Source: Felis catus (taxonomy: Eukaryota). Taken from it: DNA of 64,000 nucleotides. The notes beneath the pieces were generated by a model. It was not told the DNA's origin, ran no database searches, and saw nothing but the letters and a program-made list of their open reading frames with translations. Positions 1-64,000 of the stretch are shown here, piece after piece (the first letter of the stretch is position 1; each line of letters opens with the position of its first letter). Location: the NCBI RefSeq assembly GCF_018350175.1, contig NC_058368.1:59956001-60020000 (forward strand). Direction: 5' to 3'. The translations under genes and the position numbers were made by a program.

Positions 1-756
1 TCTATATATTTAATTCATCATATATAAATAAAAATACATTTTAACATGTAAAATCAAAGATTTAAAGAGAATACAAATTAGTTAACACTTCCTTAGTACC
101 AAGATAGAACAGAAACAATAAAAATCCAATAATTTTATATATGAATATCACTTCTTTCTGTAACAAAGCAAACATATAAATTTGAAAGCATAAAAATAGT
201 GAAAAATTACATTTTAAGTATTGTTAATGAATTTAAATAAAATACTTTCAATAAAAAAGATAAAAATCCCTATATTATTGTCTAATAATAAAATGTTAGG
301 AGTTCTGTTTAATCACTGAAAAAAAAGGGAGTTATTTTTCTTAAATACTACATACATTTTTCTTTATTTTAAAGATGCTCTTAAAATATTTGCTCTGCAA
401 TATTTTGCTTTATGATATAAGTTATACTTCTAATGAAGTAAGAGTTTCCACTAGTTTGTAATTAATTTACCTAATTGGACCAAAAATGTCAAATACATTT
501 AATTTCACTATGTTTGAAACTACTCATTTTGATCTCTCACACACTTGTAACAGAAGCCACTTTGTCCAACCCAGTTTAACATTGTCAGATATATGAATTA
601 ACTTGTAATTATTCCTCTCCCACACTTATTAATTAATTCAAAATTATTTATTATATATTTATTGTGGGCAAGGAATAAGACATAGTACTTTCTCATTCCT
701 ATATAAGACTTACCAAGGTCTCATATTTTCCTTTGGGCTACCACAGGGACAAAATT

Positions 757-758
<2 letters not shown>

Positions 759-797
<39 letters not shown>
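759..797. repeat. (CA)n microsatellite
   Basis: Seen directly. Confidence 0.97.
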
Positions 798-798
<1 letters not shown>

Positions 799-1019
799 AC
801 ACACTGACACACACAGAAAAAAGGTTCTAGTTTGGGGTAATATTCCTATATTTATACATTTATTTAATTTATTAATTTACCCAATCCTATTTATTGAGTA
901 TTTTTATATGCAAAGTACCTCATATGGCAAGCAAAATAAGTGAATAAATCTGTTCAAGTAGATAAATAAGTAAAATATAAGGTGGTGTATTGTTAAGGTT
1001 TAAATATATAGATACTTTT

Positions 1020-1229
1020 GGGGCGCCTGGGTGGCGCAGTCGGTTAAGCGTCCGACTTCAGCCAGGTCACGATCTTGCGGTCTGTGAGTTCGAGCCCCGC
1101 GTCAGCCTCTGGGCTGATGGCTCAGAGCCTGGAGCCTGCTTCGGATTCTGTGTCTCCTTCTCTCTCTGCCCCTCCCCCATTCATGCTCTGTCTCTCTCTG
1201 TCTCAAAAATAAATAAATGTTAAAAAAAA
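1020..1229 (+). mobile_element. CanSINE, young felid subfamily
   Basis: tRNA-like head, (CT)n, A tail; perfect 19-bp TSD taaatatatagatactttt at 1001-1019 and 1230-1248. Confidence 0.97.
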
Positions 1230-1597
1230 TAAATATATAGATACTTTTAAAATAAAATATAAATATAATAATAATAATAATATAAATATAAATTTAAAAA
1301 CTTTGCCATTTCATCCCAAATGCAAATTGTGTAATGTATTATTTCTTTAAGTACAAGTAACATATCAAGCTTATGGAAAAATACAAACATGAGAAATTCT
1401 TTGACTCCAAATACTAAATCAAAGAATTAAAAATTTTCCATTAAAATATTTATTAATTTATTTTCCTCCACTGTTTACTACAGATAAGCCCTGTAATAAT
1501 TCTTTGTTAGTTGAAACTTTGTTTTTCATAAAAGGTATCTCAATTATTTGTTGTATTACCTACCTAAGCCTCTACCCAACACACTTACACATTTGTA

Positions 1598-1988
1598 TTT
1601 TTTTTTAATATGAAATTTCTTGTCAAATTGGTTTCCATACAACATCCAGTGCTCCTCCCAACAGGTGCCCTCCTCAATGCCCATCACCCACCCTCCCCTG
1701 CCTCCCACTCTCCATCAACCCTCAGTTTATTCTCAGTTTTTAAGAGTCTCTTATGGTTTGGCTCCCTCCCTCTCTAACTCTTTTTTTTCCTTCCCCTCCC
1801 CCATGGTCTTCTGTTAAGTTTCTCAGGATCCACATAAGAGTGAAAACATACAGTATCTGTCTTTCTCTGCTTGACTTATTTTACTTAGCATAACACTCTC
1901 CAGTTCCATCCACGTTGCTACAAAAGGCCATATTTCATTCTTTCTCATTGCCAAGTAGTATTCCATTGTGTATATAAACCATTTCTTA
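1598..1988 (-). mobile_element. 5'-truncated felid L1 (3' UTR and ORF2 C-terminus)
   Basis: T tail at ~1598-1606; 3' UTR closely matches 40780-41000; encodes ...[16 protein letters not shown]...FSLLCGS. Confidence 0.93.
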
Positions 1989-2577
1989 ATGCACGTATGT
2001 ATACATTCTCCTATCATCCCTTTAATGCTTAGTTAGTGAGAATCTTCTAGATGAAGGACGATGTACTAGGATCATGAATGGGCATTAAAATCAATGATGT
2101 CTGGAAGACGTTTATTTGGCATTTAGAATTTAACTTCACTGAATCTCAGAATTATAGTGCATGATAAAGTACTAATGGCCTCTAAGCTGTCATGAAAATA
2201 TTCTTCAGAAAAATCTGACACATCACTATGTTGTGGTTTCCTCTGCAACATCACCACGATACCTTTTAAGACTCATTAAAGAGAGGGATTCCAAAATATA
2301 AATGGAGTTCAGACGTTCTGCAATTAAGAAAACAATAATGTCTATGAGACCATTTTAGGAAACTTCATAATATTCCAGCCCTCACTTCTCTCTCTCTACT
2401 GTCCTAAATGCACTATACAAGCAAACTCCATTACTTGCTTACTAATGAACACATGCCCACCCTTCCTAGTCTCCATTTCAACCGTTTTCTCTAATTATGA
2501 AATTCGAAAAGTCATTTCCATTACTTATTGGTGATTTGGATAACTCCTCCCTCTTTGGCATTCTCCAACACGCGCCA

Positions 2578-2621
2578 ACACGTGCGCGCGTGCGCACACA
2601 CACACACACACACACACACGC
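2578..2621. repeat. (CG)/(CA)n alternating purine-pyrimidine tract
   Basis: acacgtgcgcgcgtgcgc followed by (AC)n. Confidence 0.95.
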
Positions 2622-3134
2622 CTTTCAGACTTTCAAATGGTACAAATTATTGATAAAACCAGTGTCTCCTTTCTATGGAAATGCGGGTTCCAATCAATTC
2701 CTCTGATCACCCTTAAATACTAGCAGCCATCACATCTACCTTCAGTCTACCAGACATTAAAGACTGACTCCACAGAAAAATGCGTTCTCACAATTACTTT
2801 CTATTGTAACTTTTATTGTACTTTTTATAGTAATACCTGAGCACCTAATACTTTTTATTGGTTTTAATAATAGTAACAACAATGTCAAAAACAACAGTAA
2901 ATGACAATATAGTAACTCTGATAATTTCTTAGCATATATATTAATCAATGCAGTGAAACTAAAGTTTGCTATTATATTCACCTTTTACAAATGAGCTAAG
3001 TGATTAAGAGAAAATTTAAATAATTTGCCAAAGGTAACATTGTCAGTCTATGCCTAGAAGTAGTAATTCTAAAGCCTGATTTGTATGCTTTTTCCATACT
3101 GCCTGGTATGTTAAAGCTTTTACCAAATTTGTTG

Positions 3135-3137
<3 letters not shown>

Positions 3138-3176
<39 letters not shown>
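3138..3176. repeat. (TTA)n microsatellite
   Basis: Seen directly. Confidence 0.95.
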
Positions 3177-3179
<3 letters not shown>

Positions 3180-3904
3180 TTTATTGCAGCTGGGTACATT
3201 TATGTCTCTGTTATTTAGACTGTTACATTTTAGAGAGAGAAGTTTATATGATTTTAATCTTTCATCTATCGTCATGCTTGTTATAGTGGCCTAGTAAAAA
3301 TAATATTCATCATGTATTTACTGAATTTAGTAGTTAATAGAAAATAAGTCATAAGTATCACAAGAATACCTCATTACACTGTTTTAAAAAATTAGTTTTA
3401 TTTCCCATAATCTCATTTCATTTAATGCTAAAATTAAATATACTTAATTTTTCCACTTGGAGAGAATTGGATAAAAGTGGAAAAGAGTTCTGATCTTGTC
3501 ATAAAGCCCACTAATAGCTCCTGTATAAATTCTGTTAAATTTCAAATCAGATTTTTTTTTAAGTACAAGTGTGTGGGCTGTGATCTTGACAAGCTTCTGA
3601 AAAACTCTTATCAGACTCTGGTTGCTCTGGTGATCAACCATCTGTTTATACAATTGCAATTTTATTTCCTTCAGAAAATTAGAATAAAAAAGGAATTGAG
3701 AGCTACTATGCTTGTGTTTTTCATCCTACTATGTTGTTATAGGTTGTTAGTATTGGAAACTAGCAACTATGATCATCCAAATAGTTTTAAGAAGAAAGAT
3801 TTTGATTTTATCTGAAAGTTAAAAGTTATGATTTTTAATAGCTTATGATAATTTGCTGATAAAATCATTTAGCTTAATATGTAAGAATTAATGTAAATAC
3901 AAAT

Positions 3905-5190
3905 TATTATTTTTAATTAAAGTATAGCTGACACATAATGTTACATTAGGTTCAGGTGTGCAACATAGTGATTCAACAACTCTATATGCTATGCTCACCC
4001 CAGTGTAGCTACCATCTGCCACCATAAAATGGTAGTACATTACCATTGACTATATTTCGTATGCTGCATGTAGCTTTCATCCCTGTGACTTGTTCATTCC
4101 ATAAGCTGGTACCTCCCACTCCCCTTCACCTATTTTGCCCACCCCTCTACCCTCCTTCTGTCTGGCAACCACCAATCTTCATACCACATCTCGGTTACCA
4201 CATCTTTATCCATTCATCTATCTATGGACATTTAGGTTGCCTCTGTATCTTGGGTATTGTAAGTAATGCTGCAATAAACATAGGAGGGCAGATACCTTTT
4301 CTAATTAATGTTTTTGTTTTCTTCAGATGAACACCCAGTTGTGGAATTATTGGATTATACGGTATTTCTATTTCTAATTCTTTGAGGAACCTCCATACTG
4401 TTTTCCACAGTGGTTTCATCAATATGCATTCCCATCAATAGTGAATGAGGGTTCCCTTTTCTCCACATCTCACTAACACTTATTTCTTACCTTTGTTATA
4501 TTAGCCATTCTGACCGATGTAAAATTATATCTCAGTGTAGTTTTGATTTACATTTCCCTGATGATTAGTGATGTTGAGCATATTATCATGTGTCTGTTGG
4601 CCATTTCCTGTCTACTTTCGAAAAATGTTTATTCAGGCTCTCTGCTCATTTTTAAATCAATTTATTTGGACTTTTTTTTTGTGTGTGTTGGGCTGTATAG
4701 GTTCTCTATGTTTTCTTACTATTGGAATATAATTGGCATGCAATGCTTTATTAGGTCCAGTTGTACAACATATTTAACAAATGTATGTATATATATTTGT
4801 TTTGTTCAAGATTTTCTTCACTGTGCAAAAGCTTTTGGTGTAGTCTCAATAGTTTATATTTGCTTTTGTTTCCCTTGCCTGAGGAGACATATCTAGAAAA
4901 ATGTTTCTAAGTCTGATGTCAAGGAGATTACTGCCTATGTGTTATTTAGAGAGTTTTATTGTTTCAGGTCTCATACTTAGGTACTTAATCCATTTTTAAT
5001 TTATTTTTGTGTGTGGTGTAGTAAAGTGGTATAGTTTTATTCTTTTGTAAGCAGTTGTCCAATTTTACCAGCACCATTCTTAGAGAGACCGTCTTTTCCC
5101 CACTGTATATTCTTGCTTCGTTTGTCATAGATTAATTGACCATATAAGCCTGGGTTCATTTCTGTGCTCTCTATACTGCTCCACTGAAAT
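3905..5190 (-). mobile_element. Older carnivore L1 3' fragment with internal deletions
   Basis: L1 3'-end motif (tatagctgacacataatgttacattagg...) and decayed ORF2 C-terminus (PLWKTVWRFLKELEIEIPY...). Confidence 0.85.
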
Positions 5191-5967
5191 TAATATAGAC
5201 TTATAAGTAAAAGAAATGGAATGTTTTTATTTTTAATTTTAAAAGAATCATTCAAAATGGTTGTGACAGGGAAGTATGCCAAGGTCAGATTAATATAAAT
5301 ACGACAATAATTATAATTAAACCACTTATTTATTGTATAGTGCATTTAGGAAAAAAATTTGGGGAAAGAGGGGAAGAAGATAAAAAAAAATCCCTGTCAA
5401 AGTGACAAAAGTCTGAAATTCATTTTCCAAATTCTAAAGAAAATTTATCCAATATTTTATTTCCTCAACTCTTTTCATTGGATGGCAAAAAAGAAATGTT
5501 TTTGAAAATTTCTGTTGAAATTTCATACAGATTTGACAACTAAGCAAAGTTGGGAGTGACATGAAAGGGAGAAATTGGAGCAGAAAAAAAGGAAGCAAAC
5601 TTACTAAGGTGAATTTTTTTCAATTTTGTAAATTTTATAAAAGTATTGTGACTTTAAACATTATTAAGACCCTCTCTGTGCCTGGGAAGAGGCAGGCCCA
5701 TACAAGTGAAATCCACAGATTCTGAGCTTTATGACCCTCTTAGTAATTCAGACTCTGCTCATTATATATTTTCCTTAGCTTTACTGAGGTATAATTGATA
5801 AACAAAAAATTGCACACATTTAGTAGACACAATTTAGAAATTTTCTTGGTCTCTTATTAATATGTAAAACCAGGAGACTTGTTGAAATTTCATGTTTGAC
5901 AACTAAGCAATGCAGGTTGATCAAGATTCTCTTTATTTAGATTACTACATGTCATTACCCACTTGTT

Positions 5968-6119
5968 ATATTAGTGTTCTATTGCTCCCAGAACAAATTA
6001 CCATGAATGTAGTGACTTAAAACAAAGGAAATTTATTATATTTCAGTTCTCTAAGTCCGAGTTAGATACAGGTCTCCCTAGGCCAACATCAAGGTGTGGG
6101 CAAGGTTTCATCCACTTCT
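5968..6119 (-). mobile_element. MaLR (MLT1-type) LTR fragment, cut by the L1
   Basis: Resembles the reverse complement of an MLT1 3' end (acaaattacca...gtgacttaaaacaa...atttatt...cagttct...atcaaggtgt). Confidence 0.65.
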
Positions 6120-6588
6120 TTTTATTTTATCTTACTTCATTTCATTTCATTTCATATTTCATTTCATTTCATTTCATTTTTTTATTTTTATAATTTACTG
6201 TCAAGTTAGCTAACATGCAGTGTATACAGTGTGCTCTTGGCTTCAGAGTAGGTTCCCATGATTCATCACTTAAAACACCCAGTGTTCATCCCAACTAGTG
6301 CACTCCTCAATTCGCCATCACCCATTTTCCCCGCCCCCTCAGCCCCTCACTCCCTTCCAGCCTCAGTTTGTTCTCTGTATTTAAAAGTCTTATATGGTTT
6401 GCCTCCCTCTCTGTAACTATGTATTTTTTTCTTTCCCTTCCCCCATTGGTCTTCCGTTAAGTTTCTCAACTTCCACGTATGAGTGAAAATATATCATATC
6501 TGTCTTTCTCTGACTTATTTTCTGAGCATAATACCCTCCAATTCCATCTGTATTGTTGCAAATGGTAAGATTTCATTGTTTTCCATCA

Positions 6589-6592
<4 letters not shown>

Positions 6593-6633
<41 letters not shown>
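6593..6633. repeat. (TA)n microsatellite
   Basis: Seen directly. Confidence 0.97.
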
Positions 6634-6638
<5 letters not shown>

Positions 6639-6641
6639 CAC

Positions 6642-6855
6642 TTTTTTTAAATTTTTTTAACGTTTATTTTTGAGACAGAGAGAGACAGAGCATGAATGGA
6701 GGAGGGTCAGAGAGAGGGAGACACAGAATCCGAAACAGGCTCCAGGCTCTGAGCTGTCAGCACAGAGCCCGACTCGGGGCTCGAACTCACGGACCGCGAG
6801 TTCGTGACCTGAGCCGAAGTCGGCCGCTCAACCTACTGAGCCACCCAGGCGCCCC
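6642..6855 (-). mobile_element. CanSINE inside L1
   Basis: Ends ...gagccacccaggcgcccc; T tail; CpGs retained. Confidence 0.95.
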
Positions 6856-7972
6856 TATAACACATCTTCTTTATCCCAGTTGATGGACATGGACATTTGG
6901 GCTCTTTCCATAAGTTGGCTATTGTTGATAGCACTGCTATAAACATTGGGGTACACATGCTCCTGTGAATCATCACCCCTGTATCCTTTAGATAAATTCC
7001 AAGTAGTGCTATTGCTGGGTCGTAGGGTAATTCAATCTTTAATTTTTTGAGGAACTTCCACACTGTTTTCTAGAGTGGTTGCACCAGTTTGCAAAAGTGT
7101 AGCTACTACCCAAAGCAATCTACAGATTCAATGCAATCCCAATAAAAACAGCACCAGCATTCTTCTCAGAGTTAGAACAAACAATCCTAAAATTTGTATG
7201 GAACCACAAAAGACCCAGAATAGCCAAAGTAATGTTGAAAAAGAAAACCAAAGCTGGAGGCATCACAATGCTGGACTTTCACCTCTACAACAAAGCTGTA
7301 ATCATCAAGACAGTATGGTGTTGGCACAAAAACAGACACTTAGCCAATGTAAAATTATGTGAAGCAAGAAGTATTTTGCAAATATGGAAATGAAATATTT
7401 GTACTGTTTTTTAGGCATAACAGAAAAGCAAAGAAAACGAACACCAAAAAAGAAATAAATTTTTAATTGCCATGGTTGTACTCAGAGAAGAAGAATTTTT
7501 TAAGATACTAGTATTATTTCAGAGAGTTTTTATAATGCACAAAAACAATCACCTCCAATAGGCCAGATTTTACATATTCTTTACAAGTAAGACACTGTAA
7601 TGGGGGAAACAATCATAACTCAGAGACAGTTTTAGCAAGTTGTTTCTGCAAAGTGATCTATAATACAATAAAATACAGAAACACACACTCAGAGTTTCTC
7701 AGGATGATTGCAACATAAGCAGATAAAAATCTAGCAATAATTAGAACAAAATTAACATATTCACTCTACTAGTTTAACTTGTGCTTGATCAACCTAAAAG
7801 AGAGAGAAAATCAAATACTTGCTGTACAAGAATCAAAATGGCCTTTGAATCATAGGCTCACTTCTGTTAAATTAGGTTACTGCAGAAAAAGTAAACGCTT
7901 ACATAAAAACTTACATATTTTATACCATTTGTAGACTAACCTTATACAGGAAATATATATTTTTCATATATC

Positions 7973-8147
7973 CTTTTTTAAATGTCTATTTATTTTTGAG
8001 AGAGAGGGACAGAGAAAGAGGGAGACTAGGGTCTGAGCAGGTCTGTGCTGACAGCAGAGTCCTGTGCGGGGCTCCGACCCACAAACGGTGACATTGTGAC
8101 CTGAGTCGAAATCGGACACTTAACCAACTGAGCCACTCTGGTGCCCC
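7973..8147 (-). mobile_element. CanSINE
   Basis: Decayed head ...gagccactctggtgcccc, (GA)n, T tail. Confidence 0.9.
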
Positions 8148-8775
8148 AATAATATTCTTGACCTAACACATAGGTCATCCTTGGTGCCTGTTTATCAAAT
8201 ATCACTTCTCATCCTTGCTCTTTGGGAGCGAATAATATGCTATGCGTAATGTTAGTGATATCATCATAAAAAAGTGAATCCCAGGGACTTTAAACTCTTA
8301 AATGAAGACAAAGTTTCAATCAAGATAATTGTTTTGATTCAATTCGCAAAATAAGAATGGGCCTGAACTGTACTTAAGGTGATTAAGAAAAATAACATAT
8401 AATGAACATTTTTCTTAACGTTCTAAAATTCTTAAAAAAGGAAAAAACAAGTGGGCTACAATTAATAAATAGACAAATTTTATATTATATGTTGACGAAT
8501 CCAAAGAGTTGCAGAATTATTTGGTCATTAAACATTTCATGCCAATTCGTAATTTTCCCCCTTCCAACAAATTGTGCTAACTTAAAAATTTCATCTGGTT
8601 TTTAAACGCAAGTTAAAAGATAAGACTATTTGGTGTATATGCCCATGTGCTGTATCTACATGCAATTTCAAAGGACACACTAATAATTATTTAAGGAAAA
8701 GAAAAGATTTAAGAATACTGATTGTTCTCTTCAATACTGGAAGTCTGCTCCTCTGAATTAAGAGTTGACTCTTCT

Positions 8776-8985
8776 GGGGGCACCTGGGCAGCTCAGTCGG
8801 TTAAGCATCTGACTTCAGCTCAGGTCACGATCTCACAGTTTGTGAGTTTGAGCCCTGCGTGGGACTTTGTGCTGACAGCTCAGAACCTAGAGTTTGCTTC
8901 AGATTCTTTGTGTCCCTCTCTCTGCCCCTCCCCCGGTCGCACTCTGTCTCTCTCCCTCTTAAAAATAATAAATAAACATTAAAAA
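8776..8985 (+). mobile_element. CanSINE
   Basis: ggggcacctggg head; imperfect TSD aagagttgactctt / aagagtttgctctt. Confidence 0.93.
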
Positions 8986-9893
8986 AGAGTTTGCTCTTAT
9001 GTTACAAGCATGTGACAGTTCAAATGTCCCTCTCAATTAAGCTACACATACTCCTATCAGGTAAATTAATGTCCATTAGGTAGAATTACATTTTTTTTTC
9101 AATTTCATATTAGCAGAATTATGCTGGCTGCACTTAATGATAAGAGCTGTTCCAGTTGTCAGATGGGACCTACCACATTTCCTGTAACCAGAGTAAAAAC
9201 CAATTGACACAGTCCATTCATTGTAATGTAACAAAAACAAAAACAAAAAACAAAAAAAGCAAAAAACAACAACAAAAAAGGAAACATGGTTGTACCACTT
9301 TGTTTTATTAATAGATTCTTGCTTTACTGTGTCAGCATGATGTTGGTCTAGAGAGTGCAACCATTGTTTCATAAACAAACTTGCTAGGAACATTATAACA
9401 TTACATTCTCAAGATGTAGTCATCCATCCAACTATGCCAAGGACTAGGAATTGTCTTGTTACTTTTAAGATGGTATACAACAGTATTTCCCTGAAACATT
9501 AAATGATATATAATGTTAGTTTTACAGGATCATCCTAGTTCATATTAATTTAACATCAGACAGTAAGAGAAATAGAGAATACCAGGTGTTTATCATTGAC
9601 AATATAAAAATTTCATAAACTCTGTTAATGTCACTGGGAATGTCAAGAAAATATAGCTGAATGGTTTTGTTTAAAAACTAACTTAAGATATTGGGAATTT
9701 GTGTCCTCTGTGATGCAGATATCTACACTACAATGTATATGTGTAAGGGAAAAGAAAGGTGTCCCTTTTTCTCCTATTTTGTTAGATGAAGATTAAAATG
9801 ACAACCTTCCCTACACACACACTGAACAGTTTAGAAATCTCTACACTACAATATCTGTTATTCATGTTATATCAACATTAAACAGTTAACACA

Positions 9894-10090
9894 GGGACAC
9901 CTGTGTGGCTCAATTAGCTAAGCATCAGACTTCAGTTTAGGTCACGATCTCATGGTTTATGAGTTCAAGCCCTGCATCAGGCTCTGTCCTGACAGTGCAG
10001 AGCTGGCTTGGGATTCTCTCTCTCTCCCTCTCCCTTTGTCCCTCCCCCACTTGTGCTTTCTCATAAATAAATCAATAAACTAACAAAAAA
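9894..10090 (+). mobile_element. CanSINE
   Basis: gggacacctgtgtggctc head, (CT)n, A tail. Confidence 0.9.
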
Positions 10091-10752
10091 TTAACATTAT
10101 ATTAATGTCATAATTATATACTCAGGGATTTTTAAAAAGCAATCCTAGACTATACAGAGAATAATTCAACATCTAAAAGCACAATGAATTTGCCATGTTA
10201 AAAACTGAAATCATTTTCCTTCTCCTCAACATATCCTCTATTCTTCATTATGGTTAGGGATCCCTTATAATTATTTTACATATCTTAGACAAAGTTCTAT
10301 AAATCAATTCCTATAGATAATTTCATATCTATAACTAAGCTTATTGGAGAATAATTATGATGATTTCAGAGATCCTCAGCTTCTAAATAATGTCTTATAT
10401 TTTATCTAATTGAATCTATAAAAAATTAGAAGGAATATTGTCAATATAATCAGTACTGAGTAAGTTACTCTTCTTCAAACTTTCAGGGCTTCTACTTTGT
10501 TGAATTTCAAATACAGATAGCACTAGATATTACCAAAATGTATATTAACTTGCAGTAATGATAGTGATGGGTGTTTTACTTTTCTAATATAATACCACAT
10601 TTGTAATTTCCTTATTAGGACATCACTTTTAAAAACATGTGAGTGACATTGAGATAACACAGGTAATCAGACTGACAAATTAAACTCACAAGAGTTGGAG
10701 GTATTAAACTTTACTAATAATTCAAATGATAGTGATAAAAAAACACAGGCTA

Positions 10753-10958
10753 GGGGCGCCTGGGTGGCGCAGTCGGTTAAGCGTCCGACTTCAACCAGGT
10801 CACGATCTCGCGGTCCGTGAGTTCGAGCCCCGCGTCAGGCTCTGGGCTGATGGCTCAGAGCCTGGAGCCTGTTTCCGATGCTGTGTCTCCCTCCCGGGTT
10901 CATGCTCTGTCTCTCTCTGTCCCAAAAAGAAATAAACGTTGAAAAATAAAATAAAATA
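10753..10958 (+). mobile_element. CanSINE, young subfamily, short internal deletion
   Basis: TSD aaaaaacacaggcta on both sides; lacks the tctctgcccctcccc block. Confidence 0.95.
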
Positions 10959-11871
10959 AAAAAACACAGGCTAAACATGGAGTATGAGACAGCCAACACA
11001 ACTCTTAGTTTCTACCTAGCTCTATTGGTGGGCACTCTGACTGAGATTGAGCATATGAGGTATCTGAAGTGGTATACAAGGGACATCACCTTCAGAAAGA
11101 GAGCTATTTCAGTTAAAAATACCTTCACATTTTTTTTTTGTCCAGGAATTGTGTATCTATCATTGTTATTTTTAAAAAGTCACATACTTTACATAGATCA
11201 TACATTTCAATTTTGGGATTATAAGCAACCTTTGGGTAGTTTGGGTACATCCTGTTGAAGATATCATAAGAAGGTTCTGTGGGTATATTTACAGAATACT
11301 TTTACTGAGCTTTTTTTTTTTTTTGATGTTTTCCCAAGGCTACAGACTAGCTGCTAACTCTTTACTTACCAAGCATGAAATTCAGGAAAGTGTCATGGAG
11401 ATTAATATGTTATAATGTTAGACATATATTCCTAATGAAATATATAGCCCTGAATTACCTTGTCTGTTTATTTTTAAAAAATCTGAAACAGTATCGCATC
11501 ACTCTCCTAAATCACATGGTAATTTTTAAACTTAAGCAGATTTTTTTCGCACTGAAAAGTTAAAAGGTTTATTATGCTGTTTTTGCAAGATTTTGATAAT
11601 TTATTTTATTCTGATATCCGACCAAAAGGAATGTATAAAATCAGATAAAATATAATGGGGGAGGAGTTACAATCAAGTAAAATATCAGCGTGAATCACAA
11701 AACAGTAGAAAAATAAAGCAATCTGAAGTGAATGATACAATTTAATCTTTTTTTAAAAATCTGTTCTATACCTTATTTTAAAGAAATAAGTAAGAAAAAC
11801 ATTGTTTGCCAACTACCCAGCTAATAATGGAGGATAATTTATCAAGGTCAGAAATGAATAAGATGGGGGTG

Positions 11872-12078
11872 GGGCGTCTGGGTGACTTAGTCAATTAAGC
11901 CTCTGACTTTGGCTCAGGTCAGGCATGATCTCAGGATTCTCGAATTCCAGCCCTGCAGGGTTCTCTGCTGTCAGTGCAGAGCCCACTTCCAATCTTCTGT
12001 CTCATTCTCTCTCTCTCTGCCCCTCTCCGCGGGCATGCCCTCTCTCTCTCTGAAAAATAAATAAACATTTTAAAAAAA
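11872..12078 (+). mobile_element. CanSINE
   Basis: ggggcgtctgggtgact head, (CT)n, A tail. Confidence 0.9.
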
Positions 12079-12124
12079 TGAATGAGTAAATATTTTTTAC
12101 AATACTTAGAAATAAATAATTATC

Positions 12125-12331
12125 GAGGTGCCTGGGTGGCTCAGTCGGTTAAGCTTTCAACTTTCGCTCAGGTCATGATCTGGCAGTTTGAGTTCCAGCC
12201 CCATGTCAGGCTCTGTGCTGACAGCTCAGAGCCTGGAGCCTGCTCGGGATTCTATGTCTCCCTCTCTCTCTGCCCCTACCCTGCTCGTGCTCTGTCTCTC
12301 TCTCAAAAATGACATTTAAAAATGTATAAAA
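12125..12331 (+). mobile_element. CanSINE
   Basis: TSD ttagaaataaataattat on both sides. Confidence 0.93.
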
Positions 12332-14224
12332 TTAGAAATAAATAATTATTAAAATATTTGGTTTGTCCCTTGACTAGAGAACTTAGAGCAACAACTCTCA
12401 GTTAAGTGTGATACACTTGACAAAAATAAATAAATAAATAAATAAGTAAAATAAAACAATGGCAGGAAGAAAAGGGCACAGTACCCATATGCAACAAAGA
12501 TGAATTGCAGTGCACCCAAAATGAATAGTACATGTTTTTAAAATTATAATTAATAAATTTATAGCATGACATAATGTAACTAACCCAATGATGCGGTATG
12601 TCTAATTCACTCTTCTGAATTTACGGTTGGCAAACAAGTCATCGGAAATGACCTCTTCTACAAAACATCATGAAATGTATGAACTGACCTCATCAAATTC
12701 ATTAGTCATATCCAATATTGCTACCCCTTGGTAAAGAAATATGCCTTAATGTTACTGTTAAATTAGCTAATCCACTTTTGTTGTTATTATCAATTTGTGT
12801 TTACTGACGACATGAAGGAAAAGATTGGGCAATTTTAGATCAGAGATCTCACTTTAAACATATTTTATTTCAACTAGAATTGAAAATAATAAAGCTTAAA
12901 AACAGTACAGATTCTGGCAAATCTTGTAATAATTTTTCTGAAAAGCAGGGGACATGACTCTATTTATCAAGATCACTATGGAGCTTTTCCAACATCAGTA
13001 CACAGTGTGTATTTGTTTACTTGGTTTGCCAGCATATGGCCAAATAGGCATGTGTATGTTGCTCCATCCACTCTTAAGAAATCTTATTAAAGTGAAAATA
13101 AAGTGATGCAAAAGAGAATAAACCCCCGAAAGCTGAGATGAAGAGATTCCAGAGGATGAAATATATTAACTGTTTTTTAAATGCATAAAGCTGTTAGAAG
13201 TGAGTTTACAAATGAAACTGAGAAAAGAAAGCAAGCATCTTTTCAAAATAGATTCACTATCAGACTGCTGTCAAAATGGAAGTCAGTTCTCCAGGCAGAA
13301 TCCTGGAGATTTTCCAAACATGGTATAAGCTTGGAAAGGGTCAATACTGGGGCTAAAAACAGGCTCCAGAATTAAAGCTCTAGCCATGAAATCACTGTGG
13401 TAGTCAGTTCTTGAACTCTTCTACTTTTCTCCAATGCAGACCGTATCAGAAAGGTTAAGCCAGGTTAAAACCTGAGAACTAATTGGAACCCCAAAGCAGA
13501 AATGATTCAATTGCTACTTTTAGTCAGAGGAATGGATGTGGGAGTATTAGGGTAGGGAACTGTTGTTTTTCATCTTAGCTCCTCTATACCATATGATTTT
13601 TATAAATTCTATCTAGTTGGCAGTCATTAAAAATATTAATAGCAATGTAGACTTTTAATTGTCACCTACCAGTTGTTTCTTTGGATAATTGTGTGGATTC
13701 CAATCCAACATATTATCAAAAACTGTAATAAACAGATGGTGGTTTTTGAACATGTTGAAGAAAGTTTAGCATTAAGAAAGTAATTTAAGTTGGCAAATAT
13801 GTAACATTGACTATTATGACAAATATGGATTTTATAAACAAGCATTGGTGTAAAAATCAGAGTTAACTAATGAAAATTGATGTTATTTTTAAATAAATTC
13901 TATGGAAGTAACTTGTTCCAATCAGATTATAGCAATGTAGCTCCAGTAATTCTTCACCAGGACAAAGAAAATCAAATACAAGAATATAACAAGAACAACT
14001 ATTTTCTGGTTTTAGAAAAGGTTCATGTGCAATCAAAAGATTATTGTTGTATTGATCATTTATTATACAGGCTATATTGGAAGTAAATATCACTTTTGGG
14101 TTTTTAGTAACTGAATGAGTTAGCAAATTAACAAAATTTATAGGTGCTTCCATAAAATATCGGTTTTTCCCACAAATTATTTCCTAAAGAAGTTGTATCA
14201 GTAGTCCAGGTTTGAGAAATATCT

Positions 14225-14690
14225 ACATGTCTCATTTTGCTGTGTAAACAAATCTCCTGAAAATATAGTGGCATTAAACAGTAACAACAAAATCTTTATT
14301 ATTTCCCATAATGCATTGATTTGGCTGGGAGGTTCTTTTTGTCTGCTCCAGCATGGGTAGAGGTGGGTGGTCTGGAATGGCCTCAATTACGTATGTGGAA
14401 ATCAGCTGAGTTGACTGGAATCTGGGCTATTCCTGGAAGTTTTGGGTTGGCCAGTTCCACTCTAAATGCATTCCCATCCTCCAAGAGGCTACCTCTTTTA
14501 TTTACATGTTTGCAGTTAAGAAGCAGGCAAATCGCAATGTACAAACATTTCAAGTTTCTGCTTATGTCATAATTGCTATTGATTCAGTACAAATTACATG
14601 ACCAAGACAAGACTTACTGTGGAAGATAATTACCCAAGGCAATGAATACAGGAAGGAGAGTGACCATAGCCTTTTGTCAATCTACTACAC
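14225..14690 (-). mobile_element. Old MLT1-type LTR
   Basis: ttgctgtgtaaacaaatctcctgaaaatatagtggc...aaattacatgaccaagacaagac...ttgtcaatctactaca; recalled similarity only. Confidence 0.55.
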
Positions 14691-14964
14691 CAACAGAAGG
14701 AGAAAAGGAATCTGTCTTGCTTTCATATCTTCCAGAATGCCAGCTTCTCCAGATATAAATATTCTACAAAAGCAATTTGGTGAAGTTTCCCAGAATGAGA
14801 GTATTCAAGTAGATGTAAGGGCTCTATTTCCTATACAGCATATTCCTTTCCTGTATCCTATAAAATGAAGTCATCTATATATGCAAAGCTGTACCAGATT
14901 CTATTTTTGGTCAAAAACTATAAAGAGACAATTGAAGAAACCAATACTAGGAATTTATCTGTCT

Positions 14965-15402
14965 ATTTTTTAAAGTTTATTTATTAATTTTGAAAGAGAG
15001 AGAATGAGCTGGGGAGGGACAGACAGAGAAAGAGAGAGAGTCCCAAGCAGGCTCAGCGCTCCGTGTTGAGCCCGACTTGGAGAGAGACTGGGATAGGGGT
15101 GTGGGGCTCGATCTCACAATGGTGAGATCATGACCTGAGCCAAAATCAAGAGTCTGGGTTACTAGCCATCCCTGTCTTTTCTTTTTTTTTTTTTTTGTTT
15201 GTTTGTTTGTCTAAGAGAGAGAGAATGTGTGTGAGTGTGCTAGCAGAGATGGGGCAGAGATAGAGAGGGAGAAAGAGAATCCCAAGCAGGCTCCATGCTT
15301 AGCATGGAGCCCAACATGGGGCTCGATCCCATGGCCCTGAGATCACAACTTGAGCCAACATCAAGACTTGGACACTCAAATGACTGACCCACCCAGGGGC
15401 CC
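14965..15402 (-). mobile_element. Two tandem CanSINEs (~14965-15170 and ~15180-15402)
   Basis: Two T tails, two (GA)-rich blocks and two cccaagcaggctc cores. Confidence 0.85.
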
Positions 15403-16974
15403 GATATGTCTTTTTAAGTCAACACATGTTTGCAGAATAAAATGAAAAAAAATATGTAAACAAATAAAGAACCAATAAATGGAGAAAGATTATATAGGCA
15501 TTTGTGTGTTGTGAAAATAGTTTAAAAACAGCCACACAACTACCAAATACCTATCGATATATTAGTTGTAGTTCAAGGTAGCATTAAAGCTACAAAAAGG
15601 ACAAAATATGATGAAGTGAACAGTAATTGTGTTCTTTAAAATGTTCAAATACAAATTTAAAAGTTTAATTATTTCAACTGCCAAAGCAAACCGAGACTTA
15701 TTCCTGGAATCAGCTTGAAAGCCTCCTGTGCGATTTCTGTTCTATTAATGTTCATTGTCTGATCATATACTGATATATATAAATATACTATTAAATTTAT
15801 AATTATAACTTACATACATATTCAACTGTTTCACAGATCTGAATAATTGAAAGAATTCACAGTACTCCACAGATTTTGCTTAAATAAGGTTTTAGTTTTA
15901 ATGTAGAGAAAGGATATGGTATAAGAAGGAAAGAAAACACAGGCAAGAACAGGGACTTTGAGCCGTGTTCTTGGTTATACAGGATGTGTTTCACATGTGT
16001 ATTGTAAATCACCAAGATATGTGCAAGGAATCCTGGTTTTTGGAGAGCCTGATCAGAGGTTCCCGGAGAATTTTTACACCCTACTGAGGCATATAGGCAA
16101 ACCAAGATATGTAACTGGTTAAATCAGGGATAAGCCACCCTGTAAACCTGTCTAAACAATATAAATAGCTGGCACTGGGTGCCTTTGGGGATGAGCTTTA
16201 AACATTAAATAGCATATTATAAATTACTAATATCCCGTATTACCCTCAAACTAGCCAAGAGTTAGTACTATCCTTCTAAATGTTCCCAAAGTTCAGCAGA
16301 GATGTGTGCCTGTCCAGGCATATGACCTTATCTTATATAATGTATGTTGGTAACCCTATGCTACTTACAGGTTTGTTTTCTAAATAGTTTTACAAGTTTG
16401 CATTTTACTTTTACAAATGTATAAAAATACTTATCCTGATTTGACTGAGAAAAGATTATTATTTTAAGCATATTTATGAACAAGAAAGAACTCAGGCATT
16501 AGTTGAAATTGTAAACAATAAAAATTCTTGTAAATGTTCTCAATGTCTCTCTAGGGGAGCATCAAATTATTAGAAATAATTCATCTTAATATGATGTAGC
16601 CATGACAAATGACGAAGACGCTGATAGATATGCATAACAGATAAATAGAAAAAGATATGCAAATAACTTACATGAATTAGACATAACAAATATGTGTGGT
16701 GATATATGTATTTTGTGATATTTTTGAAAAATAATGTTATATGTGCATTTGCATGCACTTATGCATATAAGATTATAGGCATTATATATTTGTATACACA
16801 TAAAAATGTCAAAACATTTTTAAATGTTTTGAAAAGATAACACAACAAACTATATTCTGTGGTTATATTTGAGATAGGGAGTAGTTTGAAGTGAGTGGGT
16901 GAATGCAAAGTCCAATGCATATTCTATACGCTTTTCATCCTGTATAAATCTGTATGATTTGTACAATATGCACT

Positions 16975-17206
16975 TTATTTTTTTAATATTCATTTATTTT
17001 TGAGAGAAAAAGAGACAGAGCGTAAGCAGGGGAGGGGCAGAGAGAGAGAGAGAGACACAGAATCCCAAGCAGGCTGCAGGCTCTGAGCTGTCAGCAGAGC
17101 CAGATGTAGGGCTCAACTCATGAACCAGGAGATCATGACCGGAGCCAAAGTCAGTCACTTATCCGACTGAGCCACCCAGGCGCCCCTGTACTGTGTGTTT
17201 TAAATT
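16975..17206 (-). mobile_element. CanSINE
   Basis: ...gagccacccaggcgcccc head, (GA)n, T tail. Confidence 0.93.
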
Positions 17207-17640
17207 ATTTGGATGTGTTATATGTGAATGTAATTATATGTGGCTCATTTGGTGATAAAGGAGTTCAATATAAGCCAAGTGTTTTTTGTTTTGTTTTGTT
17301 TTTTTGTAGTTTTGATCCAAATGCATGAACAAGAAATGAATGGACTTTTCAGGTACAATAAAAAGTAAGGGAAAATTTGGACTTTATCTCAATTTTGTAC
17401 TCTTTGGGTCTTTAAATGACTGGATGAAGTTTTCTTGCCCATTTAAAATAATCCTGACGAGCTACAGGATTGATTTTGCTAGGAGGACATGACAGCTGCT
17501 TCAGAGAACCTGCCTGAAGGAAGGCACACGGAAATTAAGCAGACAAAATCGCCTGCTGATGTATTTTGTCTGACAGGTAATCCATGTTTACACAAAATGT
17601 AAACTAGTTTAACCAACTGGCCAGTTATATTCTGATTTTT

Positions 17641-17853
17641 TTTAACTTTTTTTTAACATTTATTTATTTTTGATAGAGAGAGACAGAGCACAAGTCGTGG
17701 AGGGGCAGAGGAGAGGGAGACACAGAATCCGAAGCAGGCTCCAGGCTCCGAGCTGTCAGCACAGAGCTGATGCAGGGCTCAAACTCACAAAACTCGAGAT
17801 CATGACCTGAGCTGAAGTCGGACGCTCAACCGACTGAGCCACCCAGGCGCCCC
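17641..17853 (-). mobile_element. CanSINE
   Basis: TSD agttatattctgattttt at 17623-17640 and 17854-17871. Confidence 0.95.
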
Positions 17854-17883
17854 AGTTATATTCTGATTTTTAAAAACTATTCT

Positions 17884-18047
17884 GGGGTTCCTGGGTGGCT
17901 CAGTCAGTTGAGCATCCAACTTGTCTCATATTGTGATCTTGTGGTTCCTGGGTTTGAGCCCAGCATAGGGCTCTGTGCTGACAGCTTGGAGCCTGCTTTG
18001 ATTTCTATGTCTCCCTCACTCTCTGCCCCTCTCCCACTTGCACTCTG

Positions 18048-18084
<37 letters not shown>

Positions 18085-18102
18085 AATAAACATTTTTAAA
18101 AA
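17884..18102 (+). mobile_element. CanSINE
   Basis: TSD tttaaaaact(a/c)ttct; (CT)n. Confidence 0.93.
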
Positions 18103-19043
18103 TTTTAAAAACTCTTCTAACTGAGGAATTTCTGTGTTCAATTGTCTAATTACTACATTTTCAAGACAAAATTTGAAATGAGTAATGTGTTTGTTCATGT
18201 AATAAGTGGTCAATTTTCAAATTACTTTGAGTTTCTGTGCAAGAGATTAATAGTTTCTCTGATGAAATATTAACAATGCATACAACTTATAGAAGTTTTA
18301 AGATATTGCAGATATACATAAGAGCTTTACACTCTTTTTCATTCAACACTTTTACAATCCTGTGAGGTCACTGATATTATAGTCTATCTTGTATATGAAG
18401 ATATGAATCTTAAGGAAGTTAAATAACTTGCTTTAAAACACACAGCCCATAAGTTGAAACCAGTTGTACCTATTTCCTTGTATTTGAAACCAGTTCTACC
18501 TATTTCCTGGGTCTCAACTCTTAGATACTGTAAAAAGGTAGACATATTTATGTTTCAAAATACTGAAAAAAAATCCTAAATATCGAAATTTCTTTTAAAG
18601 ACGGTCGCTAATCATTCAAAAGTTCTTACAATATTCCTTGACTTATGAAACCAATTAAAAGAGGAAGCTGCACTATGTTACCAAATATTAGGGCCGTTTC
18701 CTGGCCCCAATTTAATCCATTTTATCCAATTTAATGTATGGATTTAAATATAGGCAATATGAGTGTATTTATCTTCAAATAAAGAAAACATTTCATTCTT
18801 ATTATAACTGGGTTATTATTTCTTTTGGAGATTTATCCAGATCATTGCGTGTATCAATAGTTATCTCTCCTTTACTGCTGAGTAGTATTTCATGGTATGA
18901 GTATATCATAATTTATTGGTTTAAGGTTAAATTCATCCAAGGAAAGATAGCTTGGTTGTTTCCATTAAAAAACAATAGCTTTTACATACTTTAACTATAA
19001 CAAATAAGCTTTAATTTCTCTGGGATAAATGTCTAAGAGTGTA

Positions 19044-19266
19044 GGGGCGCCTGGGTGGCGCAGTCGGTTAAGCGTCCGACTTCAGCCAGGTCACGATCTT
19101 GCGGTCCGTGAATTCGAGCCCCGCGTCAGGCTCTGGGCTGATGGCTCAGAGCCTGGAGCCTGTTTCCGATTCTGTGTCTCCCTCTCTCTCTGCCCCTCCC
19201 CCGTTCATGCTCTGTCTCTCTCTGTCCCAAAATAAATATAAAAAACGTTGAAAAAAAATTAAAAAA
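19044..19266 (+). mobile_element. CanSINE, young subfamily
   Basis: Perfect 17-bp TSD aaatgtctaagagtgta at 19027-19043 and 19267-19283. Confidence 0.97.
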
Positions 19267-19769
19267 AAATGTCTAAGAGTGTAATTGCTGGGGTCATTTG
19301 GTTGTTACATGATTAGTTTTTTGTTGCTTTTTTAAAGTAACTGCCTAATTGTCTTGTATTGTGACTGTGATGTTTTATACTCCCACCAGCAATATATGAA
19401 TGTTCTAGTTTCCCCACGTCCTTGCCAGCATTTGGTGTTGTCATTATTATTTTTTTTTTTTAGCCATTCTAGTAGGTGTGTAGTCATATCTCATCATAGT
19501 TTTAATTTATATTCCTTTGTGGACAAAAATGTCAAATATGTTTTCATTTTTTATCTGTATATATTTTCAAGGGAAATATTTTTTCATGCCTTTTGCCTAT
19601 ATTCTAAATAATCATTTGCTTTTATACTAAGTTTTGAAAGTTCTTTATACATTCAGGAGACTTGTGCTTCAAATACGTGGCTTGCAAATAATTTCTCTCA
19701 CTCTATTTTTTTCAGCCTCTTAATAGGAACTTTCAAAAAGATTTTGCATTTTGATGAAGTCCATTTTAT

Positions 19770-19940
19770 AACTTGATTCCAGTTCACATCACGATCTCAT
19801 GGTTGGTGAGATCAAGCCCCAAGCTGGGTTCTGCATTGGCGTGGGACCCTGCTTGGGATTCTCCCTCTCCATTTCTCCCTCCCCCCCCCCCCACTCAAAC
19901 TCAAGCTCTCACATGCACTCTTTCTCTCCCCCCTCCAAAA

Positions 19941-19980
<40 letters not shown>
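19770..19980 (+). mobile_element. 5'-truncated CanSINE with (TAAA)n tail
   Basis: cacgatctcatggttggtgagatcaagcccc core. Confidence 0.85.
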
Positions 19981-21171
19981 CGACCAAGGCATATATCTCT
20001 GAACTCTCTTTTTTGCCCCATTGCTTTAATATGCCTGTCTTTCAAGCAATCACACATTTCTACTGAATAAGGAAAATCTTGAAATTGGGTATATTTGACT
20101 CCTTGCAATCATTTTCCTTTTTCAAAAAAATTATTTTTCCTACTCTAGTTGTTTTCTTGTTCCATCTACATTTTAAAGTAAGTTTCTCTATATCTACAAA
20201 AAACCCTGCTGGGGTTTGATTAGGAATAGCACTGAACCTATGTACCCTTTTGGGCAGAATTGCCATCTACAATGTATTGAACCTTCCAATCTGTGAATAC
20301 AGAATAACTCTCTATTTATTTAGATCCTCTTTGGTGTATTTTGGCATGTAGGTCTATACAATGTTTGTTATATTTGTATGTATTTCATATTTCAGAGCTA
20401 TTATAAGTGGTATTAAGTTCCCAAAGTCAGCATCCACGTGTTCACTACTAATATAGAAATTTATTTCTGTATGTTTATCTTGCATTTTGTCACTTTCTGA
20501 ACTCACAGGTTGGATCTCAAAGCTTTCACTTGTTTGTTTGGCTTGATATGTTTGTCTTGAGATTCCTTGTACCTTTCTGTGTAGACATGATGTCATCTGT
20601 GAAATCGACTTTTATTTTTTTTTCCAGTCTGAATATTTTTTATCAATTTTTCTTGATTTACTGCACTGGATAAATTTCCATCACTATGTTGAATAGGAGG
20701 GGTGAGAGTGGACATCCTTACCTTGTTCCTGATCTTAGTAGAAAAGCAGTTAGTCATTCACCGCACAGTATAATGCTAGAGATAGATTTTTTTGTAGATA
20801 ATTTTTTCAAGTTGAGGAATTTCTCCTCTATTCTTAGTTCTCTGGGAATTTTAACATGAGTGAGTGCTAAATTTTGTTAAGTGCTACATCAGTTGATATG
20901 ATGATGGGATTGTGTTCTTTACCTCATTAATATGGCAGATTCCAGTTATTACTTGTTTTGCACCCGTGTTTTCACTTATGGTATTGCACACATCACAGTG
21001 TGGTAAACACACTAATTCACTGAAACATACCTACCTCATACAACAATATTCTAGCACTGTAGAAACATTTTTTATATATGTCCTTTACTAAATATATTAT
21101 TGTATCATAGAGTGATGAACACATTCTTTCACTAAAATAACACTGTTTATTCACATATTCAAATACAATTC

Positions 21172-21772
21172 ATTTTTAACAGCTTTACTGAGATGTAATT
21201 GATACAAAAATTGCAATATTTAAAGTATACAATTTCATAAGTTTATATATATATACACACACACACACACACCCATGAAACCAGCCACACAATGGAGGTA
21301 ATAAACATATCCATCACATACAAAAGCTTCCTCCTGCCTCTTTGGTATATTTTTCTTTTTCAGTTGTGGTGAAAACACTTAACATGAGCTACACTACTTA
21401 TTTTTTTTCTCTTAATGCACAATAAAGTGATGTTAAATATGGGCACAATGTGGTACAGAATATCTTTAGATTATTATTCATCTTGCACAGCTTAAACTTT
21501 ATGCATGTTGGATAGCAACTCCCATTTATCCCTACCCCCAGCTCCTGACAACTGTATTTGCCTCTCTGCTTCTATGATTTTGACTATTTCAGATTTGTCA
21601 GATAAGTGGAACCATATAGTATTTGTTCTTCTGTGACTGGCTTATTTAACTTAGCATAATATCCTCCAGGTTTGTCTATGTTGTCACATTGTAGCAGGAT
21701 CTTTTTAAACACTGAATGGTATTCATGTTTGTAGATACCACATTTTCTTTATTTAGTCATCTTTCAAGAGAT
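21172..21772 (-). mobile_element. Old L1 3' end
   Basis: Typical L1M 3' terminus (agctttactgagatgtaattgatac...) and ...gactggcttatttaacttagcataatatcctccagg. Confidence 0.8.
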
Positions 21773-21779
21773 ATAAAAA

Positions 21780-23166
21780 ATATATAAAAATGGGACTATA
21801 ACAAAATAAAATATTCTGTACAACAAAGAAAATAATCATCAGAATAAAAAAAACACTCTATGGAATGGGAAAAATATGTACAAACCATGGATCTAATAAA
21901 GGATTGTTATCCAAAATATATAAGGAACTACAACTCAGTAGCAAAAAATTCAAATAACCCAATAAAAATGGGCAAAGGCTTTGAATAGACATTTCTTTAA
22001 AGAAGACATACATATGGCCAACATATATAAGAAGATGCTTAACATCATTAGTCACCAGGGAAATGCAAATCAAAGCTGCAACACCGGGGCGCCTGGGTGG
22101 CTCAGTTGGTTAAGCTTCCAACTTTGGCTCAGGTCATGATCTTGCGGTAAAAGAGTTCCAGCCCCACGTTGGGCTCTGTGCTGACAGCTTAGAGCCTGGA
22201 GCTTGCTTTGGATTCTGTGTCTCCCTCTCTTTCTGCCCCTCCCCCACTCACACTCTGTCTCTCTGTCAAAAATAAATAAAACATTAAAACGATTAAAAAA
22301 AAACTACAATGAGATATCACCTCACACCAGTTAGGATGGCTCTTATCAAAGAAAAAAAAGAAATTTTAGCCAGAATGTGGAGAGATTGAAAATACTGTCA
22401 CTGGGGATGTAAAATAGTGCAACCAGTATTAAAACAAAACAAAACAAAAACACAAAAAAACAGTAGGGAGTTTCCTCAAAACATTAAGAAGAGAGCTATC
22501 ATATGGTCCAGCAATTCCACTTCTAGGTATTTATCCAAAGGAAACAAAAACACTAACCTGGAAAGATACAGACAACTTCATGTTCATTGCAGCATTATCT
22601 ATAATAGCCAAAATATGGCAGGAGACTATGTGTTCGTCGATGGATGAATGTATAAAAGAAATATGGTATATATACACACTGAAATATTTAGCCATAAAAA
22701 TGAATGAAATATTTCCTTTTGTGACAACATAGATGAACCTTGAGTGCATTATGCTAAGTGAAAGAAATCAGACAGAGAAAGACCTATATCTTACATGTGG
22801 CATCGGCAAACAATAACAACAACAACAAGCTTATAGACACAGGAAACAGGTTAGTGGTATCCAGAGGCAGCAGTGGGTGAGGGTAGAGAGTTGGTAAAAT
22901 GGGTGAAGAAGGCAAAGAAATACAAACTTCCAGTTATAAAATAAATAAGTCATGGGGATGTAATGTACATCATGATGACTACAGTTAATAATACTATATT
23001 GTACATTTGAAAATTACTAAAAGAGTAAATCTTAAAAGTTCTCATCATGAGAAAAAAATCGTAACTGTGGTGATGAGTGTTAACTAGACTTATTGTGGTG
23101 AACATCTCATAATATGTATCAATGCCTGAAACTAGTATAATGTCATATGTCAATTATACTAAAAAA
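21780..23166 (+). mobile_element. L1 3' fragment (ORF2 C-terminus and 3' UTR) with a SINE inserted
   Basis: Plus-strand ORF2-like sequence (gggaaatgcaaatcaaa, gagatatcacctcacacc) ending ...gtcaattatactaaaaa. Confidence 0.85.
22086..22302 (+). mobile_element. CanSINE inside L1
   Basis: ggggcgcctgggtggctcag head and A tail. Confidence 0.93.
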
Positions 23167-23269
23167 TTATTATTTTCAATGCTATGTTTTACCCTTTGGA
23201 TATATGTACCCTTTGGATTATCTGCTTAGGTCTTATTTGGAATACGAAGTGGGCAATTTTTTTTTGGAG

Positions 23270-23396
23270 GGGGCCCTAGGTGGCTCAATTGGTTAAGCAT
23301 CCGACCCCTGGTTTTGGCTCAGGTCATGATCCCACGGTTTGTGACTTTGAGCCCCAAGTAGGGATCTGTGCTGACATCTCAAAGCTTGCTTAGGAT

Positions 23397-23439
<43 letters not shown>

Positions 23440-23493
23440 GCCCCTCCCCCATTTGTTGTCTTTCTCTCTCAAAAATAAATAAACGTTAAAAAA
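23270..23493 (+). mobile_element. CanSINE
   Basis: Head, (CT)n; flanked by tgggcaattttt repeats. Confidence 0.9.
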
Positions 23494-24070
23494 ATGGGCA
23501 ATTTTTGGAAGAATTTTCTATTTTTGATTAAGGTGGCTCTGTTATAGTCATGAACATTTATATTAATTGTTTATAATTACCTCTATCATGTATATTAATA
23601 AAACAAAGAATCTTCTATACTTTATTAATAAAAAGAGATCCTGTGGCTTTCTGGGAATTTATTTCATAGTAGAGTATTTACAGAAACTGGATTATCGACA
23701 TCATCTTGTACCTGCCATTCAGGAGGTTAAAAACTTATATATTTGTCTCTAATGTTGTTTTATTAGGTGGTGGTGAGCTCATTGCTTCGTGTATAGTAGA
23801 GATAAAAACAATAGGAAATCAAGGCAGCTTGGGTGTTCTATGTGGCTTCTTTCTAGCACTTGGTTGTGTAAGCACACCAGTCAATGGGCTGTCTTATTGT
23901 TTCTCTGCCTATTCTTGTCCCAGGCCCTTCATCTGGAGCTTTTCAAAAGTGAATTTCACCCTGACAAATAATGAATGAATTACTAGGACTATTTAGAGGT
24001 TTCATTATGTTACAGAAGAACTGAATTTTTTTGTTTTCATTTTATTTCCATGTTGATTCTGAGAGCTTTC

Positions 24071-24111
24071 TTTTTTTCTTTCTGAGGGAGGGGGGACTCA
24101 AGTGAGCGGGG

Positions 24112-24147
<36 letters not shown>

Positions 24148-24311
24148 CAGGGCTCACACCATGCGGGTCATGAACTCACTTGAAGCAAGGCTCGAGCTCA
24201 TTCAAAGCAAGTTTCATGCTCACCCAAACTGGGACTCGAACTCATGAAGAGTGAGATCATGACCTGAGCCGAAGTCAGATGTTCAATGACTGAACCACCC
24301 AGGCGCCCAGA
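24071..24311 (-). mobile_element. CanSINE variant with internal ~21-bp tandem repeats
   Basis: TSD tctgagagctttc at 24058-24070 and 24312-24324; repeated ggctcga(a/g)ctca-like units at ~24146-24248. Confidence 0.88.
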
Positions 24312-24866
24312 TCTGAGAGCTTTCACTTGGTATAGGTTGGGGCATCTATCTTCTCTCTACTATGCCTCTTTTTAGAAACAATTTGAAGTAAAGTCTCATC
24401 ATTTGGGGATCTCAGTCTGTAGTAAGTAAAGCCTGAATGTGAACGCTGCATTCAGTGTCTCTGTGCGGCAATCAGGTGGAGACCCACTTTTGAATCGAAA
24501 CATATTTTTCCTGATGCTAAAAAAAATTAAGATATTATTATCACAACATCTCCATTTAGTACCTTCCTTTTCTTGGCTGGTGAAATCAGAAAGCTATTCC
24601 TTCTCATCACAACAATTGGTCCCTCTCCCCTTGCATTATATCTCAGGCATTCTGCAAAGGCTCTGGATTGGGTTACACATTGTTACTTCTTTATTAAATA
24701 TTATTGTTCATTCAATTTATTTTTGCATGAAATAAACATCTACCTGAAGGTGTATATAATCACCTTAAAATATCACTTTATATTTAATTTTAAAAGTACA
24801 TAATTTATAATTTTATTACACATAAATAATGTGCAAATGCAGAAACTTTCATTCCAACTACATTAA

Positions 24867-25077
24867 GTATTTTTTTAATGTTTATTTATTTCTGAGACAG
24901 AGAGAGACAGAGCATTAGTAGGGAGGGGCAGAGAGTGAGGGAGACACAGACTCTGAAGCAGGCCCCAGGCTCTAAGCTGTCAGTACAGAGCCCGACGCGA
25001 GGCTTGAACTCACAAACCAAGATCATGACCTGAGCCAAAGTTGGTCGCTCAACCGACTGAGCCATCTAGGCGCACCA
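24867..25077 (-). mobile_element. CanSINE
   Basis: 18-bp TSD tcattccaactacattaa at 24849-24866 and 25078-25095. Confidence 0.95.
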
Positions 25078-25985
25078 TCATTCCAACTACATTAAAAGAA
25101 GCATTGTTTGCTTGTCTAGAGTATTATTTTCCTGAAGGAATCTCCATTTTTTTTTGCTAATTTTTGGTGTTTGTTTTATCAAAAAGTAGGACAAATCAAA
25201 AGAAATTTAAACATAAGGCCAGCTGCTACAATGCCTGGGGTAAGGTATTAATAGCTTAATTTCAAGTGATAAAGTCTCAACTCTTTAAAATATTCAACTA
25301 AAGAGTGATTTTAACAAATGCTTAATATTTGTGCTATTTTTGTCTTATTTTGGGTTGGCCCTTCCAAACTTTCTGAGCATATGCTCATGTGGACATCCAT
25401 GTGTGGTCTCCTAGCAAGCTTCAGAGCGTTGTGGAAGGCTGCTTCTGCTTCTTCTGCTGCAGAGCGGAAACGAATCTAACCAGTTTATTTCCTCAGGCTT
25501 TTCTGCGCGTCGAGCTCCAATGAGGTACACAAAACAACATCCGTCTGAGAAGAAAATGAATTGCTCTGCAAAGTGTGTGCTATGTTCGCAACAGTTCTAT
25601 CAAATTCTCAGCTCCATGTTTAAAGAGCATCAGCAGGTGGCTTACAATTTTGAAAAAAAACATTAATAAATTTACTTGAATGTGTGCATAATTTATGGTA
25701 TATCTTTTAGCATAATCCTTTATAAATATAATAGCGACCCAAATCTAAGAAGCAATGTAATATTTTATTAATTGTGAAGCCATGTGAGGCTGTTGATTCA
25801 CATGTCCTACTTCTCTTTAAGACAAATACTAACCCAGATCCATTTTGTAATGCCTCACAGAATAACTTAAAATATGTAAATAATGAGAAACATGGATTTT
25901 TATTTAGTAGTACTATGTCTCAATTTTCTCCTACTTAATGATAGTAATAGAATTTCAGTGCTTCCTTTTTAAGACTGTACATATT

Positions 25986-26178
25986 GGGGCACCTGGGTTG
26001 TTCAGTCAGTTGAGCGTCTGACTTGGGTGCAGGTTATGATCTCACGGTTCGCGATTTTGAGCCTTGCATCAGGCTCTCTGCAGTCAGCACAGAGCCTGCT
26101 TCAGATAATTTTCCCACCCTCCCATTTCCCCACTCACACACTCTCTGTTTCTAAAAATAATAAACAAACATTAAAAAA
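25986..26178 (+). mobile_element. CanSINE
   Basis: ggggcacctggg head and A tail. Confidence 0.9.
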
Positions 26179-26973
26179 GAGTATAAATATCAAAATCCTC
26201 AGTGTAAATATCTCAATGCCATATAAACAGACACAAAGTATCAATTTTAGTTTCATTAACATATTCTCTAGAGAAATAGTATTTTCTTAATGTACAACAA
26301 TAGTATTTATTGTCATTTTGAGTATGAGAGAGACACAGTTATACATTTACATGTTTATAACTCTTTGGTCTTCTTGAATGTATATATATATATTTTATAA
26401 TTTAATGCACTCTATTTATTTTATTCTATAAATTTCATGCCAAGCTTATTATGGGAATAACAGAACAGTATTCTATTATTAAGAACAACTCTTCTTTATG
26501 GACTTTGGGTTAAATGATAATATTACAAAATATAAACAATGAGTTCTAAGTTTTAGCAAGCAATCTTTCTTGTTATAGTCAACCACTAATTCAACAGTAT
26601 TTCCCTATTTAATATTATTTATGTGATCATTGAAAGTTTGGACAAAGGCAATGTTGAAATTAAAAAAAAAAGGTCTTGTATGTGGAGAGATATTTTAGTA
26701 ACACGCTCCATTCTAATTTTTAAGGACATCATATTTCATGTAATTTTATGATGCTAGTTATCAATTGATTGAATCACAACTTCATATACATATACTTCAT
26801 TGATTGTGCTGCGATAATCCAACTTGACCCCCTAAAGACTTTTCCTAGAAGACTGGAGAAAAACTCCTAGAGAATGGAATCCGAACAACACAGATTGTTA
26901 TCTATGAGAGACCTAATTTCGAATTTCAGGTGGGAATAAGGAGAAAGGCCTGAATGAGAAAAGTGTGTGTGTT

Positions 26974-27186
26974 GGGGAGCGTGAATGGCTCAGTCGGTTA
27001 AGCGTCCAACTCTTAATTTCAGCTCAGGTCATGATCTCACAGTTCGTGAGTTTGAGCCCCACGTCGGGCTCTGTGCTGACAGTGTGGAGACTGCTTGGCA
27101 TTCTCTCTCTCCCTCTCTCTCTCTCTGGTCCTCTCCTGTTCTCTCTCTCTCAAAATAAATAAAGAAGCTTTTAAAAAAATTTTAAG
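26974..27186 (+). mobile_element. CanSINE
   Basis: Flanked by aagtgtgtgtgttgg direct repeats. Confidence 0.92.
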
Positions 27187-28661
27187 AAGTGTGTGTGTTG
27201 GATCTCTTTTAGGGCTTAAGATGCAATATAATACTCTACTTGTGTCTTATTAGCCTAAACTTACTAATATGATGACTCCTCTTAAAACAAGTGGTTTAAA
27301 ATATGTATTTATTCTGACTCTTCAATTGTCAGCTGAAAATTGGAGTGGGGGGTGGTTATTGAGTGAATGAAAGACTAGTGCATAGTGTAAAACATCTAGC
27401 TCTATTTACCACAACCAACAAATAAAAGTCAGTGTTGAAATAACTTCCCTACAGGTAACATGGCCATGCATTAAACCCTTATCTAAATATTGGCATCAAT
27501 CCATATTTATTTTTTCCCATTACACACAATTACCTTTTTATAATGAGCAATAAGGATATATGAACAAGCCAAAGATTTTCATCAATTACACTGTCATACT
27601 TTGCCCATGGTGAAACATCTGACAATCCCAAGTAATGATTAAATTCTATAATTATATCATATTTCTCCTACTTAATTTACTGCAAACATTAATATTTTTG
27701 TGTAGTTAGGGGACACCTTTCCCTTTCCATTTCATATTTGAGAAACTGTAGCTAAAACAGTCTACCTTATTTACCCTGTGTGAAAAATGGAAGTTTAAAG
27801 TGCCTTTTTCATAATTACACATTCATTTTAAATTTCTTTAAATCATGAAATATAAAAAAGTAAATATTGTATTTCTTCTAAACCAAAGTTTTAAATGAGA
27901 AATTCAAAATCAACTTAATTAGAATTTAAATACCACATGACCTAAGACTCAGATTTTGTTAAGACTGTTATTTACTTAAAGAAATTTGGTGCAAAGCCAA
28001 ATTTCTTGATGGAATATAGTAATGATTTAAGTCAGGGACATTTGCTCAAAAGAACATAACTCTGTGTACATTAGAATAACTGAAGTTGTGATTTAATATA
28101 AATCACATTTATATTATCACAAGAAATTTATCATTAACCCAAGAAAAAAGACTGTAATAAGCTTGGTCATACCTTGTATGGTTCTAAACTTAAGTAAATT
28201 CTAGAGACACCAGCAAATTCAAACACTTAATTTTATGCTTCATAATCTGCATAAGTTAGTTAAATTCTAAGTATCAGTTTCTTCTGCCCTCTCTTCCTAG
28301 AATCAGGTTTGACCAGAGGGAGAAGATTTACAAAGCTGAGAAGGGGCAGGTTCTTGGTAAACAAGTTAGTGAGGAGAGTGGCAGTAAATTTGGCCTTAAG
28401 ACAATCTCTACAAGTTGTTTACATTTGCAGCACTATATTGCTGTATTTTTTACCCTATCTAATTTGTACCAATGAAATAAGATGTTGTTAATTGGTAATG
28501 CATTCAAATAAATACTGTATCTATTTAGAACATAGAATATAAAGTATTTAGGAATATGACAACAAATCATTTTAATATGAATAAAATCTCTCCAGTTATA
28601 ATAAGTATTATTAAACTTTTGAGTTTATACTCATGTGTGTGAGCCATGTGTATGTGTGTGT

Positions 28662-28845
28662 AGAATTGATTCTCATTATTCATGATAGTTATGTTCTATA
28701 AAGGTTCTGCAAATACTGAATTAGTGAATACTCAACCATTGCCTCTGGGTGAAATACAGTGTTAACTTCCTGGGGACCTCTGGTGATAATAACTTTGTCA
28801 ACCAATCAATGAGTAAACTTGCTTTATATGAGTTTCTGTTTGGAT

Positions 28846-28890
<45 letters not shown>

Positions 28891-29175
28891 TCGGGTTCAT
28901 TAACCTTGAACTCCTAGCCAGCAGCACTGAAATCTTGCGTAAGTTAAGTTTATCTAACACACATTTCTCCATAATGCACGTCACAGCTTTCTTGAGCTTA
29001 GAGAAAGAAGCTAGAAAACACTTCAGCACTATGCATGGGTGCCATTTTAAGCAGCAAAATCACTAACAAAAAATAAAAAAAATGTGGAAAAAGTGGCATT
29101 AGATACACCATGAAAAGGACATTTGTGTAAAGTACGAAAGTTGAAACAAGAAGGCAGAGAATTACCTTGTTTCTC
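28662..29175. mobile_element. TcMar-Tigger DNA transposon fossil (MER82-like) with (CA)n
   Basis: ttgattctcattattc...gttatgttctataaag...actgaattagtgaatact...cacttcagcactatgc...gaaacaagaaggcagag resembles the recalled consensus. Confidence 0.65.
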
Positions 29176-31667
29176 CTCTGAATATATACAAAATTTACAC
29201 ATGCGCTCACATGCATGTGTGCATGCACACACACACAGTAATTACTTTGTAAAATGAGAAATGTGTATGAAAGTAAATGTTTATGCCATCTTCACATGAC
29301 GGACTAGTAATATTTTTCAGTAAACCAATTTATATGGACACAAGAAGTAATATGTCAATTTATGGATAGCTTCACTCTTTAACAATGCCTCATTGAATCA
29401 ATTAGTAAAATGTATTATTTTCCCTTGTGTGTCAGGATATTTGTTACAAACTAGATGAGTGCTTTTGCCAATTTACTCAAAATGTTGGATATTGTTTCAC
29501 ATATTTGGAAAAGACTTCATTTTTGAGGAACTAATAACAAAATGAGTACTTAACTAACAAAAATACCCCCCTAATTTAGCCTCAAATGTTGGGGCTGAAA
29601 TTGAAAAGTGCAATACTTACTCTTTCACATGTGCTTTGTTTGCTATGACTGCTTTCATCAAGTTTAAGGTGAGCCAAGATCTGAATTTGAAATTATGGAG
29701 TCTCCAAACAGAAGATGAAAGAAAACAGAAGGAAAGAGCAGACAGAGAGAAGTCCAGAGTGCAAAGCAGGCATTATTCCGATTTCCCTTTTCTTTTCAGG
29801 TTTGTGATTGGTGTCTTCACAGAGGGTTTTCAGTCACATACTGAGAACTCTAATTAAGAGACTCATCTTCATTTGTGCTGGCTTGAGGGGGCACTTCAAT
29901 CAAGTGAAACCTGTTGAAGTGCGAATAGGAAGAGCAGGGGAAGTCTGACTGTCATCAGAAGTAGGTTGGCTGTCGGCCAGGAGGCAACACAGGACAGGCA
30001 GCTTCACTGGCAAAACGTCCTCAACCTGGTATGGAAACTTGAGGCAGAAATCAGCTTTTGCCAGCACACTGGGACTGGATCTGTTTATTAGAGGTAAGCG
30101 GACTTAACCAGAGCTCTCAGAGGCTGATATAAAAGTTCAAAGGTCAATTTATTATTTTGCAGTGAGGAGTACTACTTACTTCTGGTCTGATTAATATACT
30201 TTCTCGTGATGGACGTGCATTAGAAGTTGACATATTTTTCAAGAACTGCTTGGTAGTCGTGAAATCTGAATAAGGGGGGAGTTTTGATAATAATAGCTTC
30301 TGATAGTCTGACACATGTATCTCCTCAGTAGAATATATCTGTCTCTAGGACCAAAGAGATCATACATCTCATTATACTACATGAATAACGCTGGCATTAT
30401 TTTCTTCTCTGACTCTTTTTTTTTCTGTTTTTATCATTGATCACTCCTTTCAACTGACAGGTATCAGAGAATATCTGCTGGTGATAGTGATATTAAGATT
30501 GCACCAGCTTCCCAAGAACTTGGAGACACACAGGGCAATCCTGTAAAAAAATTTTTTTTTAAAAAAACATTAAAAATTAGGCAAATCTGACACCATGGAA
30601 ATTATTAACAATCTGCAACAAAACCATGAGTTTATGTATTATTGTATGCTAAGTAATTCAGGAAGGCTTAAATTCCAGTTATGATGTTCTGGCAGTAGTC
30701 TCATGGAAAGCCATTCTACTAAAATTTAATTAATTAATTTTTCCTTTTTTTCCTTTTACTTTGGTGGATTTTAAGTTCACAGAATTGGATTAATTCTACT
30801 TACATTCATCCTTATTTCATGCAAGCTCGTATCTATCTATCTATCTATCTATCATCTATTATCTATCTATCTCTATTGTCTATAGTAAAAAAAAGGTCAC
30901 ATATATCTGAATATTGGAACAATGACAATAACAGGACTTAACCACTTTTGTGTTTTTTCCCCAACTCCTCCTTTTTTATTCCTCAAACATTGTTCTCTTT
31001 CTTCTGAATCCTGTGCCCATTATACCCTTGCTTTTATTTTTACATAATTTTATATAAGTTGATGATGCTTATATGTATGATGAGAAGACATGAGAGATAA
31101 TTCAAACACAGCAGTAAGGAAGCACCTGAAGACTGACCAGTCCTCTAATAGTGAGAGAGAAAGTGAACGAGCAAACAACAGGGTGTTTTACCCACTTTAG
31201 CTTAGAAATGCTTCATGAATATCTTTGCTCTGATTTCAAGCTCATATCACAGTCTAATAAATTCTTAGTAGATTCCAAGTAAATTACTTAGAAATAAAAA
31301 CGTTCTAAGAAATTTACAGAATGTTTTGTCTAACTGAGATAGCATGTCTCGTTATAAATCTGGCAGACACTGTGGTTATAATCGAGCATCCTTAGAAGGA
31401 CAAGATACACAGATAGTTTCATTCTTCGAACATTCATGCTGGAGATGTGATTGTTGTGTTGAAAGCTTGATATGAAATTAAAATATCGTTCAGAATATTA
31501 TGAGATAACAATTAATAATCAAAAATCATTTTCCAGACTTGAAAAAAAATAAGAATTAACATTCAAAATCTTTAAAAACATGGGCTTTGGGCTTGTACTC
31601 AAATCCAAACTATGCTACTTCAAAGTTAGGTATGCTTTCTGATTCACATATCAAAATCTTAAATATT

Positions 31668-31885
31668 TTTAAAAAAATTTTAAGTGTATTTGTTTATTTT
31701 TGAGAGAGAGACAGAGACAGCAAGTGGGGGACAGGCAGAGAGAGAGGGAGAGAGAGAATCCCAGGCAAGCTCCGCACTGTCCCCATGGAGCCCAATGTGG
31801 GGCTTGAACTCACAAACAATGAGATCATGACCTGAGCCAAAACCAAGACTCAGACACTTAATCCCCTGAACCACCCTGGCACCCC
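31668..31885 (-). mobile_element. CanSINE inside a MIR-like sequence
   Basis: TSD tcaaaatcttaa at 31651-31662 and 31886-31897. Confidence 0.92.
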
Positions 31886-32888
31886 TCAAAATCTTAATTG
31901 TAATAGCCTCCCAAGTTCTCTTGAAATTAATGACTATGCCAGAAGTACCTACCACGGTTCCTGACACGTAACAGGTGCTCAATATATGATGAGTTTTCTC
32001 TTTCTTCTTCATTGCAAGGTAAGATCTTTCTATGATTGCTCAACATACCAGCTCACATGTTATTTCTTTAAATCAAGTTCAATTGCATGCCAATAGAAAA
32101 TAATTATGGTCAAACACTCATATAATACATTCTTGAATATGGGGTGTATTGTGTTCAAGACAATGTAAAGGCCATCTTTTCTAAGTACACTTGTGGTCTT
32201 TAAGACCACGTCACTGAACCGATCACTTCTGACAGACTCCAGTTACTCAGACAACTTGCTTCGGTGGAGTTCCAGCTCTGCACACAGACTACACCATGCA
32301 ATCTGCAAGGCCAAATGTGTAACTCCTTAATAATATTACCCTGAAATTTCTCATCATCAGAACTAACCAGAAAGGCCATACACCACAGTCTGGAATCTGC
32401 TGTGACAAAATGAGTTAAAATCCCAGCATGTCATATTGATCTCCTAGGCTAAGCACCTAATCATTAGTATTAATCAGACTTGAAGAAATAATTAAGAATG
32501 TAGATTGATTCTTAGAAGGCAATTATTAAAAAGAAAAAAAAAGGATAAATCTGCTATGAATACAAAGTATAAAATATCAACAATAAAGGTAGTTGTGGAA
32601 TGACTTGACCCTTACGACTTCAACACAAGTTATGCCTATTTAATCTTTATTTAGAGACAAGTTTTCTGAGAACAATGCAATTTGTGTCACACTGTTATAG
32701 GGAATTTTGTGTCCAGGGAAACAGCCCCAAAACCTTTAGTTTAAGAACCATTAAAAATAAATGCTGTTCTGCAATATTAAAGAATGAACAGCTAATGTAA
32801 TGATTGATCCAAATGTAACATTTCTAAAGATAAGACAGAAAAACTACGAATGAATCACCTGTACGGCTTATAGAAAATTAAGATTTCA

Positions 32889-33007
32889 GGATGCCTGAGT
32901 GGTTTGGTTGGTTAAGCATTGGACTGCCGATTTCAGCCTAAGTTATGATCTCCTGGTTGTGAGATTGAGCCCCACTTTGGGCTCCGCGCTGGATGTAGAG
33001 CCTGCTC

Positions 33008-33056
<49 letters not shown>

Positions 33057-33089
33057 CCCTTCCCCCTCCCCTGCTCACTCTCTCTCTTA

Positions 33090-33136
<47 letters not shown>

Positions 33137-33139
33137 AAG

Positions 33140-33222
<83 letters not shown>

Positions 33223-33223
33223 A
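32889..33223 (+). mobile_element. CanSINE with expanded (CT)n and (GA)n/(GAAA)n tail
   Basis: ggatgcctgagtgg head; aagatttc flanks both ends. Confidence 0.9.
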
Positions 33224-33224
33224 A
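33089..33224. repeat. Compound (GAAA)n/(GA)n polypurine microsatellite
   Basis: About 135 bp of pure purine tract derived from a SINE tail. Confidence 0.97.
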
Positions 33225-33527
33225 AGATTTCTACTTTCTCACTAGATTCATTGATCTGTAAACCTTAGGAATCTACACATGTCAAGATACACAAATGATT
33301 GCTATGCCAAGATACACAAATGATTGCTATGCATACTTAAATTTCAGATCAGTGTCCTAGGGAATTTTTCTTGAGTAGGTGATCAAAGCAAGGAGAGAGC
33401 TTTTATGGTAGAGGCCGTAAGAAAAGAGCCCTTAGAGACGAGCACCTAGCACAGACAGTCAAATGAAGCAAAGGTGGATACGCCTGAAACTTATTCCTGG
33501 CAACTATCATTAAAAATATAACTTCTC

Positions 33528-33755
33528 GGGGCGCCTGGGTGGCGCAGTCGGTTAAGCGTCCGACTTCAGCCAGGTCACGATCTCACCGTCTGTGAGTTCG
33601 AGCCCCGTGTCAGGCTCTGGGCTGATGGCTCGGAGCCTGGAGCCTGTTTCCGATTCTGCGTCTCCCTCTCTCTCTGCCCCTCCCCCGTTCATGCTCTGTC
33701 TCTCTCTGTCCCAAAAATAAATAAAAACGTTGAAAAAAATTTTTTGAAAAAAAAA
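33528..33755 (+). mobile_element. CanSINE, young subfamily
   Basis: Nearly identical to 19044-19266. Confidence 0.96.
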
Positions 33756-34995
33756 CATAAATTCTCACAAAGATAGATTAGGTTATTTTCTAAATTACTT
33801 TAAATTCATTTTTAGAACAAGAATGTTGAGAGAACAGTACCTGTCTATATAAGGTTGGGGCAAAACCTCTGAACATATATATTTTATGTCATTTTGCTTT
33901 TTGACTTATGTTAATATATTTTATATTAAACAAAGTAAAATATAATTTATCTCCAAGTAAATAAAAATCCTTATGATACACAACTAGACATATTCCATTA
34001 TATTGTCTTTTTCTTTACTAGCATTTTACGTACAGTAAAGATTCTGTCAGTAACTAAAACAACATTTGGGCAAGCAATAAATTGATCCACATGAGTATTG
34101 ATGGAATTATCACTCAATTTTCATATTGTTCTTACTTTCTTCTTCTTATTTTTTTTGGGGGGGGGGGAATGGGTTTCTTGCTACTTTGAAGAAACCTTTA
34201 GACGGTGACCCTTTGTTTCTGTCCACTCTTGTGAGTTTATATTTTATATCTCAGTTTCCTTAGAGACATGAAAGTATTCAGACTACAGAGATTTTTTTTT
34301 ATCTGGACCAATGTTGTGAATACCAGGTTTAGCTTGAACCTGATATTTGCAGGAACAGGAATATCTGTAACAGTGTCAGTTCCCACTGGAATGAACTAGA
34401 TGGAGCCGTAATTTTCCGTTTAGATTCATTCCTTGAATTTAATATAGTCAGTCAGAATCCAAATCTAAATCTATCCCAATCAGGTTTATAGACAGCAGTC
34501 TGGCAACTGAAGAATTACAATTCAAAACCCCAGTTGGCCATGCCTGTAACATCTATTCTAAATAGAATGAAGACAGGGAACTTTAGAGTAAACGTGTTCA
34601 AAATATTTTCTTTGTAGACATGAATGCCCAAAGTATTTTCTACATTAGGAATTTGCAAGCAATTTCAAAGGAAATATTTGTCAAATTTACTGAGGTTACA
34701 TATCTTCTTCTTGAAAAGTAAAAACAAAAAAAAAGAAACATTTTTCATTAATTTTCTATTTTGAAAAATCCCAATTTTTCCTGGAGAACTTAGATTTTTA
34801 AAATATTATGTATCAATTGAAGTGAATATTTTATTTGTATGGTACTATTTGGATTAATTTACTTTTCTGAAATTAATCAATGAGTCATGCTAGTGTACAG
34901 AATGGTTTTTAGAAGGAATTGGCTTTTGAGGAGGTTTATTTATCCCATCTGTAGCACTTACTACTATTGTGACTTTGAAAAAAAAGTAAATGAAG

Positions 34996-35625
34996 GAAAA
35001 AAAAAGTTAGAGAGGGAGGGAGCCAAAACATAAGAGACTCTTAAAAACTGAGAATAAACTGAGGGTTGATGGAGAGTGGGAGGCAGGGGAGGGTGGGTGA
35101 TGGGCATTGAGGAAGGCACCTGTTGGGAGGAGCACTGGGTGTTGTATGGAAACCAATTTGATAATAAATTTTATATTAAAAAAATATAAATGTGTTGGGT
35201 AGAGGCTTAGGTAGGTAATACAACAAATAACTGAGATACCTTTTATAAGAAACAAAGTTTCAATAACAAAGAATTAGTACAGGGCTCATCTGTAGTAAAC
35301 AGTAGAGGAAAATAAATTAATAAAAATATTTAATGGAAAATTTTTAAATCTTTGATTTAATATTTGGAGTCAAAGAATTTCTCATGTTTGTATTTTTCCA
35401 TAAGCTTGATATGTTACTTGTACTTAAAGAAATAATACATTATACAATTTGCATTTGGGATGAAATGGCAAAGTTTTTAAATTTATATTTATATTATTAT
35501 TATATTTATATTTTATTTTAAAAGTATCTATATATTTAAACCTTAACAATACACCACCTTATATTATGAGCACTGGGTGTTGTATGGAAACTAATTTGAC
35601 AATAAATTTCATATTTAAAAAAAAG
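34996..35625 (+). mobile_element. Chimeric L1-mediated insertion: inverted copy of 974-1790 (without the SINE) plus a ~60-nt L1 3' end
   Basis: 16-bp TSD aaaaaagtaaatgaag at 34980-34995 and 35626-35641. 34996-35565 is the reverse complement of ~1790 to 974. 35566-35625 is a second L1 3' terminus with AATAAA and an A tail. Confidence 0.92.
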
Positions 35626-37532
35626 AAAAAAGTAAATGAAGCTACCAGTGCTTCTGTTTCCCCATTTGTAAATTGCAAAATTTAATTCAAACATTTTTTT
35701 CATCTATTTTTAAGTTTTATGATGCTCTGCATTTCTTAAGTCCTTTATGATACCTTAAATCATGTCATCTTCATGCTATCCCTATAAGATAGGGAGAAAT
35801 TATTACTATTTTCACTTACAAGTGATACAACTGAAGCATAGAGGCATTAAATAAATTTTCCTCACCCTATCAATGACATAATTTTTACTTTAGAGGCTTG
35901 TCATTTTGAATATAAAATATTTCCTTGAGCAGATAATTCCAAGCTATTATTTACAAATGTAAATATATATGTACATATATATATTCATATTGAACTTATG
36001 AATATTTTCTGCCTCTAGAAATAATATCTGTGTGCCTGGATATTAGTTAAATGGATCTTACAGCTTTAAGCCTATGGCTTTAAATCGTGGCTTCTTGTAC
36101 ATTTGCAACTTATTTATTTCTTTTTATTTACTTTTGTATGCATGATGACTTCTGAATAAACATATCTATAAATTATTCATTGGATATCACATTCAAAATT
36201 TGTGGTTCAGGTCAGATTCCAAGATGTTGATGCTTAAAATTCAGACATTCCCGGTGGTAAAGGGGAGTTTAAAGGAGGAATTAACATTCAGATTACAAAT
36301 GCATATCAAATTCTTTTTTTGAAATCGTCATCCTTTGTAAATTTCAATCACACTATTGTACAAGATTTGTCAAATTAAAAGGATATTTTGCTCCCTCAGA
36401 GCTTACATAAGTGATATATCTGCTAAACATTCTTTGATAAAATCACAAACCAAGTTTATAAATAAGTTTTTTAAAAACCATTTTGATAAGCAAGACTTTC
36501 TGGATTAATTAATCGGGTGCACCTGGAAATGTGGACTATGGACAGGAATTCAAGAACTTCTGTTCTGAAAAGGACTGGAGAAATGATAAACTAATCACAT
36601 CATTCCAAATCTGACAAATTGTTCCTGGAGCTGATTTAAAAGACTGGAAGAACAGATTTTATCTCCTGCAGATTTTCTCTTTGGGACAAGAATATTCCGA
36701 AGATGCTCCCATATTGGAAGCTCTTTGCAGCTTCAGATTGCCTTCCACTGTGTTTCCTTCTCTCTCTGTGGTCATATTGTGAGAGATGGTTAAAATTCCT
36801 GTTGAACGCTTCTAGGGAGACAAATGAGCTGCTGTTTTCAGACAACCCTTTGGGAAAGTATGTGATTAAACTTTATCAGTAGAGGAAAATTCTGTAACTT
36901 CAGGGATTTCTCTTCATTATTCTTCTACCCCTAGGCCTTATTGGGAAGGTGGGGTTGGGGGTTACCCAGGGTGCTGCTGAAGACTGTAACAGGAATAAAA
37001 CTACTCCCTGATGCAATCTGGAGGAAAACTATTTAAAGCTACATGGAGGAATTTGGCTTCTGCCCAGGAGATAGGTATTTCATAACAAAAAAGAGGTGGA
37101 GTAGGAGGTTATGGTATGGTGTAGTGACAGCAGCATTCTCCCAACCGTAGACAGAAGATGGCATGATGACCAAAATTCCAGGCTGCCAATGACGTGGGTT
37201 CTGAAGTCCTTCAAACACCAGAACCCTTGTTGATAACAAGGAGGATTGCAAACCTTTATGTTGGAGTTGCTGGGTTCACTGGTTGGAGCCAAATTATATC
37301 AAATGAATATAGGAGATTGACATCAGAGATAAAAGTAAGTCACTACTGAGTGAGAAAAATGGTTGAATCATTAGAAACAAGGCTGAGCAATCTTTGTCTT
37401 TTGCTTAAGATGAAAAGTCAGCGTATATACAGTCGTTCTTTATAAGCCCTTTGATAAGGAATTGAATTTGTTCCATGATATCAGAAGTGCTTTTGAAGGA
37501 AAATTAGGAAGAAACAAGAGAGAAAGACTCTC

Positions 37533-37849
37533 TGTCTTAGTCTTTTTTGATGTTATAACAAAAATACCGTATACCAGGTGAGGTATAAACAATAAATTAC
37601 ATTCCCCACAGCTCTCAGGCTGGGAAGTCCAGGTTCAAGACACTAATAGATCTGGCACTAAATCACTTTCTGGCTCATAGAAGGTGTCTTCTTGTGGGGA
37701 TTCCTTTAATAAGGGCATTAATCCCATTCATGAAGGCTCACCCTCTACCAAATCACTTTCCAAAGTTCCCATCTCCAAATACTACCACACTGGGGAAAAA
37801 GTTTCAACATATAAATGAGTGAGGAGAGGTAAACATTTACTCTGTAGCA
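37533..37849 (-). mobile_element. MLT1A-like solo LTR
   Basis: On the minus strand it runs TGCTACAG...GACTAAGACA, with the characteristic atgaatgggattaatgcccttat core. Confidence 0.8.
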
Positions 37850-37887
37850 ATCTATTAAAAAAATAAATCTTGAAGTTGGGTTTCACT

Positions 37888-38077
37888 ATTTTTTAAGTTT
37901 ATTTATTTATTTTGAGAGAAAGAAACAGAGAGGCAGAGAGAGAGAGAATCCCAAGTAGCCTCTATACTGTCAATGTACAGAACCTGATGTGGGGCTCGAG
38001 CTCAGGAACTGTGAGATCATTACCTGAGCTGAAATCAAGAGTGTGACACTTAACCAACTGAGCCACCCAGGTACCCC
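37888..38077 (-). mobile_element. CanSINE
   Basis: ...gagccacccaggtacccc head, T tail. Confidence 0.9.
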
Positions 38078-38213
38078 TGGACTTCATTTCTTGAGGTTAA
38101 ACTTTAAGAACTAACTAAAATTAGAGAGAGTGAGTTCTTTACAGTCTCACCAGAGGGATATTTTTGCCCAAGTATCAGATAGTCTGTCAATAAACAGAAT
38201 AATAGTTAATATA

Positions 38214-38690
38214 GAGTGGTCTCCTCTTACCCAAGACTCCCACTTCCAAGAATTTTAGTAGATGCCTGAAACTGTGAATAGTACTGAACCTTACATATAC
38301 TAGGCTTTTTCTGTACATACCTACATATGATAAAGTTTAATTTATAAATTATGCATAGTAAGAGATGAAAAACAATAACTAATAATAAAATAGAACAATG
38401 ATAACAATATACTGTAATAAAAGTTATCAGAATGTGCTTTCACTCTCTATCAAAAAATCTTATTGTGTTATACTTACCCTTCTTCTTGTCATAATGTTAG
38501 ATGATAAGAGGCCTATGTGATGAGAGGAAGTGAGGTGAATGACACAGACACTGTGACATAGCTTTAAGCTACTACTGACTTTCTGATGATTGGTCCAAGG
38601 AGGATCATCTGCTCCTAGACCACCACTGACCTCAGGTAACAGAAAGTGATACAGCAATAAGGGAGGTGGGGGTGGGGAAGAACTACTATA
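38214..38690. mobile_element. TcMar-Tigger DNA transposon fossil (MER44-like)
   Basis: gatgcctgaaactgtgaatagtactgaacc...atgataaagtttaatttataaatta...tactgtaataaaagttat resembles the recalled consensus. Confidence 0.7.
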
Positions 38691-38691
38691 T

Positions 38692-38915
38692 ATTGAATGT
38701 TTACTGTGTATCAGGCAACTTGATAAGCACTTCACCTAAATGATCTCATTTAATTCTAACAGTAAGCATGTTGCAGGTTTATCAGCTACTATTATTATTC
38801 CCAAATAAGGTGAGGAGCCTGCATTTAGAAAAAAGCTAAAGACTAATACAGCTATATCCTAGCAGAAAGCAGATAGCTATATCCTAGCAGATACCGGCTT
38901 CAAATCCCATTCAAT
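38692..38915 (-). mobile_element. MIR fragment
   Basis: tattgaatgtttactgtgtatcaggca...atctcatttaattct...attattattccc...aggtgagga. Confidence 0.6.
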
Positions 38916-39202
38916 TAATTTTTAATAATAGGATTTGGTGTCCTATCTGCAAGCTGTCTTTTCCATATACAAAAGTATTTCTACTTAAAAAAGTAAATTT
39001 TTAGATACTGTGTGGCTATATCTAAAATAATTGGTACTTTAAATAGCATATTACTTATCTATTGGAAATTATTCTATTCAGCCAAAAAATTATTTTTAAA
39101 GAACTAAAATTATCAGGTTTCAAGTGGAGATATTTTCTAATAAGGCAGTTTATGGGCAAACCATTACAAACTACAAAATTAAATTTAAAAAAATATGGTG
39201 CC

Positions 39203-39385
39203 AGGGTGCCAGGGTGGCTCAGTTGGTTAAACCTTCCATTCTTGATTTGGGCTCAGGTCATGATGTCAGAGTTTATGGGTTCCAGACCCAAATGGAGTCT
39301 GATTGGGATTCTCTCTCTTCTCTCTGCCCCTCCCCTGCTCGTGCTCTGTCTCTAAAAATACATAACAATAAACCTTTAAAAAATT
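39203..39385 (+). mobile_element. CanSINE
   Basis: agggtgccagggtggctcag head; tttaaaaaa..tatggt flanks. Confidence 0.88.
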
Positions 39386-40004
39386 ATGGTTCCAACAAAA
39401 GGGAAGATGCTTTAAGTAATTCATTTTCATATGAAAATTATCAAACAGGTGATTTTGTTAATCTACCTCACTTTGCAAATAAGAAATCTGAGGTAGATGA
39501 GGCTACTTGACTTGTACTGGTTAACTCAGTACTGATTAACTCAAGCTTTTAGGGAGAGTGCATAAAATGTTTTCAAACTGATTCCTGTTGTACATGGATT
39601 AAAGGACTGTTTTCAGTCTTTAGCTAAAACAAATATACAAATCATAACCTGTATCAACATATGCCTAGTCGTATTATTGTAGATATATATCAGGAATATT
39701 TTTCTGGAAGTTGTTTTTCTGGATTTAATTAATTAATTAATTAATTTGCATATTTACTTATTTAATTTTATTTTATTGTTCATGTTTCAAGTTTTGTTTT
39801 GAATACTAGTTAGTTAACATATAGTGTAATATTAGTTTCAGTAGTACAATTGAGTGATTCATCACTTACATGTAACAACCAGGGCTCATCCTAACATGTG
39901 CCTTCCTTAATGCCCGTCACCCATTTAGCCCATCTCCCCCCATGCATCTCCTCTTCAGCAACCCTCAGTTTTTCTCTATAGTTAAGAGTCTGTTTTATGG
40001 TTTG

Positions 40005-40006
<2 letters not shown>

Positions 40007-40048
<42 letters not shown>
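40007..40048. repeat. (TA)n microsatellite
   Basis: Seen directly. Confidence 0.97.
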
Positions 40049-40051
<3 letters not shown>

Positions 40052-41000
40052 CATATTTTCTTTATGCATTCATCAGTCAATGGACATTTTGGCTCCTTCC
40101 ATGTAGATTTTGGATACTAATCCTTTATCAGATACATCATTTGCAAATATCTTCTAAAAGTATCTTTTGGTTTCGTTGATTATTTCCTTTGCTATGCAGA
40201 AACTTTTCATTTTGATGAGGTCCCAATAGTTCATTTTTTCTTTTGTTTTCCTTGCTTCCAGAGATATGTCTAATAAGAAGTTGCTAAGTCTGAGGTCATA
40301 GAGATTGCTCCCGTGTTCTCTAGGATTTTGATGGCTTCCTGACTCACATTTAGGTCTTTCATCCATTTTGGATTTCTTTTTGTGTATCATGTAGGAAAGT
40401 GGTCCAGTTTCATTCTTTTGCATGTTGCTGTCCAATTTTCCCAACACTGTTTGTTGAATAGACTGTATTTTGTCTATTGGATATTAATTCCTGCTTTGTT
40501 GAAGACTAGTTGGCCATATAGTTGTGGTCCATTTCTGGGTTTTCTGTACTGTTCCATTGATCTATGTGTCTGTTTTTGTGCCAGTACCATACTGTCTTGA
40601 TGATTACAGCTTTGTAATATAGCTTGAAGCCCAGGATTGTGATGCCTCCAGCTTTGCTTTTCTTTTTCAAGATTGTTTTGGCTTCTCGGGGTCTTTTGTG
40701 GTTCCATACAAAAGCTCTGTGAAAAGTGCTAGTAGTATTCCAATAGGGATTGCATTAAATGTGTAGATTTCTTTTTATTTTTATATGAAATTTATTGACA
40801 AATTGGTTTCTATACAACACCCAGTGCTCATCCCAAAAGGTGCCCTCCTCAATACCCATCACCCACCCTCTCCTCCCTCCCACCCCCCATCAACCCTCAG
40901 TTTGTTCTCAGTTTTTAACAGTCTCTTATGCTTTGGCTCTCTCACACTCTAACCTCTTTTTTTTTTCCTTCCCCTCCCCCATGGGTTCCTGTTAAGTTTC

Positions 41001-44000
41001 TCAGGATCCACATAAGAGTGAAACCATATGGTATCTGTCTTTCTCTGTATGGCTTATTTCACTTAGCATCACACTCTCCAGTTCCATCCACGTTGCTACA
41101 AAGGGCCATATTTCATTTTTTCTCATTGCCACGTAATATTCCATTGTGTATATAAACCACAATTTCTTTATCCATTCATCAGTTGATGGACATTTAGGCT
41201 CTTTCCATAATTTGGCTATTGTTGAGAGTGCTGCTATGAACATTGGGGAACAAGTGGCCCTATGCATCAGTACTCCTGTATCCCTTGGATAAATTCCTAG
41301 CAGTGCTATTGCTGGGTCATAGGGTAGGCCTATTTTTAATTTTCTGAGGAACCTCCACACTGCTTTCCAGAGCGGCTGCACCAATTTGCATTCCCACCAA
41401 CAGTGCAAGAGGGTTCCCGTTTCTCCACATCCTCTCCAGCATCTATAGTCTCCTGATTTGTTCATTTTGGCCACTCTGACTGGCGTGAGGTGATACCTGA
41501 GTGTGGTTTTGATTTGTATTTCCCTGATAAGGAGTGACGCTGAACATCTTTTCATGTGCCTGTTGGCCATCCGGATGTCTTCTTTAGAGAAGTGTCTATT
41601 CATGTTTTCTGCCCATTTCTTCACTGGGTTATTTGTTTTTCGGGTGTGGAGTTTGGTGAGCTCTTTATAGATTTTGGATACTAGCCCTTTGTCCGATATG
41701 TCATTTGCGAATATCTTTTCCCATTCCGTTGGTTGCCTTTTAGTTTTGTTGGTTGTTTCCTTTGCTGTGCAGAAGCTTTTTATCTTCATAAGGTCCCAGT
41801 AATTCACTTTTGCTTTTAATTCCCTTGCCTTTGGGGATGTGTCGAGTAAGAGATTGCTACGGCTGAGGTCAGAGAGGTCTTTTCCTGCTTTCTCCTCTAA
41901 GGTTTTGATGGTTTCCTGTCTCACATTTAGGTCCTTTATCCATTTTGTGTTTATTTTTGTGAATGGTGTGAGAAAGTGGTCTAGTTTCAACCTTCTGCAT
42001 GTTGCTGTCCAGTTCTCCCAGCACCATTTGTTAAAGAGGCTGTCTTTTTTCCATTGGATGTTCTTTCCTGCTTTGTCAAAGATGAGTTGGCCATACGTTT
42101 GTGGGTCTAGTTCTGGGGTTTCTATTCTATTCCATTGGTCTATGTGTCTGTTTTTGTGCCAATACCATGCTGTCTTGATGATGACAGCTTTGTAGTAGAG
42201 GCTAAAGTCTGGGATTGTGATGCTTCCTGCTTTGGTCTTCTTCTTCAAAATTCCTTTGGCTATTCGGGGCCTTTTGTGGTTCCATATGAATTTTAGGATT
42301 GCTTGTTCTAGTTTCGAGAGAATGCTGGTGCAATTTTGATTGGGATTGCATTGAATGTGTAGATAGCTTTGGGTAGTATTGACATTTTGACAATATTTAT
42401 TTTTCCAATCCATGAGCAGGGAATGTCTTTCCATTTCTTTAAATCTTCTTCAATTTCCTTCATAAGCTTTCTATAGTTTTCAGCATACAGATCCTTTACA
42501 TCTTTGGTTAGATTTATTCCTAGGTATTTTATGCTTCTTGGTGCAATTGTGAATGGGATCAGTTTCTTTATTTGTCTTTCTGTTGCTTCATTGTTAGTGT
42601 ATAAGAATGCAACTGATTTCTGGACATTGATTTTGTATCCTGCAACTTTGCTAATTCCTGTATCAGTTCTAGCAGACTTTTGGTGGAGTCTATTGGATTT
42701 TCCATGTATAATATCATGTCATCTGCAAAAAGCAAAAGCTTGACTTCATCTTTGCCAATTTTGATGCCTTTGATTTCCTTTTGTTGTCTGATTGCTGATG
42801 CTAGGACTTCCAGCACTATGTTAAACAGCAGCGGTGAGAGTGGGCATCCTTGTCGTGTTCCTGATCTCAGGGAAAAAGCTCTCAGTTTTTCCCCATTGAG
42901 GATGATGTTAGCTGTGGGCTTTTCATAAATGGCTTTTATAATCTTTAAGTATGTTCCTTCTATCCTGACTTTCTCAAGGGTTTTTTTAAGAAAGGGTGCT
43001 GGATTTTGTCAAAGGCCTTTTCTGCATTGATTGACAGGATCATATGGTTCTTCTCTTTTTTTTTTTTGTTAATGTGATGTATCACGTTGATTGATTTGCG
43101 AATGTTGAACCAGCCCTGCATCCCAGGAATGAATCCCACTTGATCATGGTGAATAATTCTTTTTATATGCCGTTGAATTCGATTTGCTAGTATCTTATTG
43201 AGAATTTTTGCATCCATATTCATCAGGGATATTGGCCTGTAGTTCTCTTTTTTTACTGGGTCTCTGTCTGGTTTAGGAATCAAAGTAATACTGCCTTCAT
43301 AGAATGAGTCTGGAAGTTTTCCTTCCCTTTCTATTTCTTGGAATAGCTTGAGAAGGATAGGTATTATCTCTGCTTTAAACGTCTGGTAGAACTCCCCTGG
43401 GAAGCCATCTGGTCCTGGACTCTTATTTGTTGGGAGATTTTTGATAATCGATTCAATTTCTTCGCTGGTTATGGGTCTGTTCAAGCTTTCTATTTCCTCC
43501 TGATTGAGTTTTGGAAGAGTGTGGGTGTTCAGGAATTGGTCCATTTCTTCCAGGTTGTCCAATTTGTTGGCATATAATTTTTCATAGTATTCCCTGATAA
43601 TTGTTTGTATCTCTGAGGGATTGGTTGTAATAATTCCATTTTCATTCATGATTTTATCTATTTGGGTCATTTCCCTTTTCTTTTTGAGAAGCCTGGCTAG
43701 AGGTTTGTCAATTTTGTTTATTTTTTCAAAAAACCAACTCTTGGTTTCGTTGATCTGCTCTACAGTTTTTTTAGATTCTATATTGTTTATTTCTGCTCTG
43801 ATCTTTATTATTTCTCTTCTTCTGCTGGGTTTATGCTGCCTTTGCTGTTCTGCTTCTAGTTCCTTTAGGTGTGCTGTTAGATTTTGTATTTGGGATTTTT
43901 CTTGTTTCTTGAGATAGGCCTGGATTGCAATGTATTTTCCTCTCAGGACTGCCTTCGCTGCGTCCCAAAGCGTTTGGATTGTTGTATTTTCATTTTCGTT

Positions 44001-44825
44001 TGTTTCCATATATTGTTTAATTTCTTCTCTAATTGCCTGGTTGACCCACTCATTCGTTAGTAGGGTGTTCTTTAACCTCCATGCTTTTGGAGGTTTTCCA
44101 GACTTTTTTCTGTGGTTGATTTCAAGCTTCATACCATTGTGGTCTGAAAGTATGCATGGTATAATTTCAATTCTTGTAAACTTATGAAGGGCTGTTTTGT
44201 GACCCAGTATATGATCTATCTTGGAGAATGTTCCATGTACACTCGAGAAGAAAGTATATTCTGTTGCTTTGGGATGTAGAGTTCTAAATATATCTGTCAA
44301 GTCCATCTGATCCAATGTCTCATTCAGGGCCCTTGTTTCTTTATTGACCGTGTGTCTAGATGATCTATCCATTTCTGTAAGTGGGGTGTTAAAGTCCCCT
44401 GCAATTACCACATTCTTATCAATAAGGTTGCTTATGTTTATGAGTAATTGTTTTATATATTTGGGGGCTCCGGTATTTGGCGCATAGACATTTATAATTG
44501 TTAGCTCTTCCTGATGGATAGACCCTGTAACTATTATATAATGTCCTTCTTCATCTCTTGTTACAGCCTTTAATTTAAAGTCTAGTTTGTCTGATATAAG
44601 TATGGCTACTCCAGCTTTCTTTTGGCTTCCAGTCGCATGATAAATAGTTCTCCATCCCCTCACTCTCAATCTAAAGGTGTCCTCAGGTCTAAAATGAGTC
44701 TCTTGTAGACAGCAAATAGATGGGTCTTGTTTTTTTATCCATTCTGATACCCTATGTCTTTTGGTTGGCGCATTTAATCCATTTACATTCAGTGTTATTA
44801 TAGAAAGATACGGGTTTAGAGTCAT
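41001..44825 (-). pseudogene. L1 ORF2 (APE endonuclease, reverse transcriptase, C-terminal Cys-rich domain), frameshifted
   Basis: Starts [18 protein letters not shown] with EN motifs (CCLQETH, GDFNTPL, SDHNG). RT motifs PGPDGF, YRPISL and LFADDMI; C-terminal CWRGC...HCWWEC. Split over ORF-track pieces 42960-44879, 42568-42816 and 41001-42434 by apparent 1-nt deletions near 42985, 42655 and 42315. Confidence 0.95.
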
Positions 44826-44875
44826 TGTGATGTCTGTATGTTTTATGCTTGTAGTGATGTCTCTGGGACTTTGTC

Positions 44876-45415
44876 TCACAGGGTCCCCCTTAGGATCTCT
44901 TGTAGGGCTGGTTTAGTGGTGACAAATTCCTTCAGTTTTTGTTTGTTTGGGAAGACCTTTATCTCTCCTTCTATTCTAAATGACAGACTTGCTGGATAAA
45001 GGATTCTTGGCTGCATATTTTTTCTGTCTAGCACCCTGAAAATCTCGTGCCAATTCTTTCTGGCCTGCCAAGTTTCAAAAGAGAGATCAGTCACGAGTCT
45101 TATAGGTCTCCCTTTTTATGTGAGGGCACGTTTACCCCTTGCTGCTTTCAGAATTTGAGCTGTGGTGGTTTCCATTTTGTTATGCATTTCGTTTAAAGCG
45201 TTTTTCAGCTCCTCGTGACTGTTCCTTAGTCCCTTGATCTCTGTAGCAAGAGATTCTCTGCTGTCCTGTATACTGTTTTCAAGCCCAGCGATTAATTTTA
45301 TGACTATTATTCTAAATTCACTTTCTGTTATATTATTTAAATCCTTTTTGATCAGCTCATTAGCTGTTGTTATTTCCTGGAGATTCTTCTGAGGGGAATT
45401 CTTCCACTTGGTCAT
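44876..45415 (-). pseudogene. L1 ORF1, internally deleted, with a premature stop
   Basis: MTKWKNSPQK...METTTAQ joins directly to ILKAARGKRALT*KGRPIRLVTDLS...LQEILRGTL in one frame. Only 540 nt long, with an in-frame TAA at 45116-45118. Confidence 0.9.
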
Positions 45416-46347
45416 TTTGGATAGTCCCTGGCGTGGTGAGGACCTGCAGGGCACTTCCCCTGTGCTGTGGTGTATAACTGGAGTTGGTGGGCGGAGCCAC
45501 AGTCAGACCTGATGTCTGCCCCCAGCCCACCGCTGGGGCCACAGTCAGACTGGTGTGTGCCTTCTCTTCCCCTCTCCTAGGGGCGGGATTCACTGTGGGG
45601 TGGTGTGGCCCGTCTGAGCTACTTGCACACTGCCAGGCTTGTGATGCTGGGGATCTGGTGTATTAGCTGGGGTGGGTAGGCAAGGTGCACAGGGGCAGGA
45701 GGGGCAGGCTTAGATCGCTCTCCTTAGGTGATCCACTTCAGGAGGGGCCCTGTGGCAGCGGGAGGGAGTCAGATCTGCTGCCGGAGGTTTGGCTCCGCAG
45801 AAGCACAGAGTTGGGTGTTTGCGCGGAGGGAGCAAGTTCCCTGGCAGGAACTGGTTCTCTTTGGGATTTTGGCTGGGGGATGGGCGGGGGAGATGGCGCT
45901 GGCTAGCGCCTTTGTTCCCCACCAAACTGAGCTCTGTTGTCAGGGAGCTCAGCAGCTCTCCCTCCCTTTGTCCTCCAGCCTTCCCTCTTTCCGAGCAGAG
46001 CTGTTAACTTATGACCGCCCAGACGCTAAGTCGTGCTTGCCGTCGGAACACAGTCCGTCAGGCCCTTCCGCTTTTGCAAGCCAGACTCGGGGGCTCTGCT
46101 TGGCCGGCGAGCCGCCCCTCCGCCCCGGCTCCCTCCCGCCAGTCCGTGGAGCGCTCACCGCCTCACCGCCAGCCCTTCCTACCCTCTTCCCTGGGCCTCT
46201 CGTCTGAGTTTGGCTCCGGCGACTCCGTTCTGCTAATCCTCTGGCGGTTTTCTGGGTTATTTAGGCAGGTGTAGGTGGAATCTAAGTGATCAGCAGGACG
46301 TGTGGTGAGCCCAGCGTCCTCCTAAGCCGCCATCTTGCAAAACCCCC
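45416..46347 (-). promoter_or_regulatory. L1 5' UTR internal promoter, CpG-rich, with a YY1-type motif
   Basis: The only long GC/CpG-rich stretch in the window. CAAGATGGCGG (YY1 core) lies on the minus strand at 46327-46337, about 10 nt from the element 5' end, as in other mammalian L1s. Confidence 0.8.
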
Positions 46348-47039
46348 TAAATGTGTAGATTTCTTTGGGTAGTATTGACATTTTAACAATATTTGTTCTT
46401 CTACTCCATGACCATGGGATATTTTTGCACTTCTTTGTGTCATCTTCAATTTTTTTCATAACTTTGCTACAGTTTTCAGAGTACAGATCTTTTACCCTTT
46501 GGCTGGGTTTATTCCTAGGTATCTTATGGGTTTTTGATGAAATGTAAATGGTATCAATTTCTTGATGTCTCTTTCTGATGCTTTATTATTGGTGTATAGA
46601 AATGCAACATATTTCTGTATATTGACTTTGTATCCTGTGACTTTACTAATTCGTGTATCAGTTCTAGCAATTTTTTGGTGGAGTCTTTCAGGTTTTCTAC
46701 ATAGAGCATCATGTTGCTGCAAACAGTGAAAGTTTGACTTCTCCCTAGCTGATTTTGATGGCTTTTATTTCTTCTCGTTGTCTGAGTGCTGAGGCTAGGA
46801 CCTCAGTACAATATTAAATAACAATGATAAGAGTGGACATCTTTGTCTTTTCCCTGACTCAAGGAAAAGCTCTCAGTTTTTCCCTATTGAGTGGGTCTTT
46901 CGTATGTGGCCTTTATGTAGTTAAGGTATGTTCCCTCTAGCCCTGGTTTGTTGAGGGTTGTTATCAGGAATGAATGTTATATTTTGTCCAATGCTTTTTC
47001 TGCATCTGCTGAGAGGTTCATATGGTTCTTATTCTTTTG

Positions 47040-47255
47040 TTTATTTTTTTTTATTTTTTCAAAACATTTATTTATTTATTTTGAGAGATGAAGGGATGGG
47101 GAGGGCAGAGAGAGAGGGAAAGAGAGATTTCCAAGCAGGCTCTGTATGTCTATAGTACTCCTGACAGGAGGCTCAATGTCATAAACTGTGAATCTACAAC
47201 CTGAGCCAAAATAAAGAGTCACATGCTTAACCCACTGACCCACCAAGGCACCCCC
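47040..47255 (-). mobile_element. CanSINE inside the older L1
   Basis: ...cccaccaaggcacccc head, T tail. Confidence 0.88.
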
Positions 47256-47576
47256 TATTCTTTCTTTTATTAATGTGGTGTATCACATTGATTGTTTTGC
47301 AAATATTGAATCACCTTTTAACTTTCTGGGTGAAAGTATAAATACCTATGTCCTTTTGCAAGATGTTTGCAAATCTCTGGACAAAGTGCTTCTGTTATTT
47401 TTCATTCACAGTAGGAATGTATGAATTTACCTAATTGACCACAAGTTTCCAACAGAAAATGTTGTCAAATTATTGTATTTTTTCATCTGATAGATGATTA
47501 ATAGTATAATATTTTCATACAAACATACCTTATTTAGAACCGGATTCATCATTTTATATCTTAGAAACATTTACAT

Positions 47577-47802
47577 TTCTTTTGTTTTTTAATTTTTTTA
47601 ATGTATTTATTTTTGAGAGAGACAGAGACAGAATGCGAGTGAGTTAGGGACAGAGAGAGAGAGGGAGACACAGAATCTGAAGCGGGCTCCAGGCTATGAG
47701 CTGTCAGCACAGAGCCCGACGTGGGGCTAGAACTCACAAGCTGTGAGATCATGACCTGAGCCGAAGTCAGATGCTGAACAGACTGAGCCACCCAGGCGCC
47801 CC
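47577..47802 (-). mobile_element. CanSINE
   Basis: TSD gaaacatttaca at 47564-47575 and 47803-47814. Confidence 0.95.
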
Positions 47803-48289
47803 GAAACATTTACAGTTCTATGAGTGTGTGTGAGTGTGTATATGTGTGTGTCCTTTGTCCATATCTTCAGACTATTGTTCTATTGGATTGTTGGTCTTCT
47901 TCTTCCTTTTTTTAGAAATTCTTTGTAAGTTGTTTGTTCATTACACAATTTGCCAATATTCACCGGATTTTTCTCACATTTTTTGTTTTAATATACTAAT
48001 ATTTATTAATCTTTTAAGTTGTAAGATAATTTTTCACTCATAAATAATTTCCCAAATCTTATTAAAAGTTAGATCTTTCATCAAGTATTTCAAGACTCAC
48101 ATTCATCATATGCTACTTTTCCATATACTGCAAAGTAGATCTTAACTCCATTTTCCGGATTTTTCTAAAGGATGTTAGAATGGATGGTATACGTTCTCAG
48201 TGAGGGTAAATATCAAAGTACCAATATGAAGTAGCATTCCTATTACTGTAATATCTGTATACTTTATAAAATTATAAAAAGACTTACAT

Positions 48290-48465
48290 AGTTCTTATAT
48301 ATACATCTGAGAATTTCTAAGTACTTTGCATGTATTGGCTCATTTAATACTATGTGAAATCTGTGAGGCAGATACTATTTTTTTCCTCATTTTGCAAATT
48401 AGAAAACGGAGCCATAGAGAACCACAGATTGAGTGCAGGCAATCTGGGTTTCTAACCCACTACAA
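48290..48465 (-). mobile_element. MIR fragment
   Basis: ctcatttaat...tgtgaggcagatactatt...cattttgcaaattagaaaacggagcc MIR core. Confidence 0.6.
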
Positions 48466-50407
48466 CTTGCTTCTTTTATCCTGCTCAGGCTGTGACCATG
48501 CCACCTGCTTACATTTCTTCAAGTTTTGAAGTATTTATCATTTAAAAGTAAATATGACATGTAAAACATTAGATATCACTGCCGCCTAATTTGAGAAACA
48601 CCAAGCACTAATATGAAATTCATTCAATGTAAATTTATATCATTTTATCACTTCGTGTCTTCCACGAACTGTGCTACCTGGAAAACTTAAAATAATTGTT
48701 TGTCATTAACTGTAGCATACTGTTGTCAGAAATAACCAAAGTAGCCTCTTCATAAATGTCTTCTACTTGAGTAATCACTAAATCATATTTGTCATATTGA
48801 GAGGCCATGAGCACAGTGGTTAAAATCTCCAGCTTGAAATTAGTCAGCCTGGATCAGATCCTCACTTAGCTATTCTGTTAGTTTTGTAGTCCCAGACTTA
48901 TATTTGTTGCTTTAAAGTGAATTTTCCTTCTGACTTAAATGGGCTGAAAATATATACTTTACTCATTAAATTTTCCTAAATGTTTCACACATAAGTGCCA
49001 TATACATTTTACCTATTATTATATCAAAAGGAGTTATAGTTAATTGCTATGCAAAGAGGAAAGATGAAAACAATAACTGCATTTTGTAAACAAAGATAAA
49101 ACAACCAGTAGATATGATTCACTATCTTTAATGAGCTGAAATGAAAAGCAAACTAAATCCTTTACATGTAATTAGACATGGGAAGTAAAGCATGCTACTC
49201 TACTAATTTGGTTTGGAGACAATATCGAGCTATGATATCTTTTTAGCATCAGTGAAACTGACACTGATGCAAACTAAGTAATTAATAGAAAAAACACAGT
49301 AAGCTCAAGGAGACAGTGGATGGGGAGAAATTGTCTCATTATTCTTACCAGCCAGTCAATCTGGCATTCACTAGACAGGTAGATGCATGCAAAGGGAAAC
49401 AAAATTTTTCATCAATAAAATCTAAATCAGTAACAGCAGAAAGTAGTATGAAAGAAAAATAGAGGAATACATAAGGGATCCATTTTTACTCTTCATTAAT
49501 CACAATGAAAAATAATATCATAAGTACGAAGTGTCCAGAGTTATGTTCCTTAGTCATCCTTGGACTTCTTACCATAACTTTATAAAAAGAAAAAAAATGA
49601 TGGTTGACTTTGCACAATTCAAATTAGGCACTTATTACAACATTTTAGGATGTTCTGGGAACCTTATTCTGACCTTAAATGTCTTTAGAATTAGATTTAT
49701 TACCCTGAATTCCAAATATCTGGCATTATTTTGTGTTGGGAAGCTCAATGTGAGAGTCTAAATGGTAACTGTGGAGGGATATTATGCAACAGCAAACTTT
49801 TTGATGGTTAATAATCATGAATCTATTGTCTGCTTCCTATCCCCAATCCTCATATGAAACACTCGCATTTAGAATATTTGGCTTTTAGAAAAGCAAGAGA
49901 ATTCATAGCCATTCAATATTTGCAACCTGCATAGGATCTCTGGCATTATCCCTATAGCAACACATTAACATTTCTGCAGCTAAAAATGATCACACTAACT
50001 GAGATGTATAAAGAATATAAATAGCCTGACACCAATTCCTCTCAGGTTTGCCACTAAATGACTTTTTTTATGGTTTCCAAAATTTTTTGGATTTTAGAAT
50101 TCTGAAAGAGGTAATATCTAAAAGTCATTTACTTACATTAGGTAGCTAGCTATATAAAAGTTAAAGTGAAGGTATTAGTGGGCAAGAGACTGAATACCAA
50201 GCACTACATGCTATTTGGAGAACAAGCTCGGAAAGTGGTTTTAGAAACATCAGAGCCTGTGGGCATCATGAACATTTTCTTTTATTCTTTGCAAGATTGA
50301 TGCACAAGGAAACATTTGGCAAATGTAAGTATATACACAGATCTTATGAAACATAGAGAATTCCAAGTAGTAAACCAACACAAAAGTAGTTAGACAAGAA
50401 TATTATA

Positions 50408-50622
50408 ATCATCAAACTTGCTAAGAGACTGTATCTTGCTTATTACAATCACAAAAAAAGAGTGGTAATTCTGTGATGTGCTTAGAAGTGCTAACTATTG
50501 CTACAGTGGTAATCATATTACAGTATATGTATACATCAAATGAACATGCTGTACAACTTAAATTTACATGTTTTATGTCAAATATATTTCAATAATAGTA
50601 TTAGTAATAATAATAATAATAA
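50408..50622 (+). mobile_element. Short L1 3'-end fragment
   Basis: ...tgtacaacttaaatttacatgttttatgtcaaatatatttcaataa followed by an (AAT)n tail. Confidence 0.7.
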
Positions 50623-50864
50623 AGGAATTACATGGACAACCGCAAATGGGCCTGGGTTAGAGAATTTAGACCCATATCTAAAATTATCACAAAAATTACC
50701 TTATGGAACATGTCATTATCAGTTTAAATAGCCAAATACAAGTATAACAGAATATTCAAACTTTATGATATGAATAATGAATAATTTTATGTATTTTTGG
50801 TAGATAAAACACACAAGAACCTTACATACACCAACATGTAAACCATTACTTTTTGCTACTGTTG

Positions 50865-51052
50865 TTTGTTTTTTTCTAAGTTTATTTATTTTGATAGAAA
50901 GAGAGAGAAAGAGAGAGAATCGCAAGCAAGCTCTGCATTGTCATCTCAGAGCCCGACACGGGACTAGAACTCACAAACTGCACAGTGATATCTGGCCTGA
51001 GATGAAATCAGGAGTTGGAGACTCATCTGGCTGAGTCACCCAGGCATCCCCC
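50865..51052 (-). mobile_element. CanSINE
   Basis: ...gagtcacccaggcatcccc head. Confidence 0.88.
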
Positions 51053-51581
51053 TGTTACTGGTTTACTAAGTTTCACTGAGTAACTCCAAGCAAGCAGCAA
51101 TACATTCAATTAACCTTATGTTGCTTAACTAAAATAGGCATAAGATCTGTCCCTTTGTATCTTACACCTAATGAGTTAATGTGACCTTAGAAAAATATTT
51201 ATTGCTTAGCAATGTCTTTTTGCCTGCTTTCTGGCTGAGACAATAATATAAGGCAATATTGAGAAAATAATATTTTTCTATTTTCTAGCCTATTATTTGA
51301 TTAATTATTTTAGTGAAAGTTCTGTTTTAATGAGTTTCATTTGGTTACTCTTGAAATCTTTAAGTTGGTTTTTATGTTCATCTGAAAAAGCATGCAAGTG
51401 TACCACAAAATTTTGAAGAGAAATTGATGGCACTTAATGGGATAGAAGTTACCTGACAATATATTAAAATGAGCTATAAAAGAAAATAATATATTTTAGT
51501 GTCAAACTAACAAAAATGATAGACAAATAGGACACTGACACAAAATAATCTAAAATTAACTTGTCATAAAAGGGAGGCTTA

Positions 51582-51701
51582 AGGATGCCTGGGTGGCTCA
51601 GTCGGTTAAGCATCCAACTCTTGATTTTGGCTCAGTCGTGACTTCGTAGTTCAGTTGGAGCTCCATGTCAGGCTCTATGCTGACAATGCAGGCTACTTGA
51701 G

Positions 51702-51749
<48 letters not shown>

Positions 51750-51805
51750 TCTGCCCCCTGCCCTGCTTGCGTGCTCTCTCTCTCAAAATAAATAAATAAA
51801 CTTCA

Positions 51806-51840
<35 letters not shown>

Positions 51841-51843
51841 AAA
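51582..51843 (+). mobile_element. CanSINE with (CT)n and (TAAA)n
   Basis: ggatgcctgggtggctcagtcgg head; gaggctta flanks. Confidence 0.92.
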
Positions 51844-52072
51844 GAGAGGCTTACTAGAGGAAAAAAGATTTAAAAACATTGACAAAACAGTAGATTACTG
51901 TTGTGGTTAGACAATTAGAAAATTTGTTGTTGAAAGCTATATTACCTTATTTCATTAAAAATAGCCAACTGGTTTAGGTACTAAATACACAGAACAAGTA
52001 AATATAGAAAATATAATATCATATATGCTGATGTAAGAAAGGAATTATGAATAAGAATTAGGAATGGTTCTT

Positions 52073-52315
52073 GGGGTGCCTGGGTGACTCAGTTGGTTGA
52101 TTCCAACTCTTGATTTTGGTTCAAGTCATGATCCGATGTTCATGAGATTGAGCCCTGCATTGGGATCCATGATGGGCAGCATGGATTTTGCTTAAGGTTC
52201 TCTCTCTCTCTTCTTCTCTCTCTTTCCCTCTCTGCCCCTCACCCCCACTTGTGCACTCTCTCTCTCTCTCCTCTTAAAAAAACAAAAAGTAAAGATAAAT
52301 AAAATAATTTAAAAA
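52073..52315 (+). mobile_element. CanSINE
   Basis: ggggtgcctgggtgactcag head; aatg(g/a)ttctt flanks. Confidence 0.9.
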
Positions 52316-52499
52316 ATGATTCTTAATTTTTGTTTTACAGGTTATATATATACAAAAGATTGATTTTCCAAAATATCTCCAAATCCTAAAATTTCATGAT
52401 TTTGTTTAGTATATTAAATGAAAATATGTACATTTCAGTATTGATTTTTTTACAATGAACATTAGAATGGGGACCTTTTCTGGTTTAGCAAATTGACAT

Positions 52500-53690
52500 T
52501 GTTTAGTCCAATACCCACATTTAAGTTGCATAGATGATATGGAGATCTTCATACGTACAGGTATTAATCTCCTTTGTTGGTGGGAGCTGCCCAGACAGCA
52601 ATATTTGTTTTAATTAATCAGGGATACTCCTATGACTACTGGTCAAAGTGGTTTCCAAGAGCTGAAATTGTTGAGCAGGTCTTTGGGTCTTATCAGGGCT
52701 GAGTGACCAGCCTGCATGCACCCACAGTGTCTGTGACCCTATGTGGGGCCTGGTCAGCTTGCTTCTTAGACCAGTTTGAAGATGGCATTAATATAGAGGA
52801 TGGCAAGTATTCTGGGGGGTAATTTGGCTGGTTATGGATCTAACCCTACCACTGATGGCATATTGCAGGGAAATTAAAGTTTCCCTGAGGAAGTACAGTG
52901 AGGGTATGTTGCAGGCTATTCCGTGTGAATTAAAATTGGTCCTGATCTTCATCCTGCAAAGGGATTGAGGAGAAGGTATTAGCCACATCAATAGCAGTGT
53001 ACCAGACTTCCATGTTGGCTGCCATCACCTTGGTGACAGCAAAAATGTTGGACACAGAAAAGGCCAAGGTAGCCCACTCTTTAATCTGAGGTAGCCTCCT
53101 CAGGCTGCCTCAAGCTGTTAGCCTCCAGGCTCCCAAGGACCATCTTACAGGCAAGCTTGGACTATTAAGCTGTGACAGCGTCGCAGGTACCATGCCTGCC
53201 TGAAACAGGTCCTGTATCTTGCTGAGTCATGTCCTTTCTTCTGTCTGACATGCAGTTTTGCATTTATTAAAATAACTAGTCAGGGCTTGAGTAACTTAGG
53301 TAGTGGAACAGAGTGGATGCACCCACTTGTTATGGCACAAATTCTTGATTTTGAGAAAGCATATTCCTTGAGGAAGTGGTAATGTTCCGTATTACAAGCA
53401 GCCAAAATTTCAGCTACAGTGCTCTCAGTGGTGAGACCCATGATTACTGGCAACTGAAATGACTCACAGAGCCCATCCTAAATACATGCAAACCTGTCTG
53501 ACACGACTCACCAGGCTCCTCCCCCAACTATTCAATGCCATCAGTTTACCCCTACTCCTGCAAGGGACTGGGGTTATTGTCACTTGGGCACCAGTATCCA
53601 AGAGTCTCAGGAAAGTTTGAATTGTCTCCTTGTTTTCTTTCACCTTGACAGGGTTATGGGGCCATTGGTCCCAGTTGGGACCTGAATATA
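52500..53690 (-). mobile_element. pol: Decayed ERV-L-like internal region (protease and reverse transcriptase)
   Basis: Manual translation gives QTFLRLLDTGAQVTITP (DTG protease motif, 53590-53604) and WYTAIDVANTFSSIPLQDEDQDQF*FTRNSLQHTLTVLPQGNFNFPAICHQ (~53010-52850), then frameshifted ILYINAIF at the YIDD position. Boundaries approximate. Confidence 0.85.
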
Positions 53691-54096
53691 TTGACCTATT
53701 CTTTCCTTTTCTTTTTTGGTTTTAATGCCAGTGTAGTTAACATATGTTAAGTTCAGGTGTACAATAAAGTGATTCAACAATTCCATATATTACTCAGTGC
53801 TCCTGAAGATAGGTGTACTCTTAATCCCCTTCACCTATTCACTCCTTCCCCCCATTCCCCTCTCCTCTGGTAACTATATCTTTGTTCTCTATAGTTAAGT
53901 GTCTGTTTTTTAGTTTGTTTCTTTTTCCCCTTTGGTCATTTAAATTCCACATGACTAAAATCATATGGTATTTGTTTTCTCTGAATGACTTATTTCGCTT
54001 AGCATTATACTCTTTAGATCCATCTATGTTGTTGCAAACGGTAGGATTTCATTCTTTTTTACAGCCAAATAATATTCCATTGTGTATATGTGTGTG

Positions 54097-54097
54097 T

Positions 54098-54135
<38 letters not shown>
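54097..54135. repeat. (TCTA)n microsatellite
   Basis: Seen directly. Confidence 0.95.
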
Positions 54136-54186
54136 CATCCCACATCTTCCTTACTCATTCATCTATCAATGGACACTTGGGATGCT

Positions 54187-54393
54187 TTTATTTATTATTT
54201 TTTAAATGTTCCTTTGTTTTGGAGAGAAAGTAGGGGAGGGGCAGAGAAAGAGGGAGAGAGAGAACATCCCAAGCAGACTCCATGCTGTCAGTGCAGAGCC
54301 TGACATGGGGCTTGAACCCATGAACCATGAGATCATAACCTGATCCAAAATTAAGAGTTGGATGCTTAACTGAATAAGCTACCCAGGTGCCCT
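54187..54393 (-). mobile_element. CanSINE inside L1
   Basis: ...gctacccaggtgcccc head. Confidence 0.9.
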
Positions 54394-55423
54394 GCATGGA
54401 CTGATTTTATGATTTTGCTATTATAAATTATGTTGCAATAAACATAGAACTGCATATATCCTTTTGAATTATTGTTATTGAATTCTTTAGATAAATACCC
54501 AGTAGTGCAATTACTGGATGATATTGTAGTTCTATTTTCAATTTTTGAAGAATCTCCATACTGTCTTCCACAGTGGCTGCACAAGTTTTCATTCCCACTA
54601 ACAGTGAACAAGGGTTCCTTTTTCTCCACTTCCTCACAACACTTTTTTGTGTATTTTTGATTTTAGGCATTCCGACAGGTGTGAGGTGATGTCTCATTGT
54701 GGTTTCAATTCATAGCAATCTTGAAAAAGAGAAACAAAACTGGAGGTATCATAATTCCAGATCCTAAGTCATATTACAAAGCTGTAGTCATCAAAACAGA
54801 ATGGCACTGGCATAAAACTAGACACATGGAATAGAATAGAGAGCCCAGAAATAAACCCATGATTGTATGGTCAATTAATCTTCAACCAAGGAGGCAAGAA
54901 TATACAGTGGGAAAAAGACAGGCTCTTCAACAATATACAAAAGAAAACTGGAGAACAATATGCAAAAGTATGAGACTGGACCACTTTCTTACGCAATATA
55001 TATAAAAAACTCAAATGGATTAAGGACCTAAATGTGAGACCTGAAACCATAAAAATCCTAGAGGAGAACATAGGCAGTAATTTTTCTGATAATTTGATCC
55101 ATTCTTAATTGCTCTTTCTGAAGGGTGTGAGTTTGGAGTCCATGTGAAGAGGATCCTCCTCCTTTTCTGACTCATCGGTCTCACAGTTGGAAACGTCATC
55201 ATTGTGTTAGCAATAATAGTCAGGGTGATCATTTTCCTGTTTCCCCAGTGCTCACTAATACCTGCTATTACCCAACATTCTAAATTCTGCCAAAATGGTG
55301 TCTCATTGACATTTTGCTAATTATAGTGACTTTGGAATCTTCTTACTCTTGTTAGGAATCTAGACATTTGCTTAGTCTATTGACTATTCTTAACTTTTAT
55401 TCATTTTCTTATTTTTCCATTTT

Positions 55424-55660
55424 TTTAAATTTTATTTTATTTTTTTTTAATTATTTTTTTAACGTTTATTTATTTTTGAGACAGAGAGAGACAGAGCATG
55501 AACGGGGGAGGGTCAGAGAGAGGGAGACACAGAATCTGAAACAGGCTCCAGGCTCTGAGCTGTCAGCACAGAGCCTGACAAGGGGCTCGAACTCACAGAC
55601 CGCGAGATAATGACCTGAGCTGAAGTTGGCCGCTTAACTGACTGAGCCACCCAGGCGCCC
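55424..55660 (-). mobile_element. CanSINE
   Basis: Flanked by ctatttttccatttt direct repeats. Confidence 0.94.
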
Positions 55661-55943
55661 CTATTTTTCCATTTTAAAATTTGTTTACACTCAAGGATTT
55701 CTTTTCAGTTTTAGACATCACAAATATGTTCTTCTATATTGTTATCTATCTGATAATTTTGCCTAAAACCTCCTTTACTGAAAATAAATCTTTTTATTTA
55801 TTGTAATCAAATGTATCAAATTTAGTTTACAAATTGTGTTTTGAGGTATTAGTTGAGATGTTCTTCCACATCTCCTGACCACAAAGATATTCATGCACAT
55901 TTTCATGCATCAGGTTTGTTTTGCCTTTTACATTCAGTTTTTT

Positions 55944-56122
55944 GGGGCACCTGGGTAACTCGGTTAAGTGTCTGATTCTCAGTTTCAGTCCAGGTCATGA
56001 TCTCGTGGTTGTGATATCAAGCCCCATGTAGGGTTATGCTGTGCATGAAGCCTGCTGGAGATTATCTCTTTCTCTGCCCTTTCCCTGCTCGTGCTCTCTC
56101 TCTCTCACTCTTTCTCTCAAAA

Positions 56123-56154
<32 letters not shown>

Positions 56155-56186
56155 AGAAAGAAAGGAAAAGAAAAGAAAAAAGAAAA
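55944..56186 (+). mobile_element. CanSINE with (GAAA)n tail
   Basis: ggggcacctggg head; tacattcagt flanks. Confidence 0.9.
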
Positions 56187-58594
56187 TACATTCAGTCCTT
56201 TACTGAATATAGACTTAATATTTCAAAATAAGATAGGAATTCAACTTAATTTTTTCTCCACAAATTAATTGCATCTTCTCAATCTTGTCTACTGAAGTAT
56301 TCTTGCTTGACTTATTTGCAATGCCAACTTTTCTTTTCCTTCCTAAATTTCTATGTCTAAATGGGTCTGTTTCTGAGCTTTGTATTTAATCACATTCGAT
56401 TTTTGTTTGTTTCTGTACCAGTACCACACTTAACATTTTCCATTATAGTATGCTTTCGTATATGGTTGGCTATCGTTTCTTTCTCAACTTGATTTGACTT
56501 GTACCTAATATGTTGTCTTCCATATACATTTTAAAATCTATTTGTTGATTTTCTCAAATGTTTCCTTGATTTTTATTGAAATATATTCTTGGTTTGTTTG
56601 GTTGTAAAAGCATCATATAACTTATCTTCTATATCATTGCTCATCTTTTGGCAGCTTGCTTTGTTATTTTCTGAAAGAAGAATATTAAAATCTCCACTGA
56701 TAATGGTTGATTTATTTATTATGCTCTATACTTTCGTCAGATAAGAATTCATTGTGGGGCACCTATATTGATTATTGCTTTATCTTCTTGATGTGCTGCT
56801 TCCCGTACTAATATATAGCTTCTTTATTTGTCCCTTATATTATCTATCTTTTAAAATATATTTTCTTTGACACTGAATTTGCTATAATTGATATATTTTA
56901 TTGGAAATTTGACATTTATTTAGATTATGATAAAATTTCTTATCCAAATCAGGTTATCTATGAATAAAAAATATCTTAAGCTGAGTAAAATTTAAAAATA
57001 GGTATTGGTTTAATGACACATTAATTTACCTTATATTAAGAAAATTTTATCTTTTTGTAGTTATACATCGTTATTTTTGTTTAAACATATTTGACTCTTA
57101 CCATAGAAAGGATAGGCAACTGGCATTCATTGTTTCATAAATATTCATATCAGTTTTCCTATATTTTATATGATTTGAGTTTTAAATATTTATTTATTAA
57201 AGTCAGGAACATATTTTGTTTTACATTTTAAGGAACTAAATTTAATTATTATATTCATAAACTAACCAGTGAAAAATAGTTCACTATCATTGATTTATGA
57301 TTATCCATTTTTCAGATAGCAGTTGTTTGGAGAAAGAAGTTTCTATTTCTGGACTATTTCCTCAATGATTTCTTTTTCTCTTCTTTTGCTAATAAAACAC
57401 TATAAGAATTGTAGGTCTTTCCAATGATTTAATGTCTTATTACTTTTCCTTTTTAGACTTTTATCTGAGAATCTTATCTATTTATTCATCCAGATATATT
57501 GATATGGTAAAAAAGATAGAGACATAATTATTTTATTTAGAGAAATAATCTCTATGGTCTATTCTCTTGTAGTATTAGAATTTTAATGCCCATCCATTCT
57601 ATTACTGTTCCTAGAAACATGCTTTATAGAATTTTTTAAGTTTAACTTTTGGAATAATGTTTTATTTTTTTCACAAAGAAGTCTTTTTCCTTTGATAAAA
57701 ACAATAAAATTTAATTCTTACCAAACTGCCATTATTTTAATGATTACAGCTTGCCCATATTTTTCCTACACACCTTTCCAGTTTCTGTATATCCTGGGAA
57801 AAAAATCACTTATAAAATTTACCCTTTTGAGAAACTTCAGGGAAATCAATTATTTTGTTCAACTTTTGCCCTACATCTTGATATCATCATTGAATTTCAA
57901 TAGGTTATACCTTCAAAGTATTAAAATAACCTCTGCAAACCTGAAATTATGTAAAATTTCAGGTAATAGCTGTAATTTTCTTTAGTGGGGCACAGTGAAA
58001 GTGAGTAAGCAATGCCCATAAACTATTGTGTGGTATTTGAATAAAAGTACAAAAATGAATTGCCATTTTCAGACATATTAAATATATCATTGTGATAAAT
58101 GCATAACCTTTTAAATCCAAGATAAAATTTACTTTCAATATTTGCATGTAAATTTGCTCTTAGTGAACAATGTTAACAATTTTGCTATACTCAAATTGTG
58201 ACTACATTAGCAGCTCAAGTTGTTGGTATACAATGGCAATATAGAAAAAATAATTAGTTGTATTTGGATCAGTCAGACTAATGTAGTCAAGTTTTTATTC
58301 TATGACTTATTTGCTATATATTTCAAACTAATTTTAATTATACTTATGTATTACTGAATGATCATCAACTATATGACTAGTCAATTAAATTTCCCCACAT
58401 AATCCTGTGTAATTAATGTCAGGCAGGAATCTCTACTGTTCACACATATGTTTACAATTTTTTAAGAATTTTAAATAAGAAATGAAAACTTTTTAAAAAT
58501 TTGTGGTGACAAACTATGTGTCAAGTACCTAGGAATAAAGACCTGAAAGCTAAATCTGCAAGTTGTTTTTTTTTTTAACAAGTTAGATACTTTT

Positions 58595-58704
58595 AAAAGA
58601 AAGTTATTTATTTTAGGTAGGCACCATACCCAAAGTGGGGTTTGAACTCACAACCTTGAGATCAAGAGTTGCAGACTCTCCTGACTGAGCCAGCCAGGCA
58701 TCCC
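58595..58704 (-). mobile_element. Short, older CanSINE fragment
   Basis: ggggtttgaactcacaaccttgagatcaagagt...ctgagccagccaggcatccc. Confidence 0.8.
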
Positions 58705-59519
58705 ATAAATTATGTACTTTCTGTCCACCAATTAAATAAGGCTATTCCCTCTCACTTTTGACTTTAATGCTAACATTTTGATAATGCCTTACTTGTGTAT
58801 AGTCCTAGCCTATTATTTTTATAAATAAGAAAAAAAATCAACTAGAAGTTATTCCCTATTATCCAGTTGGACTATAATATATATCTGATTGTGGTGTGCA
58901 TTTTGACCTTCCTCTTCATCTAAGAGTATGAATTAAAAGCTAGGATATTTAAAAGTGTGATCATGGAGAAAATGGCAGCCTGTGGGGTAGTTGTTGGCCA
59001 CACTCGTTAATGTTTCAGAGTTATCGTGGCTCAAGCTGAAACTTGAGGTGTCTGTTCTCTCATTCTAAGATTCCTTCTCTTTGATTGAATGGAAAGACTT
59101 CTTTATATTTATACTTTAAAAATTGTTGAGATAATATACAAGAAAAATTTTAAATCAAGTATATACCTCAAAAATACTTCATTGGGTACATAGAAGTTCA
59201 CATTCAATTAATTTGAAACAGTATGTATTTGAATGGAGACTGTATAAAACAAGCAAAGCATTGAGATAAATGTAATGTTAAAGGTTGAAAATTAGTCCAA
59301 TTTGTTTTTTCCTATGTTACAAGTGTACCATAACTATCATCTTTCAGCACAATGTGTATTGATTTCCATATAATATTATATTAAATTATTTCCTGCCTCC
59401 TAAAAAGTTGTTAGAAGTTAAAATTTGTGACAGTATTGCCATGGATCTTTTCTCATTTTATTTTCAATTTGTATAGAATATTAATTTTTATTTGTCTACC
59501 ATATATGTTTTAAATGTTA

Positions 59520-59730
59520 GTTTTATTTAAAAGTATTTTTAATGTTTATTTATTTTTGAGAGAGAGAGACAGAGCATGAGCAGGGGAGGGGCAGACAGAG
59601 AGGGAATCCTAATCAGGATCCAGAGCTCTGAGCTGTCAGCACAGAGCCTGACATGAGGCTCGAACTCATGAACCTCAATATCATGACCTGAGCCAAAGTT
59701 AGATGCTTAACTGAGCCACTCAGGTGCCCC
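59520..59730 (-). mobile_element. CanSINE
   Basis: ...gagccactcaggtgcccc head; ttaaatgtt flanks. Confidence 0.92.
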
Positions 59731-60807
59731 ATTAAATGTTTGTTTTATTTTTATTTTAAGTTTTTTAGTAAACCATATTTGACTGGCACTATCCAATATT
59801 GTATGTGCTTAGTCAATTCAAGGCAAAGGTCTATCTATATTTATATCTCTTTTGTTCTGTATAAAAATTTTGGAAGATGAAGAATCTTGATATTTTAAAG
59901 TAGGAGAATTCCATTAATTAAATTATATTCCACATTAGAAATGGGTAGGGGACGAAAAGATATCAAGGCAGGGAATAAAAAATTATAAATAAATTAAATT
60001 CAAAACGGTATCATGCAAATAAACAGTTGACAAAGTAACTATTTAGATAGAGCTGTATTGAAAGGAATGAAGGAAATTTTGGCCCAAATAAACAGAAATG
60101 TTAGGCAAAGCATTAGGTGAAACATAGGTGAAGCATTAATGTTAATGGAGTGTTAATCTATACTGCTACTGAAGTATATGTAAGTAATACATATGTATGT
60201 TTATCTGTATATTAATGTACAATATATACCTATAATACATATGTTTAGCAATTAACATAGCATATATTAAAATATAGAATATACTTAATACTGATACCCT
60301 GATAATGGCCAAAACAAGATTGTGATAACATACTGCAGTTCTAGGAGAGCAAAGTGAATGCCCACTCTCTTTTAGGTTCCTTGAAAGTTAAAGAGATCCT
60401 GTAAAACCATGGATAATGTACTTTCCCTGAAGGATCCTGCCTGTAAGTGATGAAGAGGATATCACAAGTCCAGTTACAGAACCAGTAAGCAGTACAGATT
60501 GCTTGGTATTAGGGATTTCTCTGAACCGTTATTTCACCTGTTAGATTTGTATAACCCATAGGGTTAGAACGCAAACTCATTGTTTTTTCCAAATGCCTGA
60601 TGGGAAAGCATGGCCCAACCCAGTTTGTGAGACACAGGTTTTAATTATAACACAACATAGATGACCTTAAACTCAGCTGACACTCTCCATTTCTCAAAAT
60701 TAAGAGCAACAGACTTATATCTTCAGCGTTTCTTACAAAGTGAAGGGGCTTTGCTCTGTTTCTTGACTAGAAGAAGTTTATCATGAGTTTAAGAGTGTTA
60801 TGACATT

Positions 60808-60930
60808 GGGATGCCCAGTCAGTTAAGTTATCTACCTCTCGATTCCAGCTCAAGTCATGATCTCACAGTGGGTGAGATTGAACCCTGTGTCAGTCTCTGG
60901 TCTCTATGCTGACAGCATGAATCTGCTTAG

Positions 60931-60986
<56 letters not shown>

Positions 60987-61044
60987 GTTTCTCCTCCACT
61001 CATGCTCCCTCTCTTTCTCAAAATAATAAACATTTTTTAAAAGA
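60808..61044 (+). mobile_element. CanSINE
   Basis: TSD aaga(g/a)tgttatgacat; (CT)n. Confidence 0.9.
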
Positions 61045-63735
61045 AAGAATGTTATGACATAATATTTACAAATATTTAACCTGTCATAATGTGGTTGGAA
61101 CTGAGAGAGCTAGTTTAAAATATCAACTCATGGTACCTCCTAGAATTGGAAGTTGCATTATTTTTGTGTCAGTATTAAAATAATTGTGAAATTCTTTCCT
61201 CATATCTGTGAACACTTACATTTCTACAGATACTTTTTATCACATGAAGACTATAGATTTTGACACTACATGAACTATCTTACAAATAAAGAGTTTACTG
61301 TTGTTAACAATGTGCCATCTTATTTTTAAAAATGTTAATGATAAAATAGAAGCTTTTTCATACAAATATATTCAAATAACAGCCAGTATCTCTCAGTACC
61401 TAGATATTTATTTCCATAATAGCTACTCAAACCTGTACTTTTTGAACGATACAAGTCCAAGCTGTCTTCAAATGTCTTCAAATTCACTGGAAAATGTCTT
61501 AAGAGTTTCCTCTGAGGATTGGATGCTAATTGTGTACATACTTTTATTTTTTACGAAATATGTCAACTCAGTGTCCATACAAAAATTAATGACGAACAAA
61601 ATGTAAAAATTAATTTATTGAAAATTTGGAACATTTATGAGGAAGGGTTTATATTAAAGCAAAGTGATGTTTTTCAAAAATTTTATAAAAATGTACTCCA
61701 TCCTATATCATATTCCTGACTTCTCACATCCACTCTTTTTTCAAGCTTAACCCCCAAATTGTTGTCTTCTATCATCGTAGTGAATTACTATGGATCCTAC
61801 TGGCTCTATAGTCTCACAACTTTATTTTCTATTTCATGCTCTCTACTCCGAATGCTTTCTAAAGCATTTTCTCAAAATATAATAACAATTCTCATGCTAG
61901 ATCTCCACATACTAATGGTTTTTACATTAAATATGGGATGGATAGAAGATAAATATCTATTACAATTACTTCTTGTCAAGATTCTACCCATTTTTATGTC
62001 TTGAGGCAATTTTTGCCTTCTTTATGAAGCAGACCTTGAAAATCTCAGTTAGAAATGCTGTTTTCTAACTTTTTAACTCCAACAAAACTTTGTATCACCA
62101 CATGTCCCTATATTTTATTAAGGTCATTTATATTTATTCCCTTCCCATGTCACAAATCCCATGAGGATTAAATCCATAATTTCCACCTCCCTTTTAGCCC
62201 TCCATCCCTGTATTTAATTATTCTAAGCACACAAACATGTCCTGAAAAATTATATATAAGGTATATATATATATCCGTGTTTAAAATGTAGGGAAAGAGG
62301 TGATTTTATATTGAAAATAATATAGGAGTCAGAGGTCATGAAAAGCGATGGCATTTTTGAGTGTAATCTTTGACAAGTTAAAGAATATGGGAAAGGCACT
62401 AAACTTCAGAGCCTCAACCCCTTCTAGAAAAGACAGAAAATAAATTTCTTTTTTAACTTTTTTTCAGAAAATAAATTTATATTAAATGTTGATATTTTCT
62501 GAAATAAAATTGTCAGAAATTGGCCTATAACATTTATATTGACAAAGCGCCCGTGAAAATACTTTTAGGGACCCAAGAGTATCTTGAATCCTTTATTCTG
62601 CTGAAATAAATTAACCAAAAATAATATGCTTTTAGGGTATTTTTGATGTGAAACATCCAACAATTCTCATGTCAGGAGGAGACTGAAAGAAGAATCAATA
62701 GGCATACATTAATTTGTACCAACATTTATCATACGCTCCTTTACATGAGTTTCTCTAATTAGAAACATATAGTTCCAGAAAGCATATTGGTGGACGTTGG
62801 TGTTTGATGATTTTCAAAAGATACAAAAGACACAATTTAGTAAATCTAACCCCTAGCATTCAAAGTCAAATAGAAAATCAGGGTAAAAGTAAAACAGAAA
62901 TCACAAAAATGTACTTAAGAACGTAAAGGACACAGTATTTTATTTTGTTGTGCAGATCATGCTATTAAATTCGGTTTTCTTGAAGCATTCAACTTTTCCC
63001 ATCCTTATATTTGTAAAATGCATCCCTCTCCAATTGTGTTTATAAAAACTGGTAGCAATGTGCTTGTACTACACTGATAACAGACACTCTTTGTGCTACG
63101 TTGATCTTTGCATTAAGTACCAATGCAGTTCATTTATATAAATGTGCTTCAAGGACCACTGATTCCCTTTACACACCCCATAAATGTCAAACCTTCCTTT
63201 GCTAGCAGAGGTGATGTTTTTATGCAGTGTCACTTCCATCCGCCCCATGGGGTAACTGATGCCTTTACTCCACAGCAGATACCCATTACAATTACTGTTG
63301 CCTAAGACAGTTGGTCCACTGCTGTTTCTCCACATTCCACTGCTGTGTCCTGTTGTGTGAAGTTGTGTCTCAGTGAGTGCCCGCAGCATTTCTCCCGCAT
63401 GTGTGCACCGGTGATTTTCCCTCCTCACCTCACCAGATCGCAGCTGTCATCCCGCTGTCATCTGTCTTCTGTGGATGTCTTCCCCAGTAGTGCTGTGTGA
63501 CACCAGGCATCGCCTCATTGCTTAGGATTTGGCTGAGATCCAGGAACTTGAATTTGGCAGTCCTTATGAATGAAAGCTTTTGCCAATGCACTTACTCATT
63601 GTAAGTATATTGAACTTTTACATGCAGGTCAGAGACAAATTTTATCCATGCCTGCATAAATGACTGCAAAGAAATTTAGTAAATTTACGGAGAATTTCAA
63701 CGTTAATTTAGACTGAGTAGGAAAATAAAGGAGCC

Positions 63736-64000
63736 TGTATTTGTCAGTGTTCTCCAGAGAAACAGAACCAATTAGTTCTATAAATAGTACCAATAAGGCA
63801 TCATATATATGATTCATATTAAGAAATTGCCTTACATGATTATGGAGGCAAGCAAGTACAAATCTGTAGTGTGAGCCAGCAGGTTTGAGATCCAAGAGAG
63901 TGGATGGTGCAAGATGAAGTCTGAAGGTAGCTTTCTAGAAAATTCCTTCTTGCTCGGGAGGCTTTTTGTTCTATTTAGGCCTTCAACTGATTGGATGAGG
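63736..64000 (-). mobile_element. MLT2-type (ERV-L) LTR, running off the window
   Basis: tgtatttgtcagtgttctccagagaaacagaacc and ggccttcaactgattggatgagg match recalled MLT2 hallmarks. Confidence 0.85.

Follow-up and report, generated by a model that had tools for sequence, protein, structure and literature searches.

How a single L1-type insertion came to enclose two L1 3' ends with unique DNA between them, copied from 34 kb away, is the question raised by positions 34980-35641 of the Felis catus DNA analysed here (NC_058368.1, positions 59,956,001 to 60,020,000 of the forward strand; this whole stretch of 64,000 nucleotides is called the window). The insertion has the following organization:

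34980-34995, + strand: left target-site duplication AAAAAAGTAAATGAAG, ending in the 4 nt GAAG, with which the donor homology begins
34992-35184, + strand: captured L1 3' end, 5'-truncated, with an A7 tail; copy of the donor stub 1793-1598
35185-35565, + strand: captured unique AT-rich flank; copy of donor 1597-974 in its SINE-less form
35566-35625, + strand: terminal L1 3' end with an A8G tail; 51 nt, ATGAG...AACTAA...CATATTT
35626-35641, + strand: right target-site duplication, same sequence as the left one

The order of an L1 3' end, AT-rich DNA and a second L1 3' end, described in an earlier note on this DNA, held when re-checked, as did its 16-bp duplications: the AAAAAAGTAAATGAAG copies at 34980-34995 and 35626-35641 are identical in 16/16 bases. 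The 4-nt microhomology reported at the left junction is also present, GAAG at 34992-34995 being common to the duplication and to the donor (1793-1790). The terminal piece consists of an L1 3' end (35566-35616) and its A8G tail (35617-35625). It is joined directly to the flank at 35565|35566, with neither filler nor overlap, and both L1 pieces are co-oriented on the + strand. Two features of L1 endonuclease-dependent target-primed reverse transcription (TPRT) are found: a duplication around the whole insert, of 16 bp where ~7-20 bp are expected, and an L1 3' UTR with poly(A) as the insert 3' end. The L1 endonuclease site consensus is given as TT/AAAA (10.1101/2025.02.02.635956). The cut site read on the top strand is CTTTGAAAAAAAAGT; the A run supplies the AAAA half, while the bases preceding the cut are AA or TG according to where the cut is placed within this run.

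This organization is supported by reads of independent origin. The 14/14 DNA-type runs, from 9 studies under one species label, hold 0.94-0.96 of the 179 words sampled from 34400-36200. Error-free contigs from three DNA runs of three studies cover 33716-35021, 35148-35538 (in run X3 as three pieces) and 35602-37000, and contigs from three studies span both outer junctions and the junction between the L1 tail and the flank. An assembly artefact is suggested by the junction 35565|35566, which is bridged by none of the contigs listed for the three DNA runs, and by one X3 contig that departs from the locus at 35565. At this point the assembly graph merges with the donor, which explains the missing bridge, and the departure of the X3 contig is accounted for by 46 bp identical to the donor. 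Chance resemblance is incompatible with 574 nt at 97% identity combined with the 16/16 duplication. Artefact or chance is thus scarcely credible as the origin of the structure. No joint that skips 34996-35641, as in an empty allele, was found among the 15 of 151 joints listed.

The captured sequence originates near the opposite end of the window, where the donor is organized as follows:

974-1793, - strand: donor segment, tail of an old L1 stub and its 3' flank, interrupted by a SINE (BLAST and local alignment)
1598-1993, - strand: donor L1, a 396-bp 5'-truncated 3' stub without a promoter of its own
1001-1248, + strand: SINE (1020-1229) with perfect 19-bp target-site duplications, absent from the copy

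BLAST of 34900-35750 against the window aligned 34992-35538 with 1793-1230 on the minus strand (93.45% over 565 columns) and 35520-35565 with 1019-974 (100%, 46 nt). The two alignments flank the donor SINE, an element of 210 bp between duplications at 1001-1019 and 1230-1248 that does not figure in the earlier note. Its absence from the copy shows that it entered the donor after the capture; the order of events was therefore L1 stub, capture and donor SINE. A local alignment made after removal of the SINE and of one 19-bp duplication matched 34992-35565 (574 nt) to 1793-974 with 556 matches, 17 mismatches and 19 gap columns in 6 indels. The identity is 97.0% without gaps and 93.9% with gaps, so that the inverted copy previously estimated by eye at ~95-97% over 34996-35565 is confirmed at 97.0% over 34992-35565 once the later SINE is removed. 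Mismatches are equally dense in the L1 part (6 per ~197) and in the flank (11 per ~376), which fits one copying event. The divergence between copy and donor is 2.97% (JC 0.030). Felid substitutions accumulate at ~2e-9 per site per year, which dates the capture to roughly 5-9 Myr ago.

The 381-nt flank has two copies in the 2.43-Gb genome, itself and the donor, the latter in two pieces. These are the two genomic hits that had been predicted, to which is added one 65-nt AT-rich stretch with 80% identity on another contig. The L1 part has the same donor origin, as the earlier note had held: the 35-mer at 35066-35100 is found exactly in 2 places of the 2.43 Gb, the copy and the donor, while 191 places match it with up to 2 mismatches. 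Donor-private variants reach the 5' truncation point of the captured L1, with 2 exact places and 2 more that differ by one mismatch. The exclusivity of the 35-mer to copy and donor implies that the captured L1 part stems from the donor all the way to its 5' end. A 40-mer across the junction of flank and terminal L1 has 1 genomic place when up to 2 mismatches are allowed, and 0 matches in a metagenome scan. The two flank copies and the unique junction together mean that this assembly has no other source locus and no daughter copies. Comparison of 30000-40500 with 1-12000 revealed no further homology except SINE and L1 repeats. A donor drawn at random from the genome would fall within +/-34 kb of the insertion with a probability of 2.8e-5.

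The donor stub matches positions 6027-6428 of the ~6.4-kb L1 of the window at 89%, and its 396 bp at 1598-1993 agree with the promoterless stub of ~390 bp described before. The captured L1 tail carries AATAAA where today's donor has AAGAAA; since the copy kept this motif, the stub probably had a working poly(A) signal at the time of capture. No poly(A) signal precedes donor position 974. The donor continues with TT past 974, while L1 has GG ahead of ATGAG, and the donor sequence at 974 bears no trace of an L1 or of a duplication. Splicing at the junction of flank and terminal L1 is rejected, these bases providing no GT...AG.

The terminal piece has another L1 as its source. The captured piece and the donor read AGGAG, in contrast to ATGAG in the terminal piece and in the L1 at ~40830, a distinction drawn in the earlier note and recovered on re-reading the sequence. 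Among family 35-mers (n=13,525) ATGAG accounts for ~99% and AGGAG for 146; the first 100 places listed comprise 93 ATGAG/C, 5 ATGAG/T and 2 AGGAG/C. The exact terminal 51-mer occurs at 11 genomic places, 10 of them elsewhere, at L1 tails. The family-majority ATGAG and the 51-mer at 10 other L1 tails thus sustain the proposal that the terminal ~60 nt came from a different L1 RNA. They also lead us to reject that one donor RNA was used twice, through internal priming at the stub A tract and a jump downstream. The near-full-length L1 at 40767-~47000 is not supported as the terminal source, being only 86.7% identical over 75 columns and lacking the AACTAA/CATATTT states. Within the shared 51 nt there are 3 differences specific to the terminal piece, 2 to the captured piece and 2 to the donor, a pattern that on its own is compatible with a star tree. 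Three other carriers of the 51-mer are L1 3' ends with differing truncation points, one only ~110 nt long and one with an inverted L1 upstream. In 3 carriers of the 51-mer, predicted G-quadruplexes lie 24-58 nt on the 5' side of the switch point, and in only two of them is the switch point spanned by a small predicted hairpin; neither prediction is decisive.

L1 chimeras of this type are already well described; what is unusual here is solely that the copied piece comes from nearby. The strangeness implied by the earlier note was overstated, given that the literature already contains chimeras that arose through a template switch or RNA ligation, insertions of two transcripts, and L1 insertions whose extra sequence was templated by genomic DNA nearby (PMC11702581, PMC2104539, 10.1101/2025.02.02.635956). 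The features listed for chimeric retrogenes include a truncated L1 3' part, a direct join in the same orientation and short direct repeats (PMC2104539). The present insertion has a 5'-truncated LINE copy as its 3' part (features ii and iii; the last 51 nt of L1) and short direct repeats in the form of the 16-bp duplication (feature v). As to a shared orientation of directly joined parts (feature iv), the join is direct and the stub in the 5' part runs the same way as the terminal L1, but the comparison would turn on the strand of any donor transcript. It lacks a full-length cellular RNA copy as 5' part (feature i), though later catalogues admit RNA fragments in this position (10.1101/2025.02.02.635956). 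The same source attributes U6/L1-type chimeras to template switching during TPRT or to prior RNA ligation. The likeness to these chimeras lies in a 3' part made of a 5'-truncated L1 3' end with an A tail, to which a second sequence is directly joined, in the orientation of that second piece, which follows the L1 it contains, and in the short direct repeats around the whole. In contrast to U6/L1, the 5' part does not reproduce any known cellular RNA in full length. Its source lies 34 kb away in cis; it begins within an old L1 stub and runs out in unique, apparently non-genic DNA, and it belongs to no Rfam family (best match over 34900-35720 at chance level, E 0.92).

Two-transcript insertions were described in human cells over-expressing L1, where template switching or RNA ligation is invoked for insertions with both parts in one orientation, and the joining of both extended ends for those with opposite directions of reverse transcription (PMC11702581). 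They share with the present case the sequences of two templates within a single TPRT insertion. The second templates are described there as RNA transcripts, while here the source is local and corresponds to no known transcript. Closer still are the inverted-duplication and 'templated genomic sequences' insertions of Figs S9C and S10B of that report, in which a truncated L1 cDNA adjoins neighbouring genomic DNA copied in inverted orientation and the copy is attributed to processing of, or synthesis from, the reciprocal end (PMC11702581). By the coordinates given for S9C, the template lies ~100 bp from the cut and a fold-back is invoked; here the distance is 33-34 kb, the 16-bp duplication is intact and the insertion is fixed in a natural genome. 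Twin priming offers a further parallel through a possible second priming from the reciprocal end by microhomology and a discrete duplication (PMC11702581). Classical twin priming is rejected: the two L1 pieces have the same orientation and derive from different L1 copies, and the inserting L1 RNA did not serve as the second template. L1 3' transduction also copies an L1 tail and downstream DNA together to a new site. The earlier note had set it aside, rightly so, as the flank ends in the ATGAGC... of another L1 instead of a poly(A) of its own, the would-be source L1 is no more than a stub of 396 bp, and the two genomic flank copies leave no transduction family. FoSTeS/MMBIR events likewise take a few hundred nt from tens of kb away, often inverted and with microhomology at the junctions. 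To our knowledge, they occur without target-site duplication, A tail or L1 cDNA.

The insertion was very probably produced by one L1 TPRT event that used two templates, of which the second was local. The donor 33-34 kb off in cis (chance about 3e-5) argues for a local template and not for a freely diffusing RNA, and from these odds it is a reasonable inference that the two sites were physically close at insertion. A particular version of this event, in which the end of the primary cDNA switched template, is chosen tentatively, with a likelihood just short of even. ORF2p would nick the bottom strand in the T run opposite 34978-34985, and an L1 RNA whose tail belongs to the 'AACTAA/CATATTT' lineage would be primed at its poly(A), with only 51 nt of its 3' UTR being copied. 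The first-strand cDNA would then move to a second single-stranded template with no overlap and no filler bases. This template would be the minus-strand sense of 974-1793, providing the unique flank, the A tract and the last 186 nt of the old L1 stub. Synthesis would stop where CTTC/GAAG pairing becomes possible between the cDNA and the overhanging 3' end on the other side of the target, and second-strand synthesis and ligation would generate the 16-bp duplications. Microhomology is found experimentally at the 5' junctions of truncated L1 insertions (PMC11702581), and ORF2p copies both RNA and DNA templates, with template-jumping products in vitro (PMC10830420).

Both the switch and the kind of second template are inferred; for the latter, the choice is split about evenly between local chromatin-bound RNA and local single-stranded DNA, either of which would yield an identical sequence. 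Genomic DNA as the template of the 574 nt, reached when an L1-made break or ORF2p switched to an exposed single strand 34 kb away in cis, is given a likelihood noticeably below even. The strand could have been exposed, for instance, at a converging replication fork, in an L1-triggered, microhomology-primed replicative template switch. Several points count against the switch of the primary cDNA. The ORFs and RNA reads described below gave no sign of a local transcript. With a poly(A) signal that probably worked in the stub at capture, a minus-strand RNA would have had to read through it; and the 3' end of the acceptor is left unexplained since no poly(A) signal precedes 974 and no A tract precedes the terminal L1. 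The local origin is an extra assumption, for the template-switch chimeras described so far derive from abundant RNAs of genome-wide origin. The claim of a template switch made in the earlier note is therefore retained in part: a single L1-type insertion bounded by target-site duplications and built from two templates stands, while a switch of the first strand is not singled out by the sequence, because synthesis from the reciprocal target end gives an identical product.

This synthesis from the reciprocal end within the same single TPRT event is possible but doubtful. The 3' overhang ...ATGAAG-3' would anneal through GAAG to CTTC of the donor + strand (1793-1790) and be extended to 974 and released, and the resulting 574 nt would be bluntly joined to a stalled 51-nt cDNA. 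Its template could be single-stranded DNA, as at a replication fork close by, copied in a MMBIR/FoSTeS-like manner or by DNA-dependent synthesis of ORF2p, or alternatively a + strand RNA in a twin-priming-like reaction. The 4-nt microhomology sits exactly where such priming is expected to start. Twin-primed insertions are reported with discrete duplications of 12-18 bp, to which the discrete 16 bp of this locus can be compared, and in 71% of them the primed junction shows microhomology of 2 bp or more (PMC11702581); ORF2p is able to extend short primers on a DNA template (PMC10830420). A donor in cis at 34 kb is predicted by a DNA-templated switch and not by a diffusible RNA. No transcription was seen in the material covered. 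The 129 window ORFs of at least 70 aa encode no host Pfam domain, only L1 domains, and in ~2% of one oligo-dT RNA run (X24) the depth is 0-0.4 in the repeat-free bins of 33851-37000, a weak test from whose range the donor is absent. The orientations of the L1 elements in the window are mixed. Against the reciprocal end weighs the conjunction of two rare events, a stall of the cDNA after 51 nt and, from the other end, a heterologous invasion. Exposed single strands would also be required to obtain 574 nt from a 4-nt anchor on duplex DNA, and the reported inverted duplication S9C relies on a fold-back with its template ~100 bp off (PMC11702581).

Very unlikely is a chimeric RNA formed before reverse transcription and then copied by ordinary trans-TPRT, either through ligation of part of a local transcript to the final 51 nt of an L1 RNA or as the transcript of a now-lost donor allele with a 60-bp L1 at 974. 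RtcB RNA ligation is an accepted route to U6/L1 chimeras (PMC6789731) and the blunt, filler-free junction is compatible with ligation. But the junction 40-mer is unique in the genome, donor 974 keeps no trace of an L1 or a duplication and the bases beside the junction provide no splice signals; a local transcript would still be needed, and the 34-kb origin of the partner would be left unexplained. Less probable still is an origin in two steps, by breakage of a resident short L1 and its repair from the donor L1 with over-synthesis, or by nesting of a 60-bp L1 in the A tail of a retrocopy. In an ordinary L1 the two pieces would be contiguous (...TTGGG|ATGAGC...), and L1-L1 homology could guide ectopic repair. 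Yet the donor-private variants that extend to the truncation point leave no independent L1, and they are the ground for rejecting gene conversion of a pre-existing one; flank and terminal L1 are separated by neither an A tract nor a second duplication, and a single perfect 16-bp duplication encloses everything. One TPRT event with two templates, the second of them local, thus remains the preferred reading.

The locus is a single case whose general mechanism is known, and its interest is therefore moderate. It provides a clean, fixed and natural two-template L1 insertion in which the second template is unambiguously identified, 34 kb away in cis. Repeat annotation would render it as two unrelated L1 fragments flanking 'unique' DNA, and source tracing based on 3' transduction could misread such loci. 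A census could be designed around insertions bounded by target-site duplications with a 5' part of unique DNA and donors mapped genome-wide; it could separate RNA from DNA templating and probe the link to 3-D or replication proximity. The case indicates that L1 integration intermediates can take up local sequence from tens of kilobases away, a pick-up that extends beyond abundant nuclear RNAs and the DNA adjoining the cut. If the second template was DNA, such chimeras would be fossil records of the proximity of loci and of the strands exposed at the time of insertion, and L1 would also be a source of small dispersed inverted duplications.

Between perfect 16-bp direct repeats of AAAAAAGTAAATGAAG lies the composite insertion 34980-35641, with the duplications positioned as the earlier note had described them. 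It is organized as follows:

34980-34995: left target-site duplication AAAAAAGTAAATGAAG, perfect 16-bp repeat
34992-35184: final ~186 nt of an L1 and an A7 tract
35185-35565: AT-rich unique DNA, 381 nt
35566-35616: second L1 3' end, 51 nt
35617-35625: A8G tail
35626-35641: right target-site duplication AAAAAAGTAAATGAAG, perfect 16-bp repeat

The duplications, the A tail, the L1 3' end on the 3' side, the cut in an A/T run and the single enclosing duplication point, very probably, to one L1 target-primed reverse transcription (TPRT) event that used two templates. The first part of the insert derives from a donor region whose features are:

1598-1993: donor L1 stub, positions 6027-6428 of the ~6.4-kb L1
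1020-1229: SINE in the donor flank, plus strand, 210 bp, with perfect 19-bp target-site duplications (whole 1001-1248)

BLAST of 34900-35750 against the window pairs 34992-35538 with 1793-1230 on the minus strand and 35520-35565 with 1019-974 at 100%. The donor gap between these matches is accounted for by the SINE, which is missing from the 35-kb copy. When the SINE and one of its duplications are deleted from the donor, 34992-35565 aligns with 1793-974 over its full length, matching at 556 positions, with 17 mismatches and with 6 indels (19 columns). The identity of 97.0% without gaps agrees with an inverted copy of ~1790-974 estimated by eye at 95-97%. Mismatches are uniform along the length (6 in the L1 part, 11 in the flank). 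The two largest indels, one of 8 nt between TGTG repeats right behind the A tract (35185-35200 versus 1597-1575) and one of 6 nt in a TATTAT microsatellite (35492 versus about 1282), look like ordinary slippage. Beyond the insert, only interspersed repeats are related between 30-40.5 kb and 1-12 kb; the duplicated block is thus exactly the insert and no larger segmental duplication. In the same regions, ~44-nt stretches of 40007-40064 and 6589-6649 match mutually at 98-100% in both orientations, most likely as a simple palindromic AT microsatellite beside old L1 fragments.

The duplications and A tail are present at the 35-kb copy while the donor runs on into L1 sequence on one side and unique DNA on the other, which identifies 1793-974 as the source. 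Absence of the SINE from the copy shows that its insertion into the donor postdates capture, and the relative order is L1 stub, capture, SINE. Copy and donor diverge by 2.97% (JC 0.030); taking a felid substitution rate near 2e-9 per site and year, capture dates to roughly 5-9 Myr ago. The L1 poly(A) hexamer is AATAAA in the captured copy (35161-35168) and in the terminal piece, and AAGAAA in the present donor (1611-1618), where the signal was probably lost after capture.

Searches of the 2.43-Gb assembly (71 contigs) find only two copies of the 381-nt flank, the insert and the donor, the latter match being split in two by the SINE. The two genomic matches predicted for 35185-35565 were thus recovered, together with one 65-nt AT-rich match of 80% elsewhere. 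The 40-mer across the flank-L1 junction occurs at one genomic place with up to 2 mismatches permitted, so the assembly holds neither a further source locus nor a daughter copy. A 35-mer of the captured L1 (35066-35100) is exact only at the copy and the donor, with 191 L1 copies within 2 mismatches. The insert's L1 part thus goes back to the donor stub and not to an independent L1, and repair of a pre-existing L1 from the donor is rejected.

The terminal piece has another origin. A degenerate 35-mer spanning the diagnostic sites occurs at 13,525 genomic places, 146 of which (1.1%) have the AGGAG form common to donor and captured piece. Among the first 100 places listed, 93 are ATGAG/AACCAA, 5 ATGAG/AACTAA and 2 AGGAG/AACCAA. 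The terminal piece is ATGAG/AACTAA and its exact 51-mer is present at 10 other loci, in keeping with the earlier proposal that it came from a different L1 RNA. When terminal piece, captured piece and donor are compared over the 51 nt they have in common, 3 differences are specific to the first, 2 to the second and 2 to the third; this count alone is insufficient to set the terminal piece apart, but its match to existing family variants does so. Three 51-mer carriers retrieved are L1 3' ends, each with a different truncation point. The carrier L008 (G000:C2:45641202-45644252) has a reverse-complement L1 ORF2 end directly upstream of the sense 3' end, as in a twin-priming 5' inversion. A further L1 is found 5 kb from the insertion site:

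40767-~47000: near-full-length L1, minus strand, ~6.4 kb

It has Pfam matches to endonuclease, RT and the ORF1 dsRBD, and its ORF2 is split into pieces of 650, 146, 136 and 482 aa. As several diagnostic sites in the tail of this L1 differ from those of the terminal piece, it is not an evident source of that piece.

Words sampled from 34400-36200 (179) are present at 0.94-0.96 in 14 of 14 DNA-type runs (one species label, 9 studies). In three of these runs, from three studies, error-free contigs reach from the left flank through the duplication and 26 nt into the insert (33716-35021), span the L1 tail with its A tract and the captured flank (35148-35538; three pieces in DNA run X3), and extend from the final 24 nt of the insert, in the terminal L1 and its tail, across the duplication into the right flank (35602-37000). 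None of the contigs listed spans 35565|35566, and one exits at that point, which the 46 bp of perfect identity with the donor would predict. Of 151 joints, the 15 shown include none that skips the insert. Across the runs of this species label the insertion appears to be fixed or common, and misassembly of the composite is rejected.

Also rejected are 3' transduction, classical twin priming, splicing at the flank-L1 junction, repeated use of one donor RNA for both L1 pieces, a nested second insertion and a lost chimeric source allele. Two versions of the two-template event yield the identical product. It is possible, at a little under an even chance, that the first-strand cDNA itself continued onto the second template: it would copy 51 nt of L1, pass to a template of minus-strand sense, entering at 974 and running to 1793, and CTTC/GAAG pairing would link its end to the opposite target end, as happens when 5'-truncated insertions of the ordinary kind are completed. 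More tentatively, the reciprocal target end, a 3' overhang ending in GAAG, might prime at 1793-1790 on a plus-strand template; copying to 974 and blunt joining to the stalled 51-nt cDNA would belong to the same tentative course. The literature supplies ingredients for both: template switching and RNA ligation are described as routes to L1 chimeras (10.1101/2025.02.02.635956; PMC2104539), microhomology and discrete duplications are described at twin-primed ends (PMC11702581), and ORF2p is reported to copy RNA as well as DNA and to jump between templates in vitro (PMC10830420).

Donor and insertion site are 33.2-34.0 kb apart. The chance of a random genomic donor falling that close is 2.8e-5. 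The earlier note could have picked up only donors within the same 64-kb window; even then, assuming hundreds of such chimeras per genome, the chance expectation stays below about 0.03, which argues for a local second template. Local origin suits single-stranded DNA in cis, while RNA fits only if nascent or chromatin-bound. A minus-strand donor transcript would have had to read through the then-intact poly(A) signal, as AATAAA in the captured tail implies. Signs of transcription were looked for and not found. Among 129 ORFs of at least 70 aa in the window, no host Pfam domain was detected. The oligo-dT RNA run X24 (~2% read), weak evidence with the donor outside its coverage, has essentially zero depth in those bins of 33851-37000 that show no repeat signal. 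Its very high, strand-biased depth at 33528-33739, a SINE lying 1.2 kb to the left of the insertion, reflects family-wide SINE transcripts rather than local transcription. RNA and DNA stand about even as the second template.

The locus works like known L1 chimeras. In the classical form the 5' part is a full-length cellular RNA, whereas here it is a fragment of non-genic local sequence including the tail of another L1. Published L1 insertions from local DNA have their template about 100 bp away, according to the caption coordinates of supplementary Fig S9C in PMC11702581, compared to 34 kb here. What gives the locus its moderate interest is that the second template came from a site in cis.
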